Source: an uncultured bacterium (GTDB lineage Bacteria > Acidobacteriota > JAQAZP01). Taken from it: 64,000 bases of DNA. The position numbers and the translations under genes were made by a program. Where the stretch lies: positions 36 through 64,035 of the forward strand of contig CBESOE010000007.1 in assembly GCA_965531145.1 (NCBI GenBank), read 5' to 3'. Numbering within the stretch: the stretch's first letter is position 1; every line of letters starts with the position of its first letter. Of the stretch, positions 1 to 64,000 are shown piece after piece. The notes beneath the pieces are model-generated. The model was given only the letters and a program-made list of their open reading frames with translations. It had not been told where the DNA came from and ran no database searches.

Positions 1-55
1 AAAAAGAAAAAGAAGGGTTTTAAAAAGAGACTCAAGGACATCTTCGGTTAGACCT

Positions 56-1063
56 TTGGCGGTGGCCCTGCTGGCACCGGCCCTGATCCTCCTGTCGCTC
101 TCGTCCTGCGCCGGCTCTCCGGATGCCGCTACGGCCGAACCGGTGGCCACCACCGGGGCTGCTGTCCACGAGACGGCCTGGCTGCAGCCGGCACTGGTGA
201 TCGAGCATCCCGATTTCTCGGTTCTCGACGGGGTCTGTGTTGGTCCCGACGGCAATATCTACGTTGCGGACAAGGGAACCCATGCCCTTTTTGTTTTTGA
301 TGACAGGGGGCGGTTTCTGCGGCGGTTCGGTGAGCTGGGCAGTGGTGACGGCCAGCTGCACGAACCCACCGGCATCGCCTTTGACCGGGCCGGCCACCTG
401 GTGGTGGTGGATCAGGGCAACGGCAGGGTCCAGCTTTTCGACAGCGGGGGGCGGTTTGTCCGTTCCTTCGGCATCAAGGGCAGCGGGCCGGGCGAGTTCA
501 TCGAACCCCAGGGGATCGCCGTGGACGGCGAGGGCCGCATCCTGATCACCGACGCCACCAGCAACCGGGTCCAGGTCTTCGACAGCGAAGGCCGCTTCCT
601 CCATGGCTTCGGCATGCCCGGTACGGGAGACGGAGAGTTTGACGAACCGGAGTCCATCGTCGTGGACGCCCGGGGCCGGATCCTGGTGGCCGACGAAGGC
701 AACCATCGTGTCCAGGTCTTCGATGCCGCCGGAAAGTTCCTCTTCAGCTTCGGTGGGACGGGCGAGGGGGCGGGCCAGTTCATCAAGGATGTGGAAGGCC
801 TGGTGGTGGATGGCGACGGCCTGATCTACGCCCTTGACGAGCGGGGCGGTGAGATCGAAATCTTCGACGGCGAGGGGCGGTTCCGGGGCAGCTTTGGCGG
901 CGGTCCGGGAGTGGAGCCGGGACAGTTTAACAGTCCCGACGGTATGACGCTGAACGAGGATCTGGGCGTTTTGCTGGTGGCCGACCAGGGCAACCGCCGC
1001 GTCCAATTGTTCCGCCTGGACGATATTCGCCGGGCGGTGGGCAGAGCGGCCACCGCCGGGTAA
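56..1063 (+). CDS. NHL-repeat (six-bladed beta-propeller) lipoprotein
   Basis: Repeated ~40-aa units with the NHL-like consensus (e.g. GNGRVQLFD, SNRVQVFD, GNHRVQVFD). The N-terminus has the lipobox LSLSSC. Start is uncertain: TTG at 56 or GTG at 62, and the frame is open to the window edge. Confidence 0.7.
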   Translation: MAVALLAPALILLSLSSCAGSPDAATAEPVATTGAAVHETAWLQPALVIEHPDFSVLDGVCVGPDGNIYVADKGTHALFVFDDRGRFLRRFGELGSGDGQLHEPTGIAFDRAGHLVVVDQGNGRVQLFDSGGRFVRSFGIKGSGPGEFIEPQGIAVDGEGRILITDATSNRVQVFDSEGRFLHGFGMPGTGDGEFDEPESIVVDARGRILVADEGNHRVQVFDAAGKFLFSFGGTGEGAGQFIKDVEGLVVDGDGLIYALDERGGEIEIFDGEGRFRGSFGGGPGVEPGQFNSPDGMTLNEDLGVLLVADQGNRRVQLFRLDDIRRAVGRAATAG

Positions 1064-1098
1064 CCGGGTGGGGCATTCACCGCGGAAAGGATATCCCA

Positions 1099-1680
1099 AT
1101 GTTCACTGCACTGAACAACAGCAGCCGCAGGGCCTGCTTCATTGCTTGCTGGGCCGTGGTTCTCCTGACCCTCCTGCTCGCCGGCGGCGGTTGCGGTGAG
1201 AGCAAGGTGGAACAATACGCCACCCAGTTGCGGAAGGATTTCGACGCCGACGAACGTGAGGAAGCGGCGGAGAAGCTGGGGGAAATTGGTGACCCGGCGG
1301 CCCTCCCCGCGCTCCGTGCCGCCACCCGGGACCCGGACGACAAGGTGCGGGAAGCCGTGGCCGAGGCCCTGGGTCTGCTGGCTGATCCGGCCGCCGGCAC
1401 CGACCTGGCAGCCCTGCTGCGCGACCCGGAAAAGAAGGTGCGTCGCGAGGCGGTCAAGGCACTGGGCTTGATCGGGGATGCCGAGCGGGTGGTTGATCTC
1501 CTGCCCCTGCTGGGAGACCGTTCCAGTGACATCCGGGAAGAGACCGCCGAAGCCCTGGGCCGGATCGGCTCGCCGCTGGCCCTGCCGGCGCTGCAGCGCC
1601 TGGCCACCGAAGACAGCGACGGGGATGTGCGTCGGATGGCCGGGTTTGCCGCGAGGCGGATCGAGGAGCAGGACCGGTAG
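1099..1680 (+). CDS. HEAT/PBS-lyase-like repeat protein, probable lipoprotein
   Basis: Tandem DP(A/D)..VR..A..ALG..GD repeats typical of HEAT_2/PBS-lyase repeats. Signal peptide with Cys (LLAGGGC). Sits 36 nt downstream of the NHL gene and is probably co-transcribed. Confidence 0.65.
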   Translation: MFTALNNSSRRACFIACWAVVLLTLLLAGGGCGESKVEQYATQLRKDFDADEREEAAEKLGEIGDPAALPALRAATRDPDDKVREAVAEALGLLADPAAGTDLAALLRDPEKKVRREAVKALGLIGDAERVVDLLPLLGDRSSDIREETAEALGRIGSPLALPALQRLATEDSDGDVRRMAGFAARRIEEQDR

Positions 1681-4600
1681 TCACAACACCTTCAGCGCCA
1701 CCGCGGTGATGTCGTCGTGCTGCGGCGCCCCGGCGGTGAACCGCCGGACATCGGCGATGATCGCATCGAGGATCTCTCCGGCGCTCATCCCGCCGGTTTC
1801 CATCCCCTCCAGCAGGATGCGCAGGGATTCCATCTCGTAGAAGCGGTGCGCCTGGTCCTGGCTTTCCGGGATGCCGTCGGTGAGCAGCAGCAGCAGGTCA
1901 CCGGCCTCGAGCTGCACGGCGGTTTCCTCATACTCCCCGTCAGGGATGATTCCCAGCGGCAGTTTCGATCCCTCGGACTTCAGCAATTCAATTTCACCGC
2001 TTGCTCTCTTGAGCAGCGGCTCCATCAGGCCAGCATTGGTGAAGGCCAGTTTCCGTGCGGAGAGGTCGAGCCGGGCAAAGCAGAGGGCGGCAAAGGTGGA
2101 GCGGGAGGTTTTGGTGTAGACCGGCAGGTTGGCTGCCGCCACCACCTCGGCCGCGGAGTGGCTCCGGCGGGCTTCGGCCTGGACCACCCCGGTGGTCAAC
2201 ACGGCGGTGAGGGCCGCATCCATTGATTTGCCGGCCACGTCGGCCACGGCGATGCCGAGGACCGAGCGGTCATCGTCGAGCCAGATGAAATCGTAGAAAT
2301 CACCGCCCACCGTGTTGGCCGGGATGCAGGTGCCGGCGATGTCGTAGCCTTCAGCCCGGGGTGATGCCTGGGGCAGGATGGATACCTGGGTGTCGCGGGC
2401 GGTCTGCAGTTCGCCCCGCAGACCCAGCACCCGCACCCGGTGGCGGTAGGCTGCGGTGACCCCAGCGGCCAGCGCCAGGGCCGCCAGGACCAGGAACCAG
2501 CCCCGCTGCCAGAAGGGCGGGGTGACCGTGATCACCAGCACTGCCTCCTCTTCGCTCCAGACGCCGTCGTTGTTCGAGGCCCGGACCCGCAGGGTGTAAT
2601 GCCCCGGGTCGAGGTTGGTGTAGGTGGCGCGGCGCTGGTTGTCGGCTTCGCTCCACCCCTCGTCCAGTCCTTCCAGCATGTGGGAATACCGGTTCTTCTC
2701 CGGCTGGCGGTAGTTCAGTGCTGAAAACTGGACGTGGATGTTGTTGAAGCGGTGGGGCAGGGTCACCGAGGCCCTGGAGGAATTGGGCCGGCTGTCGGGC
2801 AGCTCCAGCCCGGGAACCGTGATCCTGGTGAGCACCACCGGCGGCACGATGCGGTTCTCGGCGATCTCGTCCGGGTGGAAGCTGCTGTAGCCGTTGATCC
2901 CACCGAAGAACATGGTTCCGTCGGGGCTCTTCCAGGACGACCCGGAGTTGAACTCGTTGCTCTGCAGGCCGTCGCTCATGTCGTAGGTGCGCACAAAGGG
3001 CACATCGCCGGCGGCCGGCGGCCGGAACCGGGCGAGGCCGTTGTTGGTGCTGATCCAGAGATCGCCCGTCTCATCCTCGAGGATGGAATAGATCACGTTG
3101 TTCGGCAGTCCGTCCCCGGCGTAGTAGCGGCGGAATGTCCCAACCGCCGGGTCGAAATGGTTGAGGCCCAGCCCGGTGCCGACCCACAGGGTTCCATCGT
3201 CGGCGGGGTACAGGGAGAGGACCCGGTCGTCGCTGATGGTGGTGGGGTCGTTCGGGTCGTGGCGGAAGCGGTGAAAGGTGCCGGTCTCTTCGTCGTAGCG
3301 GTTGAGCCCGCCGCCGTTGGTCGCCACCCAGATGGTGCCGTCCGTCTGCTGGGCGATGCAGTAGACGCCGTTGGCACTCAGGCTGGCCGGGTCACCGGGG
3401 TCGTTCATGAACCGGGTGAAGGTGCCCGTCCCGGTGTCCATCAGGTTCACGCCGCCGCCGCCGGTGCCGATCCAGAGCCGGCCCGACCGGTCCTCGAAAA
3501 GATACTGCAGGTTGTTGACGCCTATGCTGGTGGGATCATCCGGATCGTTGCGGTAGCTGACAAAATCGTCGCTCTCCGGCCGGTAGCGATTCAAACCGCC
3601 GCCCGCCGTACCGGCCCAGAGGGTGCCCCGGCTGTCCACCAGGGCATACCAGATCGATCTGGCGCTGAGACTGTGGGGGTCTCCGGCCACCGGGAGATAC
3701 TGGCGGTGCTCTCCGGTGACGGCGTCGATACGGGTCAGGCCGCCGGCGACCGTGCCGACCCAGCGATTGCCCCGGCGGTCGCCGGTGATGGTGCGGACCA
3801 CCAGGTGCTGGATGCTGTCCGGATTGCCGGGTATGTGGGTGTGGAGAATGAACGGCTTTCGATCCCGGTCAAAGATGTCCAGCCCGGATCCGGCGCTGCC
3901 GATCCAGACCAGGCCCGAACGGTCCTCCATTGTGGACAGGTTGGAATCGAAGCTGAGAGTGGTCGGATCGCCCGGGACGTGGCGGTATTGACGCCAGCAG
4001 CCGCCCGCGGTATCGAGAGTGCATACCCCGGCCGCCAGCGTGCCGGCCCAGATCACCCCCCGGCTGTCGATGAGCAGTGAGATGATCGGTTGGAGGGCCA
4101 GGTTCACCGTGGACAGGTCCGCCGTGATCCGGGTCACTCGGCCCGACTGCGGGTCGATACTGTTCAGGCCGGACGCCGTGCCGACCCAGATGTGGCCCGA
4201 CGGTGCCTGGCAGAGACTGAGCACCACTGGGGCGCTCAGGGTGGCAGGATCGTCGGGGTCGGAGCGCCAGGCCCTGATCTCACCGCTCTCCGGGTCGAAC
4301 CGTTCCACCCCCCGATTGGTGCCGAGCCACAGCATCCCCTCGTTGTCCTCCAGGATCCTCCGCACCAGCAGGGTGCCGTCCGCCACCACTCCGTTACGTG
4401 ACTGGTTGTGGTGGGTGAAATCGTTTGTCGAGGGCTCGTAGCGGTCGAGGCCGGCCGCGGTCCCGACCCAGATCCGTCCAGCGGCATCACTGTGCACGGC
4501 GATGGTGCGGTCGTGGGACAGGCTGGTTTCCACGTCGCTGACGGCGTGGAAGTGGGTGAAACTGTCGGTGGAGCGATCCAGCCGGTCGAGCCCCTGGATG

Positions 4601-4949
4601 GTGGCCACCCAGATGCTGCCGTCAGCCCCTTCGCAGAGGTCGTTGATGGTGTCGTAACCGAGGCTGTTCGGGTCTTCCGGGTCGTGGCGGTAGACGGTGA
4701 AGGTGTAGCCGTCGTAGCGGTTCAACCCGTCCTCGGTGCCGAACCAGAGAAATCCGGCCTCGTCCTGCATCATGCAGCGGATGCTGCTCTGGGAGAGCCC
4801 GTGTTCCACGGAGAGGTGCTGGAATCCCACCTCGTTCGGTGTCACCGTCCCGCCCTGCACCGGTACCGCCACCAGGGCGATGATGAAGAGGAGCAGGATG
4901 AGGAAACAGTGCTGCTTTCGCAATGACACACGTTGTTCAGGTCTTTTCA
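1681..4949 (-). CDS. Sensor protein with a periplasmic two-component-regulator-propeller/Y_Y_Y domain fused to a PP2C/SpoIIE serine phosphatase
   Basis: Signal/TM segment, then many WxGT..GL.R(Y/F)D propeller repeats. A Y_Y_Y-like segment (YTLRVRASNNDGVWSE) follows, then a TM helix (GWFLVLAALALAAGV). The C-terminus carries the SpoIIE/PP2C motifs GGDFYDF, DVAGKS and TDGIPE. The ORF track extends to 5106, but the likely start is the ATG at 4949 (MKRPEQ...) because the upstream part overlaps the neighbouring kinase. Confidence 0.7.
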
Positions 4950-5017
4950 TAATACTAGTATACGTGGAAACAGCAGTGGAAGGTTCCCCGGCAGGAGAGG
5001 TGGGGGCCGGGGGCAGG

Positions 5018-6928
5018 TTACTTGTCGCGGGCCCGGCGCAGGGTCTCCTCGGTGACGGAAACCACCTGGCGCATCTGCATCGGTTTGGCCAGCACTTTCT
5101 GAACACCGGTGCCCTTCACCTTGGCCTCTTCCACCTGGGCACCCCAGCCGGTCATCACGATCACCGGTATCGACTTGTCGGAGGCCTTGATCCTGCTGGC
5201 CACCTCCCAGCCCGAGATCCCGGGCATGCCGAGGTCGGTGAACACCAGGTCGTACTGGTGCTTGTTGAACAGCGCCATGCCGTCGATGCCGTCCACCGCC
5301 ACATCCACCTGGTGGCCCACCGAGAGGAGAATCTCGCTCACCACTTCGCGGATATACTTGTCATCGTCGATGACCAGGATGCGGCCCTTGTTGCAGCTCT
5401 CACCCGGTGCCTCGCGGGGCGCCTCCTCCCTGGGCTTACCGTTGGCCACCGGCAGGTAGATGGTGAATGTCGACCCCTGGCCCTTCTCGCTGTCCACCAT
5501 GATTTCACCTTCGTGACGTTCGATGATACCGCAGGAGATGCTCAATCCCAGGCCGCTGCCCCGTTTGCCCTTGGTGGTGTAGAAAGGCTGGAAGACCTTC
5601 TCTCGCACTTCGGGGGGAATGCCGATGCCGTCGTCGCTGACCGAAGCGAACACCCGGCCGCTTTTCATCCCGGTGCGCACGGTGATGGTGCCGCTTTCCC
5701 GGATGGCATCCACGGCATTGAAGACCAGGTTGGTCAGCACCTCGCGCAGTTCGTTGCCCCGTCCCAGCACGTGGCGCACGGTGCCGTAGTCCTCGATCAC
5801 GCGGATCTCCACGCTTTCCACCTGGGCCTCGTCCTTCCAGCGGGATCTGGTGATGGCCAGGGTCTCCCGGACCAGGTTGTTCAGGTCGAGCAGTTCCACT
5901 TCGCGTTCGCCGCTGATCCGGCTGAAGCGCAGGATCCGACTCACCGTCTCGGCCCCGTCCAGGGCTGCGCGCTCAACCACCTGCAGCCGTTTTTTCACAT
6001 CGTCCCAGGTCGGGGGTTTCTTGTCCCCCTTGGTGATCAGCAGCTGCACGTGTCCGAGAATGGCGCTGAGCAGGTTGTTGAAGTCGTGGGCCACGCCGCA
6101 GGACATTTCGCCGAGGGTGTGCAGGTTGTTCATCTTCATCACCTGCGTCTCCATCTCCTTGACCGCGGAGAGGTCGCGGATGCCGGCGGCGAGATAGCGG
6201 ATCCGTTCCGGGGTCTTTCCCGGCTGGCTGGTGCGGCGGCCGGTGAAGGGCAGCAGCTTGAAGCTGACCTCGCAGGGGAAGCTGCGGCCGTCGCGGCGCT
6301 GGGCGGTGACGTCTTCGTAGGACAGTTCCTCACCCTCGGGCAGGGCCCGGATACCGGCCAGCAGCTTGTCGCCGTCCACATCGGGGAAGATGTTCTGCAG
6401 GGTGGAGTTGACCAGGTTCTCCGGATCGGCGCAGAGCATCTCCGCGGCCCGGTTGTTGGCCGCGGCCAGCAGGCCGCTCTCGGCCCGGAAGAGCAGCAGC
6501 GGTTCCAGGGCCACCGCCACCAGGCCGGCGGGGTTGATCACCGCCCCGTGCTTTTTCCGCCTGGCCCGGGTCAGTGTGCCCTGGGAGCAGACAAACTTGT
6601 GGTCCTTGCTGTAGACACCGATACTGTGCAGGTCGAACTTGAAGGAGTTGCCGTTGCGGCTGTTGAGGGTCAACGGGTAGCCGCTGGTGGCCCGGTTCCC
6701 GGTGCGCCGTTCGTTGAACAGCCGTCCGGCCAGCGGGCTGCGGTTGATGTCGACGATTCTCGAGTAGTGTTCACCCAGCAGCTCGTCCTGGCTGTAGCCG
6801 AGCATCCGGCTCAGCTTCTCGTCGAGGTAGAGGATGCTGCCGGTGGGATTGACCACATAGGTGGTCTGGGGAAATGCCAACGCCGCTGTACCCTCAGAAC
6901 CTTTGCCGGCTGATTGTGCCCCGCGCAT
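5018..6928 (-). CDS. PAS-domain hybrid sensor histidine kinase/response regulator
   Basis: PAS-like N-terminus. HisKA H-box (CGVAHDFNNLLSAILG). HATPase_c motifs (DDGIGIP; GSGLGLSI). C-terminal receiver (ILVIDDD...DLVFTDLGMPGISGWE). Confidence 0.75.
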   Translation of the reverse strand: MRGAQSAGKGSEGTAALAFPQTTYVVNPTGSILYLDEKLSRMLGYSQDELLGEHYSRIVDINRSPLAGRLFNERRTGNRATSGYPLTLNSRNGNSFKFDLHSIGVYSKDHKFVCSQGTLTRARRKKHGAVINPAGLVAVALEPLLLFRAESGLLAAANNRAAEMLCADPENLVNSTLQNIFPDVDGDKLLAGIRALPEGEELSYEDVTAQRRDGRSFPCEVSFKLLPFTGRRTSQPGKTPERIRYLAAGIRDLSAVKEMETQVMKMNNLHTLGEMSCGVAHDFNNLLSAILGHVQLLITKGDKKPPTWDDVKKRLQVVERAALDGAETVSRILRFSRISGEREVELLDLNNLVRETLAITRSRWKDEAQVESVEIRVIEDYGTVRHVLGRGNELREVLTNLVFNAVDAIRESGTITVRTGMKSGRVFASVSDDGIGIPPEVREKVFQPFYTTKGKRGSGLGLSISCGIIERHEGEIMVDSEKGQGSTFTIYLPVANGKPREEAPREAPGESCNKGRILVIDDDKYIREVVSEILLSVGHQVDVAVDGIDGMALFNKHQYDLVFTDLGMPGISGWEVASRIKASDKSIPVIVMTGWGAQVEEAKVKGTGVQKVLAKPMQMRQVVSVTEETLRRARDK

Positions 6929-7207
6929 TCCTCATCCCTTCCCTGGATCAAGGGCGGCCTGAATGTATTGCATGTTCTAGAAAGAGCCAGCCTTCATCCT
7001 TCTAAAGCGTGATGAGAACCCGGCCCAAGTAGGGGTGCATCGATAGTAGCAGGTTACAGGTAATTATTCAAATGGGAAATTCACCTGTCGTGAGGTCGCC
7101 AACAGACTGAACTGAGGCTGGGAATCATTGATTTTCGTTATATTTTCGTGTAGGGTTGATGCTGAGGATTTTGGCCGGATCCTGGTAACCACACCCGGTG
7201 GTGCAGC

Positions 7208-8422
7208 ATGCAGCAGATACTTCACGTTGACATGGATGCCTTCTTCGTTTCGGTGGAGGAACTGGGCGACCCATCGCTCATCGGGTTACCGGTGGTGGTG
7301 GGCGGCCCGGCGGAGACCCGGGGCGTGGTGGCCGCCGCCTCCTATGAAGCACGAAAGTATGGTATCCACTCCGCCATGTCCATGGCCCGGGCGCAGCAGC
7401 TCTGCCCCTCGCTGGTCCGGGTCTCCAATCGTGGCAGCGACTACTCGGCCTGGTCCCGCTCGGTCTTCGACATCTTCCGGCGCTACACGCCGTGGGTCGA
7501 GCAGACTTCCATCGACGAGGGCTATCTCGATCTCACCGGTTTCGAATCCCTCTATGGCAACCTGGTGCCCGTCTGTGCCAGGATCCGTCAGGCCGTGTTC
7601 GACGAGCTGGGCCTGCAGTGCTCCCTGGGGCTCTCCACCTCCCGCATGGTCTCCAAGGTCGCTTCCGAGCTGGGCAAGCCACGGGGGATGGTGGTGGTGC
7701 TCCCCGGTCAGGAAGCCGCCTTTCTCCGGCCGCTGGACGTGGGACGGATCCCCGGTATCGGGCCGAAGATGCAGGAGCAGCTGCAGCTGATGGGCATTCG
7801 AACCGTGGGTGACCTGCAGGGCCTCGACCCGAAGACGCTCGAGGAACGGTTCGGCAGCCACGGCCCGTCCCTGCTGCGCCGGGCCCGGGGTGAGGACCGG
7901 TCCCCGGTGCGGATCGAACGGCGGCAGCCGAAGTCCATCGGCGCCGAGACCACCTTTCCCACCGACCTCACCGACCGGGACCAGGTGCGGGCAGCCCTGC
8001 GGCGGCTGGTGGAAAAATCGGCCCGTCGCATGCGGCGCAAGGGGTTCGGCTGTAGCTGTGTGACGGTGAAGCTGCGTTCGGACAAGTTCAAGACCACCAC
8101 CGCCGCCTTCACCACCGATGAGCCCACCTGGGTTGACCAGCGATTGTTCGACACCGCCACCGGGCTGCTGGACAAGCTGTGGGGCGGAAGGTTCCCGGTG
8201 CGCCTGGTGGGGGTGCGCTTCACTCATTTCAAACCAATGGAAAATTCCCAGCAGTCCCTGTTCGACGAACCCGACCGTGGAGAACAGCTGGTGACCAGCA
8301 TTGACATGGTACGGGACCGCTTCGGTTTCGACGCGGTGCGAACCGGCCTGGAGTCGCGTACAGGTCAGAAGAAGTCGGAGAAATACTGGGGCGGATTTCA
8401 GAAGGAACAAGACAAGAGCTAA
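7208..8422 (+). CDS. dinB: DNA polymerase IV (Y-family translesion polymerase)
   Basis: N-terminal ILHVDMDAFFVSVE with catalytic DMD. Y-family palm, thumb and little-finger signatures (SIDEGYLD, SKVASELGKP). Length 404 aa. Confidence 0.9.
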   Translation: MQQILHVDMDAFFVSVEELGDPSLIGLPVVVGGPAETRGVVAAASYEARKYGIHSAMSMARAQQLCPSLVRVSNRGSDYSAWSRSVFDIFRRYTPWVEQTSIDEGYLDLTGFESLYGNLVPVCARIRQAVFDELGLQCSLGLSTSRMVSKVASELGKPRGMVVVLPGQEAAFLRPLDVGRIPGIGPKMQEQLQLMGIRTVGDLQGLDPKTLEERFGSHGPSLLRRARGEDRSPVRIERRQPKSIGAETTFPTDLTDRDQVRAALRRLVEKSARRMRRKGFGCSCVTVKLRSDKFKTTTAAFTTDEPTWVDQRLFDTATGLLDKLWGGRFPVRLVGVRFTHFKPMENSQQSLFDEPDRGEQLVTSIDMVRDRFGFDAVRTGLESRTGQKKSEKYWGGFQKEQDKS

Positions 8423-8555
8423 AGGCACAATCAAAACCTTGTCAGCAGGTCGAGAGCAAGGCGACGGCCGACGAGAAAGCGCAGCATACTCTTTTGTATG
8501 TGAGCATTTCGAGGAGACCGTTAACGCTGCTATCGGGCTGCTGCTGAGGTTTTGA

Positions 8556-9476
8556 TCAGAACAATCCCGGCTGACTGCCGGGGGGATACTCGCGGATTTC
8601 CTCAAGCCGCGGGTGCCGGGCGGCCAGGGCATCGGGCACCACCACCTTCTTCCCACTGACCATCTGCATCAACTCGAGACCGTTGACCACGGCCTGGCCG
8701 AGGAAGTGGTTGTTGGTCACCACAAAGGTCTGCCCGGCCCGTTTGGCGATTCGTTTGATCCGATCCCTCCAGGAGACCAGTTCCTTGCGGTTGTAGAGGT
8801 AATCGTAGCGCTGGTTGCGGTCGGCATCCTTGCTGAACCAGTTGTCCCGGTTGCGGCCGTGGAAGCGGACGTAGCCCACTCCGCCGCTGGCCTGTTCCGT
8901 GGCACCGAGGGAGTCGCCCACCTGCGGCTGGTCGATGCTGCACCAGCCGATGTCGAGGCCGGTGAAAAAGTGTGCCGCGCTCTTCACGTCCCAGGAGCCG
9001 TGACGCACCTCCACCACCGGACGGTAGCGCCGGAACCGCTGGGCCAGATCCACGATCAGCTCGCGGTTCTGCGGCAGGTCGCGGAAGGACCAGGGGAACT
9101 GCACCAGCATTGCTCCCAGCCGGCCGGCATCCTGCAGCGGGTCGAGGGCGGCGGCAAACCGGGCGGCCTCCTCCGGGCCGGCCTGGCCCGGGCGGTGGGT
9201 GAAGTCCTGGAAGAGCTTGACGGTGAAACGGAAGTCGGGCCACTCTTCCACGGTGTGCACCCATTTCTCGGTGGTGCGCTGCTCGGGGATGGAATAGAAC
9301 GAGCTGTTCACCTCCACCATGGGGAAGTGCCGGGCGATGAATCCGAGCCTGTCCCTTGTTCCCCTGGGGTAGACCCGGCCTTCCCAGTCCGGGTAGGACC
9401 AGCCCGCCGTCCCCACCCGGATCTGATCCGCCGTCACCCGGCTGCTTTGCTGCTGCTCCACCAGTAGTTCCTCCAT
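8556..9476 (-). CDS. DUF72 family protein
   Basis: Hallmark GTAGWSYPDWEGRVYP N-terminal motif. About 300 aa. Confidence 0.7.
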   Translation of the reverse strand: MEELLVEQQQSSRVTADQIRVGTAGWSYPDWEGRVYPRGTRDRLGFIARHFPMVEVNSSFYSIPEQRTTEKWVHTVEEWPDFRFTVKLFQDFTHRPGQAGPEEAARFAAALDPLQDAGRLGAMLVQFPWSFRDLPQNRELIVDLAQRFRRYRPVVEVRHGSWDVKSAAHFFTGLDIGWCSIDQPQVGDSLGATEQASGGVGYVRFHGRNRDNWFSKDADRNQRYDYLYNRKELVSWRDRIKRIAKRAGQTFVVTNNHFLGQAVVNGLELMQMVSGKKVVVPDALAARHPRLEEIREYPPGSQPGLF

Positions 9477-9501
9477 GGGGTTGTCACAACTGTAGCCCGT
9501 C

Positions 9502-11127
9502 TTGATTCAACATGGCAATTCTGCTAGCGTCTTTTTCATGGGTAACATCCAAGGGATAAGCGATTTTCTCTCCTGGCTCCTTGCTCGACGTCACGACCCG
9601 CCCGGCTGGGATCAGCTGGTCCAGGGATTCGTGGAACGGGCCGGGGCCTGTCTGGGCAACGGCCGGACCGTCTGCCTGCTGGATCAGCCTGCCCGGGGTG
9701 CGTTGCGCCTGGTGGGCCCGCAGGTGGCCACGGAGGAGGCGGGGAGGATTGTGCAGGCCTGGCAGGCCCTCGGACCCGGGCAGCGGGAAGCGGGGGTGGA
9801 GGGCTGGCAGCAGGTTTACCGTGGCGGGACCTTCACCGTGCTGCTCAAGGGGCAGGTGGATCCGGCGCAGGACGACGGGGCCGAGAGCTGGCTCCCCCTG
9901 GCCGGCCGGTCGCTGGAGGCCGTGGTGGAGGCTGTTTCCCTGGGTGAGACCATCGAGGCGGCACGGATGGAAGTCCGCGGCCTGCTCCAGGGCAAGGAGC
10001 GGGCCATGCAGAGCCAGAAACTCGAAGCGGTGGGGCAGCTGGTGGTGGGGTTGACCCACGAGATCAACAACAAGCTGGGCCCGATCCTGATTTACGCCCA
10101 GCTGGCCCAGATGGACGCCACCGATGAAAAGCTCGGCCACCAGCTGGAGGTGATCGAGTCGAATACCATGGCCATCAAGGAGATCATCGAGTCCCTGGCC
10201 AACTTCGCCCACCCCCAGCAACCCTCCATGAGCCGATTCTCGATCAACCAGTCGCTGTTCAACACGGTGAAGCTGCTCAAGTATCGCTTCGAAAGCGAGG
10301 GAGCCGACTTCCGCTTCGACCTCGACAAGGAGCTCCCGTCGGTGTATGCCGACCGGGGACAACTGGAACTGGTCATTCTCAACCTGGCCAGCAACGCCCT
10401 GGATGCCCTCAGGGACCGGCCGGACGCGGAAATGGTGGTGAGCAGCACGCTGGAACAGGGCCAGGTGGTGCTGCGGTTCAGCGACAACGGCCCCGGTGTT
10501 TCCGACGAGATGAAGGCCCGGCTGTTCGAGCCCTTCTTCTCCACCAAGGAACTGGGCCACGGCACCGGTCTGGGTCTGAGCTCGGCCTACGGGATCGTCC
10601 GGGCTCACGGCGGTGAGGTGCGGGTGGAAAACCGGGAGAGCGGGGTCGGGGTCACCTTCACCGTGGAACTGCCCATCGTCGCCAGACCCGGGGAGGATGG
10701 GGAAGCGGTGCGCCCGTCGCTGCAGCTGGATCCCGAAAGGACCTGCCGCATCCTGCTGGTGGACGATGACCAGCCGACCCTGAACATGATCCAGGCCATT
10801 TTCTCCGGGGTGCCCCAGCTGGAGTTCACCTCCGCTCCGGATGGGGTGATGGCCCGGCGGCTGCTGGAGGAGACCGGTTTCGACCTGGTGCTCTGCGACC
10901 TGAAGATGCCCCGTCTGGGCGGCCGCGATCTTTACCACCTGCTGCTGCAGCGCGACCCGGAGGCCGCCGGCCGGATCATCTTCATGACCGGGAACCAGAT
11001 CGGCCCGGACACCACCCGGTTTCTCCAGGAGACCGGAGTCTCCTGTCTCACCAAGCCATTTGGCGTGGAAGAGATTTCCAGCATGATCATCGCCGGCCTC
11101 GGCCTGAAGCGGGCAGGGGAGCCGTGA
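9502..11127 (+). CDS. Hybrid sensor histidine kinase with C-terminal receiver domain
   Basis: H-box LTHEINNKLGPI. N-box and G-boxes (LNLASNALDA; DNGPGV; GTGLGLS). Receiver ILLVDDD..DLVLCDLKMP. Overlaps the gatC start by 4 nt. Confidence 0.75.
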   Translation: MIQHGNSASVFFMGNIQGISDFLSWLLARRHDPPGWDQLVQGFVERAGACLGNGRTVCLLDQPARGALRLVGPQVATEEAGRIVQAWQALGPGQREAGVEGWQQVYRGGTFTVLLKGQVDPAQDDGAESWLPLAGRSLEAVVEAVSLGETIEAARMEVRGLLQGKERAMQSQKLEAVGQLVVGLTHEINNKLGPILIYAQLAQMDATDEKLGHQLEVIESNTMAIKEIIESLANFAHPQQPSMSRFSINQSLFNTVKLLKYRFESEGADFRFDLDKELPSVYADRGQLELVILNLASNALDALRDRPDAEMVVSSTLEQGQVVLRFSDNGPGVSDEMKARLFEPFFSTKELGHGTGLGLSSAYGIVRAHGGEVRVENRESGVGVTFTVELPIVARPGEDGEAVRPSLQLDPERTCRILLVDDDQPTLNMIQAIFSGVPQLEFTSAPDGVMARRLLEETGFDLVLCDLKMPRLGGRDLYHLLLQRDPEAAGRIIFMTGNQIGPDTTRFLQETGVSCLTKPFGVEEISSMIIAGLGLKRAGEP

Positions 11128-11408
11128 TGCCCATGGATCCGGAGACCTGTGACCCAGTGGAACTGGCCCGGCTGGCCCGGCTCGGTCTTGACGAAGAAGA
11201 GCGGGCTCTCTTCCAGGTGCAGTTGCGCCGGATGGTCGAGGCCTTTCAGCAGATTGGCGACCTGCCCACCGTCGGCGTCGAACCCTTTGCCCACCCCGCT
11301 GACCCGCTGCTGACCATCAGAGAAGATGAGCCGACCCCCGGGCAGGGCAGTGGCAGCCACCTCACCGTGCCCCGGCTCCCCGGGCCGCGGCCGGGAGGGA
11401 AGCGGTGA
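11124..11408 (+). CDS. gatC: Asp/Glu-tRNA(Asn/Gln) amidotransferase subunit C
   Basis: 94 aa. The LARLARLGLDEEE..F...L motif is characteristic of GatC. Lies immediately upstream of gatA with a 4-nt overlap. Confidence 0.8.
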   Translation: MMPMDPETCDPVELARLARLGLDEEERALFQVQLRRMVEAFQQIGDLPTVGVEPFAHPADPLLTIREDEPTPGQGSGSHLTVPRLPGPRPGGKR

Positions 11409-12889
11409 GCGAAGAACTTCACCGACTGGAGGCGGGGCAGGCCGGCGACCTTGTTCGTCGGCGCGACGTGTCGGCGGCCGAGCTGACCGCTGCGGTGATC
11501 TCGCGGATCGAGGAGACCGAGCCGGCGCTGTCAGCCTACACCGGGCTCTGTCTGGAGCGGGCCATGGACGATGCCCGCGCCGTTGACCGGGCCCTGGATC
11601 GCGGCGCAGACGCCGGCCCGCTGGCCGGGGTGCCCATGGCGGTGAAGGACAACATCTGCCTGGCCGGCCTCCCCACCACCTGCGGCTCCCGGCATCTGGC
11701 CGCATACCATCCGCCGGAGGACGCCACGGTGGTGCAGCGTTTGCGGCGGGCCGGTGCGGTGCTGCTGGGCAAGACCAACCTCGACGAGTTCGCCATGGGG
11801 TCGTCCACCGAGCACTCGGCCTTCGGCCCCACCCGCAGCCCCTGGGACCGGGACCGTGTGCCCGGCGGTTCCAGCGGCGGGTCCGCCGCGGCGGTGGCCG
11901 CGGGCAGCGCCCTGGGGGCCCTGGGTTCCGACACCGGCGGGTCGGTGCGGCAGCCCGCTGCCTTCTGCGGCGTGGTGGGGTTGCGGCCCACCTACGGCAC
12001 GGTGTCCCGTTACGGGCTGGTTTCCCTTGCCTCGTCACTGGACCAGGTGGGGCCCATTGCCCGCTCGGTGGCTGACTGCGCCCTGATCAACGGGGTGATC
12101 CGGGGGCGCGACCCCCGGGACAGCAGTTCGCTTGATCTGTCGGAGCACACTTCTCCGGAGGTGGACACCGGGGATCTCCAGGGGCTGCGGGTGGGCATTC
12201 CCCGGGATCCGGATACCCCGGGGCCGGACCCCGAGGTGAACCGCCTGTTTGGCGAGTCGCTGGATCTGCTCCGTTCCCTGGGCGCCGATCTGGAGGAACT
12301 GCACCTGCCGCACCGGCGATACGGGGTGGCGGTTTACGCCTTCAGTGCCGCGGCCGAGGCCGCATCGAACCTCGGACGTTTTGACGGGATACGGTTCGGT
12401 GAACGCCGCGGTGAGTCAGCGGGGCTGGAAGGCCTGTATGTGCAAACGCGGTCCCAGGGCTTTGGCCCCGAGGTCAAGCGGCGGATCCTGCTGGGGACCC
12501 ACGCCCTGCGGGCAGGCTATTACGAGGAGTGTTACCTCCAGGCGCAGAAGGTCCGCACGCTGATTCTCGACGACTACGCTCAGGCATTCCGGACGGTGGA
12601 CGTGATATGCTGTCCCACCACCATGACACCAGCCTTTTGTCTGGGAGAGAGAACGGAGAACCCGCTCGAGATGTACCAGAGCGATGTGAACACCGTCTGC
12701 AGCAGTCTGGCCGGATTGCCCGCCATTTCCATCCCGTGCGGTTTTTCCGACGGACGGTTGCCGGTGGGACTGCAGTTCACCGGCCCGGCCCACGGCGAAC
12801 ACCTTCTCTTCCGGGCGGCGCAGGCTTTCGAGAAACGGTCGGGGTTCCGCAATATGGCGGCGCCCGTTGCCGGGGGCGGTGAGGCGTAA
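11405..12889 (+). CDS. gatA: Asp/Glu-tRNA(Asn/Gln) amidotransferase subunit A (amidase signature family)
   Basis: Amidase signature GGSSGGSAAAVAAG...GSDTGGSVRQPA. Length 494 aa. Follows gatC. gatB is not in this window. Confidence 0.85.
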   Translation: MSEELHRLEAGQAGDLVRRRDVSAAELTAAVISRIEETEPALSAYTGLCLERAMDDARAVDRALDRGADAGPLAGVPMAVKDNICLAGLPTTCGSRHLAAYHPPEDATVVQRLRRAGAVLLGKTNLDEFAMGSSTEHSAFGPTRSPWDRDRVPGGSSGGSAAAVAAGSALGALGSDTGGSVRQPAAFCGVVGLRPTYGTVSRYGLVSLASSLDQVGPIARSVADCALINGVIRGRDPRDSSSLDLSEHTSPEVDTGDLQGLRVGIPRDPDTPGPDPEVNRLFGESLDLLRSLGADLEELHLPHRRYGVAVYAFSAAAEAASNLGRFDGIRFGERRGESAGLEGLYVQTRSQGFGPEVKRRILLGTHALRAGYYEECYLQAQKVRTLILDDYAQAFRTVDVICCPTTMTPAFCLGERTENPLEMYQSDVNTVCSSLAGLPAISIPCGFSDGRLPVGLQFTGPAHGEHLLFRAAQAFEKRSGFRNMAAPVAGGGEA

Positions 12890-14637
12890 TGAGCGGCAGG
12901 GAGCGGACAATCCGGGCGATGGTGCTGCTGGCCGTGCTGGCCTGCTTCCCCCTGTCTGCCCGAGCCGCCGAGGACTGCAGTCGCACAGTGGTCATCGCCG
13001 AAGGTATCCGCATCCGCGTGGAGCAGGGCAACCGGATCGAGCTGGAGGCCACGCCCGAACCGGGGGAGGGCTATTACCGGCTCACCGAACGGTTCACCGG
13101 CTCCCGGTCAGAGTGGGACCAGGTGCAACTGCTCAACGGAACGCGATCGCTGATCGAGGGTCGCTGGTACCGCATCCCCTTTGACCTCCTCTCACCGCCA
13201 TACCGTATGGCGGCGCTGCTGGCCTCCTTTCCCCACAACCGGGTGGAGGGCAACCAGTTCATCCACCGGGTGGTGTGCGGCCGGTCGGGGGATGCGGGGG
13301 AGAGTTTCAAGGTCATCGCCGACTGGTACACCGGTGATAAAGACCGGGGAGCGGAACTGGCCGGCCTGGTGGGTCAGGCGGAGTGGGATCTGCGGGTGGG
13401 CGAGGAGGTGGCCATCCCGGTGGAGTGGTTGCTGCCCCAGATGCGGGTCTGGGCCGAGGAGGAGTCGGCGCGGGACGTCCCGCTGGAATACGGCCGGGAC
13501 GATCAGGGTGAATATGCCCTCTACCGGCTGAAGCAGGGGGAAGCGCTCTACTCTGCGGTGGTGATCCGCTTCACCGGCCTGATGCTGGCCGACGAGGTCA
13601 ACGAACTGGCGGCGCTGATTGCCCGGCGCTCCGGGATCGAGGACGTGACCGACATCCCCACCGGCTACGGCATCCGCATCCCGGTGGAATACCTCTCCGA
13701 CGAACTGCTGCCCCCCGGCCATCCCGACCGGCTGGCCTACGAGCTGAACCGTTCCCTCTCCAGCGGGTTCGAGAAGGCGGGCCGCGGCCTGGGCCTGGAC
13801 GGGATCACGGTGATTCTCGACCCGGGCCATGGCGGCCGTGATCCGGGGGCCATCCACAACGGCGTGTGGGAGGACGAACACGTCTACGACATCGCCTGCC
13901 GGATCAAGAAGGTGATCGAGACCCGCAGCTCCGGCCGGGTGATCATGACGGTCAAGGACCGCAGCAACGGCTACGCGCCTTCTGACCGCACTCCGCTGGT
14001 TCGTGACCAGGACGAGGAGGTGACGGTGAGCCCGGCCTACCGGCTCACCGAATCGGGGGCCACCCGGGAGGGGGTCAACCTGCGCTGGGCGCTGGCCAAC
14101 TACCACTACAAGGAACTGGTGTCCCGGGGCGCCGACGAGCACAGCGTGGTCTTCACCAGCCTCCACGCCGATGCCCTGCACCCCGCACTCAGCGGGACCA
14201 TGATTTACATCCTCGGGGCGCGCTATGGCAGTTCGCGGGTCTCGCTCTCCGGCTCGACCTATCACAAGCGCACCGAGGTGCGTGCCTATCCCACAATCGA
14301 CTACTACAAGTCGGACCGCTCGCGCAGCGAGGGCCTCTCCCGCGGTCTGGCCGAGGAGATTCTGGCCAGCTTCCGCCGCAACGACCTCCCGGTCCATGGC
14401 TACAAGCCGATCCGCAACCACCTGGTCCGCCGGCGGCGGTCCTACGCTCCGGCGGTGCTGCGCAACAACATCATCCCGCTGAAGATGCTGGTCGAGGTCT
14501 GCAACCTGCGCAACGAGCACGACAGCCGGCGGATGGTGGACCCGGCTTACCGCCAGGCGGTGGCCGAGGCCTACGTGGAAGCGCTGAGCAGTTACTTCGA
14601 TGGCAAGAACGGCAAGGGCAACGGGAGGGCCTCATGA
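12889..14637 (+). CDS. N-acetylmuramoyl-L-alanine amidase (Amidase_3) with N-terminal targeting/binding domains
   Basis: Signal peptide. Central zinc-amidase motif ILDPGHGGRDPGAIHNG...E. C-terminal Amidase_3-like region (VVFTSLHADAL; LVEVCNLRNEHD). Confidence 0.7.
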   Translation: MSGRERTIRAMVLLAVLACFPLSARAAEDCSRTVVIAEGIRIRVEQGNRIELEATPEPGEGYYRLTERFTGSRSEWDQVQLLNGTRSLIEGRWYRIPFDLLSPPYRMAALLASFPHNRVEGNQFIHRVVCGRSGDAGESFKVIADWYTGDKDRGAELAGLVGQAEWDLRVGEEVAIPVEWLLPQMRVWAEEESARDVPLEYGRDDQGEYALYRLKQGEALYSAVVIRFTGLMLADEVNELAALIARRSGIEDVTDIPTGYGIRIPVEYLSDELLPPGHPDRLAYELNRSLSSGFEKAGRGLGLDGITVILDPGHGGRDPGAIHNGVWEDEHVYDIACRIKKVIETRSSGRVIMTVKDRSNGYAPSDRTPLVRDQDEEVTVSPAYRLTESGATREGVNLRWALANYHYKELVSRGADEHSVVFTSLHADALHPALSGTMIYILGARYGSSRVSLSGSTYHKRTEVRAYPTIDYYKSDRSRSEGLSRGLAEEILASFRRNDLPVHGYKPIRNHLVRRRRSYAPAVLRNNIIPLKMLVEVCNLRNEHDSRRMVDPAYRQAVAEAYVEALSSYFDGKNGKGNGRAS

Positions 14638-15311
14638 CCGTGGAGCGGCCCGAGGTCAGCCTGATCATTCCGGCGAACAACGAGGCGGAAACCCTGGCCG
14701 CGGTGGTGGCCGGGGCCCTGCCCCTGGTGGACCGGGTGCTGGTGGTGGACGACGGTTCCGACGACGACACCTCAGCCGTGGCCCGCGCTGCCGGCGCCGA
14801 GCTGCTGGCCCATCCGCGGCGGCTGGGCAAGGGGACGGCCCTGCGCAGCGGACTGGACGCTCTGCTGCCGGAGGTCTCCGGCTACCTGCTGTTCATGGAC
14901 GGCGACGGCCAGCACGATCCGGCGGACATCCCGGCCATGCTCGCCCGGCTGGATGACCGGCCGCAGCCCGACGTGGTGCTGGGCTGTCGGCTGCGGCCGG
15001 AAACCCGGGACGATATCCCCCGGTTGCGGTACACCACCAACCTCTTCGGCAAATTCGTCCTCTCCCGGGTCACCGGCCTCGATGTGGGTGACAGCCAGAC
15101 CGGATTCCGCTTGATCCGGGTGGACCGCCTGCGGGAGATCGAACTGGATTCCACCGGCTTCGAGATCGAGACCGAGATCCTGCTCAAGCTCAGTGCCCGC
15201 AACATTCACCTGGTCAACGTGCCGGTGTCGATCCAGTACCACCCCGGTCGCAGCCACTACCGCACCGTGCCCGACACCTACCGGGTCTGTATGGCCACCC
15301 TGCGGTATTGA
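14634..15311 (+). CDS. Glycosyltransferase family 2 (Dpm1/polyprenyl-phosphate sugar transferase-like)
   Basis: VSLIIPANNEAETL...VVDDGSDDDT...DGDGQHDP. These are the GT-A DxD/DXDD signatures. Confidence 0.75.
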   Translation: MTVERPEVSLIIPANNEAETLAAVVAGALPLVDRVLVVDDGSDDDTSAVARAAGAELLAHPRRLGKGTALRSGLDALLPEVSGYLLFMDGDGQHDPADIPAMLARLDDRPQPDVVLGCRLRPETRDDIPRLRYTTNLFGKFVLSRVTGLDVGDSQTGFRLIRVDRLREIELDSTGFEIETEILLKLSARNIHLVNVPVSIQYHPGRSHYRTVPDTYRVCMATLRY

Positions 15312-15324
15312 TGGGTGACAGCGA

Positions 15325-15996
15325 ATGAACCAGCCCATCATCTCCCTGCAGCAGGTCTCGCGTGAATACCGCGAAATGCGGGTCACTGCTCTGGCGGGCC
15401 TGTCCCTCGACATCCATCGCCGGGAATACGTGGCCGTCCAGGGCCCCAGCGGCAGCGGCAAGTCCACCCTGCTGCACCTGATGTGCGGGTTGGACCGGCC
15501 CAGCAGCGGACGCGTTCTTTTTGAGGGCGTGGAGCCATGTTCCGCCGGCGAATGGACCAGGCTTCGCGCTGGCCGCATCGGTATTGTCTTCCAGGCCTTC
15601 CACCTCATTTTCTCCCTGACGGCAAGGGAGAATGTGGAGCTTCCCATGATCGGTGTGATCAGGGATTCCGCCGAGAGGCGGCGGCGTACCGCTGATGTGC
15701 TCGGACGCGTCGGGCTGGCGAAACGCGGGCACCACCGGGTCAACGAACTCTCCGGGGGTGAGCGGCAACGGGTGGCCATCGCCCGGAGCCTCGCCAATTC
15801 TCCGGACGTGATTCTTGCCGATGAACCCACAGGAAATCTCGACTCGCAGTCATCGGCGGTGGTGCTCGATCTGCTGCTCGATATCCACCGCAGCGAGCAG
15901 GCCACCCTTGTGGTGGTGACCCATGATGCGGACGTTTCCCGGCAGGCGAGCCGGGTGCTCCACATTCTCGACGGGCGGCTTCAATCAGCCGGGTAA
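15325..15996 (+). CDS. ABC transporter ATP-binding protein (LolD/MacB-type)
   Basis: Walker [13 protein letters not shown] signature LSGGERQRVAIAR. Walker B ILADEPTGNLD. Confidence 0.85.
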   Translation: MNQPIISLQQVSREYREMRVTALAGLSLDIHRREYVAVQGPSGSGKSTLLHLMCGLDRPSSGRVLFEGVEPCSAGEWTRLRAGRIGIVFQAFHLIFSLTARENVELPMIGVIRDSAERRRRTADVLGRVGLAKRGHHRVNELSGGERQRVAIARSLANSPDVILADEPTGNLDSQSSAVVLDLLLDIHRSEQATLVVVTHDADVSRQASRVLHILDGRLQSAG

Positions 15997-16014
15997 CGGA
16001 GGGCTTTTCCGCAC

Positions 16015-17136
16015 ATGCGCTTTCTGACAATGCCGATCCGCAACCTGCGGCGCCATCCGGCGCGTACCTACCTCACCTGCGCGATTATCGCGGCCGCGGT
16101 GGCCAGCTTCATCGCCCTGGTGGGCATTTCCCGCGGCCTGGAGCGCGCCTGGATCACCTCTCTGGAGGAGAAAGGCACCCACATCCTGGCGGTGCGCAAG
16201 GGGGCCATCGAGATTCTGACGGCTTCCATTGACGAAGCAGTTGCCGACACCCTGCGAAGCATCGACGGTGTTGCCGGGGTTTCGGGTGAGCTCCTGGACC
16301 TGGTGGAGCTGGAAACCGGCGATGTGGCGCTGCTCAGCGGCTGGCCCTCCGGCAGCTACTTCTGGCAATCACTCCATATCCTCGAAGGGAAACTCCCCGA
16401 TCCGGACGATGCGCGCGACGCCATTGTGGGGCAAACCCTGGCCGCGCAATTGGGCTGCAGCGTGAACGACACGATTCTGCTCCAGGGCCGGGAGTTTCGC
16501 ATCTGCGGGATTTCCCGTCATTCCAGTGTCATCTCCAACGGCAGCATCGTTCTCCCCCTGCCGGCCATGCAGGAGCTCATGGAGCGCACCGGCAAGGTGA
16601 CCAGCTTTAACATACGTGTGGACCACCCCGGCAACATGGCAGCGGTTTCCACGATCCGCGGCCGTCTCGCCGCCGCCTGTCCGGAACTCAGCTTCAACGA
16701 GACAGGGGAAATCGCGGAAAACAACCATGTGCTGCGTCTGCTGCGCGCCACCGCCTGGAGCACCTCATTCGTGGCGCTGGCCATGGCCCTCATCGTGGTG
16801 GTGAACACGCTGCTGATGACCATCACCGAAAGGACCTATGAGATCGGTGTGCTTTCGGCAGTGGGGTGGCGCTCCACCCGGATCATGGCCATGGTGGTCC
16901 TGGAAGGTTTGCTGATGGCGGCGCTGGGAACGCTCTGCGGGGCGCTGCTGGGGATCGGGACCCTGCACTGGCTGGTGGCGCGCCCGGAAGTTTACGGCCT
17001 GCTGGAACCGCGGGTCACCCCGGCGATGATTGTCGAAATCGCTGCCGCCGCGCTGCTGCTCGGTTTCCTCGGCAGTATCTATCCGGCCTGGCGTGCCGTA
17101 CGCCTCAATCCCGTGGAGGCCCTGAGGCGCGACTAG
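16015..17136 (+). CDS. ABC transporter permease, FtsX/MacB/LolE family (4-TM with periplasmic domain)
   Basis: N-terminal TM helix, a large periplasmic domain, then three C-terminal TM helices with an FtsX-type signature (LAMALIVVVNTLLMTITERTYEIGVL). Confidence 0.8.
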   Translation: MRFLTMPIRNLRRHPARTYLTCAIIAAAVASFIALVGISRGLERAWITSLEEKGTHILAVRKGAIEILTASIDEAVADTLRSIDGVAGVSGELLDLVELETGDVALLSGWPSGSYFWQSLHILEGKLPDPDDARDAIVGQTLAAQLGCSVNDTILLQGREFRICGISRHSSVISNGSIVLPLPAMQELMERTGKVTSFNIRVDHPGNMAAVSTIRGRLAAACPELSFNETGEIAENNHVLRLLRATAWSTSFVALAMALIVVVNTLLMTITERTYEIGVLSAVGWRSTRIMAMVVLEGLLMAALGTLCGALLGIGTLHWLVARPEVYGLLEPRVTPAMIVEIAAAALLLGFLGSIYPAWRAVRLNPVEALRRD

Positions 17137-18055
17137 ACCGGCGGAAGAACAGGCGCGGCAGGCCGGGCACCATGGAGATTCCGCAGCGGAAGGCGGTCTG
17201 GCCGATGTTGAACTTCCACCCGCCGCCGAGATCTCCGGAATCGTAGAAGCGCAGCGAGTCCTTCAAGTGGATCTCCCAGGCCTGCAGCAGCAGCCCGGGG
17301 ATTGTTCCCTCATGCCGTGGAAGCCTCCGGAGCGCATCATCGATGAGGTTCCGGTCGGTCTTCCGGATCAGCTTGAGCGATGCCAGGGTGGCCTGCCCGA
17401 GTTCGACATCCTCCTCCCGGTCATAGATGTCGTCGGCGATTTGTGAGGCGGCGCCGAAATCGTAGGCGGCCTGGCAGAGATCGGAACTCAGTTCGGGGTC
17501 CTCGCTGATGGAAAACAGGGCGAAGGATAGCCCTCCCTTGTCATAGGTCGAGGCCCGCAGCCGGTCTTCATCCACAGTTTCAACGGTGGCCTGCCGGAAA
17601 CAGTCCATGGTTGCCGTGCTGATCCCCTTGAACAGAGGCAGTGCCCTGGCCCAGCATCCGGGATTGAGCCGGCGGAAGACGTTCAGGGAATTCCTGGCGG
17701 CGCCGATGGCGTCTGGCCAGCCGTTGCGATCGGCCTCCCACGGGCCGGTATCCAGTACCCTGTCCAGGCGGGGCCAATCCCGGAAATGTTCCTCGTCCAC
17801 GGCATTGTCGTAGGCCGCAGCGATACAGGCCAGCAGGAACGCTGTCTCATAGTCCCGGCCCGGGCGGCCATACAGCACCTGGTGCCACGATTCGATTCCC
17901 ATCAGGTTGCCGATGACCTTGTTGCGGATCGCCGGGCGGGAAAAATAGCTGATCCCGCCATTGGCACCCAGAAGCGATTTCAGGAAATGCCGGTAATGGG
18001 ATTTGTGAAAGAGGATCCTCGAGAGCACGTACTTTGCAATGGGCAGTCGGGTCAT
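17105..18055 (-). CDS. Squalene/phytoene synthase-like (head-to-head isoprenoid synthase fold) protein
   Basis: GAASQIADDIYDREEDVELGQ resembles the second Asp-rich motif of squalene/phytoene synthases (G.A.Q..NI.RD..ED...GR). An upstream ETVDED is first-motif-like. The match is divergent. Confidence 0.4.
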   Translation of the reverse strand: MTRLPIAKYVLSRILFHKSHYRHFLKSLLGANGGISYFSRPAIRNKVIGNLMGIESWHQVLYGRPGRDYETAFLLACIAAAYDNAVDEEHFRDWPRLDRVLDTGPWEADRNGWPDAIGAARNSLNVFRRLNPGCWARALPLFKGISTATMDCFRQATVETVDEDRLRASTYDKGGLSFALFSISEDPELSSDLCQAAYDFGAASQIADDIYDREEDVELGQATLASLKLIRKTDRNLIDDALRRLPRHEGTIPGLLLQAWEIHLKDSLRFYDSGDLGGGWKFNIGQTAFRCGISMVPGLPRLFFRRSSRASGPPRD

Positions 18056-18074
18056 GTGGAACCGGTGAGTAGAC

Positions 18075-18875
18075 TCAGTTTCGTGAGAGGCCTTTGCCTG
18101 CTTCCTTCAGATTCGCCGAGGCCGTCAGGTCCCGGGGGCTGAAATTCCCCCTCGCCGGAACGGCAGCGGGACTGTCGCTGTGGAGCTTGAACCCCAGGAT
18201 GTAGCCCATGGCGCAGGGGTGGACAGCCCCGTAGAGGAATGCCCACGCCAACTCTTCCAACGGGACGCCGAAGCCGTGGTAACCGGTCAGGTTCTGGATG
18301 TTCCATTGCTGCAGCCAGTGGGGCCACAGGGTAAATCCAGCTTTTATCAGAATAAAATAGGCCAGCGAAAAGCTGATGGCCCCGACGGCCGAAGCGGGCC
18401 AGATGTCCTTCATGGGTTTCTTCAGCACCAGTGCGATGCCCAGCATGCCGAACAGTGCCGCCGCCATGACCGGCATCCCCATCTGGCGAAGAACCAGCAG
18501 GCCGGCGAGAAAAGGCAGGAAGACCAGTGCATACCGTCTCATCATCGACGGCAGGTTGATGGTCCAACTGTAAGACCCCCGGAAGGGGGCATAGGCCAGG
18601 GTGCAGGCGATGATCCCCACTGAAAAAGAAAACAGAATGTCTTCCACACCGATGATGAAGGTGCTGAGCCTCACCGGATGCCAGTAGTCCGGAACAAAGA
18701 AGATTTCCAGCACCGCCGCCGGGGCGGCCAGCACTCCGCAGAGCAGGGTGGGCTTGCGATGGTTGTCGACCAGGACCAGGCAGGTGAGGGCCGCACAAAA
18801 CAGCATCAGGCTGAAAAATAAATAGGGGTAAGTCTGCAGGAAATTCACAAACAGGTCTTTCGCAGAGGCAACCAC
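18075..18875 (-). CDS. Lycopene cyclase domain-containing membrane protein (CrtYcd-like, two repeats)
   Basis: Polytopic membrane protein with two copies of the h-P-x-E-E-h motif (GVEDILFSF; GVPLEELAWAF), typical of heterodimeric-type lycopene cyclase domains. Confidence 0.4.
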   Translation of the reverse strand: MVASAKDLFVNFLQTYPYLFFSLMLFCAALTCLVLVDNHRKPTLLCGVLAAPAAVLEIFFVPDYWHPVRLSTFIIGVEDILFSFSVGIIACTLAYAPFRGSYSWTINLPSMMRRYALVFLPFLAGLLVLRQMGMPVMAAALFGMLGIALVLKKPMKDIWPASAVGAISFSLAYFILIKAGFTLWPHWLQQWNIQNLTGYHGFGVPLEELAWAFLYGAVHPCAMGYILGFKLHSDSPAAVPARGNFSPRDLTASANLKEAGKGLSRN

Positions 18876-19026
18876 CGAGGTCTATCAGGATGTGGTACCA
18901 TAAAATACGTTCGCGCCCGCTTCCGGGGCCCCGCTTCCGGGGCCCGGCAAATCATTCTAGCCGATGGGGTGACGGGGTCGCAACAAAACGCGGTTCCCGA
19001 CTATCGTGCGGCTACCGAGGGAGGGA

Positions 19027-19902
19027 ATGAGCCAGATCCGTTGCCAGGCAATCGAGCCGCTGGACGGAACGGGGCCCACAGTGCTCACCGTGGACGTGGA
19101 GGAGTGGTTCCACGTCTGCGGCGTGCCGGGTCTCGAGGGCCCTGAGCAGTGGGCTTCGCTTCCGAGCCGGGTGGACGCCGACGTGGACCGGCTGTTGGAA
19201 CTCTTCCAGCGGTCCGGCGCCCGGGCCACCTTTTTCGTTCTGGGCTGGCTGGCTGAAACCCGGCCAGGCCTGGTGTCCCGCATCGCAGAGGCCGGTCACG
19301 AGATCGCCAGCCACGGCCACCTGCACCAGCCGGTGAACCTCCTGGATCCGGAGACGTTCGAGGAGGATCTCGTCCGCTCGCTGGCCGTGCTGCACACCCG
19401 GACCGGGGCGGTGGTATCGGGATACCGGGCGCCCATGTGGTCCATCGGGGTGGGAGCAACGCCCTGGGCCTTCGAGATCATGGCCCGGCACGGCATCACC
19501 AGGGATTCGAGCCTCATCCGCGCCCCGGTTATCGGGGAGCCGGGTCACCCGCGGGAGGCCTGCAAACTTCTCCTGGACACCGGGGGCTGCCTGCGGGAAT
19601 TCCCGCCGCTGGCCGGTCGGCTCTTCGGGGTGGACGGTGTCTTTCTCGGTGGGGCCTGGCCGCTGCGTCTCTTTGGTCCCCGCCGGGCGATACGGGCGGC
19701 CCGGAAACTGACCGCCCGCGGCCTGCCCGCGGTCTTTTTCCTCCACCCCTGGGAACTGGACCCCGACCCACCGCGTTTTCCCATGCCCCGGGCCCAGCGG
19801 TTCGTCCACTATGCCGGTCTGAAACGTGGCCGGAATGTGTGGGAAACCATGCTCCGCGAACTGCCGTTCGTTTCCCTCGGTGAGGCGGCCAGATCTGCTT
19901 GA
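19027..19902 (+). CDS. Polysaccharide deacetylase family protein of the XrtA/PEP-CTERM-associated type (DUF3473-like)
   Basis: VLTVDVEEWFHV N-terminus and an NodB-type His/Asp set (EIASHGHLH). Strong RBS GGAGGGA at 19014-19024 ahead of the ATG at 19027. The family assignment is recalled from the TIGR03006-like family. Confidence 0.65.
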   Translation: MSQIRCQAIEPLDGTGPTVLTVDVEEWFHVCGVPGLEGPEQWASLPSRVDADVDRLLELFQRSGARATFFVLGWLAETRPGLVSRIAEAGHEIASHGHLHQPVNLLDPETFEEDLVRSLAVLHTRTGAVVSGYRAPMWSIGVGATPWAFEIMARHGITRDSSLIRAPVIGEPGHPREACKLLLDTGGCLREFPPLAGRLFGVDGVFLGGAWPLRLFGPRRAIRAARKLTARGLPAVFFLHPWELDPDPPRFPMPRAQRFVHYAGLKRGRNVWETMLRELPFVSLGEAARSA

Positions 19903-19932
19903 CCGTTAAGACCTTGTGCCATAAGGGATTTC

Positions 19933-19961
19933 TTGACACTCCGCCGGGTGGAACCTACAAT
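19933..19961 (+). promoter_or_regulatory. Sigma-70-like promoter for the fab-like operon (-35 TTGACA, 17-nt spacer, -10 TACAAT)
   Basis: TTGACA at 19933-19938 and TACAAT at 19956-19961, lying 80 nt upstream of the fabD-like start. Confidence 0.45.
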
Positions 19962-20040
19962 GCCCGGTGGACCGAAACAGGATATCCGGGGTGTCCGGCG
20001 GGGCTCTCCCGGTGACGATTGGCAGGTCACAGGAGTGGCG

Positions 20041-20946
20041 ATGAGGGCTTTTTTTTTCCCCGGCCAGATGTCCGAACACCCGGAGATGTGGCACAACCTG
20101 AAGGGCCGGGTGCCCGGGGCCGAGATGTGGCTCCAGCGTGCTCAAACGGCCTCCGGTCTGCCGTTGGCCGATTCCCTGGGTCGGGGGAGCGCCAAAAACG
20201 TCGACGACCTCACCGCCCAGGTGGCGGTGCTGGCGGTCAACGCAGCCTATGCCGCCTACCTGCGCCTCCGTGGTGTGGAACCGGCGGCCGTGGCCGGGCA
20301 CAGCCTCGGTTGCTACTCCGCCCTTGAGGCGGCCGGTGTGCTCCGCTTCGAGGATGCGGTGGGCATCGCGGTCAAGGTGCAGCAACTGGCAGAGCACGAG
20401 CTTGCCGGGTTTGATGGGGCCATGGGCGTGCTGATCGGCCACGGGCCGGAGAAGGTTGACCATGCCTGCGCTGCCGCGGGGAACGACGAGGCCATGGTGG
20501 CCAACGTCAACACGGCGAAGCAAGTGGTGATCTCGGGGCACGCGGCGGCGGTTGATGCGGTGCTCGCGGCTCTGGCTGAAAACTCCATGCGGGCGGAACG
20601 GTTGCATACGCGGATCCCGTTTCACAGCCGCTGGATGCAGCCGGTGGTGGACCGGCTGCTGGTCGAGGTGGACCCGGCGCTGTTCAGCCAGCCGCGGCTG
20701 ACGGTCTATTCGCATCTTGACGGCAGCCGTGTGGACACAGCTGCCGCGGCGCACCGGCTGATCTGCACCCAGATTGCCCGGCCGCTCTACTGGCCCCGGG
20801 CGCTGGAAGCCATGCGGGACGGTGGCTGCCGCCGTTTTGTCGAGGTGGGGCCCGGCGAGGTGCTGAGCCGCATGACCCGCTGGGTACTGCGTGACGTCGA
20901 GGTACAGACGGCGGAGAAGAACTTTGAGGATTTGCTCGGGGGCTGA
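20041..20946 (+). CDS. fabD: Malonyl-CoA:ACP transacylase
   Basis: FFFPGQMSEHPEM N-terminus. Active-site GHSLGCYSALEAAG. RBS AGGAG upstream of the ATG at 20041. The ORF track starts earlier at 19933, which is probably spurious. Confidence 0.85.
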   Translation: MRAFFFPGQMSEHPEMWHNLKGRVPGAEMWLQRAQTASGLPLADSLGRGSAKNVDDLTAQVAVLAVNAAYAAYLRLRGVEPAAVAGHSLGCYSALEAAGVLRFEDAVGIAVKVQQLAEHELAGFDGAMGVLIGHGPEKVDHACAAAGNDEAMVANVNTAKQVVISGHAAAVDAVLAALAENSMRAERLHTRIPFHSRWMQPVVDRLLVEVDPALFSQPRLTVYSHLDGSRVDTAAAAHRLICTQIARPLYWPRALEAMRDGGCRRFVEVGPGEVLSRMTRWVLRDVEVQTAEKNFEDLLGG

Positions 20947-21011
20947 ACAGCTCCCGATAACGATGTATCGTGCGCGGCCGGCGGGCCGGCCCGAGAGGAG
21001 TGGATCACACG

Positions 21012-21284
21012 ATGAGCGAGGATGACAAGTCGCTTTCCCTGAAAATGAAGAACCTGATCGTCAACCGGCTGAAGCTGGAGATCGAACCCGAAGAGATCGA
21101 GAATGACCAGACCCTGTTCGGTGAAGGGCTGGGCCTCGATTCCATCGATGCCCTCGAACTGGTGCTTGGCCTGGAACAGGAGTTCGGGGTCAAGATCGAG
21201 GACGAGGAGGTGGGGGTCAAGGCCTTTGCCTCCATCGATGCCCTGGTCGCCTTTGTCAAGGAGAAGGGTGTTCAATCCGCATGA
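21012..21284 (+). CDS. acpP: Acyl carrier protein
   Basis: About 90 aa and acidic. Phosphopantetheine attachment motif GLDSIDALEL. RBS GAGGAG upstream. Confidence 0.85.
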   Translation: MSEDDKSLSLKMKNLIVNRLKLEIEPEEIENDQTLFGEGLGLDSIDALELVLGLEQEFGVKIEDEEVGVKAFASIDALVAFVKEKGVQSA

Positions 21285-21763
21285 GCACAACCACCGGCGA
21301 CCTGGAGATACTGGACGCTCTGCCCCACCGCAGCCCGTTCCTGATGGTCGACCGGATCGTGGAACGCCGCGGAGGACACTCCTGCCTGGCACTGAAAAGG
21401 GTTTCTTTCGGTGATCCCTTCCTCCGCATCGGTTCCGGGGTGGTGCCGCCGGAACTGAATCCCTTTTTTCTGGTGGAGGCCATGTCGCAGACCGCGGCCC
21501 TGGCCGCCGTGGACCCGGACAACGGTTCGGCCCTGCCTGCCGGTGCGGGGCCCGGGCCTCCGCTGGTGGGCTTCCTCGCAGCCATACGGAATTTTCGGAC
21601 CCTGCGGCCGGCGGTACCCGGCGATACACTGGAGATCCGGGCCGAGGTGGTGGGCCGCTTCGGCGGGCTGGTCAAGGTGGTGGGTACGGTGGAGGTGGAC
21701 GGTGAGCTGATCGGTGAAGCCGAGCTGACACTCAGCGTTCCCCGAGAGGTGGAGAACGGGTGA
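21281..21763 (+). CDS. Hotdog-fold 3-hydroxyacyl-ACP dehydratase (FabZ/FabA-like)
   Basis: LPHRSPFLMVDRIVE matches the FabZ N-terminal motif (LPHRYPFLLVD). 160 aa. Its start overlaps the ACP stop (ATGA). Confidence 0.7.
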   Translation: MSTTTGDLEILDALPHRSPFLMVDRIVERRGGHSCLALKRVSFGDPFLRIGSGVVPPELNPFFLVEAMSQTAALAAVDPDNGSALPAGAGPGPPLVGFLAAIRNFRTLRPAVPGDTLEIRAEVVGRFGGLVKVVGTVEVDGELIGEAELTLSVPREVENG

Positions 21764-23022
21764 CCAACGAGGTGACCAACGAGAAGACGGCAGTTGCTTC
21801 CCGCCGGGTGGTGATCACCGGGTTGGGGGCGGTTTCCGCGCTGGGCCCCGATGTGCCGTCCCTGCTTGCCGGGGTTGTGGAGGGCCGCTGCGGTATCCGG
21901 CCGGTGACCCTCTTCGACACCTCACCATTTCGCACACACACCGGTGGGGAACTGCTTGGATTTGATGCCGGGGCCCACTTCAGCCGGCGCGAACAGCGGC
22001 GGCTCTCCCGGGCCGACATGGCCGGGCTGGTGGCGGCCGCGGAAGCCCTGGGCGGCGCCCGGGCCGGCTCCGGGCCGATCTGCGATCCGGACCGGGTGGG
22101 CGTTATTCTCGGCGGCGGCGTTGGGGGGCTTTTCGACAGCGAGGCCTATTACCGCACAGTGCTGGGCCGGGGTTGGAAATCGGTGCCCGCCACCCGGGCC
22201 CTGGGACATTTCCCCTGCGCCACGGCCGACCGCATCGCCGAGCGCTGGGGCTTCGGCGGTCTGCGCACCACCGTGGTCACCGCCTGCTCGTCCAGCACGC
22301 TGGCCATCGGCCAGGCATTCGACGCCATCCGCACCGGGGCGGTGGAGATGGCGGTCACCGGCGGCAGCGATACCCTGAGCCGCCTGACCTACAGCGGGTT
22401 CAATTCCCTCCGCTCGGTGGACCCCGATGTCTGCCGGCCCTTCGACGCCGGCCGCAAGGGACTCTCCCTGGGCGAGGGGGCGGCCATCCTGGTCCTCGAG
22501 CCGCTGGACGTGGCCCTGGATCGCGGTGCCCCGATCCACGGGGAGGTGCTGGGCTGTGGCATGTCCTCGGACGCCCACCACATGACCGCACCGCACCCGC
22601 AGGGGGAGGGGGCAGCCCTGGCCATGGAGCGGGCCATCAGCCAGGCCGGGCTGGTTCCCGGGCAGGTGGACTACATCAATGCCCACGGCACCGGGACCCC
22701 GCACAACGACCTCGCCGAAACCAGGGCGATCCACCGCACCTTCGGCGAGAATGGGAAATCGATCCCGGTGAGCTCCACCAAGTCGATGCTGGGCCACTGT
22801 CTCGGTTCCGCCGGCGCCATGGAGGCCCTGGTCACCATCCTCGCCCTGCGGGACCGGTTCATTCCGCCCACGGCCAACCTGGAGCAGCCCGACCCGGAGT
22901 GCGACCTGGCCCATGTGCCACTGGTCAGCCGGCCGGGGACTCCCGAGGTGGGGATATCCAACTCCTTTGCTTTTGGCGGCAACAACGGCTGTCTGGTCCT
23001 GAGGAGATACCATGAGCTCTGA
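21760..23022 (+). CDS. fabF: Beta-ketoacyl-ACP synthase (KAS I/II type, catalytically complete)
   Basis: Active-site Cys in VVTACSSSTLAIG. His-His in NAHGTGTPHND and KSMLGHCLGSAG. GTG start overlapping the upstream stop (GTGA). Confidence 0.85.
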   Translation: MTNEVTNEKTAVASRRVVITGLGAVSALGPDVPSLLAGVVEGRCGIRPVTLFDTSPFRTHTGGELLGFDAGAHFSRREQRRLSRADMAGLVAAAEALGGARAGSGPICDPDRVGVILGGGVGGLFDSEAYYRTVLGRGWKSVPATRALGHFPCATADRIAERWGFGGLRTTVVTACSSSTLAIGQAFDAIRTGAVEMAVTGGSDTLSRLTYSGFNSLRSVDPDVCRPFDAGRKGLSLGEGAAILVLEPLDVALDRGAPIHGEVLGCGMSSDAHHMTAPHPQGEGAALAMERAISQAGLVPGQVDYINAHGTGTPHNDLAETRAIHRTFGENGKSIPVSSTKSMLGHCLGSAGAMEALVTILALRDRFIPPTANLEQPDPECDLAHVPLVSRPGTPEVGISNSFAFGGNNGCLVLRRYHEL

Positions 23023-24265
23023 GACCCGGCCGGCCGAAACTGGAGTGGTGGTTACCGGCATGTCCGCCGTGTCGCCCATGGGAACCGGCAGTGAGCCGCT
23101 GCTCCGGGGGCTCTGGTCGGGGGAAAACGCCTGGCGTCCGGTCCCGGAGGGGCCCCTGGCGGGGCAGCGGGCCCGGCTGGCGGCCCTGGTCCAGGACTTC
23201 GAACCACGGGCGCACATCCCGGTGATGAAACTGCGCCGGATGGACAACTGCACCCGGTTCTCGGTGGTGGCCGCCCAGCTGGCTTTCGAGCACGCCGGCC
23301 TGGCGGAGGAGGACCTCTCCTCCTGCGGGGTCGTCTTCGGCACCGGCACCGCCGGCTCCACCTCGGTGGCCGAGTATCTTCAGGGACTGCTGGTGGACTC
23401 GGCGGAGGGGCAGTTCCCCATGCTCTTTCCCAACACCGTGCCCAATGCACCGGCCGGCCAGGTGGCCATCCGTTTCGGCATCCGCGGGCCCAACGCCACG
23501 GTGAGTCAGCGGGAGAGTTCCGGCCTGCACGCCCTGGCCCGGGCCGCGGAGTTCATCCGTCTCGGCCGATGCCACTGCGTGCTGGTGGCCGGGGTGGACG
23601 AGTATTCCACCGAGTTGCTGGCCTTCTACGACCGGATGGGCTTTCTCTCCCCGGGCCGCTCCGGAGGTGAGGAGTCCTGCCGGCCCTTTTCCGCACGCCG
23701 CAACGGCTGGATGGTGGGGGAGGGGGCCTATGCCCTGGTGCTGGAATCGGCCGATCACGCCCACCGGCGTGGTGCGCCGCTGCTGGGCCGCCTCCTCGGC
23801 ACCGGTTGGAGCGGCAGCACCTGCTCCACCTACCGCTGGCCCGAGGAGCACGACGCCTATGTCCGCTGCATGGGGGGGGCGCTCCGCAGCAGCGGCCTGG
23901 ACGCCGGTGCGCTGGGGGCGGTGATGGCGTCGGCCAACGGCAACCAGGTGCTGGACCGGATGGAGGCCCTGGCCCTGGGCGAACTGTTCGCTGACGGCGG
24001 CGGTATGCCGCCGGTCACCGCGGTGAAATCAATACTTGGCGAGTCGGGAGCCTGCGGTGTGGCCCAGGCCCTGGCGGCGCTGGGTGTGCTGGAGCGGGGC
24101 ACGGTGCCCCCCACCACCGGCGGCGAGGCCGGTGACGCCGGCGGCCCGCAGGTGAACCTGGTGACCGGTGAGGCGCTGCACCCGCCACGGGCTCCCGAAG
24201 CGGTGCTGGTGAACAGTTTCGCGTCCGGCGGCAGCAATGTCAGTATGGTGATCGCCCGCGGGTGA
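23012..24265 (+). CDS. Ketosynthase-like protein lacking the catalytic triad (chain-length-factor / KS-beta-like)
   Basis: Thiolase fold of KAS length. Where the catalytic Cys should be, the sequence reads TVSQRESSG (Gln/Glu instead of Cys). The two His motifs are also absent (ANGNQ; ILGESGACG). Overlaps the KS stop by 11 nt. Confidence 0.7.
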   Translation: MSSETRPAETGVVVTGMSAVSPMGTGSEPLLRGLWSGENAWRPVPEGPLAGQRARLAALVQDFEPRAHIPVMKLRRMDNCTRFSVVAAQLAFEHAGLAEEDLSSCGVVFGTGTAGSTSVAEYLQGLLVDSAEGQFPMLFPNTVPNAPAGQVAIRFGIRGPNATVSQRESSGLHALARAAEFIRLGRCHCVLVAGVDEYSTELLAFYDRMGFLSPGRSGGEESCRPFSARRNGWMVGEGAYALVLESADHAHRRGAPLLGRLLGTGWSGSTCSTYRWPEEHDAYVRCMGGALRSSGLDAGALGAVMASANGNQVLDRMEALALGELFADGGGMPPVTAVKSILGESGACGVAQALAALGVLERGTVPPTTGGEAGDAGGPQVNLVTGEALHPPRAPEAVLVNSFASGGSNVSMVIARG

Positions 24266-24296
24266 ATGGCCGCACCGGCGGCGGCGGAGGAGAGCG

Positions 24297-24779
24297 GTGG
24301 GAACCGAGAACAGCCCCCTGGGACGGCGCAACGCGGATGGCTGGTGGGAACTGAGGCTCCGTGTCCGCTTCTCCGAGGTCGATTCTTACGGGGTGGTCTG
24401 GCACGGTCGCTACCTCGCCTGGTTCGAGGAGGCGCGCAACGACCTGGCCCGCGGCTACGGGTTTACCCCGTCGGTGCTGGCCCGGAGCGGATACCAGCTG
24501 CCGGTGCGGGATGTTTCCCTGACCTTCAAATCACCGGCCGGCCTCGACGACGAGGTGCTGGTGGGCATTCTCTTCCATCCCACGGAAACCGCACTGATCG
24601 AGTTTGAATACCGGGTGGTGGATGCGGAATCCGGGCGGCTGATGGTCACCGGTAAGACCCGGCAGGTGGTCACGCGGGTTGATCACGAATTGTTGCTGAC
24701 CTACCCCCGGCCGATCCGGGAGGCCCTGGACCGTCTCAGGCAGGACCAGTCCGCATCGGGGGGCAACCATGAGCGGTGA
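24297..24779 (+). CDS. 4HBT/YbgC-type hotdog acyl-CoA/acyl-ACP thioesterase
   Basis: RFSEVDSYGVVWHGRYLAWFEEAR is the YbgC/4HBT catalytic-region signature. 160 aa. Confidence 0.65.
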   Translation: MGTENSPLGRRNADGWWELRLRVRFSEVDSYGVVWHGRYLAWFEEARNDLARGYGFTPSVLARSGYQLPVRDVSLTFKSPAGLDDEVLVGILFHPTETALIEFEYRVVDAESGRLMVTGKTRQVVTRVDHELLLTYPRPIREALDRLRQDQSASGGNHER

Positions 24780-25728
24780 ACGGAACGGCGATGCAGACCG
24801 TGCCCGCGTCCGCCCGGTCTGTCCCTCCTGCCGCAATTCCCTGGCGGCGGAGAGTGACGGGCCTTCCACCTGTTCGTCCTGCGGCGCCGTCTATTCCCGC
24901 ATCCCCTCCGGCCATCTGCGGCTTCTGCCCGGGGATGCCGGTGGCTTTCGGGACTGGTGGCTCGACGATGAGCAGAAACGGGCCCGGTTCATGGGCCAGT
25001 ATGTTGAACGCGAGGAAGCGGGGGAGCGGCGGCTGGCCCGGGAGTTCCTGCTCCCCCTGACCCGGCAGCTGGCCGGCCAGGGGCCGCTGCGGCGGGTGCT
25101 CTCCGTGGGCTGCGGTTCCGGTGAGGATCTGGAACTGCTGCGTGGAGCCGGCCTGGACACCTGCGGTGTGGACAGCGGCGGGCGCACCCTGCGCTGGGGG
25201 GACAAGGAACGTTCTCCGGACCGTTACTTCATGGCCGACGCGCTGCAGCTGCCGTTCACCGACGGCGAATTTGACCTGGCCTATTCCCTCGGGGTCATCG
25301 AGCACGTGGGCACGGTGGGGGACAGCCTGGAACTGGCCGCGGATGCCGGTGAACTGCGCCGGCGGTTTGCCGCTTCGGTGGCCCGGGTGGTTCGGCCCGG
25401 GGGCTGGATCTTCATCAGTTGCCCCAATCGCACCTTTCCCTTTGACTTCGCCCACGGCGCCGGACGTTTCGGGTTCCGCTTTCACGGTCCCGGAGACTTC
25501 CTCCTTTCCTACGGTGACGTGAAGCGGCTGTTCATCGACCATGCGGGCTGCCAGTCGATCCGGCCGCTCTCCATGAAGGGCTATCTCGACCTGGCCCAGG
25601 CCGCTGCCGGCGGGGGGATGCTGATGCGGATGGCCGCGCCGCTCTTCGGCCTTTACTTGCATGCATTGCCGCGGCCTCTTTATACTTCTCCGCTATACCC
25701 GGCTGTATTGGCCCTTATCAAACGCTGA
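24769..25728 (+). CDS. Class I SAM-dependent methyltransferase with N-terminal Cys4 zinc-ribbon
   Basis: CPSCRN...CSSCG ribbon. Motif I VLSVGCGSGEDL. Methyltransf_11-like post-I region (ADALQLPFTDGEFDLAYS). Confidence 0.7.
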   Translation: MSGERNGDADRARVRPVCPSCRNSLAAESDGPSTCSSCGAVYSRIPSGHLRLLPGDAGGFRDWWLDDEQKRARFMGQYVEREEAGERRLAREFLLPLTRQLAGQGPLRRVLSVGCGSGEDLELLRGAGLDTCGVDSGGRTLRWGDKERSPDRYFMADALQLPFTDGEFDLAYSLGVIEHVGTVGDSLELAADAGELRRRFAASVARVVRPGGWIFISCPNRTFPFDFAHGAGRFGFRFHGPGDFLLSYGDVKRLFIDHAGCQSIRPLSMKGYLDLAQAAAGGGMLMRMAAPLFGLYLHALPRPLYTSPLYPAVLALIKR

Positions 25729-25742
25729 ACAGCGGAGCGACG

Positions 25743-26798
25743 ATGATCAAGCGAAACATCTGTGTGGTCACCTCCCACGTGCCGATGGTGTTCGGCGGGC
25801 ACCTGATCATCGCCCGTTCACTGGTCAGCGCCCTCAAGGACATGGGCTACAACTCGGATGTGATCTACACCCCCCAGAACCGTTTCGGGCGCCAGCTCTC
25901 GGCCTACCTGGCCAACCGGCTCACCGATGTGGGCCGTACCGGCGGCGACGAGGTGGTGGACCAGATCATCTCCCTGCGCTACCCCAGCTATGCGGTCAAG
26001 CACCCGCTCCACGTCTGCTGGCTGAACCACCGCATGCGCGAATACTACGATCTCTGGGAAGATTTCCTCGGGGTGATCCCCACCGGCAAGGGCAAACTCA
26101 AGGAGCGCTTCCGCCGCCGGCTGATCCAGCGGCTGGACAACCACCTGCTGAAGCGCAACGTGAAGAACCTCTACGTGATTTCGGGGACGATCAGGAAACG
26201 GCTGGAAACCTGGGGCGGGATCCCGGCCCAGGTGCTGCTGCCGCCGCCGCCCCTGGGCCGGGACTACCACACCGACAGTTACGAGAACTTCATCTTCACC
26301 GTGTCCCGCCTGCACAAGCTGAAGCGGATCAACCTGCTGCTGGACGCCTTCATGCTGGTGCGCGACACCGACGTCAAGTGCCTGATCGCCGGCGAGGGCG
26401 ACGAATACGACCGGCTGGCCAAGCGGATCAAGGACAACGATCTGGAGGGGCGGGCCATTCTCCTCGGCCGGGTGAGCGACCAGGAACTGGCCGACTACTA
26501 CGCCCGCTGCCGGGCGGTTTTCTTCGGGCCGCGGAACGAGGACTTCGGCTTCGTCACCATCGAGGCCTTCCGCAGCCGCAAGTGCGTCATCACCTGCCAT
26601 GACAGTGGCGGCCCGCTGGACCTGGTGGAAGACGGTGTTTCGGGTTTTATCACCCGGCCCGATCCCACCAGGATCGCCGAGCGGATCGACCAGCTGGTGG
26701 CCGATCCGGGCCTGGCCGAACGGATGGGCCAGGCGGGGTACGAGGCGAGTCTGCCGGTCACCTGGGAGAACGTGGTGCGGACACTGGTGAAGATATGA
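25743..26798 (+). CDS. Glycosyltransferase family 1 (GT4, GT-B fold)
   Basis: The C-terminal half carries the GT1 EX7E-type region (GFVTIEAFRSRKCVITCHDSGGPLDLVEDGVSGF). Confidence 0.75.
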   Translation: MIKRNICVVTSHVPMVFGGHLIIARSLVSALKDMGYNSDVIYTPQNRFGRQLSAYLANRLTDVGRTGGDEVVDQIISLRYPSYAVKHPLHVCWLNHRMREYYDLWEDFLGVIPTGKGKLKERFRRRLIQRLDNHLLKRNVKNLYVISGTIRKRLETWGGIPAQVLLPPPPLGRDYHTDSYENFIFTVSRLHKLKRINLLLDAFMLVRDTDVKCLIAGEGDEYDRLAKRIKDNDLEGRAILLGRVSDQELADYYARCRAVFFGPRNEDFGFVTIEAFRSRKCVITCHDSGGPLDLVEDGVSGFITRPDPTRIAERIDQLVADPGLAERMGQAGYEASLPVTWENVVRTLVKI

Positions 26799-27577
26799 TG
26801 ATCTCCGCGGGGCAACCGGCCCATCTCACGGTGGTGATCCCGGCCTACAACGAGGAGAAGCGGATCGGACCGACCCTGGAACGGATCTGCGGCTACCTGG
26901 AGAAGCGTTCCTATCCCTGGGAGATCGTGGTGGTCAATGACGGCAGCAGGGACGGGACGGTCCAGATCGCCAGGGAACTGCTGGCCGGCTGTGAACACCA
27001 CACGGTGATCGACCGCAAGTTCAACCGGGGCAAGGGCTACTCGGTGCGGCAGGGAATGCTGGCCGGCCGCGGGCGCTTCCTCCTCTTTTCCGACGCCGAT
27101 CTCTCCACGCCCATCGAGGACGTGGAGCGACTGCTGCCCCCCCTGGAGTCCAGGGAGGTGCAGGTGAGCATCGGTTCCCGGGCACTGCGTGACTCCCGGG
27201 TGGAGGTACACCAGCCCTGGTGGCGTGAGACCATGGGCAAGAGCTTCAACCTCTTCGTGCGGCTGATCGCCCTCGGCGGCCTCCACGACACCCAGTGCGG
27301 GTTCAAGTGCTTTACCCGCGAGGCGGCAAAGGCCATCTTCAGCGTGGCCCGCATCGACGGCTTCGGTTTTGACGTGGAAGCCCTGTACCTGGCCCGCAAG
27401 TTCGGCTACGGGGTCAAGGAGATCGGTGTGCGCTGGGTCAACTCGCCCGATTCGAAGGTCCACCCGCTCTCCGATTCGTCGCGGATGCTGGCCGATCTGC
27501 TGCGCATCCGTTTCACCGACCTCCGGGGAGGATACCGGTCCGGAAACGGCCTGGATCGCCGGGGGCGGCAAGGTTGA
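26795..27577 (+). CDS. Glycosyltransferase family 2 (polyprenyl-phosphate beta-glucosyltransferase-like)
   Basis: VVIPAYNEEKRI...VVVNDGSRDGT...FSDADLSTP are the GT-A signatures. Overlaps the GT1 stop (ATGA). Confidence 0.8.
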   Translation: MMISAGQPAHLTVVIPAYNEEKRIGPTLERICGYLEKRSYPWEIVVVNDGSRDGTVQIARELLAGCEHHTVIDRKFNRGKGYSVRQGMLAGRGRFLLFSDADLSTPIEDVERLLPPLESREVQVSIGSRALRDSRVEVHQPWWRETMGKSFNLFVRLIALGGLHDTQCGFKCFTREAAKAIFSVARIDGFGFDVEALYLARKFGYGVKEIGVRWVNSPDSKVHPLSDSSRMLADLLRIRFTDLRGGYRSGNGLDRRGRQG

Positions 27578-27605
27578 TGATTTCCGGGAAAGGGAGGATG
27601 GCACC

Positions 27606-29291
27606 ATGCTCAGATGCACGGGATCCGGCAACAACTCCTGGCGGCTGTTCTGTCTCCTGCTGACCGTCCTGCTGCCGGCCTGGGGCTGGCTTGCCGGCTG
27701 CGGTACCCCGCCCGCTGAACAACCGGCGGTGGAGGGCCCGGTGCGTGGCGGGACCATGGTGGTGGGCTGGACCAACGACGCCGACGCGCTGAACCCGGTG
27801 GTCCAGCAGACCATGCTCGCCTCCCACGTCGATACCCTGATCTATCCCAACCCCACCACCGAGGTCTTCGAGGACTGCCGCCTCACCGTACAGCCCCTGC
27901 TGGCCGAGAGCTGGACCTTCGGCGAGGACGGCCTGTCGCTGACCATGAAACTGCGCACGGACGTGACCTGGGATGACGGTACGCCGGTCACCGCGGACGA
28001 CGTGATCCTGACCAACCAGCTGATGGCCGATCCGGATTCGGCCAGCCCGCGTTTCAACCAGACCGAGCGCATCGCCGCGGTGGAGAAGATCGACCAGCAA
28101 ACGGTGCTCTTCCGTTTCACCGAGCCCTACGACCAGGAAACCCAGCTCTACCACGCATCCCAGGACCTGCTGCCGGCGCACCTCTTCCGCGATGCCGACC
28201 GGAAGAACCTGCGCCGCCACCCGCTTAACGAAAACCCGGTGGGCGCCGGACCCTACCGGCTGGAACGCTGGGAGCGCAACCAGGAACTGGTGCTTTCCGC
28301 CAATGCCGAAGCCACCCTCACCGACCCGCCCTACATCGAGCGGGTGGTTTTCCGTGTTATCCCCGAGTACACCACCCGTCTCACCGAGTTGATCGTCGGG
28401 CGGTTGGACGTGATGGACGGACTGCAGCCGGAGGATGTGGATCGGCTGAAGCGGGAAAACCCCGAGATCCGCATCCTGCCCCGGGGCTGGCGTTTCATGG
28501 AATACGTGGCCTGGAACAACCTCGACCCGCTTTTCTCCGACCCGCGGGTGCGTCGGGCGCTGACCATGTGCATCGACCGTGACCTGCTGATCCAGGTGCT
28601 GCTCACCGGTGGCGGGGAGTGCTTTGGCCGGCCCTGCACCGGTACCATAACCCCGGAGCTCTGCGGGGCCTGCAACGAAAATATCGAGCCGCTGCCCCAC
28701 GACCCGAAAGCGGCCCGGGCCATGCTCAACGACCTCGGTTGGAAGGACCGTGACGGCGATGGTGTGCTGGACAAGGACGGCCAGCCGTTCGCCTTCACCC
28801 TCAGGACCAGCGCCGGCAACCCGCGCCGCGAACAGGCCAGCGTATTGATCCAGGCCCAGCTCAGGGAAGCCGGCCTGGATGTGGAGCTGGAGCAGCTGGA
28901 GGGGGTGGTGTTGCACGAAAAGATGCGGAACAAGGACTTCCAGGCCGTGCTGAGCGGCTGGTCCGTGGGACTCTATGTCGAGCCGCGGTCCTTCTGGCAC
29001 AGTGGCGACGAGTATGTCTACAACTTCACCTCCTACAGCAATGCCTCGGTGGACCGGCTGATCGAGGCCGGGGAGGGGGAGACCGACATCGAGGCGGCCA
29101 ACGCCATCTGGCACGAGGTGCAGGAAATGATTTACGAAGATCAGCCTTACACCTTCCTCTACTGGGTGAACAATCTGATGGCGATCCACCAGCGGTTCGA
29201 AGGGGTGGAGGCCAACCTGCTCACTCCGCTCTACCACCTGGAGCGATGGTGGGAGAACCCCGACTGGGAGCGTGAGTTGGACGGCAGTTAG
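27606..29291 (+). CDS. ABC transporter substrate-binding lipoprotein, family 5 (Opp/Dpp/Nik-like)
   Basis: Lipoprotein signal LAGCGTPP. SBP_bac_5-like length and conserved stretches. RBS AAGGGAGGA before the ATG at 27606. The ORF track start at 27369 overlaps the GT2 gene and is rejected. Confidence 0.8.
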   Translation: MLRCTGSGNNSWRLFCLLLTVLLPAWGWLAGCGTPPAEQPAVEGPVRGGTMVVGWTNDADALNPVVQQTMLASHVDTLIYPNPTTEVFEDCRLTVQPLLAESWTFGEDGLSLTMKLRTDVTWDDGTPVTADDVILTNQLMADPDSASPRFNQTERIAAVEKIDQQTVLFRFTEPYDQETQLYHASQDLLPAHLFRDADRKNLRRHPLNENPVGAGPYRLERWERNQELVLSANAEATLTDPPYIERVVFRVIPEYTTRLTELIVGRLDVMDGLQPEDVDRLKRENPEIRILPRGWRFMEYVAWNNLDPLFSDPRVRRALTMCIDRDLLIQVLLTGGGECFGRPCTGTITPELCGACNENIEPLPHDPKAARAMLNDLGWKDRDGDGVLDKDGQPFAFTLRTSAGNPRREQASVLIQAQLREAGLDVELEQLEGVVLHEKMRNKDFQAVLSGWSVGLYVEPRSFWHSGDEYVYNFTSYSNASVDRLIEAGEGETDIEAANAIWHEVQEMIYEDQPYTFLYWVNNLMAIHQRFEGVEANLLTPLYHLERWWENPDWERELDGS

Positions 29292-29317
29292 GGCCCGGGT
29301 AACTTGACGGAGGACGG

Positions 29318-30286
29318 ATGGTCCGCTTCATCCTCAAGAGACTGCTCCATGCCGTGCCGATTCTGCTCGGTGTCTCGATCCTTCTCTTTTTTGTCCTGCA
29401 CCTCGCCCCCGGAGACCCGTCCAGCTACTACTTCAACCCCGACAGTTCACCGGAGACCCAGGCCCGGATGGCGAAGAACCTCGGGCTGGACCAGCCGTTG
29501 GGTGTGCAGTTCCTGCGCTGGATCTCGGCCTTTGCCCGCTTTGACTTTCAATACTCGCTGATCCACCACCGGCCGGTGACCGGGCTGATCCTCGAGGCGC
29601 TGCCCCGGACCCTGGTCCTCTCTTCCGCCGCACTGCTGCTGATGTTCGGCGGCGGTATCCTGCTGGGTGTGTTCTCCGCGGCCCGGCGCAACTCCCTGGC
29701 CGACCACGTGGTGAGCGTGGTTTCGCTCTTCTTCTACTCCATGCCTACCTTCTGGCTGGCCCTGATGCTGGTGCTGCTTTTTGCCCTGCTGCTGCCCATC
29801 ATGCCCCCGTCCGGCCTCAGTTCGCCCAATGCCGACCTCTTGCCGCCCCTGCAGCGGCTGCTGGACCGCTTGTGGCACCTGGTGCTGCCGGCGCTGACCC
29901 TTGGCCTCTCCGGCGCGGCGGGTATCGCCCGTTACGCCCGGGGCAGCCTGCTGGAGGTCGCCGGCCAGGACTACATCCGCACGGCCCGGGCCAAAGGCCT
30001 CTCCGAACGCCAGGTACTTTTCAAGCACTCGCTGCGCAACGGGCTGATCCCGGTGATCACCCTCTTCGGGCTCTCGCTGCCCTTCCTCTTCGGCGGCTCG
30101 GTGCTGGTGGAGTGGATCTTTGCCTGGCACGGCATGGGGTGGCTGATGGTCAGCGCCATCGGCCAGCGGGATTACCCCCTGGTCATCGGCTGTACCTTCT
30201 TCTACAGCCTGATCGTGGTGCTGGGAAACCTGGTGGCTGACCTGCTGTACCGCGCGGCCGACCCGCGGATCAGGAGGCAGTCATGA
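29318..30286 (+). CDS. ABC transporter permease (DppB/OppB-like)
   Basis: N-terminal MVRFILKRLL...GDP motif typical of DppB/OppB. Six TM helices. BPD_transp_1 EAA-like loop. Confidence 0.85.
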   Translation: MVRFILKRLLHAVPILLGVSILLFFVLHLAPGDPSSYYFNPDSSPETQARMAKNLGLDQPLGVQFLRWISAFARFDFQYSLIHHRPVTGLILEALPRTLVLSSAALLLMFGGGILLGVFSAARRNSLADHVVSVVSLFFYSMPTFWLALMLVLLFALLLPIMPPSGLSSPNADLLPPLQRLLDRLWHLVLPALTLGLSGAAGIARYARGSLLEVAGQDYIRTARAKGLSERQVLFKHSLRNGLIPVITLFGLSLPFLFGGSVLVEWIFAWHGMGWLMVSAIGQRDYPLVIGCTFFYSLIVVLGNLVADLLYRAADPRIRRQS

Positions 30287-31131
30287 ACGGCCCATTTGCC
30301 CGGTTCAGGCAAAATCGAGTGGCCCTGGCCGGGCTGTGCCTGATCGTCACTATGTATCTCGCTGCGCTGATGGCCCCGGTGCTGGCGCCCTACGCCCCCG
30401 ACGAATCCATCGACCTGCTCAGCAACCGGAACTCGGCCCCTTCGGGCAGGCACATCCTGGGCACCGACCGCTACGCCCGGGACATCTTCAGCCGGCTGCT
30501 CTACGGTGCGCGGATCTCGCTCACCGTGGGGCTGGCGGCGGTGGGCCTCTCGCTGGTCATCGGTACCCTGGTGGGGCTGCTGGCCGGCCAGTTCGGCGGC
30601 TGGGTGGACAGCCTGCTGATGCGCCTGGTGGACCTGCTGATCTCCTTCCCCCGGCTGGTGCTGCTGCTGGCCGTGGCGGCGTTCTTCAATCGTTCGATCC
30701 TGCTGATCATGGTTCTGCTGGGCCTCACCGGCTGGATGACCACCGCCCGGGTGATCCGCGGCGAGATCCTCGCCCTGCGCGAGCGGGAGTTCGTCCTCGC
30801 CGCCGGCGCCCTGGGCGCTTCACCGTTCCGGGTGGCCTTCCGCCACCTGCTGCCAAACTGCCTGGCGCCGCTGGTGGTCACCGCCACTCTGGGCCTGGGC
30901 CAGACCATCCTGGTGGAGGCGGGACTCAGCTTCCTTGGCCTGGGCGTGCCGCCGCCCACCGCCAGCTGGGGGGCGATGGTCAACGAGGGGCGGCACCTGC
31001 TGCTGGAAGCGCCCTGGATCACCACCTTCCCCGGTCTGGCCATCGTTGGGGCCGTGCTCTGCTTCAACCTGGTGGGCGACGCCCTGCGGGATGCCTTCGA
31101 TCCCCGCCTGGACGGGGTGAAGGAGGGATAG
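30283..31131 (+). CDS. ABC transporter permease (DppC/OppC-like)
   Basis: OppC-type N-terminal domain and a BPD_transp_1 region (LGASPFRVAFRHLLPN). Overlaps the upstream stop (ATGA). Confidence 0.85.
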   Translation: MNGPFARFRQNRVALAGLCLIVTMYLAALMAPVLAPYAPDESIDLLSNRNSAPSGRHILGTDRYARDIFSRLLYGARISLTVGLAAVGLSLVIGTLVGLLAGQFGGWVDSLLMRLVDLLISFPRLVLLLAVAAFFNRSILLIMVLLGLTGWMTTARVIRGEILALREREFVLAAGALGASPFRVAFRHLLPNCLAPLVVTATLGLGQTILVEAGLSFLGLGVPPPTASWGAMVNEGRHLLLEAPWITTFPGLAIVGAVLCFNLVGDALRDAFDPRLDGVKEG

Positions 31132-31139
31132 GCGGGGCG

Positions 31140-32243
31140 ATGAACGTTCTCTGCTACGTCTCGGGGCACGGTTACGGGCACCTCACCCGGACCATCGCGT
31201 TGATCAACGCGATGGCCAGGCTTGACCCGGAAACCGGTTTCTTTGTCCGCACCACCGCACCCCGCTGGCTGCTGGAGGCCTGTGTCGCCGTCCCGGTGGA
31301 ATACCGGGAGGTGACCATCGACGCCGGGGTGCTGGAACGGGGGTCCCTGCACCAGGACTGCGAGGGGACCTTGGCCCACTGTGCGGAGATCCTCGGACAG
31401 CGAGACCGGATCATCGAACGGGAAGCCTCCTGGTGCTCCGCCCATCACATCTCGGTGATCGTCAGCGACATCCCGCCCCTGGCCTCGGAGATCGGTGACC
31501 GGGCCGGCATTCCGGTGGTGGCCATGGGCAACTTTTCCTGGGACTACATCTACCAGCCCTGGGAGACGGCCAACCCACAGTACGCCGGACTGGTGGATGA
31601 GATCCGCGGGGCGTATGACAAAACCAGCCTGCTGCTGCGACTGCCCCTGGCCCACGAAATGGACGCCTTTCCCCGTCAGCGGGACATACCCTTCATCGCC
31701 CGGCGTCGCCGTTGGGCGGCAGGAGAGGGGAGAGGCCGGCTGGGAATTCCCGACCACGAGTCACGGCCGCTGGCCCTGGTGGCCATGCGCATGGGTCACC
31801 ACCTGGCGGACGCCACCAACCGGCTGGCCGCCGGTGGCGAGTTCGTGGTATTGACCTTTGATCACCGGGGCCTTCCACCGGCCGAAAACCTCAGGGTGGT
31901 GCCCCGGGAACTGCAGAACAGGTTTCCCGATGTGCTGGCCACGGCGGATGTCCTGATCTCCAAGCTGGGATACAGCATGTGCGCCGAGACCGTGGCCGGC
32001 CGAACCCCGATTCTCTATGCCCCGCGGTTCGACTACCGCGAGCACGATGTGCTGGCCGCCGGTATCGGCCGCTACGTGCCGGCGTTGCCCATGCCCGAGG
32101 CCGATGACGGTGGCCGCAGCTGGCCCGAACTGCTGCACCGGTTGCTGGCCACGCCCATGCCATCGGCCCCGCCGGTGGACGGCGCCGACACCGCCGCCCG
32201 CCTCGTCCTCCAGATGGGGACAGCTACCTGCTTGGCTAAGTGA
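31140..32243 (+). CDS. Glycosyltransferase, GT-B fold (MurG/MGT GT28-like family)
   Basis: N-terminal Gly-rich loop VSGHGYGHLTR and a C-terminal nucleotide-sugar-binding-like half. The ORF track fuses 268 out-of-frame codons upstream. The ATG at 31140 follows the DppC-like stop. Confidence 0.5.
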   Translation: MNVLCYVSGHGYGHLTRTIALINAMARLDPETGFFVRTTAPRWLLEACVAVPVEYREVTIDAGVLERGSLHQDCEGTLAHCAEILGQRDRIIEREASWCSAHHISVIVSDIPPLASEIGDRAGIPVVAMGNFSWDYIYQPWETANPQYAGLVDEIRGAYDKTSLLLRLPLAHEMDAFPRQRDIPFIARRRRWAAGEGRGRLGIPDHESRPLALVAMRMGHHLADATNRLAAGGEFVVLTFDHRGLPPAENLRVVPRELQNRFPDVLATADVLISKLGYSMCAETVAGRTPILYAPRFDYREHDVLAAGIGRYVPALPMPEADDGGRSWPELLHRLLATPMPSAPPVDGADTAARLVLQMGTATCLAK

Positions 32244-32268
32244 TTGAAGCATAAGGACAAAGGAAAAC

Positions 32269-32407
32269 CGGGGACAGTTACCTCTTTAAGTGACATTCTG
32301 ATAGGATGAGCTTCAATCGAATTGAATCGAATTGGTAACTGTCCCCCGTTTTTTTAAGCTGTTGATATAATGATACTTAACGTTTCAGGTAGCTGTCCCC
32401 ATTTTTT
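32269..32407. promoter_or_regulatory. Structured intergenic element: terminator hairpin, promoter with extended -10, and a repeated GGTA(A/G)CTGTCCCC motif
   Basis: There is a 13-nt inverted repeat, GGGGACAGTTACC (32270-32282) against GGTAACTGTCCCC (32334-32346). It is followed by T8. The loop carries a nested TTCAATcgaATTGAA palindrome and an AATCGAATTG tandem. A third direct copy, GGTAGCTGTCCCC (32388-32400), is followed by T6. TGATATAAT (extended -10) lies at 32363-32371. Confidence 0.45.
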
Positions 32408-32475
32408 CTGAAACACTGAAATCAGACTTGCGTATTGTATTATGACATAGGTACAATTCACCGGAGGCTGATCTG

Positions 32476-33207
32476 ATGAGCGGAACGCAGGCGGGGCAGG
32501 AAAACGGCCTGATTTTCGACGCCCGGGGCCTGACCAAGGTCTACCACATGGGCGAGGTGGAGGTTCACGCCCTGCGTGGCGTGGATTTTCAGCTGCGTCA
32601 GTCGGAGTTCTCCGTGCTGCTGGGGCCCTCGGGCAGCGGCAAATCCACCCTGCTCAACATCCTCGGCGGGTTGGATACCCCCACTGCCGGCCAGGTCTTT
32701 TACCGCGGCAAAGAGATCACCCTGGTGGGCGACGCCGAGCTGACTCAGTATCGCCGGCACCATGTCGGTTTTGTCTTCCAGTTCTACAACCTGATTCCCA
32801 GTCTCACCGCCCGGGAGAACGTGGCCCTGGTCACCGAGATCGTGCCCGAACCGCTGACCCCGGTGGCGGCGCTGGAACTGGTGGGGTTGGGAGACCGGGT
32901 GGATCACTTCCCGTCCCAGCTCTCGGGCGGCGAGCAGCAGCGGGTGGCCATTGCCCGGGCCATCGCCAAACAGCCCGACGTGCTGCTCTGCGACGAGCCC
33001 ACCGGCGCCCTGGACGTCTCTACCGGCATCGTGGTGCTGGAGGCCATCGAGACGGTGAACCGCGAGCTGGGCACCACCACCGCGGTGATCACCCACAACG
33101 CGGCCATTTCCGAGATGGCCGATACGGTGTTGCGGCTCTCCAACGGCAAGATCGCTTCGGTGGAGCACAACACGACCAAGATCCACCCCCGAGAGCTTCA
33201 CTGGTGA
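32476..33207 (+). CDS. ABC transporter ATP-binding protein (MacB/DevA-type)
   Basis: Walker [13 protein letters not shown] signature [14 protein letters not shown]. Walker [20 protein letters not shown] upstream. Confidence 0.85.
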
Positions 33208-33211
33208 CACC

Positions 33212-35575
33212 ATGCGACCGCTGAATCTCAAGCTGTTTCGCGACCTGTGGCAGATCAAGGGCCAGGCCCTGGCCATCAGCATGGTCATCGCCGCCGGGGT
33301 GGCGATGTTCGTGGCCTACATCAGCACCTTCCAGTCGCTGGACCTGACCCAGAACACCTACTACGAGCGCTACCGCTTCGGCGACGTGTTCGCCTCGCTG
33401 AAGCGGGCCCCCCTGCGGCTCCGCGAGCGGATCGAGGAGATCCCAGGCGTGGCCCGGGTGGAGACCCGGGTCGTGGTGGGGGTGAACCTCGATGTGGAGG
33501 GATCCGAGGAGCCGCTCACCGGCCGGCTGATCTCGATTCCCGAGCTGGACCGGGCGACGCTGAACGACGTCTTTCTGCGCAAGGGCCGCTACATCGAGCC
33601 CGACCGGCAGGACGAGGTGCTGGTCACCGAGGGGTTCGCCCTGGCCCACGGCCTGGAGCCGGGGGACAGCGTGGCCGCGGTGATCAACGGCCGCCGGCGC
33701 GAGCTGGAGATCGTCGGCATCGCCCTCTCACCGGAGTATGTCTACAACATTGCGCCCGGGGCGATGATGCCCGACGACAGCCGCTTCGGCATCTTCTGGA
33801 TGGAGCAGAAAGCCCTATCCGCCGCCTTTGACATGGAGGGCGGTTTCAACGACGTCGCCCTCTCCTTGATGCCCGGGGCCCAGGAGGACGAGGTGATCAC
33901 CCGCCTCGACCGCCTGCTGGAACCGTACGGCGGGCTGGGAGCCATTCCCCGCGCGCTCCAGCCGTCCCACTTCTACCTCGATGCCGAGCTGGCCGGCCTC
34001 AAGGGCGCCGGGCTGATGATCCCGGTAATCTTCTTTGCCGTGGCCGCTTTCCTGCTCAACGTGGTGTTGCTGCGCATCGTGGCCGTCCAGCGGCCGCAGA
34101 TCGCCGCGCTCAAGGCGCTGGGCTACACCAACGTCGAGATCGGCATGCACTACACCGGCTGGAGCCTGGTGGTCTCGCTGGTGGGCGCCGTCATCGGGGT
34201 GGCCAGCGGCGCCTGGCTCGGTTCGGCCATGACCACGCTCTACGGCGATTTTTTCCGCTTCCCGATCCTCGACTACCGGCTGGCCCCCGCCGTGCTGGTG
34301 GGGGCGGTGGTGGTGAGCGTCATCGCCGCTGTGCTGGGCGCTTTCGGCTCGGTGAAGCGGGCGGTGAAGCTGCCCCCGGCCGAGGCCATGCGCCCCGAAC
34401 CACCGTCGGGCTACGGTGTGAGCTGGGTCGAACGGCTGGGCCTCAAGCGGTTCTTCAGCCAGCCGGCTCGGATGATCATGCGCAACATCCAGCGGCGCCC
34501 CTGGCGCACCTTTGCTTCCATCACCGGCATCTCGTTCGGTGCGGCGATGATGGTGGTGGGGATGTTCTGGATCGACGCCATGGACCTGATGATGGACGTG
34601 CAGTACAACGTGGCCCAGCGCCAGGACATCACGGTCACCTTTGTGGAGCCGGCCTCTTCTCGCTCGCTGCACGAGATCGAGCGGATGCCCGGCGTGGTCT
34701 ACGCCGAGACGCTCCGTTCGGTGCCGGTGCGGCTGCGCTACGGCCACCGCTCGCGCATGGCTTCCATCACCGGCCTTGAAGCCGGGGCGCGTCTGAGCCG
34801 GGTGGTGAACACCGACTTCCGCCCGGTGACCATCCAGCCCCAGGGCCTGGTGCTCTCCTCCAAGATGGGTGAGATCCTGGGCGTGAAAGCCGGCGACGAA
34901 CTGATCGTCGAGGTGCTGGAGGGCCGGCGGCCCAAACGCACGGTGCTGGTCACCGAGCTTGTGGACGAGTTCCTTGGCACCTCGGCCTACATGGAGAACT
35001 CGGCGCTCCATGCCATGTTGCGCGAGGGGCCAAGCCTCTCCGGAGCCTTTATCCAGGTCGATTCGATCCACGCCGATGAGCTCTACCGGCGGCTCAAGCT
35101 GGTGCCCTTTGTCGCCGGGGTGGCACTCAAGTCGGCGGCGGTGGACAGTTTCTACGACACCATCGGCGAGAGCCTGGGCATCATGATCTTCTTCAATGTC
35201 CTCTTTGCCGGGATCATCGCCTTTGGCGTGGTCTACAACGCGGCACGGATCTCGCTTTCCGAGCGGGGCCGCGAGCTGGCCAGCCTGCGAGTGATGGGCT
35301 TCACGCGGGGGGAGATCTCCTTTATCCTGCTGGGGGAACTGGCCCTGGTGACCCTGGTCTCCCTGCCCGTGGGCATGGCGCTGGGTTACTGGCTGTCGGC
35401 GCTGGTGGTCACCGCTTACGACACCGAAGTGTACCGTTTTCCGCTGGTGGTCTCATCGAAAACATACGCCTACGCAGCGCTCACCGTGGGCGTGGCGGCG
35501 CTGATCTCCGGGGTGGTGGTCAAGCGTAAACTGAATAACCTCGATCTCGTTGAAGTTCTGAAGACCAGGGAGTGA
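33212..35575 (+). CDS. Large ABC transporter permease with two FtsX domains (DevC/YbbP-like, about 10 TM)
   Basis: 787 aa built as two repeated modules. Each has a TM helix, a periplasmic MacB-PCD-like domain and an FtsX 3-TM bundle (e.g. [15 protein letters not shown]; [18 protein letters not shown]). Confidence 0.8.
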
Positions 35576-36777
35576 TCAATCAAATGAAACCGAAGCGTAA
35601 AACCGTCATCATCTGGTCCATTGTCATCCTGCTGGTCCTGCTCCTGGCCTGGGCCATGCGCCCCAAGCCGGTGGAAGCCGACTTTGCTTCCATCACGCGC
35701 GGTTCAATCCAGGTGACCATCGACGAGGAAGGGGAGACCCGGGTGCGCGACCGCTTCACCGTGTCGGCGCCCATGGCCGGCCGTGTGCTGCGTATCGAGC
35801 TGGAGCCCGGTGAGCCGGTGGTGGGCGGCGAGACCGTGGTGGCCACCTTCAGGCCCACCGATCCGGTGCTGCTGGATGCCCGCACCAGGGCCCAGAATGA
35901 GGCCCGGGTGGGGTCGGCCAAGGCCGCCCTGGGCACGGCCGAAGCCGAGGTCGAGCAGGCCCGGGCCGAACTGAATTATGCCCTTGGCGAGGAGAAGCGC
36001 TACCGCCGGCTGGCCGAGGACGGGTTCGTTTCCAGCGAGCGGCTGGAGAAGGCGGAGCTGGATGCGCGGACCAGGGAAAAGGGCCTCTCCGCCGCGGAGT
36101 TTTCAGTTCGTTCGGCCGAGCAGGAACTGGCCGTTGCCCGGGCATCGCTGGTGGAAGCCCCCAGGGCCGGCGACAAGCGGAACATCATCATCCGCGCCCC
36201 GGTGGACGGGGTGGTGCTGCAGCGCTTTCACTGGAGCGAGGGGGTGGTGCCGGTGGGCGAACCGCTGATCGAGATCGCCGACCCCGCCGACCTGGAGATC
36301 GTTTCCGACCTGCTCTCCTCCGATGCGGTGAAGGTCCGCCATGGCCAGAAGGTGCTCATCGAGCGCTGGGGCGGGGAAAAGAACCTGGAGGGTGTGATCC
36401 GCCGCGTAGAGCCATACGGCTTCACCAAGTACTCCGCCCTGGGCGTGGAAGAGCAGCGGGTCAATGTCATCGTCGATTTCACCAATCCCCGGGAGGCATG
36501 GGCCGCCCTGGGGGATGGCTATCGGGTGGAACTGCGCATCGTGATCCAGGAGGCCGATGACGTCCTGCTTGTGCCCACCAGCAGCCTCTTCCGCGTGGAC
36601 GAGGACCAGGCCGTGTTTGCCGTGCGCGACGGCAAGGCCACGCTCACCACCGTGGAGATCGGCAAGCGCAACGGCCTTCACGGCGAACTGCTCTCAGGCC
36701 TGGAGGAAGGCGCTACGGTTCTCGTGCATCCCGGTGATGCCATCGAGGACGGGGTGAAGGTGGCGGAGCGGTCGTGA
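35572..36777 (+). CDS. HlyD-family membrane fusion protein (MacA/DevB-like periplasmic adaptor)
   Basis: N-terminal TM anchor. Long coiled-coil region (AEAEVEQARAELNYA...). Beta-barrel/lipoyl-like RAPVDGVVLQ motif. Confidence 0.8.
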   Translation: MINQMKPKRKTVIIWSIVILLVLLLAWAMRPKPVEADFASITRGSIQVTIDEEGETRVRDRFTVSAPMAGRVLRIELEPGEPVVGGETVVATFRPTDPVLLDARTRAQNEARVGSAKAALGTAEAEVEQARAELNYALGEEKRYRRLAEDGFVSSERLEKAELDARTREKGLSAAEFSVRSAEQELAVARASLVEAPRAGDKRNIIIRAPVDGVVLQRFHWSEGVVPVGEPLIEIADPADLEIVSDLLSSDAVKVRHGQKVLIERWGGEKNLEGVIRRVEPYGFTKYSALGVEEQRVNVIVDFTNPREAWAALGDGYRVELRIVIQEADDVLLVPTSSLFRVDEDQAVFAVRDGKATLTTVEIGKRNGLHGELLSGLEEGATVLVHPGDAIEDGVKVAERS

Positions 36778-36853
36778 CCCCGGACCACATCAAGGAGTAT
36801 TTGAGAGGGTTCATCAACGCCGTGATTAGATCCGTGCGTAGCTTTTCCTATCC

Positions 36854-37096
36854 TTAACGATCCCTGCCGATTTTTCTACGCAGTCCATACAGACCGGCAA
36901 TGCCACTGCCCAGGAGAATCATCGTCGCCGGTTCGGGGACCGGGGTCGGTGATGCATGGGTAGGCCGCTTTGAGCCGCCAGGGCCGGTCTGGTTGCCGAA
37001 TCCGTCATAACTGTCTGCCATCACCACTGTTTGACCGATCAGGAGAATCCCCAGAACCAGTAACAGCACCATCATGAGTTGATGCGAATGACTCAT
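36854..37096 (-). CDS. PEP-CTERM sorting-domain micro-protein (80 aa; mature region about 27 aa)
   Basis: Signal peptide MSHSHQLMMVLLLVLGILLIGQTVVMA, then DSYDGFGNQTGPGGSKRPTHASPTPV. The C-terminus is VPEPATMILLGSGIAGLYGLRRKIGRDR: PEP motif, TM helix and an Arg/Lys cluster. RBS GGAGGACAGAG lies immediately upstream of the ATG at 37096. The longer 164-codon ORF in the track starts at a GTG and is rejected. Confidence 0.7.
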   Translation of the reverse strand: MSHSHQLMMVLLLVLGILLIGQTVVMADSYDGFGNQTGPGGSKRPTHASPTPVPEPATMILLGSGIAGLYGLRRKIGRDR

Positions 37097-37174
37097 CTCT
37101 GTCCTCCCCGTGGTCCGCTTTTGATGAGTGATTGCGGACTCGTCGAGATCGATCAATACCCGCTCAGTCAACAC

Positions 37175-37190
37175 TGCAACCCTCGTGCCA
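37175..37190 (-). promoter_or_regulatory. Sigma-54 (RpoN) -24/-12 promoter TGGCACGagggTTGCA upstream of the PEP-CTERM micro-protein
   Basis: The minus strand reads TGGCACG-N4-TTGCA, a full match to the sigma-54 consensus (TGGCACG-N4-TTGCW). It lies about 80 nt upstream of the ATG at 37096. Confidence 0.55.
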
Positions 37191-37344
37191 ATTGATCTAC
37201 CAATGTAATCTATTGCAAGAAAGTGGCTTGTTGACTTCGGGCAATTCCGTTCCACCCGGATTCGCTTCCCAGCAGGAAAAGATTTTCCATCGGGAGTTGG
37301 AAAAATAGTTCCGTCGATGAATCGTCGTTGTCCCACCTGATTGT

Positions 37345-38102
37345 TCACGGCGAGGTGCTGTCGGGGCTCGAGGAGGGGGACACGGTGATCGTGCAGCCGG
37401 TGATCAGGGCATCGGAGCCGTCCGAACAGGAGATGCCGCCGGCACCATGCGGGGAACCGTATTCCGGCCTGGTGCCGCGGATGGTGCAGCCGATGATTTC
37501 CGGGGAGGAATCATTGCAGAAGATGGCACCGGCGTATGAAGTTTGAAAAAGAGCGATGTTGTCCTCGATCACGCAGTTTTCGATCAGCGCATCGGCGTTG
37601 TAATAGCAGAGAATAGCCAAACCAGGGCCCCTGGCGCTGCAGTCCGTGATGACGCAATCTTTGATAGTGGGCGACGCCACGTAACAATTGATGCCGCCCC
37701 CACCGCCATTTGTCCACAGGTGTGCGAAATCGTCAACCAGGCCGTTTTTATGGTGAATCCCTCAACCACCGAATCCCGGCCTTCGCCGTTGTGGAAGTAA
37801 AATCCCCGGTGCTGATCTGAAACAGTGCCGTCGCAGTCGATGATGCAGGTTTCCGCGCCGTTCCCGGAGCGGACCGTGATCGCCCTGCCCTGGAAATCGA
37901 GGTCCCGGTTGCCCGGGCCTTCGTATACACCGTCAGCCACCAGCACGGTGTCTCCATTCACCGCAGCGTCAATGCCGGCCTGGATGGTGGACTGATCGGC
38001 CGGGACACGGATCTCGGCGGCCAGGGTGGCGGGGGAGTGAAGGAGGAGAAGAGTGAGTGAATAAAATGCGGCCCATTTCATGCGCTGCGCACACATTGTC
38101 AA
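37345..38102 (-). pseudogene. Secreted right-handed parallel beta-helix repeat protein interrupted by a -1 frameshift in an A5/T5 homopolymer (or a sequencing error)
   Basis: The N-terminal part (38102 down to about 37750) and the C-terminal part (37761 down to 37345) are in different frames. Both carry beta-helix repeats (GFTIK..; ASPTIKDCVITDC; ALIENCVIEDN; IIGCTIRG; ALITGCTIT). The frames rejoin if one A is added to the cataaaaacggc tract (plus-strand T5 at 37745-37749). Signal peptide MKWAAFYSLTLLLLHSPATLAAE. Confidence 0.55.
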
Positions 38103-38346
38103 AACCTCCCTGATTTTCGTCTATTCCTGCCAGGAAATCTATTGTCAGCCATTGTACATGAATCAATCAGATCCGTTGAAGAGGAAATTTATGACAATTA
38201 TCTGAAGAATAAATTTCTGGTTCGGTGGCGGGCAAGTGATGATATAATTCCCGTTCACGCCGTGGTTGCCCATCTGTGACCGAGCGTTGCCGGGGAATGG
38301 TCCGGGCAGCGCCTTGGCCCGATTTCTATTTCACTGGAGTTTTGTC

Positions 38347-41300
38347 ATGCGTAACAGCTTTGTCCAGCGGTTGGCCCTCGGCCTGCTGCTCATCCCCATC
38401 CTGGCCTGTCTGGTGGTCGTCTTCGTCAACGAGAGCGGAGGCGCTGAGCCGGAAATCGTGTCTGCCACCGCTCCGGCGGTTCCCATGCTCGGCAAAAACC
38501 CCTCGCCCACGGAGATCGTCCAGTGGAAGCAGGACCGCAAGGAGTTCAAGCGGGAGCGGGAAGAGTGGCTGGAAAGCCTGCACTATGCCGCGCCGGGCAC
38601 CGACTGGAAGGCCATCGAGGCAAGCAACCGGCTGAACAACATCCAGCGCCGGCAGGAACTGGACGCAGCGCAGAGCCGGGGAGCAGCGCCGGTACGGGGA
38701 ACCCAGTGGAACGAGGTGGGCAGCAACAACCAGGCTGGCCGCACCCGCTGGTCGGCCTGGAGCCCGGATGACGACATCCTCTACGTCGGTTCGGACAACG
38801 GCGGTGTCTGGAAGGGAAACCTCAACGGCAGCAGCTGGCAGCCGATCAGCGACGACATCGGCTACGGCGCCAACCAGGTCTATGTCACCCCGGGCAGCCC
38901 CAAGGTGATTACCTACTGCGGCTACAACGGTGAGATCTATTTCAGCACCAATGAGGGCAACACCTGGACCGAGCCCGGCGGCTTCGAAAGCGAAGACCTC
39001 TGGGAGATCGTCCGCATCGTTCTCGATCAGGGCAGCCCGAGAACGCTCTACCTGATGGCCCGGGGCGACCACGAGACCCACGGCACCGGTTTCCACCTCT
39101 ACCGCTCCACCGACGGCGGCCTGAATTACAGCTATGTTTACGACGCGGGCAACTGGCCCCGCGCCGACATCTGGATCGACCGGGTGGCCCCCGGCCCGCT
39201 CTACATGATGGTGGGCCCCACCATGTTCGTCTCCGACAACGGGGGCAGCAGTTTCACCGAACTGGGCACCGCCCCGGTGCAGGCGGCCTACGTGGAGCTG
39301 GCCGGCTCCGAGGCCGGGGCGCCCACCTTCTACGCGGCCCTGCGAACCAACAGCGGCAGCTGGCGGATGTACCGCTCCACCGACGGCGGGATGAACTGGC
39401 AGGACCGGCACGCGATCAACGATTTCTGGGAGAACGTCGGCGCCTCGATCACTGATCCAGACCTGGTTCTCTTTGCCGGGGTGGAGGTCTGGCGTTCCAC
39501 CGACGGCGCCGGCAACTTCTCCATCGTCAATGGCTGGGGTGAGTATTACGGCGACCCGGAGAACAAGCTGCACGCCGACAACCCCAGCATGCAGACCCTC
39601 TGGATCGACGGCCAGGAGGTCTTCCTGATCAACACCGACGGTGGCTCCTACAAGTCATACGACGGTGTGGAGACGGTACAGAACATCTCGCTCTCGGGCC
39701 TGGGCATCAGCCAGTACTACGACATCTTCACCAGCGCCACCGACCCCTACCTGGTGGCCGCCGGCGCCCAGGACCAGGGCTACCAGGTCTCCAACCCGGA
39801 CGAGACCAGGGATCCCTTCCTCAACTTCGACCAGATCATCAGCGGCGACTACGGCCACCTGACCTCCACCAACCGCAACCACAACTTCCTCTTCAGCGTC
39901 TACCCGGGGTTCATCCTGGTTCAGGTCACCGAGGAATACCGGAACACCTGGGGTCTGGACTTTCCTTCCGGCGCCACCTACAACGCCTGGATGCCCCCGC
40001 TGCTGGCCGATCCGCTGGACGAGTACAACTTCTACTTCTGTGCCGACCACCTCTGGTACTACGACCGGATCGACCAGTCCAGAGACTACAGCATGACCGA
40101 ACTGCCCTACGATTTCGCCGCCGACGGCGGCTCGTTCGTCTCCGGGCTGGCCATCTCCCCGGCAGACAACAACCGCTGGTATACGGTGGGCAATGCCGGT
40201 AACTTCTGGTATTCCAGTGACGGTGGTGTCAACTGGACAATGTCCGAGGACACCGGCCCGGGAAACAGCTACCTCTACGGCACCTCGATCATCGCCTCGC
40301 CCACCGACCCGCTCACCTGCTGGGCCGGGGGCAGCGGCTACGACAACCCGGCGGTCTACCGCACCATCGACGGCGGGGTGACCTGGGAGGCCATGGGTGC
40401 GGGGCTGCCCTCCACCCTGGTCTACATGCTGGCCTTTGACAACGAACGGGACCAGCGGATCTTTGCCGCCACCGAGGCCGGGCCCTACGAGTTCGACACC
40501 TACACCCGGACCTGGTCCAGCATTCTCGGCACCGAGGCACCACTCACCACCTACTGGGCGGTTGAAGGGGTGCCCGAGCTGGGCGTGGTCCGTTTCGGCA
40601 CCTACGGCCGGGGCATCTGGGACTACACGCCCGAACCGACGATCAACACCGGTGTCCTCACCGGCGCCGGGCCGGCCTATGACAACCCGCCCCGGGTGCA
40701 CCTCTTCCCGCCGGAGGACGGTGCCGAGCCGGCCTACTCATTCACGGCGTACGGTGCTGACCATTACGGCGCCAATGTGGCCGCCGGTGATGTGACCGGC
40801 GATGGTTTCGACGAAGTTATCACCGGCGCTGGGCCGGGGGACATTTTCGGTCCCCATGTCCGCGGATTCACCGTGGCCGGGGCCCCGATCCCCGGGCTCA
40901 GTTTCCTCGCCTACGGCACCAACAAATACGGGGTGAACGTGGCGGCCGGGGATATCGACGCCGATGGCTATGACGAGGTGATCACCGGCGCCGGTCCGGG
41001 CGCCGTCTTCGGCCCCCACGTGCGGGCCTTCGACTACGATGGGACTCCCGGTGTCACCTCGGTCTCCGGGGTGAGTTACTTTGCCTACGGGACGCTCAAA
41101 TATGGCGTCAACGTGGCTGCCGGCGACCTGGACGGTGACGGCTATGACGAGATCGTCACCGGCGCCGGCCCGGGCGCGGTGTTCGGACCCCACGTGCGCG
41201 GCTGGAATGTGGACGGCGGGCCGGCAACCTCCATGTCCGGGGTCAGCTACTTCGCCTACGGGACACTGAAGTACGGTGTCAACGTGGCCTGCGGCGATGT

Positions 41301-41652
41301 GGATGGCGACGGCATCGACGAGATTATCACTGCGCCCGGCCCCTCGGGGTACTTTGCGGCGCACATCCGCGGCTGGAATGTGGACGGTGGGGCGGTAACC
41401 CCACTACCCGGCTTCAACCTCTTTGCCTGGCCGGCCGAGGAAGCGCTGTTCGGAGCCAACGTGGCTTCGGGTACCGACCTGGATGGCGACGGCCGCCATG
41501 AAGTGGTGGTGGGCGCCGGCCCGGACCTCAACGCCGGGTCACCGGTGCGGGTGTTCCGCTACAGCGGTTCCGAGTTGGAGCAGCTGTTCGATCTCCAGGC
41601 CTTCGCCGATGGCTGGACCGCCGGTGCCACCGTGGCAACCGGTCGGTTCTGA
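38347..41652 (+). CDS. Large secreted BNR/Asp-box repeat plus FG-GAP repeat protein
   Basis: Signal/TM N-terminus. At least six Asp-box-like S-x-D-G-G-x-(N/T)-W motifs (YRSTDGGLNY, YRSTDGGMNW, WRSTDGAGNF, YSSDGGVNW, YRTIDGGVTW, FSTNEGNTW). The C-terminus has six tandem FG-GAP-like repeats (YG(A/V)NVAAGD(V/I/L)DGDG.DE(V/I)(I/V)TGAGPG..FGPHVR). The start is taken at the ATG at 38347. Confidence 0.75.
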   Translation: MRNSFVQRLALGLLLIPILACLVVVFVNESGGAEPEIVSATAPAVPMLGKNPSPTEIVQWKQDRKEFKREREEWLESLHYAAPGTDWKAIEASNRLNNIQRRQELDAAQSRGAAPVRGTQWNEVGSNNQAGRTRWSAWSPDDDILYVGSDNGGVWKGNLNGSSWQPISDDIGYGANQVYVTPGSPKVITYCGYNGEIYFSTNEGNTWTEPGGFESEDLWEIVRIVLDQGSPRTLYLMARGDHETHGTGFHLYRSTDGGLNYSYVYDAGNWPRADIWIDRVAPGPLYMMVGPTMFVSDNGGSSFTELGTAPVQAAYVELAGSEAGAPTFYAALRTNSGSWRMYRSTDGGMNWQDRHAINDFWENVGASITDPDLVLFAGVEVWRSTDGAGNFSIVNGWGEYYGDPENKLHADNPSMQTLWIDGQEVFLINTDGGSYKSYDGVETVQNISLSGLGISQYYDIFTSATDPYLVAAGAQDQGYQVSNPDETRDPFLNFDQIISGDYGHLTSTNRNHNFLFSVYPGFILVQVTEEYRNTWGLDFPSGATYNAWMPPLLADPLDEYNFYFCADHLWYYDRIDQSRDYSMTELPYDFAADGGSFVSGLAISPADNNRWYTVGNAGNFWYSSDGGVNWTMSEDTGPGNSYLYGTSIIASPTDPLTCWAGGSGYDNPAVYRTIDGGVTWEAMGAGLPSTLVYMLAFDNERDQRIFAATEAGPYEFDTYTRTWSSILGTEAPLTTYWAVEGVPELGVVRFGTYGRGIWDYTPEPTINTGVLTGAGPAYDNPPRVHLFPPEDGAEPAYSFTAYGADHYGANVAAGDVTGDGFDEVITGAGPGDIFGPHVRGFTVAGAPIPGLSFLAYGTNKYGVNVAAGDIDADGYDEVITGAGPGAVFGPHVRAFDYDGTPGVTSVSGVSYFAYGTLKYGVNVAAGDLDGDGYDEIVTGAGPGAVFGPHVRGWNVDGGPATSMSGVSYFAYGTLKYGVNVACGDVDGDGIDEIITAPGPSGYFAAHIRGWNVDGGAVTPLPGFNLFAWPAEEALFGANVASGTDLDGDGRHEVVVGAGPDLNAGSPVRVFRYSGSELEQLFDLQAFADGWTAGATVATGRF

Positions 41653-42872
41653 TGTTCGCGCGGAAGGCGGGTGCCCCAGCCTGGCTACCGCTGTTCTTCC
41701 TGCTGGTGTTGAACACCGGCTGTTCGGAGGAAATTCCGTCCGTCCACTCCCCGGAGGCGTCCGGGGAACAGCCCTCAGCCCTTGCTCCGCCGGTCCGGGA
41801 GATGGGTGGGGACGGGGTGGAAATCCGCCATGCCTCCCAGTTCACCGTGACCAGCCACCCCTGCGGCAAGGAGGTGGCGGTGAGAGTCCCCTGGCGCCCG
41901 CCAGAGGATCCGCTGCACTACCTGCTGGTGCCCCGGGGTGGTGAAGTGCCCGAGCGGTTTGCCGGTCACCGGGTGGTGGAGGTGCCGGTGCGCCGGGTGG
42001 TGGCCCTCTCCACCACCTACCTCGCCCACATGGAAAGCCTCGGCCTGCTGGATACCCTGGTGGGTCTGGCCAATTTCAATCACGTCTGTTCACCGGCCAT
42101 GCGGCAGCGTATCGCCCAGGGCACCCTGGCCGAGGTGGGGGAGAACCTGGCGGTCAACGTGGAGCTGCTCATCGATCTGGACCCGGACCTGATCCTCGGC
42201 TACGGCATCGGGGTCGCCGAGGATGACAACCACCCGGCGCTGTTCGAGGCCGGTCTGGACGTGGTGCTGACCACCGAATTCCTCGAACCCACGCCCCTGG
42301 CCCGGGCCGAGTGGATCAAGTTCATCGCCCTCTTCTTCGATCGGGAGGCCGAGGCGGAAACGCGGTTCGACTATCTTGAACAGAGTTACCTGGAACTTCA
42401 GGGCCTGGCCAGCGAAGCCGGATCCCGTCCCAGCGTTCTGCTCAACGCCGATTTCCAGGGGGTCTGGTACATGCCCGGAGGCCGGTCATACATGGCCACC
42501 CTGCTGCACCATGCCGGGGCCAGCTACATCTGGGATGACGACACCACCAGCACCACCACGGCCTACGACGCCGAATCGGTGTTCGAACGGGGGGCCAATG
42601 CCGAGTTCTGGCTCAACCCGGGGCAGGCGCGTTCTCTTGACGAGCTGCTCTCCCTGGACCAGCGCTATTCCTTCTTCGATGCGGTGAAGCAGTGCCGGAT
42701 CTACAACTGCACCGCCCGCCTGGGCCCCGGAGGCGGCAATGACATCTGGGAGACCGGGGTGGCCAATCCCCACCTGGTGCTGGCCGATCTGGTACGGATC
42801 TTCCATCCTGACCTGTTGCCGGATCATGAATTGATCTGGTACCATCACCTCGAATGTCCCGATACCAATTGA
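41652..42872 (+). CDS. ABC transporter periplasmic binding lipoprotein, class III (FecB/BtuF/heme-type)
   Basis: Lipoprotein signal LNTGCSEE. Peripla_BP_2-like RVVALSTTYLAHMESLGLLDTLVG motif. Confidence 0.7.
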   Translation: MFARKAGAPAWLPLFFLLVLNTGCSEEIPSVHSPEASGEQPSALAPPVREMGGDGVEIRHASQFTVTSHPCGKEVAVRVPWRPPEDPLHYLLVPRGGEVPERFAGHRVVEVPVRRVVALSTTYLAHMESLGLLDTLVGLANFNHVCSPAMRQRIAQGTLAEVGENLAVNVELLIDLDPDLILGYGIGVAEDDNHPALFEAGLDVVLTTEFLEPTPLARAEWIKFIALFFDREAEAETRFDYLEQSYLELQGLASEAGSRPSVLLNADFQGVWYMPGGRSYMATLLHHAGASYIWDDDTTSTTTAYDAESVFERGANAEFWLNPGQARSLDELLSLDQRYSFFDAVKQCRIYNCTARLGPGGGNDIWETGVANPHLVLADLVRIFHPDLLPDHELIWYHHLECPDTN

Positions 42873-42890
42873 CCAGACAGAGGTGACCCA

Positions 42891-43970
42891 GTGTCCGAGC
42901 CCGGTGCCGTCAGTGCCCCTGCCCCCTCCCGTCGCGGATGGCCGGTGCTCGGTATGCTCTTCGGCGCGCTCTGCCTGGTGTTTGCCCTCGACCTGGCGCT
43001 GGGGTCCGTTCGTATTCCCCTGGGCGACATCATCTCCGTTCTTTGTGGCGGCGGAGCGGGCAAGGAGAGCTGGGAGCAGATCGTCCTGGCCTACCGGCTG
43101 CCGCGGGCGATCACCGCCATGCTGAGTGGTGCCGGTCTCGCCGTGGCCGGCCTGCAGATGCAGACCCTGTTCCGCAACCCGCTGGCCGGACCCTTCGTTC
43201 TCGGCATCAATGCCGGGGCCAGCCTCGGTGTGGCTGCGGCGGTGCTGGCCGCCGGGGGCCTCGCCGGTGCGGGGTTGATCTCCGGTCTGAGCCTGTTCGG
43301 CTCTCTGGGGGCGGTGGTTTCGGCCACCCTCGGATCGGCACTGGTCTTCGGTATGATCGTCCTGGTTTCCCGCCGGGTGGAGAGCAACATGACCCTGTTG
43401 ATTCTGGGGCTGATGTTTGGCCACACCACCGGAGCGGCGGTGAGCGTACTGCTGCACTTCAGCGCTGCCGAGCAGATCCGGGTCTACGTGGCCTGGACTT
43501 TCGGCAGCTTTGCCGGAGTGGGGTGGGAGCAGCTGCAGGTGCTGTCCCCGGCGGTGCTGGCCGGCCTGGCCGCCGCCTTTCTGCTGGTCAAACCGCTCAA
43601 CGCCCTGCTCCTCGGCGAGGCCTATGCCCGGAGCATGGGACTCACCGTGAGCCGGGCGCGACTGGCCGTGCTGGCCGGCACCTCGTTGCTGGCCGGATCG
43701 ATCACCGCTTTTTGCGGGCCCATCGCTTTTCTCGGTGTGGCCGTGCCACACCTCTGCCGGGGGTTGCTCGATACATCGGACCACCGGCTGCTGGTGCCCG
43801 CGGTGACCCTGGCCGGGGCAACACTGGCCCTCACCGCCGACCTGGTGGCCCAGCTGCCCGGCAGCCAGGCCGTGTTGCCGCTCAACGCCGTGACGTCGCT
43901 GATCGGTGCCCCGGTGATCATCTGGGTCATCCTTCAGCGGGCCAACCTGAGGTCGACGTTCGCCTCATGA
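42891..43970 (+). CDS. FecCD-family ABC permease (BtuC/FhuB-like)
   Basis: 9-10 TM helices with FecCD signature regions (RNPLAGPFVLGINAGASLG; ...PIAFLGVAVPHL). Confidence 0.85.
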   Translation: MSEPGAVSAPAPSRRGWPVLGMLFGALCLVFALDLALGSVRIPLGDIISVLCGGGAGKESWEQIVLAYRLPRAITAMLSGAGLAVAGLQMQTLFRNPLAGPFVLGINAGASLGVAAAVLAAGGLAGAGLISGLSLFGSLGAVVSATLGSALVFGMIVLVSRRVESNMTLLILGLMFGHTTGAAVSVLLHFSAAEQIRVYVAWTFGSFAGVGWEQLQVLSPAVLAGLAAAFLLVKPLNALLLGEAYARSMGLTVSRARLAVLAGTSLLAGSITAFCGPIAFLGVAVPHLCRGLLDTSDHRLLVPAVTLAGATLALTADLVAQLPGSQAVLPLNAVTSLIGAPVIIWVILQRANLRSTFAS

Positions 43971-45025
43971 GCCAACCCATACTTCAGACTGAAAACCTGG
44001 ACATCGGCTACCGCCGTCGGCGGGGACCGGTGTTCACCGTGGCCGCGGGGATAAACGTCTCCCTGGAGGCGGGGGAGTGTGTCTGCCTGGTGGGGCCTAA
44101 CGGAGCGGGCAAATCGACGCTGCTCAAGACCCTGTCCGGCATGCTGCGGCCATTGGGCGGCCGGGTGCTGGCCGGCGGTGACCCGGTGCACAATCTGCGG
44201 CCGCTGGAACTGGCCCGGCGTCTCAGTGTGGTGCTCACCGACCGGGTCCAGGCAGGGACGCTCTCCGCCTACGGCCTGGTGGCCCTGGGCCGTTATCCCT
44301 ACACCGGCTGGACCGGCAGGCTCAGCGCCCACGACGAGGAACGGGTGCGCACCGCCATGTCGGCGGTGGGCGCCGCTGAACTGGCACCGCGCAGCGTGCT
44401 GGAACTGTCCGACGGTGAACGGCAGAAGGTGATGATCGCCCGGGCCCTGGCCCAGGACCCGGAAGTGATGATCCTCGATGAGCCCACCGCCTTTCTCGAT
44501 CTTCCCCGGCGGGTGGAGGTGCTGCGCCTGCTCCGTGACCTGGCACACCGGAAATCCCGGGCGATCCTTCTTTCCACCCACGACCTCGACCTGGCTCTGC
44601 GCACCGCCGACCACATCTGGGTCCTCTCCCGGGGGGGCCTGCTCCGCTGCGGTGTACCGGAGGACCTGGTACTGGACGGTGCCTTCGAGACGGCCTTCCA
44701 GAGCGAGGGCGTCGAGTTCAACCGCGAGACCGGCAGTTTCCAGGTCAGCGGCGAGGCGGAGACCACGGTGGCGGTGTGCGGGGATGGGGCGGTCCGGCGC
44801 TGGACCGTGCGCGGCCTGGAGCGGGCCGGACTGCGGGCGGTGAGCGGGGAAGAGGCTGCCACGGCCGTGTTCAGGGTCGAGGTGACTCCGGAGGAAAACA
44901 CGGTGGCCTGGCGGCTGACCCATGATGGCCAGGTGGCCGAGGGCCGCACTGTGGAAGCCCTGCTGATCGAGGTGCGCCAGGTCAGGTGGGCTGTCCCTCC
45001 TTCAGAAGAGCGCTCATCGCCTTGA
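43967..45025 (+). CDS. ABC transporter ATP-binding protein (FecE/BtuD-like) with a C-terminal extension of about 100 aa
   Basis: Walker A GPNGAGKSTLL. Signature LSDGERQKVMIARAL. Walker B ILDEPTAFLD. The ATG at 43967 overlaps the permease stop (ATGA). The ORF track fuses it to an upstream out-of-frame stretch. Confidence 0.8.
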   Translation: MSQPILQTENLDIGYRRRRGPVFTVAAGINVSLEAGECVCLVGPNGAGKSTLLKTLSGMLRPLGGRVLAGGDPVHNLRPLELARRLSVVLTDRVQAGTLSAYGLVALGRYPYTGWTGRLSAHDEERVRTAMSAVGAAELAPRSVLELSDGERQKVMIARALAQDPEVMILDEPTAFLDLPRRVEVLRLLRDLAHRKSRAILLSTHDLDLALRTADHIWVLSRGGLLRCGVPEDLVLDGAFETAFQSEGVEFNRETGSFQVSGEAETTVAVCGDGAVRRWTVRGLERAGLRAVSGEEAATAVFRVEVTPEENTVAWRLTHDGQVAEGRTVEALLIEVRQVRWAVPPSEERSSP

Positions 45026-45575
45026 ACCCCGGGTGACTGGTGTCACGGGCCCACTCGAATCCCACCGACTCGTGGTTGGTCAGCACCGCCCCGGCCTGCT
45101 GCATCCGGTCCAGGGCGTGGCGGCGGTATTCCTCACCGCGGCCACTGATACACTCCCAGCAGAGATGCACCTGGTTCCCCGCACGCAGCAGTTCGATCAC
45201 CGTCTGCATCACGCAGACATGGGCCTCGATGCCGGCCACCACGATTTGCCGCTGCTCCACCGGCACACCGGGGCGTAACTGCTGGAGAAGCTTTTCGAAA
45301 TTATCGTCGCCACAGCAGCCAAAGGCGGTCTTGTCCAAATAGCGGTGCTCGGTCTCAAGTCGGTCAAAGACCGCCTGCACCTCGGGGTGGGTTGGTCCCA
45401 GCCCCCGGGGATACTGTTCGGTGAGCAGTACCGGCACGCGGTAGATGTCGGCAAAGCTGAGCAGCCTGTTGGTCGCTTCGATCACCAGTGCTGGTCGGTG
45501 GATCATATCCATCAGTTTGCCCTGCAGGTCGATGACCAGCACGATGCTTCGTTTGAGGTCGAGTAGATCGGACAT
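44982..45575 (-). CDS. Isochorismatase-family (cysteine) hydrolase
   Basis: VLVIDLQ N-terminal motif and the catalytic Cys region (IVVAGIEAHVCVMQT). RBS AGGAGA before the ATG at 45575. Confidence 0.7.
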   Translation of the reverse strand: MSDLLDLKRSIVLVIDLQGKLMDMIHRPALVIEATNRLLSFADIYRVPVLLTEQYPRGLGPTHPEVQAVFDRLETEHRYLDKTAFGCCGDDNFEKLLQQLRPGVPVEQRQIVVAGIEAHVCVMQTVIELLRAGNQVHLCWECISGRGEEYRRHALDRMQQAGAVLTNHESVGFEWARDTSHPGFKAMSALLKEGQPT

Positions 45576-45769
45576 TGTTATCAATCTCCTGGATTGCAGA
45601 ATGACAGAGTCAGGGGTGGCTGCTGCACGGTCGGCTGCACCCGTGCCGTCGAAAGTGGAGTACATTGTACACACCCCTCCACTCCGGTGGAACAGACTGT
45701 GCTTTGTATAGAGGGGGATGTCCGGCGGCGGACGGCTCGGTGCCCTCCGCCGCTGGTTGACTTTCCGGG

Positions 45770-46390
45770 TCAGGGGGCGATGCCCACCACCGAGCAGACA
45801 TCGCTGGCCACGTCCCCCGAAGCGGGATAGGGGGGCTGGTTGTATGGCGCCGGGGTGACGTCGGCGGCACTGAGGGTGAACATGTTGGTGCCGATCAGCG
45901 TGGCCAGCGCCGGGATGCTCTGGTTCCAGTTGGTGGGGTTGGCATACTCCAGGGTGATCATGATGTTCTGTCCGGCGGTCACCGGCACGCTGAGCGGGAT
46001 GGTCATGTTGTCGTCGAGATATCTGAACTCGTTGAGCCAGCCGTCCTCCAGCACCGGGGCCACCACTGTTTCAAGCTCCGTTCCCGGCGTGGGGAAGGTG
46101 CTGCCGTCGTAGATGTGGATCGCGTTCTCGATGCTGTACCCCGATACGCCGTTGCCCGAACGCCAGAAGATCTGGACGCCAACGATGGTGCCGTTCTGGG
46201 GCATGGTCAGCACGGCGCCGGCCTCTTCACCGGCCACGAAGTCGCCGACGATCACAGCGGTACCGAAGTCGCTGACCGAGTCGTTCTTGACGATCACCTC
46301 CTGGGCTGAGAGAGATCCGGGGGCCAGCAGGGCGATGAACAGGGCGGTGGCGAGCAGCGGCAGCAGGTTTTGAGCCGGGACTCTTCTCAT
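45770..46390 (-). CDS. Secreted hypothetical protein
   Basis: Signal peptide (LLPLLATALFIALLAPGSLSAQE). No motif recognised. RBS GGAGG before the ATG at 46390. Confidence 0.45.
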   Translation of the reverse strand: MRRVPAQNLLPLLATALFIALLAPGSLSAQEVIVKNDSVSDFGTAVIVGDFVAGEEAGAVLTMPQNGTIVGVQIFWRSGNGVSGYSIENAIHIYDGSTFPTPGTELETVVAPVLEDGWLNEFRYLDDNMTIPLSVPVTAGQNIMITLEYANPTNWNQSIPALATLIGTNMFTLSAADVTPAPYNQPPYPASGDVASDVCSVVGIAP

Positions 46391-46617
46391 GGGATAATCC
46401 TCCGTCAACGAGATATTGGGGCAGCTATGCTGGTGAGTAGGTGCAGGTGGCGCCCTGGTTCAACCGGGAGCTGGCGGGGCGAGCGCCGATGGGGTACAAC
46501 CTTTTCGATCCAACCTCTTCCCTGTAATATACTGCCTCCGGGCCGTAAACGTCACTGGTGACGCGGACCGGCGGAGTGTCCCGGCCGCGGGTGACCGCCA
46601 TTCTGGAGACCGTTTTG

Positions 46618-47592
46618 GTGAGTGCAAAGAAGAAAAAAAAGAGTGAACCGGACACCGTCACGGACAGCACGGCGGCGGAGGATGACCTCGAACTGCTGGT
46701 GCCCGAACTGGTGGAGGGAGAACCGGAAGGGCAGGGGTTGGTCCCTGCCGACCCGGTCCGCCGCTACCTGGCGGAGATCTCGCGTTTCAAGCCGCTCTCC
46801 CGCGAGGAGGAGCACGAACTGGCCATGCGCTATCGCGAGGAGGGCGACCTGGAGGCGGCCAGGATCCTGGTCAGCGCCAACCTCAAACAGGTGGTACGTC
46901 TGGCCTTCATGTTCAGCCGGTTCTACCAGAACGTGATGGACCTGGTCCAGGAGGGCAATGTCGGCCTGATGCAGGCGGTGCAGCGTTTCGATCCATTCCG
47001 CGGTACCCGGCTTTCCACCTACGCCACGTTCTGGATCCGGGCCTACATGATCAAGTTCCTCACCGACAACTGGCGCCTGGTGCGGGTGGGGACCACCAAC
47101 GCGCGGCGCAAGCTGCTGTTCAACCTGCAAAAGGAGAAGGCACGGCTGGAATCCATGGGGATCGGTTACGGCCCCAAGCTGCTGGCCGAAAAGTTCGGCG
47201 CTTCAGAGCAGGACATCCGTGATATCGAGGAGAGCATCGGTTCATCGGATCTCTCCCTGGATCAGCCGCTGGGGTTTGACAGCGACCGCAGCTTCGGCGA
47301 TGTACTGGCCGACGGCGACGAACCGCTGGAAGATGTGCTGGCCAACGAGGACTTCCTCCGGGTCTTCCGTGAGAAGGTTGCCATATTCTCCGAAGAACTG
47401 GACGATCGTGACCGTTTCATCCTGGAGAACCGTCTGATCGCCGAGGAGCCGGTGACCCTGCAGCAGATCGGCGACCGTTATGGCATCACCAGGGAGGGCA
47501 GCCGGCAGGTGGAACGCAAGCTGCTCGGCCGGCTGAAGGAATTCATCCGGACGGAAATGGGAAATCAAACCGGCCCGCAGGACGGCCTTTGA
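46618..47592 (+). CDS. rpoH: RNA polymerase sigma-32 factor (heat-shock sigma)
   Basis: Sigma-70 region 2 (RYLAEISRFKPLSREEEHELA). RpoH box NARRKLLFNLQKEK, matching Q(R/K)KLFFNLR. Region 4 helix-turn-helix. GTG at 46618 with RBS GGAGA. The N-terminus is Lys-rich (VSAKKKKKSE). Confidence 0.8.
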   Translation: MSAKKKKKSEPDTVTDSTAAEDDLELLVPELVEGEPEGQGLVPADPVRRYLAEISRFKPLSREEEHELAMRYREEGDLEAARILVSANLKQVVRLAFMFSRFYQNVMDLVQEGNVGLMQAVQRFDPFRGTRLSTYATFWIRAYMIKFLTDNWRLVRVGTTNARRKLLFNLQKEKARLESMGIGYGPKLLAEKFGASEQDIRDIEESIGSSDLSLDQPLGFDSDRSFGDVLADGDEPLEDVLANEDFLRVFREKVAIFSEELDDRDRFILENRLIAEEPVTLQQIGDRYGITREGSRQVERKLLGRLKEFIRTEMGNQTGPQDGL

Positions 47593-47610
47593 GCCGCTGG
47601 AGGAGACGTG

Positions 47611-48060
47611 ATGAACGAGAAGAAAAAGATCGAATACAAGGGCCCCGGGACGCCGCCAACGGAAATGGGGACCGTCACGCTGACCCCGGAGGGTGTGGTG
47701 ATCCTCTCCCCGCTGGTGATGAACACCTGCGTCAGGGAACGCAGGGTCTGCCGGCTCTGGTTCGAGGAACAGGCCCGGCACGTGGGGGTCAAGATGGGCG
47801 CCGAGGGTCGCCAGGACGCCGTGCCCATCGAAGTTCAGGGCGAGGGGGATACCCGTACCGGACAGATCGACCTCAACCGGATGCTGGCGGCCTACAAGGT
47901 GGCCCTTCCCGGGGAACCGGTGGAACTGGCGGTGCTCTGGAAGCAGAAAATGGATTTCTTCGAGATCAGCCTCACCGGCGAGGCCGAGGCCATTGTCCCC
48001 ATGGCCGATCTCGACCGCTCGAAAATCAAGAGTATCCTCGACGATTATGAACCGCTGTAG
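47611..48060 (+). CDS. Hypothetical protein (149 aa)
   Basis: RBS GGAGGAG before the ATG at 47611. Lies 19 nt after the rpoH stop. Coding-like codon bias. No motif recognised. Confidence 0.45.
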   Translation: MNEKKKIEYKGPGTPPTEMGTVTLTPEGVVILSPLVMNTCVRERRVCRLWFEEQARHVGVKMGAEGRQDAVPIEVQGEGDTRTGQIDLNRMLAAYKVALPGEPVELAVLWKQKMDFFEISLTGEAEAIVPMADLDRSKIKSILDDYEPL

Positions 48061-48213
48061 GCCGTGAGCAAATGGGGCCAGGCTGCACCCGCGGTGGCCA
48101 GCGGGGTGGCTAGGTAACTTGTCCCTCTTGTAATATAATCGCTTCTTTCATTGCCCCTCGGGGGTGGTCCGGGGTGCCGGGCAGGCCCGGGGCCAGGGGA
48201 GGTCAGCGGTCGG

Positions 48214-49257
48214 ATGCACGTGCTGGTTACAGGCGGAGCCGGGTTCATCGGCAGCCACGTGGCAGCGTTCTATGCCGGGCGGGGAGACCGGGTATCCGTC
48301 CTGGACAACCTCAGCCGACAGAAACTGCTGGGCAAGTCGGAAGCCCACTCCCTGTGCAACTGGAACTACCTCGATGAGCTCGGGGGCGTCACCCTGGTCC
48401 GGGGAGACGTCTGTGACGCCGATGTGCTGGACCAGGTCTGCCCCGGGGTCGGCTTGATCGTCCACTGTGCGGCCCAGACCGCGGTGACCACCTCCATCGT
48501 CCGCCCGGACGATGATTTCTCCTCCAACGCCCGGGGCACCTTCAGCCTGCTGGAAGCCGCGCGGCGCCACCAGGTGCCGGCGGTGATCTACTGCTCCACA
48601 AACAAGGTCTACGGGGACCGGGTGAATCGGGTCCCGGTTGAGGAGGGGGAACACCGGTACCGCTTTGGCGGCGAGCACACTTACGGCATCACCGAGGAGT
48701 TCGGGGTGGACCTCTGCGAGCACACCCCGTACGGCTGCTCCAAGCTGACCGGCGACCTCTACATGCAGGATTACGCGCACATCCACGGTATTCGCACCGG
48801 TGTTTTTCGCATGTCCTGCATTTACGGCGAACGGCAGATGGGGGTGGAGGACCAGGGCTGGCTGGCCTGGTTCACCATCGCCGCCATGACCGGGCGGCCG
48901 ATCACCCTTTTCGGCGACGGCAAGCAGGTCCGCGACGTGCTCTATGTCGGTGACCTGGTGCAGCTGTTCAATCGATTTGCCGAATCCGGCGTGCCGCACA
49001 CCGTCTGCAATGCCGGTGGTGGTCCGCAGAACACGCTCTCCCTGCTGGAACTGATCGGGCTGCTGGAGCAGGAGACCGGGAAACGAAGCCCCGTCTCCTT
49101 CGCACCCTGGCGGCCCTCGGACCAGAAAGTCTACGTTTCCGACATCGGCAAGGCCGCCCGGACCTTTGACTGGGCGCCGGCCACCGCTCCCCGGGAAGGG
49201 GTACGGCGGCTGGTCCGCTGGGTCGGTGAGAATCTCGACCTCTTCGATGAAATCTGA
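48214..49257 (+). CDS. NAD-dependent nucleotide-sugar epimerase/dehydratase (extended SDR)
   Basis: Rossmann motif VLVTGGAGFIGSH. Catalytic YxxxK region (YGCSKLTGDLY). 347 aa. Confidence 0.8.
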   Translation: MHVLVTGGAGFIGSHVAAFYAGRGDRVSVLDNLSRQKLLGKSEAHSLCNWNYLDELGGVTLVRGDVCDADVLDQVCPGVGLIVHCAAQTAVTTSIVRPDDDFSSNARGTFSLLEAARRHQVPAVIYCSTNKVYGDRVNRVPVEEGEHRYRFGGEHTYGITEEFGVDLCEHTPYGCSKLTGDLYMQDYAHIHGIRTGVFRMSCIYGERQMGVEDQGWLAWFTIAAMTGRPITLFGDGKQVRDVLYVGDLVQLFNRFAESGVPHTVCNAGGGPQNTLSLLELIGLLEQETGKRSPVSFAPWRPSDQKVYVSDIGKAARTFDWAPATAPREGVRRLVRWVGENLDLFDEI

Positions 49258-49305
49258 TGCCGCCGGCGCTGAAACGGCGGCCGCGCTCCAGGGGATGAAC
49301 CAGGA

Positions 49306-50547
49306 ATGAAAGTTGGAGTGATCAGTGAAAGCCCGTTGTTGACCACCGGCTACGGGGTGCCCACCAGGCACCTCTGCCAGCGTTTCCACCAGAACGGGCT
49401 GGACGTGGCCTGTCTGGGAATCCACCAGGTGGCCTTCGGTTACCACGAGCACACGCTGCCCTACCGGGTGTGGCCCACCTGTCCGCACGATCCCAACGGG
49501 CTGGAACTGATGGAGTATTTCCTGCGGTCCGAGCAGCCGGATGTGCTGCTGCTGCTCAACACGCTGCCGGTGTGCAACGAGTGGGCCGCCCTGCTGCGGC
49601 GGAAATTCAAGGTGCTGACCCCGGCGCTGGCCTATTTTTCCGCCGAAGGCGCTCCGCTGAGCCCCGACTGGTTCACCACCTTCCGCTTCATGCAGAAGAC
49701 CGTGGCCTGGACTAATTTCACCAGGCAGTCGGCCATCGATGCCTACAACGTTTCTCCCGAAGCGGTTTACATGGGGGTGGACCACGAGGCGTTCCAGCCC
49801 TACGACGAGGAGCGACGGAAGACCCTGCGCCAGGCGGTGGGCTGGGACGACAAGTTTGTGGTGCTTTTTGTCGGACGGAACATGTTCGCCAAGCAGCAGG
49901 ACAAAGTTGTGGAGGCGGCTTCTCTACTGCGGAAGGATGGGCACGAGGACATCCTGATCCACCTGCAGTGCAAGCCCTTCGAGAACTACACCAACGGCGG
50001 GTGGGATCTGCCCTCGCTCTGCCGGCAATGGGACGTGCGGGAAATGATCTCCTTCCCGCCCGATCTCCGGAACCAGCATTACGCCACACCCCACTCCCGC
50101 GATCCGGAGACGGTCAACCTCTCCGGTGATGTGCTGGCCAACCTCGCCTCGCTCAGCCTCGCCGACCGCTACAACTGTGCCGATCTCTACATCCACCCCT
50201 CCATGGTGGAGGGCTTCAGTTTCCCCTGCGCCGAGGCCATGGCCTGTGGTGTTCCCATTGCCCACACCGATGACAGCGGCGTGATGAACGAGGTGTGTGG
50301 TGAGGCCGGATACCGCATTCCCCGGGTCGCCGAAACCACTGCTTCCTGGGGTTCGCGCTACAGCGTACTCTCGGCCCGGGACATCGCCGACACCATTCTC
50401 CACTTTCGCGACATGTTGCGGGAGAAGCCTGAGGAGCGGAAACGTCTCGGCGATCTCGGTGTCAAACAGTCCATGCGTTACAATTGGGACAAGACCGCTG
50501 CGTCGATCATGGAAATGCTGGAACAGACGGCCGCGATCAAGCTGTGA
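49306..50547 (+). CDS. Glycosyltransferase family 1 (GT4)
   Basis: C-terminal GT1 signature region (IHPSMVEGFSFPCAEAMACGVPIAHTDDSGVMNEV). Confidence 0.75.
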   Translation: MKVGVISESPLLTTGYGVPTRHLCQRFHQNGLDVACLGIHQVAFGYHEHTLPYRVWPTCPHDPNGLELMEYFLRSEQPDVLLLLNTLPVCNEWAALLRRKFKVLTPALAYFSAEGAPLSPDWFTTFRFMQKTVAWTNFTRQSAIDAYNVSPEAVYMGVDHEAFQPYDEERRKTLRQAVGWDDKFVVLFVGRNMFAKQQDKVVEAASLLRKDGHEDILIHLQCKPFENYTNGGWDLPSLCRQWDVREMISFPPDLRNQHYATPHSRDPETVNLSGDVLANLASLSLADRYNCADLYIHPSMVEGFSFPCAEAMACGVPIAHTDDSGVMNEVCGEAGYRIPRVAETTASWGSRYSVLSARDIADTILHFRDMLREKPEERKRLGDLGVKQSMRYNWDKTAASIMEMLEQTAAIKL

Positions 50548-50576
50548 CGCTGACCCGTCACGGCGGGGAGGAAACC

Positions 50577-51005
50577 ATGAACCGTCATCGTCTCCTGGTG
50601 GGTCTGCCGGTGGTGTTGCTGATCACGGGGGTGCTGCTTCTCGGGGGCTGCGGTACGGAGAAGGAATACGCCGGCAGCCTGGTGGATACCTACGACAAGG
50701 CCAAGGAGACTGGCACGGCTGGGGACATGCGGGCCATCGGACAGGCGTTGACCAGCTACCAGTTGGACAATGGCGAGTTCCCCTCGGCCGGCGGGATCGA
50801 CACCCTCCTCGGGCAGCTGAACCCCGACTACCTGCGCATGGCGGCCAGCACTGACAAGTGGGGAAACCCGCTGATCTACAGCGCCACTCCCGGTGGCTAC
50901 CGCCTGCTATCCAAAGGTGATGACGGACGTGAAGGGACCGAGGACGACATCGTGCTGGAGAACGGCCAGCTGAGAACGCCATCCGGGACGGGGCTTTCCT
51001 TTTGA
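50577..51005 (+). CDS. Lipoprotein with a type II secretion GspG (major pseudopilin) C-terminal-like domain
   Basis: Lipobox LLLGGCGTE replaces the prepilin leader. The mature region aligns with the GspG globular domain. DMRAIGQALTSYQLDNGEFPS matches DLVALEGALDMYKLDNSRYPT, and DKWGNPLIY...GYRLLSKGDDGREGTEDDI matches DPWGSDYQLLSPG..DIFSLGPDGVPESNDDI. Confidence 0.55.
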   Translation: MNRHRLLVGLPVVLLITGVLLLGGCGTEKEYAGSLVDTYDKAKETGTAGDMRAIGQALTSYQLDNGEFPSAGGIDTLLGQLNPDYLRMAASTDKWGNPLIYSATPGGYRLLSKGDDGREGTEDDIVLENGQLRTPSGTGLSF

Positions 51006-51021
51006 GCAGCGGGGCGAACTG

Positions 51022-51765
51022 ATGATGCATGTCTCATCTGCACGGTTACGGGCCGCCGCCCTTTTCCTCGCCTTGTGCGCCGGCCTGGCGCTGTCCACCG
51101 CCTGTTACCGTCCGCCCGACCACGTGGTGGATGCCATCATCGACTACATCGCTGCCGTCCAGGGGCAGGATATGGGCCGGCTCTACCATCTGCGCAGCGG
51201 CCGCCTGCCGCCGCCGGGTACCCGACCCGGCCTGCCTCACGTTCCCGCCATCTGGGAAGAGCGGCAGTTCACACCGTCCGGCAACCTGGCATTCGATCTG
51301 CTTCGCGAGCGGGCCCAGCTGAGCTACCACCTCTATGAACGGGGGCGCGAGCGGGGGCGGCTCCGCCTGTCGCCCCTGGGCATCGTGCTGATCAAGGGGC
51401 TGGTGCTGGGGCGGGGTGTGATGTACAGCGTGGCTGAACGCATCGACCATCCCGACGGGCGGGTCACCGCCATTCTCCAGGTCGACCTGAATTACGAGCA
51501 GATCAATTACCACCAGCTGCCCGACGGGACCATCGTCTATTTCATGGGCCACCCGCTGGGTGCCACCTACCCGGCCACGGTGGGCCAGCGGCTCAAGGGG
51601 GCGGTGCAGTTGCTCGACCGGCTGCGGGTCCGCGTCGATCTCGCACCCGCCGGACCGGAGTCGGCCCACGGGTGGCGGGTGCTCACCTTCACGCCCCAGC
51701 CGGGCAGCGATGAATACATCACGGTCACCGGCCAGATCGGCAACCGCAGCTGGCTGCGCGATTGA
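51022..51765 (+). CDS. Hypothetical lipoprotein
   Basis: Signal with Cys (LALSTAC). No motif recognised. Confidence 0.45.
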   Translation: MMHVSSARLRAAALFLALCAGLALSTACYRPPDHVVDAIIDYIAAVQGQDMGRLYHLRSGRLPPPGTRPGLPHVPAIWEERQFTPSGNLAFDLLRERAQLSYHLYERGRERGRLRLSPLGIVLIKGLVLGRGVMYSVAERIDHPDGRVTAILQVDLNYEQINYHQLPDGTIVYFMGHPLGATYPATVGQRLKGAVQLLDRLRVRVDLAPAGPESAHGWRVLTFTPQPGSDEYITVTGQIGNRSWLRD

Positions 51766-51885
51766 CCTGGCTGTTGGCGGTGCCCGAACGATTCGTTGAC
51801 ACGGTCTGATCCCTGTATTATATTTTTTTCACAGCAAGCGAGTTGTATCCATAGAACAGCGTTGTGCCCTGGTGGTGGAGTAGTG

Positions 51886-53001
51886 ATGGGTATCAATCAG
51901 GCAGCCGGTAAACCTGAACACGACGTGACCTCCTACCTGCAGTCTCTCGACTGGTCCGAACGCGAGGAACACTGGTGGAGTGTGCTGCGTCCCCTCGGTG
52001 CCGATCCCCAGGCCCTGGGCCGGGTGGACGAGGTCGGCCGTACCATCGATGATCTGCCCCGCTGGGCCATCGAGGTCCGGCAGCAGATACGTGATTTTTC
52101 GCCCTGCCACTACAGTTATCCCCATGCTCTGGAGCTGCTGCTGGAGGGCGTGGGCGACGAAGCCCCCGACCCGAGTTTTCGCGGCTGCCGCAGCGTCAGT
52201 GACAGCCGGCGGGACGAGGCCCGGCACCAGGCCGGCATCCTGCAGAAGTGGGTCAGTGCCAAGGGACGCCTCGACGTGCCCTCTTCCCGTGAAGAGCACT
52301 GTCCCGACGTCAATCCCCGGGAAATGCTGACCACCCTGGGCAAGGCCAGCCCGGGAAAATTGTCCCAGTTGAAACGGCTGCTGTCGGTTCTCAGCCGTGA
52401 GCGGAAAAAGGGCGGCGGGATGGAGAGTTTCTCGCTCAACGGCTGGAAGCTCAAGCAGCCGCTGCGCGAACCGCTGGTCTGCGACCAGGCCGGGTGCGGG
52501 TGCCTCGCGTCGGAGGGCGGGGACGAGCGGGTCTTTGCCAACAATCCCGTATGCCACTTCAAGTATTTCCTCTTCGTCAACTTTCACCTCACCGGCATCG
52601 GCACTGACGGGCGGAAGCTCGACGTGCTCTCCCGGCGCCGGATCGAGCGGGAATACAAGAAACGGGTGAGCCATATTCGGCACTACATCAAGGCGCTGGA
52701 CAGGTGGTTGGCCAGCGAGGGGTTCGCCCGGGCCGTGCAGAGCGGCGGCGAGAACGGCGAACAGGTGCGCCGGGTTTACTCGCTGCTGGGCAGCGCCACG
52801 CTGGTGAAGCGCTGGCTGGTCTCATCGATCAGGGAAACCCTGGCCGTGTTCGGAGATTACTTTGACAAGCAGATCGTCCCCCTGTGGGAGATGTCCTGCG
52901 CCGCTGCCAGCCCGGCGACAAGCGATTCCGCCACGCAGGATGACGCCGGGCATGGCGACGATTTCGCCGAAGAAGACAGCGACTTCGAGAATGACCACTG
53001 A
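51886..53001 (+). CDS. Hypothetical protein with Cys cluster and acidic C-terminal tail
   Basis: A sigma-70-like promoter lies upstream: TTGACA, 17 nt, TATATT at about 51804-51832. RBS GGTGGTGGAG before the ATG at 51886. Motif CDQAGCGC...NNPVCH. The protein ends DDFAEEDSDFENDH. Confidence 0.45.
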   Translation: MGINQAAGKPEHDVTSYLQSLDWSEREEHWWSVLRPLGADPQALGRVDEVGRTIDDLPRWAIEVRQQIRDFSPCHYSYPHALELLLEGVGDEAPDPSFRGCRSVSDSRRDEARHQAGILQKWVSAKGRLDVPSSREEHCPDVNPREMLTTLGKASPGKLSQLKRLLSVLSRERKKGGGMESFSLNGWKLKQPLREPLVCDQAGCGCLASEGGDERVFANNPVCHFKYFLFVNFHLTGIGTDGRKLDVLSRRRIEREYKKRVSHIRHYIKALDRWLASEGFARAVQSGGENGEQVRRVYSLLGSATLVKRWLVSSIRETLAVFGDYFDKQIVPLWEMSCAAASPATSDSATQDDAGHGDDFAEEDSDFENDH

Positions 53002-53037
53002 CCCGCCCTGGCCGCCGCGGCGGGTGATTGAAACTTC

Positions 53038-53853
53038 GTGACCACACTCACCATCAGCCTCTTTCAGCTCGACTACCGCCCTGGCGATTCCGCCGGCCGC
53101 CTCGAGCGCGTGCGTGCCGCGGCCGGCGAGGCCTCGTCCCGCGGTTCTTCGCTGCTGCTGCTGCCGGAGCTCTGGTATTCAGGCTATGATCTGGCCAACT
53201 CGGCGGCGCTGGCCGTGCCCATGGGCGAGGGGCATTTCAACCAGGTGGCTCAACTGGCCCGGGAGCAGCGGCTGCACATCTGCGGCAGCCTGCTCTGCCG
53301 GGAGGGGGACGGCACCGTGCGCAACCGGGCCGTACTGTATGGCCCGGGGGGCGAGCTGATCGGTTGGTATGACAAGCTGCACCTCTTCCCCAAGTTGCGC
53401 GAGGATCGCTATTTTCTCGCCGGGGATCGCCTGCCGCAGTTTGACCTCCCCTGGGGCCGGACGGCCATGGCCATCTGTTACGACCTGCGTTTCCCCGAGT
53501 TGTTCCGTCACTATGCGCTGAACGGCGATCCGCAACTGGTGCTGGTGCCCTCGGCCTGGCCTGAACCGCGGCTGAAGTATTTCACCTTGATGACCCGGGC
53601 CCGGGCCTGCGAGAACCAGTGTTTTGTCGCCTCCTGCAATCGCGCCGGCCAGGGCGGGGACGGCGAGCCGGCATTCGGTAAATCCCTGGCAGCTGATCCC
53701 TGGGGCGAGCTGCTGGCCGAGGCGGGTCGTGACGAAGAACTGCTCACCGTGGAGCTTCCCCTGGGCCGCATCGGCAAGTCCCGAGCCCAGCTGGACCTGC
53801 GCGGCGACCTGCGCCGCGACCTCTTCTACCCCCACCGGGAGCCATCCCGGTGA
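53038..53853 (+). CDS. Carbon-nitrogen hydrolase (nitrilase/omega-amidase family)
   Basis: LLLLPELW (catalytic Glu region). Catalytic Cys in MAICYDLRFPELF. 271 aa. Confidence 0.8.
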   Translation: MTTLTISLFQLDYRPGDSAGRLERVRAAAGEASSRGSSLLLLPELWYSGYDLANSAALAVPMGEGHFNQVAQLAREQRLHICGSLLCREGDGTVRNRAVLYGPGGELIGWYDKLHLFPKLREDRYFLAGDRLPQFDLPWGRTAMAICYDLRFPELFRHYALNGDPQLVLVPSAWPEPRLKYFTLMTRARACENQCFVASCNRAGQGGDGEPAFGKSLAADPWGELLAEAGRDEELLTVELPLGRIGKSRAQLDLRGDLRRDLFYPHREPSR

Positions 53854-55538
53854 GCCGCGGTGACGCCGCCACCTTCCGTCTGGACGGCCTCGAATTTTCT
53901 CTTGCCGACGACCCGGGCGGCGAAGACGCTCTGCGGGATTGGCTCTGCACCATGGCCGGTCCGGAGGCTGACCAGGTGGGGCCGCTGCGGATCCTCCGCC
54001 GCAGCCTTGATGCTCGCCGGAAGAATCGCCAGTTGTTCCTCTACTCGGTGCTGGTGGTGCTGGGCGCCGGTGCGCGGCACGCCCTGGATCGGGCATTTGA
54101 CGCAGCTGAACGGCCGCTGACCCAACCGGCGGATCAGGTGGTGGATGAGTTGTCCATGCCGTGGTCCGGTGAAGGCGCTCCGGCCGTGCACCCGGCGCAA
54201 CCTGGACCGGCGGCAGTGGTGGGGAGCGGGCCGGCCGGCCTCTTCGCCGCCCTGCGTCTGGCCGCCGCCGGGATAGCGGTGACACTCTTTGAACGTGGGG
54301 ACCCGGTGGAGCAGAGGGTCCACCGGGTGAATCGGATCCGCGAGGGAACGGAACTGGATCCGGAGAGCAATATCCAGTTCGGTGAGGGGGGAGCGGGAAC
54401 CTTCTCCGACGGCAAGCTCTACAGCGGGACCAGTGACGGGCGACGGCGGCTGGTGCTGCGGACGCTGGCCGAGTTCGGGGCGCCGCCGGACATCCTCTAC
54501 GAGTCTCGCCCCCACGTTGGCAGCGACCGTCTGCGTGGTGTTCTGCTGCAGTTTCGCCAGCGTCTACAGGAACTGGGGTGCGAGTTCCGTTTCCGCACCC
54601 GGGTCAGCGGCCTGCGCATAACCCCGGAATCCACCGACGGAGATACGAGACAGCTGGAGGGACTGGAACTGGAAACCGGGGAGTTCTTCCCCTGCCGGCG
54701 GGCGGTGCTGGCCCTCGGCCACAGCGCCCGGGACAGTTTTCGCATGCTGGCCGCCGCCGGCCTCGATCTGCGGTTGAAGCCTTTTGCCGCCGGGTTTCGC
54801 GTGGAGCACCCCCAGGAACTGATCGACACCATCCAGTACGGTTCGGCGGGCCGGGTGGCCGGGCTGCCTCCGGCGGAATACCGGGTGGCGGTAAAGACCG
54901 TTGCCGGCCGCGGGGTGTACAGCTTCTGCATGTGCCCCGGCGGGGAGGTGGTGGCCGCCGCTTCCGGCCCTGGCCAGTCGGTGACCAACGGGATGAGCCT
55001 GCGGGCCCGCGGCACCCGCTGGGCCAACAGCGGTATCGTCACCGGCATCGACAGCGCTGCAGTCGGGTGCCCGGCAGGGGACGAGCCGCTGGCCGGGCTG
55101 CGCTGGCAGGAGGAGATGGAGCAGAAGGCCTGGTGCCTGGGCGGCAGCGGAGGGTTGGCCCCGGCCCAGCGGGTCACCTCGTTTCTCCAGGGCCGGCTGG
55201 ACAACGACCTGCCTGAGTCGAGCTACCGGCCCGGCCTGCTGGCCGCCCGGCTGGACCACTGTTTCGGTGAAGAGGTGACCGCTTCCCTCCGTGAAGGCCT
55301 GCGGCTCATCGACCGCCGGATGCGCGGGTTCGTCACCGATGACGCCCTGCTCATCGGGGTGGAAACCCGCACCTCGTCCCCCCTGCGCTGCCAGCGGGAC
55401 GAGCAGGGGCGGGCTACGGGGATCGACGGCCTGTACCCCGCCGGGGAGGGGGCGGGCCATGCCGGGGGGATCATCAGTTCCGCCGTGGACGGCCTGAAAA
55501 CCGCTGAAAGCATCCTTGAAAAGATCACCTCTCGCTGA
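53850..55538 (+). CDS. FAD-dependent dehydrogenase (COG2509-like, uncharacterised family)
   Basis: Dinucleotide-binding VVGSGPAGLFAALRLAAAGIAVTLFERG. FSDGKLYS and GEGAGHAGGIISSAVDG regions. GTGA overlap with the upstream stop. Confidence 0.65.
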   Translation: MSRGDAATFRLDGLEFSLADDPGGEDALRDWLCTMAGPEADQVGPLRILRRSLDARRKNRQLFLYSVLVVLGAGARHALDRAFDAAERPLTQPADQVVDELSMPWSGEGAPAVHPAQPGPAAVVGSGPAGLFAALRLAAAGIAVTLFERGDPVEQRVHRVNRIREGTELDPESNIQFGEGGAGTFSDGKLYSGTSDGRRRLVLRTLAEFGAPPDILYESRPHVGSDRLRGVLLQFRQRLQELGCEFRFRTRVSGLRITPESTDGDTRQLEGLELETGEFFPCRRAVLALGHSARDSFRMLAAAGLDLRLKPFAAGFRVEHPQELIDTIQYGSAGRVAGLPPAEYRVAVKTVAGRGVYSFCMCPGGEVVAAASGPGQSVTNGMSLRARGTRWANSGIVTGIDSAAVGCPAGDEPLAGLRWQEEMEQKAWCLGGSGGLAPAQRVTSFLQGRLDNDLPESSYRPGLLAARLDHCFGEEVTASLREGLRLIDRRMRGFVTDDALLIGVETRTSSPLRCQRDEQGRATGIDGLYPAGEGAGHAGGIISSAVDGLKTAESILEKITSR

Positions 55539-55572
55539 ACAAGCGGTAAATAGGAGGAACTCCCATCTGTCA

Positions 55573-55697
55573 CTGCGAAGAGCCCGTTCTTGTCATTGCG
55601 AGAAGCCGCAGGCGACGAAGCAATCTCTTCTGCGTCAGTGCCATTGTCGGAGAGATTGCTGTGCTGCGCTCGCAATGACAGGTGCGGGCTCCTCGCG
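55573..55697. repeat. Nested imperfect palindrome of about 125 nt (three concentric inverted-repeat arm pairs)
   Basis: Three arm pairs are nested. Outer: GCGAAGAGCCCG against CGGGCTCCTCGC. Middle: CTTGTCATTGCGAG against CTCGCAATGACAGG. Inner: GAAGCAATCTCT against AGAGATTGCT. The element lies between the convergent FAD-dehydrogenase and TonB-receptor genes. Confidence 0.45.
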
Positions 55698-55720
55698 AAG
55701 ACACGTATATAAAAAGGCCC

Positions 55721-55790
55721 TCCCGTTGGGGAGGGCCTTTTTTGTGCCGAGCCCCGCTTCCCCGGTTGCCCGGGAAAGCGGGGAGGGAAT
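55721..55790. terminator. Two adjacent Rho-independent terminator hairpins serving the convergent genes
   Basis: The first is AAAAAGGCCCTCCCgttgGGGAGGGCCTTTTTTG (55721-55752). The second is GAGCCCCGCTTCCCCGGttgCCCGGGAAAGCGGGG (about 55750-55785); its minus strand carries the T/A-rich flank. Confidence 0.6.
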
Positions 55791-55795
55791 CCAGG

Positions 55796-58558
55796 TTAGA
55801 AGGTGAACCGCAGACCGAACCGCCAGGAGCGCGGGGTCTGACGATACTTCGGCCGACCGAAGGGGTTGCCGCCCGTGGCTTCGGGGTCGTCCCACTCCCA
55901 GACGGTCATGATCTGGTCGTCGCCAAGCAGGTTGAGCACGTCGAGGAACGCGCCGATGGCATAACGGCTGCCGAAGGGGAAGGTCTTCTCCAGATGGAGA
56001 TCGAACCAGGAGGCGGCCGGCAGGGTGTAGGTGCCGCGGCCCTCGGGGAAGGCCATGTAGTCGTTGTAGCCGCCGCCAACGTATCCCCTTCTGGAATACG
56101 CCAGGCCTGAGCTGTACTCAAAGGCGAGGCCCACATCCACATCCCACGGTGCACGGTAGAGACCGTTCAGCTTCAGGTGGTGGGTGATGTCATCGGGCAG
56201 CAAGCCGTACCAGCCGGCGTCATCGTAGATGTTGCCCAGGCCATACCAGGTGTCATCCGGGGGCGCGTTGGGATCGGCATCCATGAACACACCGATGGTG
56301 TCCGAGCTGCCGCCGCTGTCTCCCCACTCACCCTGGCCGGGGTTGGTGCCCTTTGACTCGCCCCAGGTGTAGGAGCCGAAGACCATGAAGTTGTTCGACA
56401 TCGCCTTGTGGTAGGTCAGTTCCACACCTTCGTAGTCACGCCGCTTCAGACTGGGGTTGGTCACCAGCCAGTCGCCCGACTCAAGCACCACGTCCTCGAT
56501 GAGGTCGCGGGTCTTACCGTTGATGTAACGAAGGCCCATGGCCTGGGTGTCGGTGAGTTTGCGTTCGTAGCCGATGATGAACTTGTCCTGGTGGTGCGGT
56601 TTGAGGTTGGGGTCAAAGCCGTCCAGCGGGAAGAGGGGCTCGCCCTCGTTGCCGCCCTGGGTGAAGTTGTAGTCCCAGGTGCCGTTGTAGGTGGTGCCGT
56701 CGACGTCGGTCCACTGGCCGGTGCCATCGGGGTTCCAAAGGTAGTTGTGGTAGGAACTGGTGGAGGATGAGTTCATCACCCAGCTCATGTTCAGGCCGGT
56801 GAAGTCGTAGAAACGGCCCCAGAAGACCTTGGCCACGTTCACCGAGTCCTTGGTGATGTCCCAGATCGCGCCGATCCGCGGGGCATGGGAATCGATGTCA
56901 AAATAGGTCACGCCCTCGTTGTTCTGCATCTCCAACTGCTCGTAGCGGTAACCGAGGTTGAGGGTCACGTTTTCCGCCACGTCCCAGGTGTCCTGAAGGA
57001 AGGCCACTGTCCCTTCGTTGGTGTTGCTATCGCCTTCCACCTGGAAGCGGACGTCGAGGCTCTCCGGCGCGCCTTCATAGTAGGTGTAGTCGTAGCCGTT
57101 GCCGGGCAGCAGGTTGACTTCAAACTTGTCGGCTTCCAGGTATTCCAGACCGACCTTCAGCGAGTGGTCGCCCAGGACGTCATCGATGTAGTGGGTGTAG
57201 TGCAGTTTGTAGTCGTACTGGGTGGTGTCGTAACCGTAGGTTGAGGCGCCGCCCCAGGTCGCGCTGGTGCCGCGGTCGAAATACTGGGCGTTGGTGGTGT
57301 CGCCGTAGGGAACGATATTCCGGTCCACCGTGGTGCTGCCGAACTTGAACTCGATAAAGGAGTCGGGGGTCAGGATGCCGCGGTAGATGGCCCCGAAGTG
57401 GTCCAGGTCCCGGGTGTCGTAGCGCTGGGACTCGGGAGCCGTGTCGAAATCGTCACGGAACGAGCGGTCAAAGCGCTGGCCGATCCAGGAGGCGTTTATC
57501 GAGTGGTTTTCGGTGATGGACCAGGTCATCTTGAGGAAGGGGGCGATGTTCTCGTCCTCGCGCTCATACTCGTAGCCGTAGTTGGCAAACTGGCTGGATT
57601 CTTTCCAGGTCTGGTCGAGATACTCGAGGGAACCGAAATACCACAGCTTGTCCTGGACGATGGGCCCGCCGATGTTGAACACCGGGATGAAGTATTCCTG
57701 CTCCACCGCACCCACCGCCGAACCGTCGACGTTCTGCTCCGGGTTGCCATCGCCGGGGATGAGCCAGGAAGTGATCAAGCTGCCTTCGAGGCTGTTACCA
57801 CCACTCTTGGTGATCACGTTGGCCACCAGGCCGGTGGCCCGGCCATACTCGGCGGCGAAGCCGTCGGTGAGGATCTGGATCTCCTCGATGGCGTCGAAGT
57901 TGATGTTGTGGCCGTAGCCGTTGGTTTCCGGGTTGCGGGCCGAGATGCCGTCAATGAGGAAGTTGTTCCCCACCTGGCCCTCACCGCGGGTGCTCGGGTT
58001 ACCGTCGCCCGCACCGCCATACTGGGTGTCGGTGCGGCCCTGGACGCCGGGGACGAAATTGAACAGATCCTGGTAACTGCGGGTGGTGGGCAGCCGCGCC
58101 ATCGCGTCCGATTCGAAGGATGTTCCCACCGCGGTGGTGGTGACGTCGATCACCGGCGCCTGGGCGATTACGGTGACTTCTTCGGAGACCTGGGCCGGGG
58201 GCAGCTCGATATCGACCATGGTTTCGGTGCCCAGCTGAACTCTGATCTCGGTCTGGATGACGGTGTGGTAACCGTCCATTTGGGCCTTGACGGTGTAGCG
58301 CCCGGGTGGGACCTGGACAAAGCGGTAGTTGCCTTCGGCGTCGGTAACTGCCTTCCTTGTGCCCTGGAGATTGTCAGATTCAATACTTACCGTTGCACCG
58401 GGAAGCGGGAGTCCTTCGGCGTCCATGATCACGCCTTCAATGGTTCCCACCTCGGCTGCCATTGCTTCCTGAACTGGAAGCGCCCACATGAACAGGAGAA
58501 TGAGCGCCACTCCCAGAGCAGCGTGCATCGAGGTTCTCGCGAACTTCAGTTTGCTCAT
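55796..58558 (-). CDS. TonB-dependent outer-membrane receptor with N-terminal carboxypeptidase-regulatory-like (CarbopepD_reg_2) domain
   Basis: Signal peptide. Ig-like region GVIMDAEGLPLPGATV...YTVKA. Plug and beta-barrel length. C-terminus ...WRFGLRFTF with terminal Phe. RBS GGAGGAG before the ATG at 58558. Confidence 0.8.
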   Translation of the reverse strand: MSKLKFARTSMHAALGVALILLFMWALPVQEAMAAEVGTIEGVIMDAEGLPLPGATVSIESDNLQGTRKAVTDAEGNYRFVQVPPGRYTVKAQMDGYHTVIQTEIRVQLGTETMVDIELPPAQVSEEVTVIAQAPVIDVTTTAVGTSFESDAMARLPTTRSYQDLFNFVPGVQGRTDTQYGGAGDGNPSTRGEGQVGNNFLIDGISARNPETNGYGHNINFDAIEEIQILTDGFAAEYGRATGLVANVITKSGGNSLEGSLITSWLIPGDGNPEQNVDGSAVGAVEQEYFIPVFNIGGPIVQDKLWYFGSLEYLDQTWKESSQFANYGYEYEREDENIAPFLKMTWSITENHSINASWIGQRFDRSFRDDFDTAPESQRYDTRDLDHFGAIYRGILTPDSFIEFKFGSTTVDRNIVPYGDTTNAQYFDRGTSATWGGASTYGYDTTQYDYKLHYTHYIDDVLGDHSLKVGLEYLEADKFEVNLLPGNGYDYTYYEGAPESLDVRFQVEGDSNTNEGTVAFLQDTWDVAENVTLNLGYRYEQLEMQNNEGVTYFDIDSHAPRIGAIWDITKDSVNVAKVFWGRFYDFTGLNMSWVMNSSSTSSYHNYLWNPDGTGQWTDVDGTTYNGTWDYNFTQGGNEGEPLFPLDGFDPNLKPHHQDKFIIGYERKLTDTQAMGLRYINGKTRDLIEDVVLESGDWLVTNPSLKRRDYEGVELTYHKAMSNNFMVFGSYTWGESKGTNPGQGEWGDSGGSSDTIGVFMDADPNAPPDDTWYGLGNIYDDAGWYGLLPDDITHHLKLNGLYRAPWDVDVGLAFEYSSGLAYSRRGYVGGGYNDYMAFPEGRGTYTLPAASWFDLHLEKTFPFGSRYAIGAFLDVLNLLGDDQIMTVWEWDDPEATGGNPFGRPKYRQTPRSWRFGLRFTF

Positions 58559-59113
58559 TCCGATCACTCCTCCTTTCGGCCGGTACGGGGGAGCACTGGC
58601 TCCGCCGCTGGCGGGCCGATCTGTTTTTTTTCTTTTTTCTTGTTGTTATGTATTGCTTGTTCCGCCGCGTTGTTCACCGGTTACGGTGCGGCCTGTCAGG
58701 CATTCACCTCCTTTCTTCCTCCACCGGCCCGCAAGGCCGGACGTTGACCGATGTCACGGCCGGATTCGTACCTACTCAACCGCTTGCACACCAAGGGTAT
58801 CGGCAACAGGGCCCGCCCTGTTGAATGGCATCGGATCGATTCTCCGAACCCCATTGCCTGCAGAGTGCGGTTGTTCCGGTCATTGAAACCAGTCCAGAAC
58901 ACATGAGTTGCAATTTTACTGCCATGATTAGTTGGTTAAACTCTTATGGCCCGTTTATACCAAATTGGTGAAAACTTTACAAGTTACCTCCGGTCGGACC
59001 GTGGGTGGCTGTTTGGGAAGCTCCTTTTCTATCCATTTTCTTGGAGATTGGTTCAAGATTTTGAAGTGTGGCGCAAGGAGGGAGCCGGGTGATGATCCCG
59101 GCATCCCTGCATA

Positions 59114-59142
59114 TGATTGACATGGAAAGGGGTTGAAGGTAT
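59114..59142 (+). promoter_or_regulatory. Sigma-70-like promoter (-35 TTGACA, 17-nt spacer, -10 TATTCT)
   Basis: ttgacatggaaaggggttgaaggtattct lies upstream of the permease gene. Confidence 0.35.
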
Positions 59143-59237
59143 TCTGCCAAGGTTGTGCGCGAAACGTTCATGAGCCATGGATTTCCTCGGGGATCGTGGG
59201 ATTTGACCCTCCTTCCCCATTCCGGATACGGAGTGAC

Positions 59238-60887
59238 GTGGTGGGTGACCTGAAGAATTTTCCCCGGATATGGTTGATTCCAGGCGTGGTGGCTGCTGTG
59301 GTGCTGATCATCGCCGGGGCTGCAGGCTCAGCGGCCCACGGGTCCCCCACTCTGCTCAACGAGCAGGACGGTGCCAGCGAAACGCTGACCGTAAACGGTA
59401 TGAGCGATGACGAGCCGCTGCGTTCAGCCGTTGACCAGGGTGCATCCGGCGGGGGAGGGGTGGTCCTCGCCTCCGATCCGGGGGAAGCTCACCAGGAGGG
59501 AGAGCCCGGTCATGACGCCGGTAACGGTGACCACGGGCCGGGACTGGGGCAGCAACTGCCGTTGTGGAGCGTGATCCCCTTTGCCGGAATCCTGCTCTCC
59601 ATCGCCCTCTTCCCGCTGGTGGCGCCGAAATTCTGGCATCACCACTTCCCGAAAATCTCTGCGGCCTGGGCGGTACTCTTTGCCGTTCCCTTCCTCCTCG
59701 CCTTCCGCGGCGAGGCGTGGTACGAAATTCTGCATATCTATTTTATTGACTACATCCCGTTCATCATCCTGCTCTGGGCGCTTTACACCGTCTCCGGGGG
59801 TATCCGGGTCAAGGGGTCTCTGCGCGGTACGCCGGCAGTGAACTGCCTGCTGCTGCTCATCGGCACGGCCATCGCTTCCTGGGTGGGCACCACCGGGGCG
59901 GCCATGCTGCTGATCCGGCCTCTGTTGCGGGCCAACCAGGATCGCCGGAACAAGGTGCACACGGTGGTCTTCTTCATCTTCCTCGTGGCCAATGTGGGCG
60001 GTTCGCTCACCCCGCTGGGTGATCCGCCGCTGTTTCTCGGGTTCCTCCACGGCGTCCCCTTCTTCTGGACCCTGAAACTGCTTCCAGAGATGCTCTTCGT
60101 GGTGGTCTGCCTCATTTCCATCTACTTCGCCCTGGACAGCTACCACTACCGGCGGGAGGTCCGCGACGGTGGCGGTATCCCCGAAGGTGGTGAACGGGAA
60201 GCCATCGGGTTCGAGGGGCTGCACAACCTGCTTTTCCTCGGCGGAGTTCTCGGTGCGGTGATCGTCAGCGGTTTCTGGAGGCCCGGGTCCTACAACCTGC
60301 TGGGCGTCCATATGGAGATCCAGAACAGTTTCCGTGACGTCATGCTGGTCGGCCTGGGGCTGCTCTCCCTCTGGACCACGAAGAAGGCGGTGCGCAAGGC
60401 CAATGAGTTCAGTTGGTTTCCCATCACCGAGGTGGCCTACCTCTTTGCCGGCATCTTCATGACCATCATTCCCGCCCTGGCCATCCTCAAGGCGGGGAGC
60501 GAGGGGGCGTTGGCCCCGATGCTGAGCCTGATCAAGGAGCCGGTGCACTACTTCTGGGTGGTGGGGACGCTTTCCAGCTTCCTCGACAACGCCCCCACCT
60601 ACCTGACGTTCCTCAACTCGGCGCTGGGACAGTTCCATGCCGGCATGCCCGAGCTGCAGGCGGTGCATGCGCTGATCCGCGACCAGGAGATCTATCTCAA
60701 GGCCATTGCCACCGGGGCTGTTTTCATGGGGGCGAACACCTATATCGGCAACGCGCCCAATTTCATGGTCAAGTCCATTGCCGAGGAGTCGGGGGTGGCC
60801 ATGCCGAGCTTTTTCGGCTACATGATTCGCTACTCCTTGATTTTCCTGGTCCCGGTGTTCGTGCTGGTCACCATCATATTCTTTTAA
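59238..60887 (+). CDS. ArsB/NhaD-superfamily permease (putative Na+/H+ antiporter or anion permease) with His/Asp-rich N-terminal periplasmic segment
   Basis: About 12 TM helices. Motifs VANVGGSLTPLGDPP and GANTYIGNAPNFM fit the CitMHS/ArsB/NhaD superfamily. N-terminal His-rich stretch GEAHQEGEPGHDAGNGDHGPG. GTG at 59238 with RBS GGAG. The ORF-track start at 59133 overlaps the promoter. Confidence 0.5.
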   Translation: MVGDLKNFPRIWLIPGVVAAVVLIIAGAAGSAAHGSPTLLNEQDGASETLTVNGMSDDEPLRSAVDQGASGGGGVVLASDPGEAHQEGEPGHDAGNGDHGPGLGQQLPLWSVIPFAGILLSIALFPLVAPKFWHHHFPKISAAWAVLFAVPFLLAFRGEAWYEILHIYFIDYIPFIILLWALYTVSGGIRVKGSLRGTPAVNCLLLLIGTAIASWVGTTGAAMLLIRPLLRANQDRRNKVHTVVFFIFLVANVGGSLTPLGDPPLFLGFLHGVPFFWTLKLLPEMLFVVVCLISIYFALDSYHYRREVRDGGGIPEGGEREAIGFEGLHNLLFLGGVLGAVIVSGFWRPGSYNLLGVHMEIQNSFRDVMLVGLGLLSLWTTKKAVRKANEFSWFPITEVAYLFAGIFMTIIPALAILKAGSEGALAPMLSLIKEPVHYFWVVGTLSSFLDNAPTYLTFLNSALGQFHAGMPELQAVHALIRDQEIYLKAIATGAVFMGANTYIGNAPNFMVKSIAEESGVAMPSFFGYMIRYSLIFLVPVFVLVTIIFF

Positions 60888-60980
60888 TTAATGCTGTAAC
60901 GTTTTGAGCCCTGATCCATCTAATAGGTGTAAGAGGTGGTCTGCTGAATAGCCGGTAGCCACGGTGAGGATGATTTGAAG

Positions 60981-61118
60981 ATGGACAACGGGACAACTGA
61001 TACAAAACCGGAAAAGAAGGGGAAAAAGATGAGTGAAGTTCTGATCATCGTTCTTTTCCTGGTGGGCTGGTATGTGCTCAATGCCTTTATCCTGCCCTGG
61101 TGCGGCGTCTCCACGTGA
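60981..61118 (+). CDS. Possible small membrane protein (45 aa)
   Basis: MDNGTTDTKPEKKGKKMSEVLIIVLFLVGWYVLNAFILPWCGVST: a Lys-rich N-terminus and one TM helix. RBS GAGGA 10 nt upstream. Below the ORF-track size threshold. Confidence 0.25.
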   Translation: MDNGTTDTKPEKKGKKMSEVLIIVLFLVGWYVLNAFILPWCGVST

Positions 61119-61227
61119 ATGAGCCGCAGTTGCGCGGTCGAGGATCGACCGGTCCAGGCGATGAGCGGGAATGAAGACGGCACTTTGAAACAGGCACCGG
61201 AACAGAAACCCAGCGGAGAATAGTGGT

Positions 61228-61458
61228 ATGCCGATCTACGAATACAAGTGTCGTGAGTGTGATCTGGTTTTTGAAGTGCTGAAGCGCTCCAGGCTGTCAG
61301 AGAGTGATGCGGAGCGTTGCCCCGGCTGCGGCGGGGAGGAGACAGACAAACTCTACTCTTCCTTTGCTGGAATGGTGCCGGTGGCCGCCGGTGGTGGCGG
61401 CTGCCCCAGTGCCGGGAGTGGCGGCGCCTGCGGCGGTGGTCAGGGAGGTTTTTCCTGA
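61228..61458 (+). CDS. FmdB-family zinc-ribbon protein (CxxC-CxxC, Gly-rich tail)
   Basis: MPIYEYKCRECDLVFE...CPGCGG matches the FmdB/CxxC_CxxC_SSSS family N-terminus. Confidence 0.7.
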   Translation: MPIYEYKCRECDLVFEVLKRSRLSESDAERCPGCGGEETDKLYSSFAGMVPVAAGGGGCPSAGSGGACGGGQGGFS

Positions 61459-61561
61459 GGATAGAACGGCCCGGCGGTGCGCCGGGAACACCCGCAGCGG
61501 AATACAGGGCCCCGGAACCGGGCACGCATCCGGCCGGGGTCTTGTCATGTACCACATCTCG

Positions 61562-61864
61562 TCAGGGGAGCTTTTTCCCCAGTTTCTCTTCCACCGCCTG
61601 GAGTTTGCGCTGGATGGCCCCTTCGGCGCCGTCCCGGTCGTCGATCTTCACCACCGTGGAGACCCGCGAGGAAAAGTCCCGCATACGGAGGTGGCAGCGG
61701 CGGATCAGGTCGAAGACCTCGTCGCAGGTCCCTTCCACCACCGTACCCATGGGATTGACCCGGTAGTCGAGGCCGCTCTCCTCCACAAGTTTCAGGATCT
61801 CGGCCACCGGCCCCGACATGCCGCTGGCCCGGTCCACCGGGGCCACGCTGAATTCGGCAAGCAT
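61562..61864 (-). CDS. YkoF/MTH1187-family (DUF77) thiamine-binding-like protein
   Basis: MLAEFSVAPVD N-terminus typical of the family. About 100 aa. RBS GGAGAGGAG before the ATG at 61864. Confidence 0.6.
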   Translation of the reverse strand: MLAEFSVAPVDRASGMSGPVAEILKLVEESGLDYRVNPMGTVVEGTCDEVFDLIRRCHLRMRDFSSRVSTVVKIDDRDGAEGAIQRKLQAVEEKLGKKLP

Positions 61865-61935
61865 GATGTATCTCCTCTCCAAAAGAAGACCGGTGGAAAG
61901 TAGTAACTGTCCCTACTTTCCACAAATTCCTCGTC

Positions 61936-62676
61936 TTAATACAAACCCCCGTCCACGGTGAGCACCTGGCCGGTGATGTAGGCCGCGTCGTCAGACAGCA
62001 GGAAGAGCGCGGCGGCCGCGGCTTCGTCCACCGTGGCCATGCGGTTCATCGGCGTCATGGCCAGCAGCCGCTGGCGGGCCAGTTCGGGCAGGGTGGCGGT
62101 CATGTCGGTCTCCACCAGACCCAGGGCCAGGCTGTTTACCCGCAGGCCCAGCTTGCCCACCTCCCGGGCCAGTGACTTGGAAAAGGCGATGGCGCCGGCC
62201 TTGGAGGCGGCGTAGTTGGTCTGGCCCTCGGTGCCCATCAGGCCGCTGATGGAGGCGATGTTGAGAACCACCCCGGACTTGCGTTTCATCATCGAGACGA
62301 TCACCGACCGGGTGAAGTTGTAGACGCCCTTCAGATTGACGTCCACCACCCGGTCCCAGGTCTCCTCGTCCATCATGAACAGTGCCCGGTCGGACCGGAT
62401 GCCGGCATTGTTCACCAGGAAATCCACCTTGTCGTCGAACGCCGTGCGGAATTTCTTTACCGCCGCGGTCACCGCTCCGCTGTCCGAGGCGTCCACCTGG
62501 GCGGAGTAGGCCCGCACTCCCCGGGATTCCAGCTGGCTGGTCAGCCAGGCGGCCTCGTCCTCGCGGTTGTGGTAGGTGAAGGCCACGTGGCAGCCCCGAT
62601 CGCCCAGGGCCAGGGCGATGGCCCGGCCGATTCCTCTCGAAGCGCCGCTGACGATGGCGGTCTTGTCCTTGAACAT
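61936..62676 (-). CDS. fabG: SDR-family 3-oxoacyl-ACP reductase
   Basis: TGASRGIGRAIA cofactor motif. NNAG. Catalytic S...YAASKAG triad region. 246 aa. Confidence 0.8.
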   Translation of the reverse strand: MFKDKTAIVSGASRGIGRAIALALGDRGCHVAFTYHNREDEAAWLTSQLESRGVRAYSAQVDASDSGAVTAAVKKFRTAFDDKVDFLVNNAGIRSDRALFMMDEETWDRVVDVNLKGVYNFTRSVIVSMMKRKSGVVLNIASISGLMGTEGQTNYAASKAGAIAFSKSLAREVGKLGLRVNSLALGLVETDMTATLPELARQRLLAMTPMNRMATVDEAAAAALFLLSDDAAYITGQVLTVDGGLY

Positions 62677-62756
62677 CGTTCTCCCTGTACTTCCAGTTCC
62701 GGTCCCGGTTCGTTGGCGATTCGTCTAGTGACTCCATGGTATCACGCGTATTGCGG

Positions 62757-64000
62757 TCATCGGGGCGGCAAGGTGGAGTGGTAGATCTCGAAGTTGCCGT
62801 CCCGGTGGTCGTCCCAGACCACGTGCAGCGTGCCGTCGGGCGCCGGGTAGATCGAGGCATCCATGGAAACGGCACCATCCCGGGTGATCCGGGTGGTTGG
62901 CGACCACCCTTCCGGCCCCCGGGTTTTGCTGTAGACCTCGAAGTTGCCCACTGCCGAGTCGGTCCAGACCATCAGCACCGGTCCCTCCGCCCCCTGGGCC
63001 ACCGAGGGGTGCCTGATCTCGTAGGCCCGTCCCCGCGGGTGGTGCCAGGTGACCCGCTCCCCGCGGCCGCCATCGGTGCCGAGCAGGTGAGAATAGTAGA
63101 TCTCCGGCTGGCCATGGCGGCTGTCCACCCAGACCAGGTGCACGCCGCCCCCGGCTGCCGGCCAGGCCGCCGGCTGCCCGGCCGCGGTATCCACCGGGGT
63201 CAGGCGGTTTACCGGTCCCCACTCACCGTCGGCCAGCCTGCGGTGGTAGATGCCCGGCGCGCCTTGTTGCGGAGTCATTTTCCAGACCAGGTGCAGGGAG
63301 CCGTCAACCGTATCGGGCACCAGTCCGGGGAAGAAACAACGGCCGCCGGCACGTGTCTCGCCCACCGGCTGCAACCCGTCGGGCGCGCCGTCCAACGGGC
63401 CAAAAAAGATCTCCCGCCGGTCTTCCAGCTGGCCGGGAAAGGCGAGGTGGAACCGGCCAGCGCCATCGGTGCAGAAGGAGGCCTTGTAGGCCTGCAGGCC
63501 CGGCGGTGAGACACGGCGGTCCGGGCTCCACCCGTCGGCGGTGAGTGAGCGGCTGTAGATGCCCATGGTCCCGGTGCGATCGTCGGTGTAGATCAGGGAG
63601 AGGTTCCCCTGGTGATCGGCCAGCAGGTCCGGGGTGCGCGAGGTCCGGCCGTCACGGGGGGAGAGGCGTTGCGGCGTTGACCACTGCCCGCTTTCCAGCA
63701 CCGCATGGTAGACCTCGTAGGTGCGGCCCGACTTTTCATCGTCCGGGCCGGTGCTTGAGGCTTCACCCTCATGGTAGTCGCTGGCGTCGAACCAGACCAG
63801 GTGGGCCCGCCCCTTGCGGTCGAAGGCCACGCTGCGGTTGTGAAGGGCGGCGGTGTGCGAGTTTCCCGGGGTGCGGGTGACCCGGCGTGGTTCGCCCCAG
63901 CCGTCCCGGCTGCCCGGGGGCAGCGGCAGTAGACCCTCGCGATCCAGGCCCTCGGTGATCAGTTCGGCAAAACGCTGGTGTCCTTCCGGGGACGGGTGCG
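62757..64000 (-). CDS. Beta-propeller repeat protein (BNR/sialidase-fold-like repeats), 5' end beyond the window
   Basis: Repeats of the form (L/V)H(L/V)VW.D.R.G..EIY(Y/H) and SP(D/R)GW.P..R(V/L)(S/T). The frame stays open upstream of the GTG at 63830 and continues to the window end with the same repeat pattern. Confidence 0.5.
   Translation of the reverse strand, partial: HPSPEGHQRFAELITEGLDREGLLPLPPGSRDGWGEPRRVTRTPGNSHTAALHNRSVAFDRKGRAHLVWFDASDYHEGEASSTGPDDEKSGRTYEVYHAVLESGQWSTPQRLSPRDGRTSRTPDLLADHQGNLSLIYTDDRTGTMGIYSRSLTADGWSPDRRVSPPGLQAYKASFCTDGAGRFHLAFPGQLEDRREIFFGPLDGAPDGLQPVGETRAGGRCFFPGLVPDTVDGSLHLVWKMTPQQGAPGIYHRRLADGEWGPVNRLTPVDTAAGQPAAWPAAGGGVHLVWVDSRHGQPEIYYSHLLGTDGGRGERVTWHHPRGRAYEIRHPSVAQGAEGPVLMVWTDSAVGNFEVYSKTRGPEGWSPTTRITRDGAVSMDASIYPAPDGTLHVVWDDHRDGNFEIYHSTLPPR

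Follow-up and report, generated by a model that had tools for sequence, protein, structure and literature searches.

A type VII ABC exporter with its own adaptor, next to a lipid and glycosyltransferase cassette, is probably an autonomous efflux module

When an ABC exporter is encoded directly beside a biosynthetic cassette, does it export the product of that cassette? This question is raised by a three-gene operon in the 64,000-nucleotide stretch of bacterial DNA that we analysed (hereafter, the window). Upstream of the operon lies a cassette (AT/ACP/DH/KS/KS/TE/MT/GT) for FAS/PKS-like enzymes of type II and for glycosyltransferases. The original prediction, made from the sequence, was that the operon encodes a MacAB/DevBCA-like pump, that it is placed immediately after the glycosyltransferases and that it exports the product of the cassette. 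Our analysis favours another reading: with a probability of about 0.6, the three genes form an autonomous, separately transcribed, tripartite-type ABC efflux module. The features on which the argument is based are listed in Table 1.

The open reading frames and Pfam domains agree with the prediction of a MacB-type ATPase, a 787-aa double-FtsX permease and an HlyD adaptor. In the ATPase, both Walker motifs, the signature LSGGEQQR and the H-loop ITHN are all intact, and the sequence matches MJ0796, LolD, YbbA and the nucleotide-binding domains of MacB with E-values of 1e-44 to 5e-52. The permease possesses eight predicted transmembrane (TM) helices, arranged as 2 x (TM, periplasmic domain of ~200-230 aa, 3 TM). 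Thus, it has two periplasmic domains and no linker helices. Its two halves are 25% identical over the whole length (E 2e-13). The adaptor possesses an N-terminal TM anchor, passes the TIGR01730 RND_mfp model (104.7 bits; cutoff 94.9) and can be aligned end to end with Escherichia coli MacA, including the helical-hairpin region. The genes had been described as an overlapping operon. They do form a compact operon of their own, but tight packing describes it better: the ATPase and permease genes are separated by a 4-nt gap, and overlap of the adaptor gene depends on its start. If translation starts from GTG at 35572 (401 aa), the adaptor gene overlaps the permease gene by 4 nt. The ATG at 35584 (397 aa), which lies 8 nt past the permease stop and is preceded by GGGAG, is the start picked by gene callers on related contigs.

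Table 1. Positions of the features discussed in the text (window coordinates).
Feature	Position	Strand	Remarks
ABC+FtsX pair, Lol-like	15325-17136		Second such pair in the window
Clear GT4 and GT2 genes	25743-27577		Genes for an Opp-type binding protein and two permeases lie between these and the pump
GT-B-like gene directly upstream of the pump	~31140-32243		Weak Pfam match, Glyco_trans_1_3, E 1.6e-3
Nested palindromic repeat	32216-32401	.	Four exact 13-nt arms, GGGGACAGYTACC
Promoter-like site, ECF-sigma type	32409-32434	+	TGAAAC (putative -35), 16-nt spacer, CGTA (putative -10)
Near-invariant 27-nt block	32431-32457	+	CGTATTGTATTATGACAyrGGTACAAT; candidate operator or 5'-UTR element
Shine-Dalgarno sequence GGAGG	32463-32467	+	8 nt before ATG; invariant in five relatives
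ABC ATPase gene	32476-33207	+	243 aa, separate polypeptide; PF00005 ABC_tran, E 3e-34
Fused double-FtsX permease gene	33212-35575	+	787 aa; two PF02687 FtsX stretches
Membrane-fusion (periplasmic adaptor) gene	35584 (or 35572)-36777	+	HlyD_3, E 8e-19

By its architecture, the product of the three genes is a type VII (MacB-superfamily, 'ABC3') ABC exporter with its own membrane-fusion adaptor. The two PF02687 stretches, the 2 x (1+3) TM topology and the MacB/LolD-like ATPase are features of this class, and an 8-TMS form has been catalogued for ABC3 porters (PMC3654945). When the predicted structure of the permease (AF2 pLDDT 71) was used in a Foldseek search, YbbP, LolE/C, MacB, BceB and HrtB were matched with E-values of 1e-9 to 2e-19. 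The sequence and fold matches of the permease, YbbP, LolE/C/F, BceB and MacB, are all equally remote, with 11-18% identity. Against PDB sequences, the permease profile matched only LolE, LolF and LolC (E 2e-7 to 6e-3), and YbbP was not found among these sequences up to E = 1. As in tripartite pumps, the adaptor is encoded with the transporter; its identity as such is given by the RND_mfp score above the cutoff and the full-length alignment with MacA.

Curated models did not assign the module to any of the named families that were considered. DevBCA was rejected because the DevA model (TIGR02982; 184.9 bits on the ATPase, cutoff 295.8) and the DevB model (TIGR02971; 57.4 bits on the adaptor, cutoff 129) were below their cutoffs, and no DevC match to the permease was listed in the curated-model scan. 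MacAB was rejected because the MacB equivalog NF007826 gave 171 bits against a cutoff of 966 and covered the ATPase part only, the MacA equivalog NF008606 gave 56 bits on the adaptor against 342, and the nucleotide-binding domain is a separate gene. The LolD model (TIGR02211) was the top model for the ATPase (204 bits), yet this score is below the cutoff of 307.75. Because the LolCE model (TIGR02212) reached only 24.3 of 362.45 bits on the permease and the operon includes an adaptor gene, LolCDE was rejected as well. For FtsEX, the FtsE model (TIGR02673) gave 177 bits (cutoff 264.85) and the curated-model scan listed no FtsX-equivalog match to the permease. For YbbAP, the YbbA equivalog (NF007879) gave 183.8 bits (cutoff 336), the permease has 8 instead of 10 TM helices, and the partner gene encodes a membrane-fusion protein. 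Finally, the ADOP model TIGR03434 (cutoff 622.3 bits) did not match the 787-aa permease at E<=0.01; the model was in the library and was weakly matched by the other FtsX protein in the window. Thus, the description of the module as MacAB/DevBCA-like is correct for a MacB-superfamily exporter with an adaptor, but not for membership in DevBCA or MacAB. As regards a grouping with LolCDE or FtsEX, which had been named beforehand as evidence against the export proposal, the Lol and FtsE models all remained below their cutoffs.

Comparison with known systems gives the same picture of partial likeness. The MacAB-TolC system shares the type VII fold, in which a large periplasmic domain separates TM1 from TM2, a membrane-anchored adaptor (that of the present module is aligned to MacA over the full length with E 2e-8) and an outer-membrane partner encoded outside the operon. 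However, MacB combines the ATPase and a homodimerising 4-TM permease in one chain, whereas here the ATPase is separate and it is the two dissimilar permease halves that are fused. The DevBCA-HgdD system, the heterocyst glycolipid exporter of Anabaena, also combines a membrane-fusion protein with an FtsX-type permease and an ATPase that is a polypeptide of its own, and the proposed analogy is glycolipid export beside lipid and glycosyltransferase genes (PMC5985334). In contrast to the order A-C-B here, the Dev genes are in the order B-C-A, and DevC is a single 4-TM unit. The gene layout thus bears out the earlier remark that gene order and the fused permease are unlike devBCA. Moreover, the cyanobacterial orthologues of the present family form a lineage separate from DevBCA. 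The best structural match of the permease is YbbP of the YbbAP-TesA system (9ge6_A, TM-score 0.55, E 2e-19). In this system, too, the ATPase is a separate protein and the double permease is a single chain, with two periplasmic domains. However, YbbP is only 14% identical and possesses 10 TM helices, including two linker helices (PMC5985334), and the partner of YbbAP is the esterase TesA (PMC12646458) instead of an adaptor. LolCDE resembles the module in that two unlike 4-TM units with periplasmic domains form a pair and the ATPase dimer is separate. In contrast, LolC and LolE are not joined in one chain, an adaptor takes no part, the Lol models are far below cutoff here, and a better Lol-like pair is found elsewhere in the window (Table 1). 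YknWXYZ from Bacillus subtilis is a MacB-type ABC system with a membrane-fusion protein (YknX). The ykn genes belong to the SigW regulon, and the promoter-like site of the present operon fits the SigW-type sequence TGAAAC-N16-CGTA at the motif level only. YknWXYZ differs in having a single 4-TM permease and in coming from a Gram-positive host, which lacks an outer membrane. ADOP permeases (TIGR03434) are duplicated FtsX-type proteins of ~800 aa, which are common in Acidobacteriota. As the family name says, they are 'orphan' permeases, without a linked ATPase, whereas permeases of the present family are accompanied by an ATPase and an adaptor.

The likeness to Lol and YbbAP means that a non-efflux machine has to be considered. 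Such a machine would extract a hydrophobic molecule (lipid or lipoprotein) without an outer-membrane duct, and either the cargo would be handed to a periplasmic partner or the adaptor would serve as a scaffold only. The sequence matches of the permease to LolE, LolF and LolC alone, the ranking of YbbP and then LolE as fold matches and of LolD as ATPase model, the fused asymmetric halves, which mimic the LolC/LolE heterodimer, and a linked TolC gene in none of the loci are all consistent with this idea. Nevertheless, we consider it quite improbable. The Lol and YbbA models are far below their cutoffs, and no solved relative exceeds the 11-18% range of identity. An adaptor of the MacA type, with the anchor and the full hairpin region, is encoded in the operon at 76 of the 80 loci described below, and LolCDE, FtsEX and YbbAP work without adaptors of this kind (general knowledge; PMC12646458). 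Furthermore, the window already holds a separate Lol-like ABC/FtsX pair.

The module belongs to a large, length-conserved family, which is apparently uncharacterised. The permease family comprises 3419 cluster representatives at E<=1e-30, and full-length matches are 785-791 aa. We found no family member with a tested function in the literature on FtsX permeases that are fused and paired with adaptors, on relatives of YbbP and on the Sinorhizobium meliloti locus tags SMa1118-1126. Among 80 species-level genomes, the order ATPase, permease, adaptor on one strand was observed in 70, and the adaptor gene is directly downstream of the permease gene at 76 of the 80 orthologous loci. Acidobacteriota, Planctomycetota, Cyanobacteria, Nitrospirota, Pseudomonadota, Bacteroidota and Deferribacteres are among the phyla that carry the module. 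The identity of the ATPase is ~71% (median across 72 genomes), compared with 91-94% within the lineage of the window. Homologues are also encoded on 76 plasmids, 32 of which are predicted to be conjugative. For example, in S. meliloti pSymA and Acaryochloris pREB4, ATPase and adaptor genes flank the permease gene. No other gene family adjoins the module in more than 6 of the 80 loci. When the ORFs of these loci were clustered all against all, no conserved neighbour (TolC, regulator or biosynthetic genes) was obtained and only antisense shadows of the three module genes clustered. Hsp20, site-2 protease and DegP genes lie beside the module on the S. meliloti and Acaryochloris plasmids; they were rejected as general partners, being absent from the 80 chromosomal loci.

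The ATPase gene follows the GT-B-like gene after 232 nt, and this gap contains signals that bear on transcription. In all five available members of the lineage, TGAAAC, CGTA and the 16-nt spacing are kept, and the spacer sequence varies. TGAAAC-N16-CGTA occurs as an exact match only once in the window, and this consensus has been described for B. subtilis SigW-class promoters (PMC5758882). The 27-nt block holds the palindrome ATTGTA-N12-TACAAT and a TATTAT hexamer; across five relatives it has only 2-3 variable columns, and its flanks diverge. A sigma-70-like scan match was found at 32416-32443. In one relative (L089), a 419-aa gene is inserted between the cassette and the pump, and the promoter-like block stays with the ATPase gene. 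The conservation is a property of the lineage: at 69-71 distant orthologous loci, neither an enriched upstream 8-mer nor the ATTGTA-N12-TACAAT palindrome was found, and an ECF-like GAAC-N-CGT is present upstream of 7 of 69 orthologues compared with a background of 9%, which is not an enrichment.

Upstream of the promoter-like site lies the palindromic repeat. The GGGGACAGYTACC arms start at 32216 and 32270 on the plus strand and at 32334 and 32388 on the minus strand (4 matches, 0.26 expected), and the arms of each pair match via a compensatory C/T-G/A difference. The region folds with -97.5 kcal/mol (z = -7.6), and a T-run comes after each hairpin (at 32347-32353 and at 32402-32407). The first arm sits in the coding end of the upstream gene, whose stop is at 32243. 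Variants of the repeat are present in L088 and L090, and it is missing from L083 and L089, two of five close relatives. Furthermore, the same arms, with inner sequences that are unrelated, were found in at least 119 metagenome contigs, where they make up 107 distinct elements. For the interval 31000-38500, Rfam gave no match at E<=1. The element is one copy of a palindromic repeat that is dispersed, and it looks like a terminator or insulator.

The original prediction contained a structured leader at 32269-32407. The structure is real, but it spans 32216-32401. For the region 32216-32407 to be an attenuator or riboswitch leader of the pump mRNA, the promoter would have to lie farther upstream. 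The very stable fold, the attenuator-like T-runs and the compensatory arm difference fit this idea. However, the element starts within the upstream gene, lies 5' of the promoter-like block, is absent from L083 and L089, both of which have kept the pump and the promoter block, and is dispersed with unrelated inner sequences and without an Rfam match. Therefore, the repeat is probably not a leader of the pump operon, and we regard the attenuator or riboswitch version as extremely improbable. Since hairpins tailed by T-runs and a promoter-like block occupy the gap, and the linkage is confined to one lineage, the sequence does not indicate co-transcription with the cassette. Judged from these signals, the pump operon appears to have its own promoter. 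A separate transcript, which had been named beforehand as an argument against the link to the cassette, is thus likely, and read-through from the upstream operon is possible.

How close, then, is the link to the cassette? The statement that the pump comes immediately after the glycosyltransferases is loosely true: the adjoining gene is GT-B-like by a weak Pfam match, and the clear GT4 and GT2 genes are farther off. The cassette accompanies the module in one lineage only (n=5 contigs). In this lineage the pump is directly 3' of the cassette on the same strand in 5 of 5 members, which have diverged to 73-83% identity in GatA and 68-76% in the GT-B-like protein. Outside the lineage, the identity of GatA falls to 58% and the matches come from mixed phyla. 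The downstream FG-GAP gene is likewise kept within the lineage. Therefore, the synteny belongs to the region as a whole and does not single out the junction of cassette and pump. Within 10 kb of the module in 80 other genomes, no cassette genes were found except generic KS/AT/GT2 matches in 1-2 loci, and at three loci with 68-70% permease identity the cassette was not found beside the module. Homologues of the GT-B-like gene (36-40%) were considered as a cassette marker elsewhere; they occur in unrelated contexts and are thus uninformative.

A dedicated exporter analogous to DevBCA-HgdD would move a glycosylated lipid made by the cassette from the inner membrane to or across the outer membrane. 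The order conserved among diverged members, the FAS/PKS-like enzymes and glycosyltransferases of the cassette, and the export of glycolipids by DevBCA-type pumps (PMC5985334) speak for this proposal. In addition, no obvious outer-membrane exporter is encoded within the cassette itself, so the pump may have been recruited for its product. However, at least 70 genomes, as well as plasmids, carry orthologous modules (ATPase ~71%) with no cassette nearby, the regional synteny is gone by 68-70% permease identity, the operon has its own promoter-like block after a terminator-like repeat and, in L089, an inserted gene in front of it, and the Dev models gave no assignment. The SBP5/OppB/OppC trio and the Lol-like ABC+FtsX pair are also closer to the cassette than the pump is, or inside it. 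Dedicated export of the cassette product is thus possible, with adjacency in one lineage as the evidence for it, and we judge it to be unlikely. In a more elaborate version, the module would represent a large, experimentally uncharacterised tripartite pump subfamily (single-chain, asymmetric 8-TM permease with LolCE-like halves, and MacA-like adaptor, in many phyla and on conjugative plasmids), which stands under an ECF-type envelope-stress promoter in this deep-branching lineage and was recruited to export the adjacent aryl-polyene-like glycolipid. This seems distinctly unlikely to us.

We therefore return to the autonomous efflux module. In this module, one permease, a fused pseudo-heterodimer of type VII with 8 TM helices, would be driven by two copies of the ATPase. 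It would take its substrate from the inner membrane or the periplasm and pass it to the MacA-like adaptor by MacB-like mechanotransmission, and the adaptor would dock to an outer-membrane channel of the TolC type whose gene lies elsewhere. No TolC-like gene (PF02321) was matched among the window ORFs scanned, and none is conserved beside the orthologues. The three-part assembly with an outer-membrane channel is thus assumed by analogy with macAB, from which tolC is likewise unlinked. A TonB-dependent receptor and a PEP-CTERM protein encoded in the window imply that the host has an outer membrane. In this lineage, the terminator-like repeat would end the upstream operon, and the pump operon would be transcribed from its own ECF-sigma-type promoter downstream of the repeat. 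The wide, patchy and partly plasmid-borne spread of the module in variable contexts suggests that the substrate may be of a general stress, detoxification or envelope-related class rather than what the adjoining cassette makes.

The main value of this result is for annotation, because, on adjacency alone, a widespread and self-contained efflux module would be wrongly annotated as a glycolipid exporter specific to one pathway. With thousands of cluster representatives, in many phyla and on plasmids, the family is common, and it is sharply defined (~787 aa, invariant gene order). For specialists, a fused asymmetric permease with a hexameric-type adaptor would offer a useful, if modest, comparison for the mechanisms of MacAB and LolCDE. 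As minor observations, homologues of the adaptor carry the Pfam domain YknX_C, and PF28576 is listed for some homologues.

We propose, with a probability of about 0.6, that the three-gene ABC operon is an autonomous efflux module. The ATPase, the double-FtsX permease and the adaptor of the original prediction were all found as ORFs, and this observation was largely right. The three ORFs are closely spaced on one strand. The ATPase and permease genes are separated by 4 nt (33208-33211). The permease and adaptor genes overlap by 4 nt if the adaptor starts at GTG 35572, or are separated by 8 nt if it starts at ATG 35584, which lies behind GGGAG. The latter type of start was chosen by the gene callers on related contigs, where the adaptor products are 397-400 aa. 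The ATPase has intact Walker A, signature, Walker B and H-loop motifs. Both hydropathy and an AlphaFold model (pLDDT 71, pTM 0.61) give eight TM helices for the permease, in the order TM, periplasmic domain of ~230 aa, 3 TM, short cytoplasmic linker, TM, periplasmic domain of ~200 aa and 3 TM. Along their full length, the two halves of the permease share 25% identity (E 2e-13). Therefore, the permease is internally duplicated and lacks the pair of linker helices that YbbP and BceB carry (PMC5985334). An 8-TMS form of the 'ABC3' porters was catalogued previously (PMC3654945).

Positions of the features in the window and in related contigs
Feature	Position	Strand	Basis or remark
GatA	11405-12889		
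GT2 gene before second type VII pair	14634-15311		
Second type VII ATPase	15325-15996		LolD-like, 216 bits, below cutoff
Second type VII permease, 373 aa	16015-17136		FtsX/MacB_PCD; best model LolCE, 82 bits, below cutoff
XrtA-system polysaccharide-deacetylase-like gene	19006-19902		TIGR03006, 205 bits, below cutoff 276
FAS/PKS-like genes (followed by GT4 and GT2)	19933-25728; L088:1-4626		
Opp-like trio	about 27600-31131		
Palindromic repeat copies	32216-32401; L088:11093-11284; L090:11124-11247; L097-L215 (metagenome contigs)		arms GGGGACAGYTACC / GGTARCTGTCCCC
Promoter-like TGAAAC-N16-CGTA	32409-32434		downstream of repeat; motif and conservation
ABC ATPase, 243 aa	32476-33207	+	PF00005, E 3e-34
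Permease, 787 aa, two FtsX C-terminal domains	33212-35575	+	domain search
Membrane-fusion protein (adaptor)	35572-36777	+	HlyD_3, E 8e-19; TIGR01730 RND_mfp, 104.7 bits, cutoff 94.9
PEP-CTERM protein	36854-37348	-	flanks region
ECF sigma factor gene paired with Ser/Thr-kinase/TPR gene	L085:1-3049; L092:8538-11929		

The assignment to MacAB/DevBCA-like exporters holds at the superfamily level but not as membership of DevBCA or MacAB. All curated equivalog and subfamily models were under their cutoffs for the three pump proteins (bits, with cutoff in brackets: LolD 204 (308), DevA 185 (296), YbbA 184 (336), FtsE 177 (265), MacB 171 (966), LolCE 24 (362), DevB 57 (129) and MacA 56 (342)), and the DevC and ADOP models gave zero matches. 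The sole curated model passed was the generic adaptor model TIGR01730. Among PDB sequences, a permease profile made from 16 sequences reached only LolE, LolF, YtrF and LolC (E 2e-7 to 6e-3). In the fold search, the top match was E. coli YbbP (TM-score 0.55, 14% identity), followed by LolE/C, BceB, MacB, Spr0694/5 and HrtB, and all matches were 11-18% identical. Judged from these comparisons, the permease is about equidistant from all characterised type VII systems. Because the function of a type VII system is set by its partner protein (PMC12646458), the cognate adaptor is what groups the operon functionally with MacAB/DevBCA-like pumps. This adaptor could be aligned with E. coli MacA from the N-terminal anchor to the C-terminal domain (E 2e-8), including the helical-hairpin region, without a large deletion. 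The Lol and YbbP matches of the permease would also fit a Lol/YbbAP-like extractor that works without an outer-membrane duct; the operon encodes its own MacA-like adaptor, and we consider such an extractor improbable.

The module is widespread. When representatives of 50%-identity clusters were searched exhaustively, 3419 permease matches were obtained at E<=1e-30, and full-length matches of 785-791 aa among them reach down to about 40% identity. Among the 120 best relatives, identity ranges from 61 to 100%, and nearly every protein has 787-789 aa. The ATPase-permease-adaptor order on a single strand was found in 70 of 80 species-representative genomes, which include Acidobacteriota, Planctomycetota, Cyanobacteria, Nitrospirota, Beta- and Gammaproteobacteria, Bacteroidota and Deferribacteres; in some of the other genomes, the locus is cut by a contig end. 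Relative to the proteins of the window, the ATPase, permease and adaptor of these genome loci have median identities of about 71%, 53% and 48%, respectively. The module is also present on 76 plasmids, 32 of which are predicted to be conjugative. For example, the permease is flanked by the ATPase and the adaptor in both S. meliloti pSymA and Acaryochloris marina pREB4. Thus, A-C-B is the fixed order of the module's family, and not the oddity that it had been taken for. RefSeq labels such operons 'ABC transporter ATP-binding protein / permease / HlyD family efflux transporter periplasmic adaptor subunit'. This is an ordinary ABC efflux operon that can already be annotated, from a subfamily that is common but unstudied. 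When the ORFs around the 80 loci were clustered, no further family adjoined the module in more than 6 of them.

An Hsp20 gene adjoins the module in both pSymA (about 603-620 kb) and pREB4. In S. meliloti 1021, the pSymA orthologue occupies 609-614 kb. The S. meliloti module also adjoins genes for SMa1126, a site-2 protease, and for a PDZ-domain protein, which we take to be degP4. These neighbours of the plasmid modules are stress-related, and they were absent from the 80 chromosomal loci. In two loci with 70% permease identity (L085 and L092), the module lies 4-6 kb from a pair formed by an ECF sigma factor gene and a Ser/Thr-kinase/TPR gene.

The pump had been predicted to export the product of the upstream cassette. 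This cassette encodes a FabD-like AT, an ACP, an ApeP-like dehydratase (a Pfam match in the relatives), a KS and a KS-like second subunit, a 4HBT thioesterase and a methyltransferase, a type II FAS/PKS content that is aryl-polyene-like. GT4, GT2, an SBP_bac_5 protein, OppB-like and OppC-like permeases and a GT-B-like protein follow. The entire block and then the pump are kept in four other contigs (L083, L088, L089 and L090). L088 comes from a 3.5-Mb contig, ERZ25039514 contig_9384. These contigs belong to the same lineage as the window, because their permeases are 85-93%, their cassette proteins 65-96% and GatA (identified only in L088 and L089) 73-83% identical to those of the window. Since the downstream FG-GAP gene is also kept in at least three of the four, the conservation reflects regional synteny rather than a specific cassette-pump junction. 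In L089, a 419-aa gene separates the ATPase gene from the GT-B-like gene. Wholly different neighbours surround the permeases that come next in similarity (68-70% identity; L085, L086 and L092). Within 10 kb of the module in the 80 genome loci, no cassette genes were found except generic KS/AT/GT2 matches in one or two loci; distant GT-B homologues were uninformative on the occurrence of the cassette elsewhere. Moreover, the embedded Opp-like trio and an ABC/FtsX pair (15325-17136) are nearer transport candidates for the cassette. Because the cassette was not found beside the module in the loci compared outside the lineage and the synteny is regional, a functional link is unsupported beyond adjacency, and a dedicated exporter of the cassette product is unlikely.

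The Opp-like trio consists of an Opp/Dpp-type solute-binding protein and the two permeases, with no ATPase gene. Its arrangement between the GT2 and GT-B-like genes is kept in all four relatives, and its presence in a lipid/glycosyl cassette is odd. The second type VII pair lies directly after another GT2 gene and an Amidase_3 protein, with no accompanying adaptor gene. This pair is an alternative transporter candidate for the envelope products of this region.

The 232-nt gap from the end of the GT-B-like gene to the ATPase gene contains four exact GGGGACAGYTACC copies, two per strand. They form two nested perfect stems with a T-run after each, and the outer stem starts inside the last codons of the upstream gene. 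The folding energy is -97.5 kcal/mol, as compared with -63.6 for shuffles (z = -7.6). The GGGGACAG repeat is missing from L083 and L089, and in L083 a short AT-rich hairpin and T-run take its place. We scanned metagenomes for the two arms 30-60 nt apart. The arm pair was present in at least 119 contigs, with 107 distinct elements among the matches listed; the arm was not found in any of the 80 genome loci. In the matches listed, the 13-bp core is constant, the inner stem (median 7 bp), the outer stem (median 4 bp) and the loop are locus-specific, and a Y/R variant is complementary between the arms in 104 of the 107 elements. In L112, L114 and L141, the arms directly abut and form a perfect palindrome of 25-26 bp. 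The repeat also occurs nested or in tandem, and in one metagenome the same 76-nt element is present in more than 20 contigs. The outer flanks are inverted, not direct, and therefore no target-site duplication is evident. The repeat had no Rfam match; a REP/REPIN-like element, a MITE and a protein-binding site are candidates. Because it occurs in many other contigs and is absent from L083 and L089, what had been read as a structured leader of the pump is a copy of a dispersed palindromic repeat, probably a repeat-derived terminator. Its most plausible role would be to terminate or insulate the upstream operon.

The exact TGAAAC-N16-CGTA motif occurs once in the 64-kb window and matches the ECF SigW-class consensus (-35 TGAAAC, -10 CGTA; PMC5758882). 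It leads into a 27-nt stretch in which all but 2-3 columns are identical among the five members of the lineage, and GGAGG and then ATG follow 3'. Among these five members, the 16-nt spacer varies in sequence but never in length. In L089, the promoter-like block sits after the inserted gene; therefore, it travels with the pump and not with the cassette. The motif was not found upstream of distant orthologues. From motifs and conservation, the pump appears to be transcribed from an ECF-type promoter of its own that is specific to this lineage.

In a mechanism proposed on the model of MacAB-TolC, a pair of ATPase subunits would power one single-chain pseudo-heterodimeric permease, which would relay conformational changes to both of its periplasmic domains. 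The substrate, picked up at the outer leaflet or in the periplasm, would leave through a channel that the anchored MacA-like adaptor builds together with an unlinked protein of the TolC type. No OEP gene was found in the window. An outer membrane is implied, because a TonB-dependent receptor and a PEP-CTERM protein are encoded in the window. Because the contexts are variable, the module is carried on plasmids and the motif is of ECF type, we favour a role in envelope stress or detoxification over a pathway-specific one.

The region is flanked by an XrtA-type deacetylase-like gene and the PEP-CTERM protein, which suggests an exosortase-type surface system in the host. Outside the five-contig lineage, GatA identity falls to 58% or less, with matches from mixed phyla (Actinomycetota, Chloroflexota, Nitrospirota, NC10 and Firmicutes). 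Apparently, the host comes from a deep-branching lineage that has been sampled only sparsely.

Follow-up and report, generated by a model that had tools for sequence, protein, structure and literature searches.

A micro PEP-CTERM protein, probably a minimal exosortase substrate, encoded away from the exosortase locus of its relatives

The window analysed here (the whole 64-kb stretch of DNA) encodes an 80-residue PEP-CTERM micro-protein which, in our reading, is a minimal exosortase substrate whose gene is functional, transcribed on its own and present here as a copy displaced from an exosortase locus; we give this reading a probability of roughly 0.7. The protein contains little beyond an export signal and an exosortase sorting tag; its system is a known one, of which it is an unusually small member. 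Its link to an exosortase is supported indirectly but strongly, by homologs predicted to lie beside exosortase and EpsI genes. Actual C-terminal processing by an exosortase is a prediction from the PEP-CTERM tail and from the neighbours of these homologs, and the role of carrier, primer or anchor peptide suggested for the protein in the initial annotation is speculation. The features of the gene and its surroundings are collected in Table 1.

Table 1. Positions of the micro PEP-CTERM gene, its predicted control elements and the neighbouring relic in the window.
Feature	Position	Strand	Basis
CDS, 80-aa micro PEP-CTERM protein (family 1), stop codon included	36854..37096	-	ORF call, PEP-CTERM models, dN/dS
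Predicted signal peptide, residues 1-27	37016..37096	-	hydropathy and family-conserved Q[ST]VA[MV]A motif
Predicted mature core, residues 28-53, DSYDGFGNQTGPGGSKRPTHASPTPV, 26 aa, ~2.6 kDa	36938..37015	-	hydropathy and alignment
PEP-CTERM sorting signal: P52-V-P-E-P, TM helix ATMILLGSGIAGLYGL, basic tail RRKIGRDR	36857..36943	-	PF07589, TIGR02595
Shine-Dalgarno GGAGG, 6 nt before ATG	37103..37107	-	sequence; conserved in leaders
Leader box GGGTATTGATCGATC (family consensus GGGnAGTGATCGA)	37147..37161	-	conserved across family leaders
Predicted sigma-54 -24/-12 element TGGCACGAGGGTTGCA, ending 78 nt 5' of ATG	37175..37190	-	consensus match
TTAC box (ATTACA), 19 nt 5' of the -24 element	37204..37209	-	position conserved in relatives
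Two GGAA-N6-TTCC dyads, candidate enhancer (UAS)	37275..37288 and 37299..37312	-	motif match
Boundary scar, 55-nt relic of the 3' end of an HlyD-family adaptor gene	37344..37398	+	76% identical to 36677..36731 in the intact adaptor gene

The open reading frame translates as MSHSHQLMMVLLLVLGILLIGQTVVMA / DSYDGFGNQTGPGGSKRPTHASPTPV / PEPATMILLGSGIAGLYGLRRKIGRDR followed by a stop, just as first described, and both general PEP-CTERM models score above their cut-offs: PF07589 with 33.5 bits against a gathering cut-off of 20.7 (residues 52-75), and TIGR02595 with 27.6 bits against 16 (residues 53-76). Four to five residues remain C-terminal of the domain. The same gene is predicted in three other public assemblies, and the protein sequence is identical across four independent assemblies. 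A regular-expression scan of all six frames found no other credible PEP-CTERM tail in the window. Hydropathy gives two hydrophobic segments (residues 7-27 and 57-72) with a hydrophilic core between them; we picture the product as two helices joined by a disordered linker. In the signal peptide the hydrophobic core covers residues 7-21, and hydropathy and the family alignment predict a signal-peptidase I site after residue 27, between VMA and DS, with VMA-D as the -3/-1 site. The n-region of this signal peptide has a His and neither Lys nor Arg, in which the homologs differ. The mature part had been estimated at about 27 residues; we count 26 before the PEP motif and 29 if the motif is kept. 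It is a Gly/Ser/Thr/Pro peptide, and carries the motifs G[FY]G, N35-Q-T and K43-x-P45. The ribosome-binding site originally described as strong is borne out by the leaders of the family, as all of those compared have GGAG or GAGG at this position. None of the named NCBIfam PEP-CTERM subfamilies fits: models for PepA (NF033554), THxN (NF038125), XDP1 (NF041927), EDSAP-1, cistern and others reached 24-29 bits at best against cut-offs of 60-125, with matches confined to the tail, as is also the case for the family-1 and family-2 genes of loci L074 and L075 (described below).

The protein belongs to a family of 75-88 residues (family 1) whose members align end to end, gathered by a word-indexed search and an HMMER profile search: P0002 (75% identical to the 80-aa protein by BLASTP), P0003, P0004, P0006, P0027, P0028, P0030 and an 85-aa gene in L074. 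Conserved in this family are the Q[ST]VA[MV]A motif ahead of the cleavage site, a Gly-rich stretch with G[FY]G, the helix and the basic tail, together with a K.P located 6-7 residues before [SA]PTPVPEPAT and kept in 8/9 members. Nearly all of them have both an AxA-type cleavage motif and a PEP motif, P0028 (PVAEP) being the exception. Conservation of the short core is partial, with G[FY]G and K.P as its conserved motifs. By the Nei-Gojobori method, dN/dS against homologs comes to 0.23-0.29 over the whole gene, with 0.05-0.2 in the tail and 0.14-0.40 in the core (0.23 against the 75%-identical homolog and about 0.25 across the family). Because of these values, we conclude that the reading frame is translated and under purifying selection, which is strongest on the sorting signal.

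The N-Q-T sequon highlighted in the initial annotation is indeed there, at N35, but it is not a feature of the family. The column reads NQT, NKS and NES in the three closest members (3/9) and the sequon is absent from the other six. It arises in 18% of shuffles of the 26-residue core, and it is not of the PglB type (D/E-x-N-x-S/T), since the residue at -2 to N35 is Phe rather than Asp or Glu. No oligosaccharyltransferase was seen in the window. A metagenome scan for the family-specific block PTPVPEPATMILLGSG matched only contigs identical to the window.

To place its size, we gathered 58 genes from species-representative genomes, chosen solely by a PTPVPEP[AL]T tail; the window species is absent from this sample, and most of these genes match in the tail only. 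Most encode proteins of 170-390 residues, while three to four fall under 100. In L061, L064 and L030 just 5-10 residues separate the signal peptide from the PEP motif, and L064 has two such micro genes in tandem. A profile search added about 20 further representatives of 70-103 residues that align end to end with the profile, with cores rich in Gly, Asn, Ser and Asp or built of NGNHYG repeats. From the 3-4/58 small genes and these further representatives, we conclude that micro PEP-CTERM proteins form a recurrent minority class. In the literature searched, which did not reach the 2012 exosortase survey, we found no description of micro PEP-CTERM proteins or of an exosortase-adjacent pair of them.

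The neighbourhoods of the homologs carry the argument for an exosortase. In L004, the 75%-identical homolog has an exosortase as its divergent neighbour (a 239-residue fragment scoring 179.8 bits with TIGR02602; cut-off 105.55). L073 has an exosortase fragment upstream and a TIGR03098-like acyl-CoA ligase downstream, and the same type of ligase lies downstream in L006. An exosortase adjoins the family-1 homolog in L004, L073 and L074; L005 is a family-1 locus without an adjacent exosortase. Using the L004 exosortase as query, we reached the long contigs L074, L075/L076 and L077, all from samples other than that of the window. These show a canonical locus that begins with Poly_export, Wzz/GNVR, AAA, a ParA-like kinase, Bac_transf, an XrtA-system deacetylase, ACP and the acyl-CoA ligase, and continues with one or two small genes on the opposite strand, the exosortase (274-280 residues), EpsI, GT2, Wzy_C, GT4 and an AsnB-type amidotransferase. 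Judged by the NCBIfam cut-offs, the exosortases of L074 and L075 score 215-222 bits with TIGR02602 (cut-off 105.55), EpsI 110 bits with TIGR02914 (cut-off 42.8) and the XrtA-system deacetylase 361 bits with TIGR03006 (cut-off 276). The XrtA-specific model TIGR03109 gives the exosortases 191-200 bits, just below its cut-off of 208, and is the best subtype.

Translated, the small genes in this slot are family 1 and a second family of 65-79 residues, family 2 (MSKFF...APTPVPEP[LV][ST].ALLGGGLVGLYGLKKKFG.D). Both are present in L004, L006 and L074, and probably also in L007, where a family-2-like gene starts after the family-1 gene on a contig too short to include the exosortase or ligase; L075 has family 2 only, and L077 a family-1 remnant with family 2. 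In the relatives, then, family 1 lies between the XrtA-like exosortase/EpsI genes and the acyl-CoA ligase, within a canonical EPS locus with Wzz, a tyrosine kinase, a sugar transferase and a deacetylase, usually in tandem with family 2, and the two families hold a fixed slot beside xrt, sharing its divergent regulatory region. The XrtA locus on the pDV plasmid of D. vulgaris has no annotated adjacent micro gene, and the pair of families is therefore specific to this lineage.

The control region points in the same direction. The sequence TGGCAC-N5-TTGCA upstream of the gene is the only exact match to TGGCAC-N5-TTGCW in the 64 kb, where 0.12 would be expected, and an equivalent TGG[CT]A[CT]-N5-TTGCA element lies 57-95 nt before the ATG in all seven family-1 loci (the window, L004, L005, L006, L007, L073 and L074), within sequence that has otherwise diverged. 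A conserved [AGT]TTAC[ACG] box, whose 3' end is separated from the -24 element by about 13 nt (by 44 nt in L073), is found at -19/-20 in L004, L006 and L007, as well as in the family-2 promoters of L006, L074 and L077. Farther out, the two GGAA-N6-TTCC dyads, 98 and 122 nt 5' of the -24 element, are the only such matches in the whole window. L004 has a pair at -96 and -120, and single dyads occur in L074 (-98), L073 (-164), L077 (-118) and L075; among shuffled upstream regions, about 3% have such a dyad. These dyads are probably an enhancer (UAS) for a sigma-54 activator. The predicted transcription start near 37165 gives a leader of about 69 nt, in which RNAalifold found no conserved RNA structure and Rfam no match. 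We detected no sigma-70-like promoter and no intrinsic terminator for the gene.

All of this resembles the PEP-CTERM/exosortase system (EpsH, XrtA) as first described. PEP-CTERM genes were reported to be single-gene operons under sigma-54 control, preceded by over 200 nt of non-coding DNA, with a sigma-54 motif averaging 71 nt from the start and products rich in Ser, Thr and Asn (Haft 2006, PMC1569441). The 80-aa gene has the same layout, as a single-gene operon with over 200 nt upstream and its -24/-12 element within the expected ~70-80 nt of the start. The protein likewise has a signal peptide, a C-terminal PEP motif with TM helix and basic cluster, and an otherwise homology-free, Ser/Thr/Asn/Gly-rich composition, and copies in relatives lie in the exosortase/EpsI EPS locus. 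It differs in that its mature part is only 26 residues long and that the window gene lies near no exosortase. The upstream motifs, dyads near -100 and a TTAC box at -19, are also not demonstrably motif 1 of that study, a 17-nt box ending in TTTACA that precedes the sigma-54 motif by some 63 nt (range 32-92; PMC1569441); the TTAC box of the window is nearer to the -24 element, and the dyads, at -96 to -122 across the family, are the better enhancer candidates.

Among named NCBIfam models the best-scoring is that of PepA, from flocculation in Zoogloea and Aquincola (NF033554), whose gene has a TGGCAC...CTGCTT promoter with PrsK/PrsR, experimentally shown to depend on RpoN, and for which EPS binding or linkage has been proposed (PMC9850573). 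The match is nonetheless 28.6 bits against a cut-off of 80 and covers the last 25 residues only; the PepA model spans 261 positions, and the micro-protein lacks the PepA body. Dedicated exosortase/archaeosortase subsystems, in which a single substrate or a small number of them is encoded next to the enzyme, were reportedly described by Haft, Payne and Selengut in 2012. Families 1 and 2 resemble these in their place directly beside the exosortase gene in relatives, but the exosortase is XrtA-like and accompanied by EpsI in a large EPS locus, which is the 'many-substrate' type, and the substrates are far smaller than the described dedicated targets. The LPXTG/sortase A system of Gram-positive bacteria shares the tripartite C-terminal signal, the signal peptide and the proposed transpeptidation to a surface polymer; enzyme fold and motif are unrelated, however, and the window organism has an outer membrane.

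If the gene works as we propose, its transcription would need RpoN and a PrsR-type enhancer-binding activator. The pre-protein would be exported by Sec and cut after VMA27, and the C-terminal helix would anchor it in the inner membrane until it is cut at or near the PEP motif by an XrtA-type exosortase. The remaining disordered Gly/Ser/Thr/Pro peptide of 26-29 residues would then be passed to the exosortase's acceptor in the EPS or cell-surface pathway. Selection would fall chiefly on the recognition region (K.P....PTPVPEP and the helix), with any 'cargo' under far weaker constraint. The window copy would be a solo cassette of promoter and gene, now by chance beside a DevBCA/MacB-like exporter. 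Several observations count against this reading, namely that the window and about 15 kb of flank contain no exosortase, EpsI, PrsK/PrsR or sigma-54 activator, as well as the GC3 of 0.59, the scarred region, the n-region without Lys or Arg and the absence of an adjacent exosortase in L005.

Perhaps, instead, families 1 and 2 are 'cargo-less' substrates that act in the exosortase reaction cycle itself, which we regard as unlikely. The peptide could be an EPS- or lipid-ligated primer, cap or anchor: XrtA would ligate it onto nascent exopolysaccharide or a lipid, gripping it by K.P....PTPVPEP as a handle, and a modification might come from the ACP and acyl-CoA ligase encoded nearby. Alternatively it could be a reporter, the processing of which would feed back on the sigma-54 two-component regulator.

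Rather unlikely, too, is a role as cofactor or signal instead of cargo, in which a pseudo-substrate would occupy or prime XrtA, or a PrsK-type kinase would sense the cleaved membrane remnant or the released 26-residue peptide as a readout of exosortase activity. A possible analogy comes from streptococci, where the cleaved LPXTG 'C-pep' is sensed by an intramembrane two-component system. Conservation concentrated in the recognition region and tail rather than the core would fit such a role, as would the fixed position of both families beside xrt with a shared divergent regulatory region, and the ~5-10 residues before PEP in L061, L064 and L030 seem too few for structural cargo. Against this, the core dN/dS of 0.14-0.40 and the conserved G[FY]G and K.P fit a functional mature peptide, and no gene of this kind is annotated in the XrtA locus of D. 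vulgaris, which argues against a general exosortase requirement.

We also examined the surroundings of the gene in the window, which comes from an uncultured bacterium of high GC (about 65%) whose GatA reaches at most 58% identity with any named taxon and 73-83% with metagenomic proteins. Searching about 50 ORFs with Pfam and NCBIfam models, and the 64 kb by six-frame tblastn, we found no exosortase, EpsI, PrsK/PrsR or sigma-54 activator; an extra 10 kb of flank on the left and 5 kb on the right (about 80 kb in total) contained none either, and no sigma-54-interaction-domain protein is present among the window's annotated ORFs. Around the 80-aa gene an XrtA-type EPS locus is absent, with only an ACP and a deacetylase relative 15-18 kb away; the latter scores 205 bits with TIGR03006, short of the cut-off of 276, and shares 43% identity with the deacetylase of L075. 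The convergence with an HlyD gene noted at first sight is real, the HlyD-family stop lying at 36777 and the gap being 76 nt, and this adaptor is part of a DevA/MacB-like ABC exporter. The physical tie to a lipid or export locus that was drawn from it does not survive: no homolog has an HlyD neighbourhood, and a rearrangement scar bounds the gene. For want of synteny in any homolog locus, we reject a functional link to the HlyD/MacB-like exporter or to the lipid cluster. The scar is a relic of another adaptor gene's end that differs from the intact adaptor mostly at third codon positions and encodes HGEVLSGLEEGDTVIVQP where the adaptor has HGELLSGLEEGATVLVHP; relic and counterpart bracket exactly the promoter-plus-gene cassette of about 460 bp. 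We read the cassette as a solo family-1 copy displaced from an exosortase locus by rearrangement, and its adjacency to HlyD and lipid genes as incidental.

Directly upstream, on the same strand, lie beta-helix ORFs (38102..37584 and 37680..37345) which have a signal peptide at their start, are split across frames by a frameshift and end without a C-terminal anchor. With its final 18 codons, the beta-helix ORF preceding the gene overlaps the relic in antisense. The 80-aa gene could then be imagined as a decaying remnant, either the tail of a larger PEP-CTERM gene such as this frameshifted one or a non-functional displaced copy, and the lower GC of the region, the relic repeat and the low GC3 of the gene would agree with this. 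We find it improbable: the gene has its own signal peptide and ribosome-binding site, a complete conserved sigma-54 promoter separates it from the beta-helix ORF, equally long homologs have unrelated neighbours, dN/dS against the 75%-identical homolog is low, and the four independent assemblies agree exactly. For the beta-helix gene in particular, both a fusion and a remnant are rejected by the gene's own promoter and signal peptide and by the differing neighbours of the homologs. A recent loss of function, on the other hand, has to be allowed for, because of the GC3 of 0.59 and the scarred region with its frameshifted beta-helix gene.

The two hydrophobic segments with 26-29 hydrophilic residues between them would also suit an uncleaved membrane hairpin with its function in the membrane, a signal-anchor and C-terminal helix joined by a short periplasmic loop, with the PEP-CTERM-like sequence kept merely as a helix, and the lack of an exosortase in the window agrees with it. 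This seems quite improbable, as the AxA-type cleavage and PEP motifs are conserved throughout the family but for P0028 and homologs adjoin an exosortase.

Finally, the frame of the gene is open back to a GTG at 37348, which would give 164 residues (84 extra codons), and some pipelines start at a TTG at 37171, one cluster representative (P0001) being called at 105 residues. The initial annotation had named a longer true gene, reaching 37348, as the outcome that would overturn it, and this is not what we found. GC3 is 0.49 in the 84-codon extension, compared with 0.59 in the 80-aa gene and 0.8-0.9 in neighbouring genes; the extension contains the enhancer-like dyads, the TTAC box and the sigma-54 element; homologs keep their upstream regions as DNA motifs and not as protein; a signal peptide would become internal; and the TTG lies only 4 nt past the -12 element, 5' of the expected transcription start. 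Because promoter elements lie within the extension and it has no coding signature, the 164-aa and 105-aa forms are rejected, with next to no chance left to them, and the 80-aa call is right.

For annotation, the lesson is that adjacency to an HlyD/ABC exporter should not be taken as functional linkage. The paired dyads, TTAC box and sigma-54 element together give a concrete picture of how PEP-CTERM genes of an uncultured lineage may be regulated in cis, and as the existing regulatory description is centred on Proteobacteria, this candidate promoter model extends it outside that group. The chemistry of exosortase A, both its cut site and its attachment target, has been a standing question since 2006, and a natural substrate with a mature part of 2.6-3 kDa, encoded next to the enzyme in relatives, is an ideal handle for mass spectrometry. 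If families 1 and 2 do turn out to be cargo-less, in either version, their mature peptides of 18-32 residues would be the simplest available probes of exosortase A chemistry and of its acceptor.

The gene for a secreted right-handed beta-helix protein, which lies upstream of the micro-gene, is split over two reading frames with a break near 37680-37750, and the same frame split occurs in three other assemblies. Its final 18 codons run antisense to an adaptor relic, an orphan fragment coding for the C-terminal motif of an HlyD-family adaptor and forming one copy of an imperfect direct repeat. The frame split and this antisense relic make it probable that the beta-helix gene is a pseudogene, frameshifted and truncated at its 3' end. 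The two repeat copies differ mostly at synonymous positions, and hence the orphan copy comes from a different, once-functional adaptor gene.

Features of the window and of related loci (L-numbers)
Feature	Location	Strand	Remark
Lipid/glycolipid-type cluster with later exporter	window 18075..27577 and 32476..36777
Imperfect direct repeat, 55 nt	window 36677..36731 and 37344..37398 (orphan)	+	76% identity
Leader box GGGnAGTGATCGA	window 37147..37161	-	equivalent positions in L004, L006, L007, L073
Beta-helix protein gene	window 37345..38102	-	PF13229, 38 bits on second ORF
CarboxypepD_reg/TonB-dependent-receptor-like gene	window 55796..58567	-
Sigma-54-like site TGGCAGTAAAATTGCA	window 58909..58924	-	one mismatch
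PEP-CTERM genes, ~51-56 aa	L061 1794..1961; L064 about 2020..2384; L030 125..280
ACP, 85 aa	L074 6717..6974; L075 7470..7727		within XrtA-like loci

The micro-gene's conserved 5' leader box is positioned 15-30 nt downstream of the -12 element; a search of this box for conserved RNA structure found none, and it had no Rfam match. A further sigma-54-like site in the window is found ~340 nt upstream of a CarboxypepD_reg/TonB-dependent-receptor-like gene.

Even smaller PEP-CTERM genes are present in Bryobacteraceae (L061), Stellaceae (L064) and a gammaproteobacterial MAG (L030), with only ~5-10 residues between signal peptide and PEP. L064 carries a tandem pair of such genes, with a sigma-54-like site ahead of the first. 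Profile searches also returned micro PEP-CTERM proteins whose entire core consists of NGNHYG-type Asn/Gly/His/Tyr repeats (P0074, P0097 and P0145), a distinct low-complexity subclass. The same type of search returned three single predicted proteins (P0026, 2500 aa; P0029, 1375 aa; P0031, 410 aa) made of 2-10 head-to-tail units, each a signal-peptide-like helix, a domain, PEP-CTERM and RRRR, joined without intervening stop codons. For a polyprotein that signal peptidase and exosortase cleave into its units, this topology is self-consistent. The multi-unit form could also be a gene-calling or recoding artefact.

The window's lipid/glycolipid-type cluster encodes a lycopene-cyclase-like protein, a deacetylase, an acyltransferase, an ACP, a FabA-like protein, two ketosynthases, a thioesterase, a methyltransferase, GT1 and GT2, and is followed by an oligopeptide-type ABC importer and then a DevA/FtsX/DevB-like exporter. 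Together, cluster and exporter resemble glycolipid export systems. The deacetylase is akin to the XrtA-system type (TIGR03006, 205 bits, under the cut-off). In two XrtA-like exosortase loci, the best model for an ACP is the ornithine-lipid ACP NF052616 (58.9 bits, under the cut-off of 130). As this ACP immediately precedes the acyl-CoA ligase, it hints at an acyl modification pathway within the exosortase locus.

Follow-up and report, generated by a model that had tools for sequence, protein, structure and literature searches.

The minus strand of the 64-kb stretch of DNA analysed here (the window) carries a perfect, conserved -24/-12 element ahead of a gene for an 80-aa PEP-CTERM micro-protein, and this element, at 37190-37175, very probably works as a functional sigma-54 promoter. 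The wider model, in which an enhancer-dependent RpoN promoter transcribes a single-gene unit for the micro-protein, is also probable. That PEP-CTERM genes are linked to sigma-54 has been in print since 2006 and has been confirmed experimentally in one case, so that this kind of element is already known. The additions made here are modest: a family of micro-substrates with its promoter, the lack of a PrsR box, a candidate enhancer made of dyads and a strain-specific location within a mosaic region. The unit consists of the following features:

36854 to 37096, minus strand: gene for the 80-aa PEP-CTERM micro-protein, with a signal peptide ending in VMA before D, a G/S/P-rich segment of ~25 aa and then PVPEPATMILLGSGIAGLYGLRRK.
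37097 to 37164, minus strand: predicted 5′ untranslated leader of ~68 nt, its start near 37164 deduced from the position of the -12 element.
37175 to 37190, minus strand: sigma-54 -24/-12 element TGGCACGAGGGTTGCA, with GG at 37189-37188 and GC at 37177-37176, recognised by consensus and conservation.

A first-pass annotation had described a match to the RpoN consensus, correctly spaced, on the minus strand at 37190-37175. Both points hold, as TGGCACGAGGGTTGCA is read there and its GG and GC lie exactly 10 bp apart within TGGCAC-N5-TTGCW. The pattern TGGCACGNNNNTTGCW occurs a single time in the 64 kb when both strands are searched, and none of 100 dinucleotide-preserving shuffles contains a match. 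When every GG-N10-GC was scored against the 12 specified positions of the consensus, with GG and GC fixed, this was the sole 12/12 site in the window; no site reached 11/12, and the remaining 10/12 sites all fall in coding sequence, with the exception of the one at 58909-58924. The element is intergenic and on the same strand as the 80-aa ORF, its end lying 78 nt from the ATG. The same annotation had placed it in an intergenic stretch of about 250 nt with a GC content far below the window average, which agrees with the 49.4-49.6% measured for the gap (37097-37344/5) against 64.8% for the whole window, a value within the lowest 1.3% of 249-nt windows. A promoter and terminator scan of 36600-38400 detected no sigma-70-like promoter in the gap on the strand of the gene, and motif searches of the six-frame translations found neither rpoN nor an RpoN box in the 64-kb window.

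The ORF itself is recognised by both sorting-domain profiles, PF07589 (33.5 bits, cutoff 20.7) and TIGR02595 (27.6 bits, cutoff 16). Read directly, the N-terminal hydrophobic core ends in VMA before D and the C-terminus runs VPEP-ATMILLGSGIAGLYGL-RRK, so that the protein combines a signal peptide with the PEP motif, transmembrane helix and basic cluster that mark PEP-CTERM substrates. Motif searches of the six-frame translations detected no second PEP-CTERM protein in the window, which encodes no exosortase either. A Shine-Dalgarno sequence, GGAGG, lies at 37107-37103, 6 nt ahead of the ATG. Transcription from sigma-54 promoters starts about 12 nt downstream of the GC, a rule that gives the predicted start near 37164. 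The leader was also considered as a riboregulatory element, a candidate rejected on account of its lack of a conserved or unusually stable RNA fold (z = 0.22) and of any Rfam match, either for the region at E <= 1 or for the whole window at gathering scores. A conserved GGG at 37161-37159, which would occupy +4 to +6 of the predicted transcript, recurs at the same offsets in six homologous loci (L004, L006, L007, L172, L174 and L175) and could reflect a constraint on the initially transcribed region or an operator. In many cases GATC comes about 6 nt after this GGG (CGGGnAnnGATCG), in the window at 37147-37150.

Three other assemblies encode an identical protein behind a gap that is 100% identical, which is uninformative about constraint, and divergent homologues were therefore used instead. 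Protein searches delineated a family of 72-100-aa PEP-CTERM proteins of common build, with a signal peptide ending in A-x-A before D, a short G/S/P-rich segment and then SPTPVPEPATMILLGSG..., and contigs were fetched for nine family members. The seven other family loci with enough upstream sequence all keep a -24/-12 element of the GG-N10-GC type on the coding strand, at these distances between motif end and ATG:

L004, coding strand: TGGCACGCGGGTTGCA, 78 nt.
L005, coding strand: TGGCATCAGTATTGCA, 78 nt.
L006, coding strand: TGGCATACCCATTGCA, 41 nt.
L007, coding strand: TGGTATAACTATTGCA, 72 nt.
L172/L173, coding strand: CGGCATACAGGTTGCA, ~84 nt.
L174, coding strand: TGGCATACCAGTTGCA, 79 nt.
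L175, coding strand: TGGAATACCAATTGCA, 73 nt.

Homologues with 38-75% protein identity thus retain [T/C]GG[C/T/A]A[C/T]-N5-TTGCA within diverged flanks. In a motif-anchored alignment the positions of the -24/-12 element carry 1.2-1.3 bits each, compared with a baseline of ~0.45 in non-coding sequence, and the element is the most conserved non-coding block at the family loci; the neighbouring genes differ from locus to locus, which indicates that the element travels with the gene. The sigma-54 motif is absent at the most distant member, P0031 (L176/L177), which was excluded from the family statistics. When the window and every one of the 177 fetched loci were searched with an nhmmer profile built on the family promoter, nothing beyond the family itself was retrieved.

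The association extends to PEP-CTERM genes at large. Family-profile scans of genome and metagenome collections provided 159 further loci, which match mainly in the sorting domain; in one genome-contig profile search the matches were confined to the C-terminal domain, and 63 of the 80 came from Desulfobacterota-type MAGs. Upstream sequence of 150 nt or more was available for 156 PEP-CTERM ORFs; of these, 50 have a sense-strand site of 10/12 or better within 300 nt, versus none on the antisense strand of the same 156 stretches. The background in these loci predicts about 2 sites where 50 are seen, which amounts to an enrichment of about 20-fold, and the median distance from these 50 other promoters to the ATG is 83.5 nt. 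Together with the conserved element and the literature (PMC1569441, PMC9850573), this enrichment bears out the earlier proposal that a sigma-54 promoter serves the PEP-CTERM gene.

Haft et al. 2006 (BMC Biol 4:29; PMC1569441) reported that PEP-CTERM genes are mostly single-gene units behind large gaps, and that in Proteobacteria 99 of 167 such gaps contain a motif 1 followed, about 63 nt further on, by motif 2, which is of the sigma-54 type. For motif 1, known as the PEP-CTERM box, only a logo was published; the box is 17 nt long, ends in TTTACA and lies 32-92 nt (mean 63) upstream of motif 2, the end of which is 71 +/- 38 nt from the start codon (PMC1569441). The arrangement in the window resembles that of motif 2 in being a single-gene PEP-CTERM unit preceded by over 200 nt of non-coding sequence and in having its GG/GC element some 70-80 nt before the start (here 78, published 71 +/- 38). 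It differs from the published pattern in that the motif 1 box is missing, two GGAA-N6-TTCC dyads being found instead about 95-110 nt upstream, and in that the host comes from a poorly sampled lineage, as indicated by the homologues of the DinB of the window (7208-8419), which show 73-85% identity in a few MAGs and then drop to 49% or less. The experimentally confirmed case is the PEP-CTERM gene pepA of Aquincola tertiaricarbonis, which is RpoN1-dependent and has a mapped start behind a TGGCAC...CTGCTT promoter (PMC9850573). Like pepA (Aquincola tertiaricarbonis RN12, Zoogloea resiniphila), the micro-protein gene stands behind a promoter of the TGGCAC...TGC type, with the differences that RpoN dependence and the start were established experimentally in Aquincola whereas here they are predicted from the sequence, and that PepA is a protein of ~260 aa from a betaproteobacterium with PrsK/PrsR and a predicted enhancer, as opposed to a product of 80 aa and another upstream motif here (PMC9850573).

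Upstream of the -24/-12 element, three further features of the gap were considered as parts of the control region:

37206 to 37218, minus strand: IHF-like element TTGCAATAGATTA, with 2 mismatches to the consensus WATCAANNNNTTR, forming the core of an A/T-rich stretch.
37275 to 37288, minus strand: proximal dyad GGAAAATCTTTTCC, candidate activator site 2, at -98 from the T of TGGCAC.
37299 to 37312, minus strand: distal dyad GGAACTATTTTTCC, of the form GGAA-N6-TTCC, a candidate for activator site 1, located at -122 relative to the T of TGGCAC.

Both dyads of the window are perfect, 24 bp apart from centre to centre, and, counted from the predicted start, would cover about -148 to -111. The same pair is found at L004 (two perfect dyads at -120 and -96) and at L172 (-122 and -98, one mismatch each), so that the 24-bp arrangement is clear in three of the six members with enough upstream sequence. 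The contig of L007 starts inside the first dyad, its TTTTCC half ending at the same offset; L005 and L006 have a single imperfect copy each, and L174 has dyads at other offsets (-164 and -146). Counting dyads with at most one mismatch, and leaving out L175, 10 are found in 778 nt against 0.62 in shuffles, none of 2000 shuffles reaching 10, and 3 sequences carry the 24-bp pair where shuffling predicts 0.001, again with none of 2000 shuffles reaching 3. No second copy of the pair exists in the window. Judging from this recurrence, the chances that the tandem dyads are an activator site seem evenly balanced. The IHF-like match is shared by L004, L007 and L175, where its offset (-28 or -29) is unchanged and each copy has one mismatch, and is weaker in L005, L006 and L172; a secondary conservation peak (T..AC) at -18..-11 also lies inside the A/T-rich stretch. 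A role of 37206-37218 as an IHF-type bend site is possible rather than probable, its position at about -54 to -42 being better suited to a bend than to a looping activator. The whole arrangement, with distal activator dyads, an A/T-rich IHF-like element between and then the -24/-12 element, is reminiscent of Klebsiella nifH and Pseudomonas Pu, the classical enhancer-dependent promoters with an IHF bend, with the difference that activator, IHF binding and dyad function are deduced here and that the IHF-like site has 2 mismatches.

Other readings of this upstream region place the activator elsewhere or give it another identity. The enhancer had originally been sought in the A/T-rich sequence above the -24 element, quoted as TTGCAATAGATTACATTGGTAGATCAATTGG (37217-37187), which would make the distal dyads irrelevant. 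This stretch does hold the partly conserved T..AC element at -18..-11 and an imperfect palindrome, TGCAAT-AG-ATTACA. However, known enhancer-binding proteins act by looping from roughly 80-150 bp upstream, and at about -54 to -27 the A/T-rich sequence abuts the polymerase footprint, too close for looping. In four members its conserved core matches WATCAANNNNTTR at one constant offset, the tandem dyads, also conserved, are situated farther upstream, and the spacer of motif 1 was never shorter than 32 nt in the published set (PMC1569441), all of which make an enhancer in this position quite improbable.

The identity of the activator was approached through the PEP-CTERM box, since PrsK and PrsR had been put forward as the regulators and PrsK, PrsR and PrsT co-occur in Proteobacteria with sigma-54 motifs ahead of PEP-CTERM genes (PMC1569441). 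From 47 anchored sigma-54 promoters of other PEP-CTERM genes a box was reconstructed as TGTCGGAAnnnTTTACA, which five loci of Desulfobacterota-type MAGs (L012, L033, L036, L081 and L110) contain with 0-2 mismatches, the spacer measuring 62-73 nt, and which was taken to be the PEP-CTERM box because its length, 3′ end and spacer all fit those published. It is absent from all eight family promoters, where even the closest matches differ from it at 4-7 of 14 positions and are located at unrelated places. Thus, PrsK/PrsR control finds no support in cis, either at this promoter or in the family as a whole. Nor does the window offer the proteins: PrsK (TIGR02916), PrsR (TIGR02915) and PrsT (TIGR02917) are all absent from it, motif searches of its six-frame translations found no GAFTGA-type sigma-54 activator, and its two hybrid histidine kinases, tried as PrsK, were rejected, as they score 92 and 71 bits where the cutoff is 300 and match only in the generic kinase core. 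That the promoter nevertheless belongs to the canonical PrsK/PrsR regulon, with PrsR as activator at a PEP-CTERM box, would be in line with the proteobacterial co-occurrence, with the loose likeness of the left half of the dyad (CGGAA, then a T-run) to TGTCGGAAnnnTTTACA, and with the setting of a 57% identity homologue, P0029, which on L172 (8185-10799; also on L173) is the divergent neighbour of an exosortase and a separate EpsI. This exosortase is nearest to the general and XrtA-like models (TIGR02602, 215 bits), a combination that, with a separate EpsI, accompanies the Prs genes in the table of Haft et al. (PMC1569441). However, its XrtA score of 188.6 is below the cutoff of 208, the half-site spacing of the dyads differs from that of the box and they lie about 95-110 nt from the -24 element instead of about 63, which, added to the missing box and the missing Prs genes, leaves PrsR an unlikely activator. 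The lack of the canonical box makes a different or diverged activator likelier than a typical PrsR. The box was present in just 5-7 of the 47 sigma-54 promoters examined, which suggests that most such promoters use other upstream sites, so far undescribed.

The remaining reading, that the -24/-12 match is due to chance or is a relic, with the gene either silent or dependent for its transcription on a sigma-70 promoter or on read-through out of the beta-helix gene upstream, is best weighed against the genomic setting of the cassette, the upstream side of which is occupied by two gene remnants:

37344 to 37398, plus strand: 55-nt relic of the 3′ end of an HlyD-family gene, at the upstream edge of the micro-protein cassette.
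37345 to 38102, minus strand: pseudogene of a right-handed beta-helix protein with a signal peptide, in frames 37584-38102 and 37345-37680, truncated at its 3′ end.

Relatives at ~88% nucleotide identity (L088, which is part of a 3.5-Mb contig, L089 and L090) keep the flanks, with ABC/FtsX/HlyD genes on one side and an FG-GAP/BNR protein on the other, and are missing the segment 36778-38190 of the window (compare L088 13557-13676 and L090 13583-14054). This segment of 1.4 kb, with a GC content of 55.7%, comprises the micro-protein cassette, the beta-helix pseudogene and the HlyD relic, and is a strain-specific indel in a mosaic region. The relic is a diverged direct repeat of 36677-36731 (76% identity), the pair bracketing the cassette, and is 85-89% identical to the HlyD 3′ ends of L089 and L090, to which the end of the HlyD gene in the window is less close; this suggests that recombination brought in the cassette along with a foreign HlyD 3′ end. 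The beta-helix gene is frameshifted near 37690-37735, and its last 17 codons are antisense to the relic; the same split in three other assemblies (L001-L003) points to a pseudogene and not to a sequencing error. The cassette ends 31 nt past the distal dyad, so that the moved or recombined block carries just the gene and its proposed control region. The low GC content is a property shared by the imported mosaic segment and the promoter region itself.

A cassette lying among gene fragments in such a region could be decaying, and the scan of 36600-38400 placed no terminator-like site between it and the upstream ORF, both of which would be expected to favour a silent gene or transcription by read-through. 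Against this, the ORF and its promoter are intact and identical in four assemblies, a 12/12 match is unexpected by chance, the element has been conserved at loci with different flanks and neighbours, the strand of the gene lacks a sigma-70-like promoter, and the beta-helix gene that would supply the read-through is both frameshifted and truncated. A chance match or relic is therefore very improbable.

The mechanism proposed for the functional promoter would start with the binding of sigma-54 RNA polymerase to 37190-37175 as a closed complex, which would be opened by an AAA+ enhancer-binding protein acting from the two dyads (37299-37312 and 37275-37288). Bending of the DNA at the IHF-like A/T-rich element (37206-37218) would allow this activator, presumably encoded outside the window, to reach the polymerase. 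Transcription from near 37164 would then produce an mRNA with a leader of ~68 nt without conserved structure. The translated product would be exported, with its signal peptide cut after VMA, and an exosortase would finally process its C-terminus at the PEP motif, leaving a G/S/P-rich peptide of ~25 residues. A more tentative and somewhat doubtful extension is that the micro-protein family forms a separate sigma-54 regulon within a lineage that is uncultured and little sampled, and that in this regulon the enhancer-binding protein reads the tandem GGAA-N6-TTCC dyads and not the PEP-CTERM box of PrsR. If so, exosortase substrates would have a second enhancer code, independent of the first, and the mature product of ~25 residues would act at the surface or in the matrix as a tightly switched peptide. 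In any case, the general picture of PEP-CTERM/sigma-54 regulation remains unchanged, and the prediction of 2006 that PEP-CTERM genes stand behind sigma-54 promoters is extended to a poorly sampled lineage and to very small substrates. The known PrsR box would not be the sole upstream signal at PEP-CTERM promoters, and the dyads offer a concrete handle for finding the activator, which bears on the regulation of biofilm and floc matrix proteins.

Several minor observations concern the homologous loci and other parts of the window. The contig L172 shares its metagenome of origin with L090, and in tetranucleotide composition it resembles the window with r = 0.90, compared with 0.95-0.97 for the known relatives and 0.4-0.72 for unrelated loci. 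The sorting motif of P0029 is AEP instead of PEP, and this gene is followed on L172 by a second small PEP-CTERM gene (66 aa); tandem small PEP-CTERM genes are also found in L006 and probably in L007. The second intergenic sigma-54-like site of the window, TGGCAGTAAAATTGCA (10/12, minus strand, 58909-58924), lies ~340 nt upstream of a gene at 55796-58567 for a TonB-dependent-receptor-like protein (CarboxypepD_reg, Plug and barrel), and the long leader behind it matches no Rfam family. An RpoH-like sigma factor encoded at 46558-47592 scores just under the proteobacterial RpoH cutoffs. Finally, the segment 19006-27577 encodes a polysaccharide deacetylase near the XrtA-system type (TIGR03006, 205 bits, cutoff 276), together with a malonyl transferase, an ACP, a FabZ-like protein, two ketosynthases, a methyltransferase and glycosyltransferases, a cluster that is conserved in L088 and L090 and that is possibly a lipid-linked polysaccharide locus.
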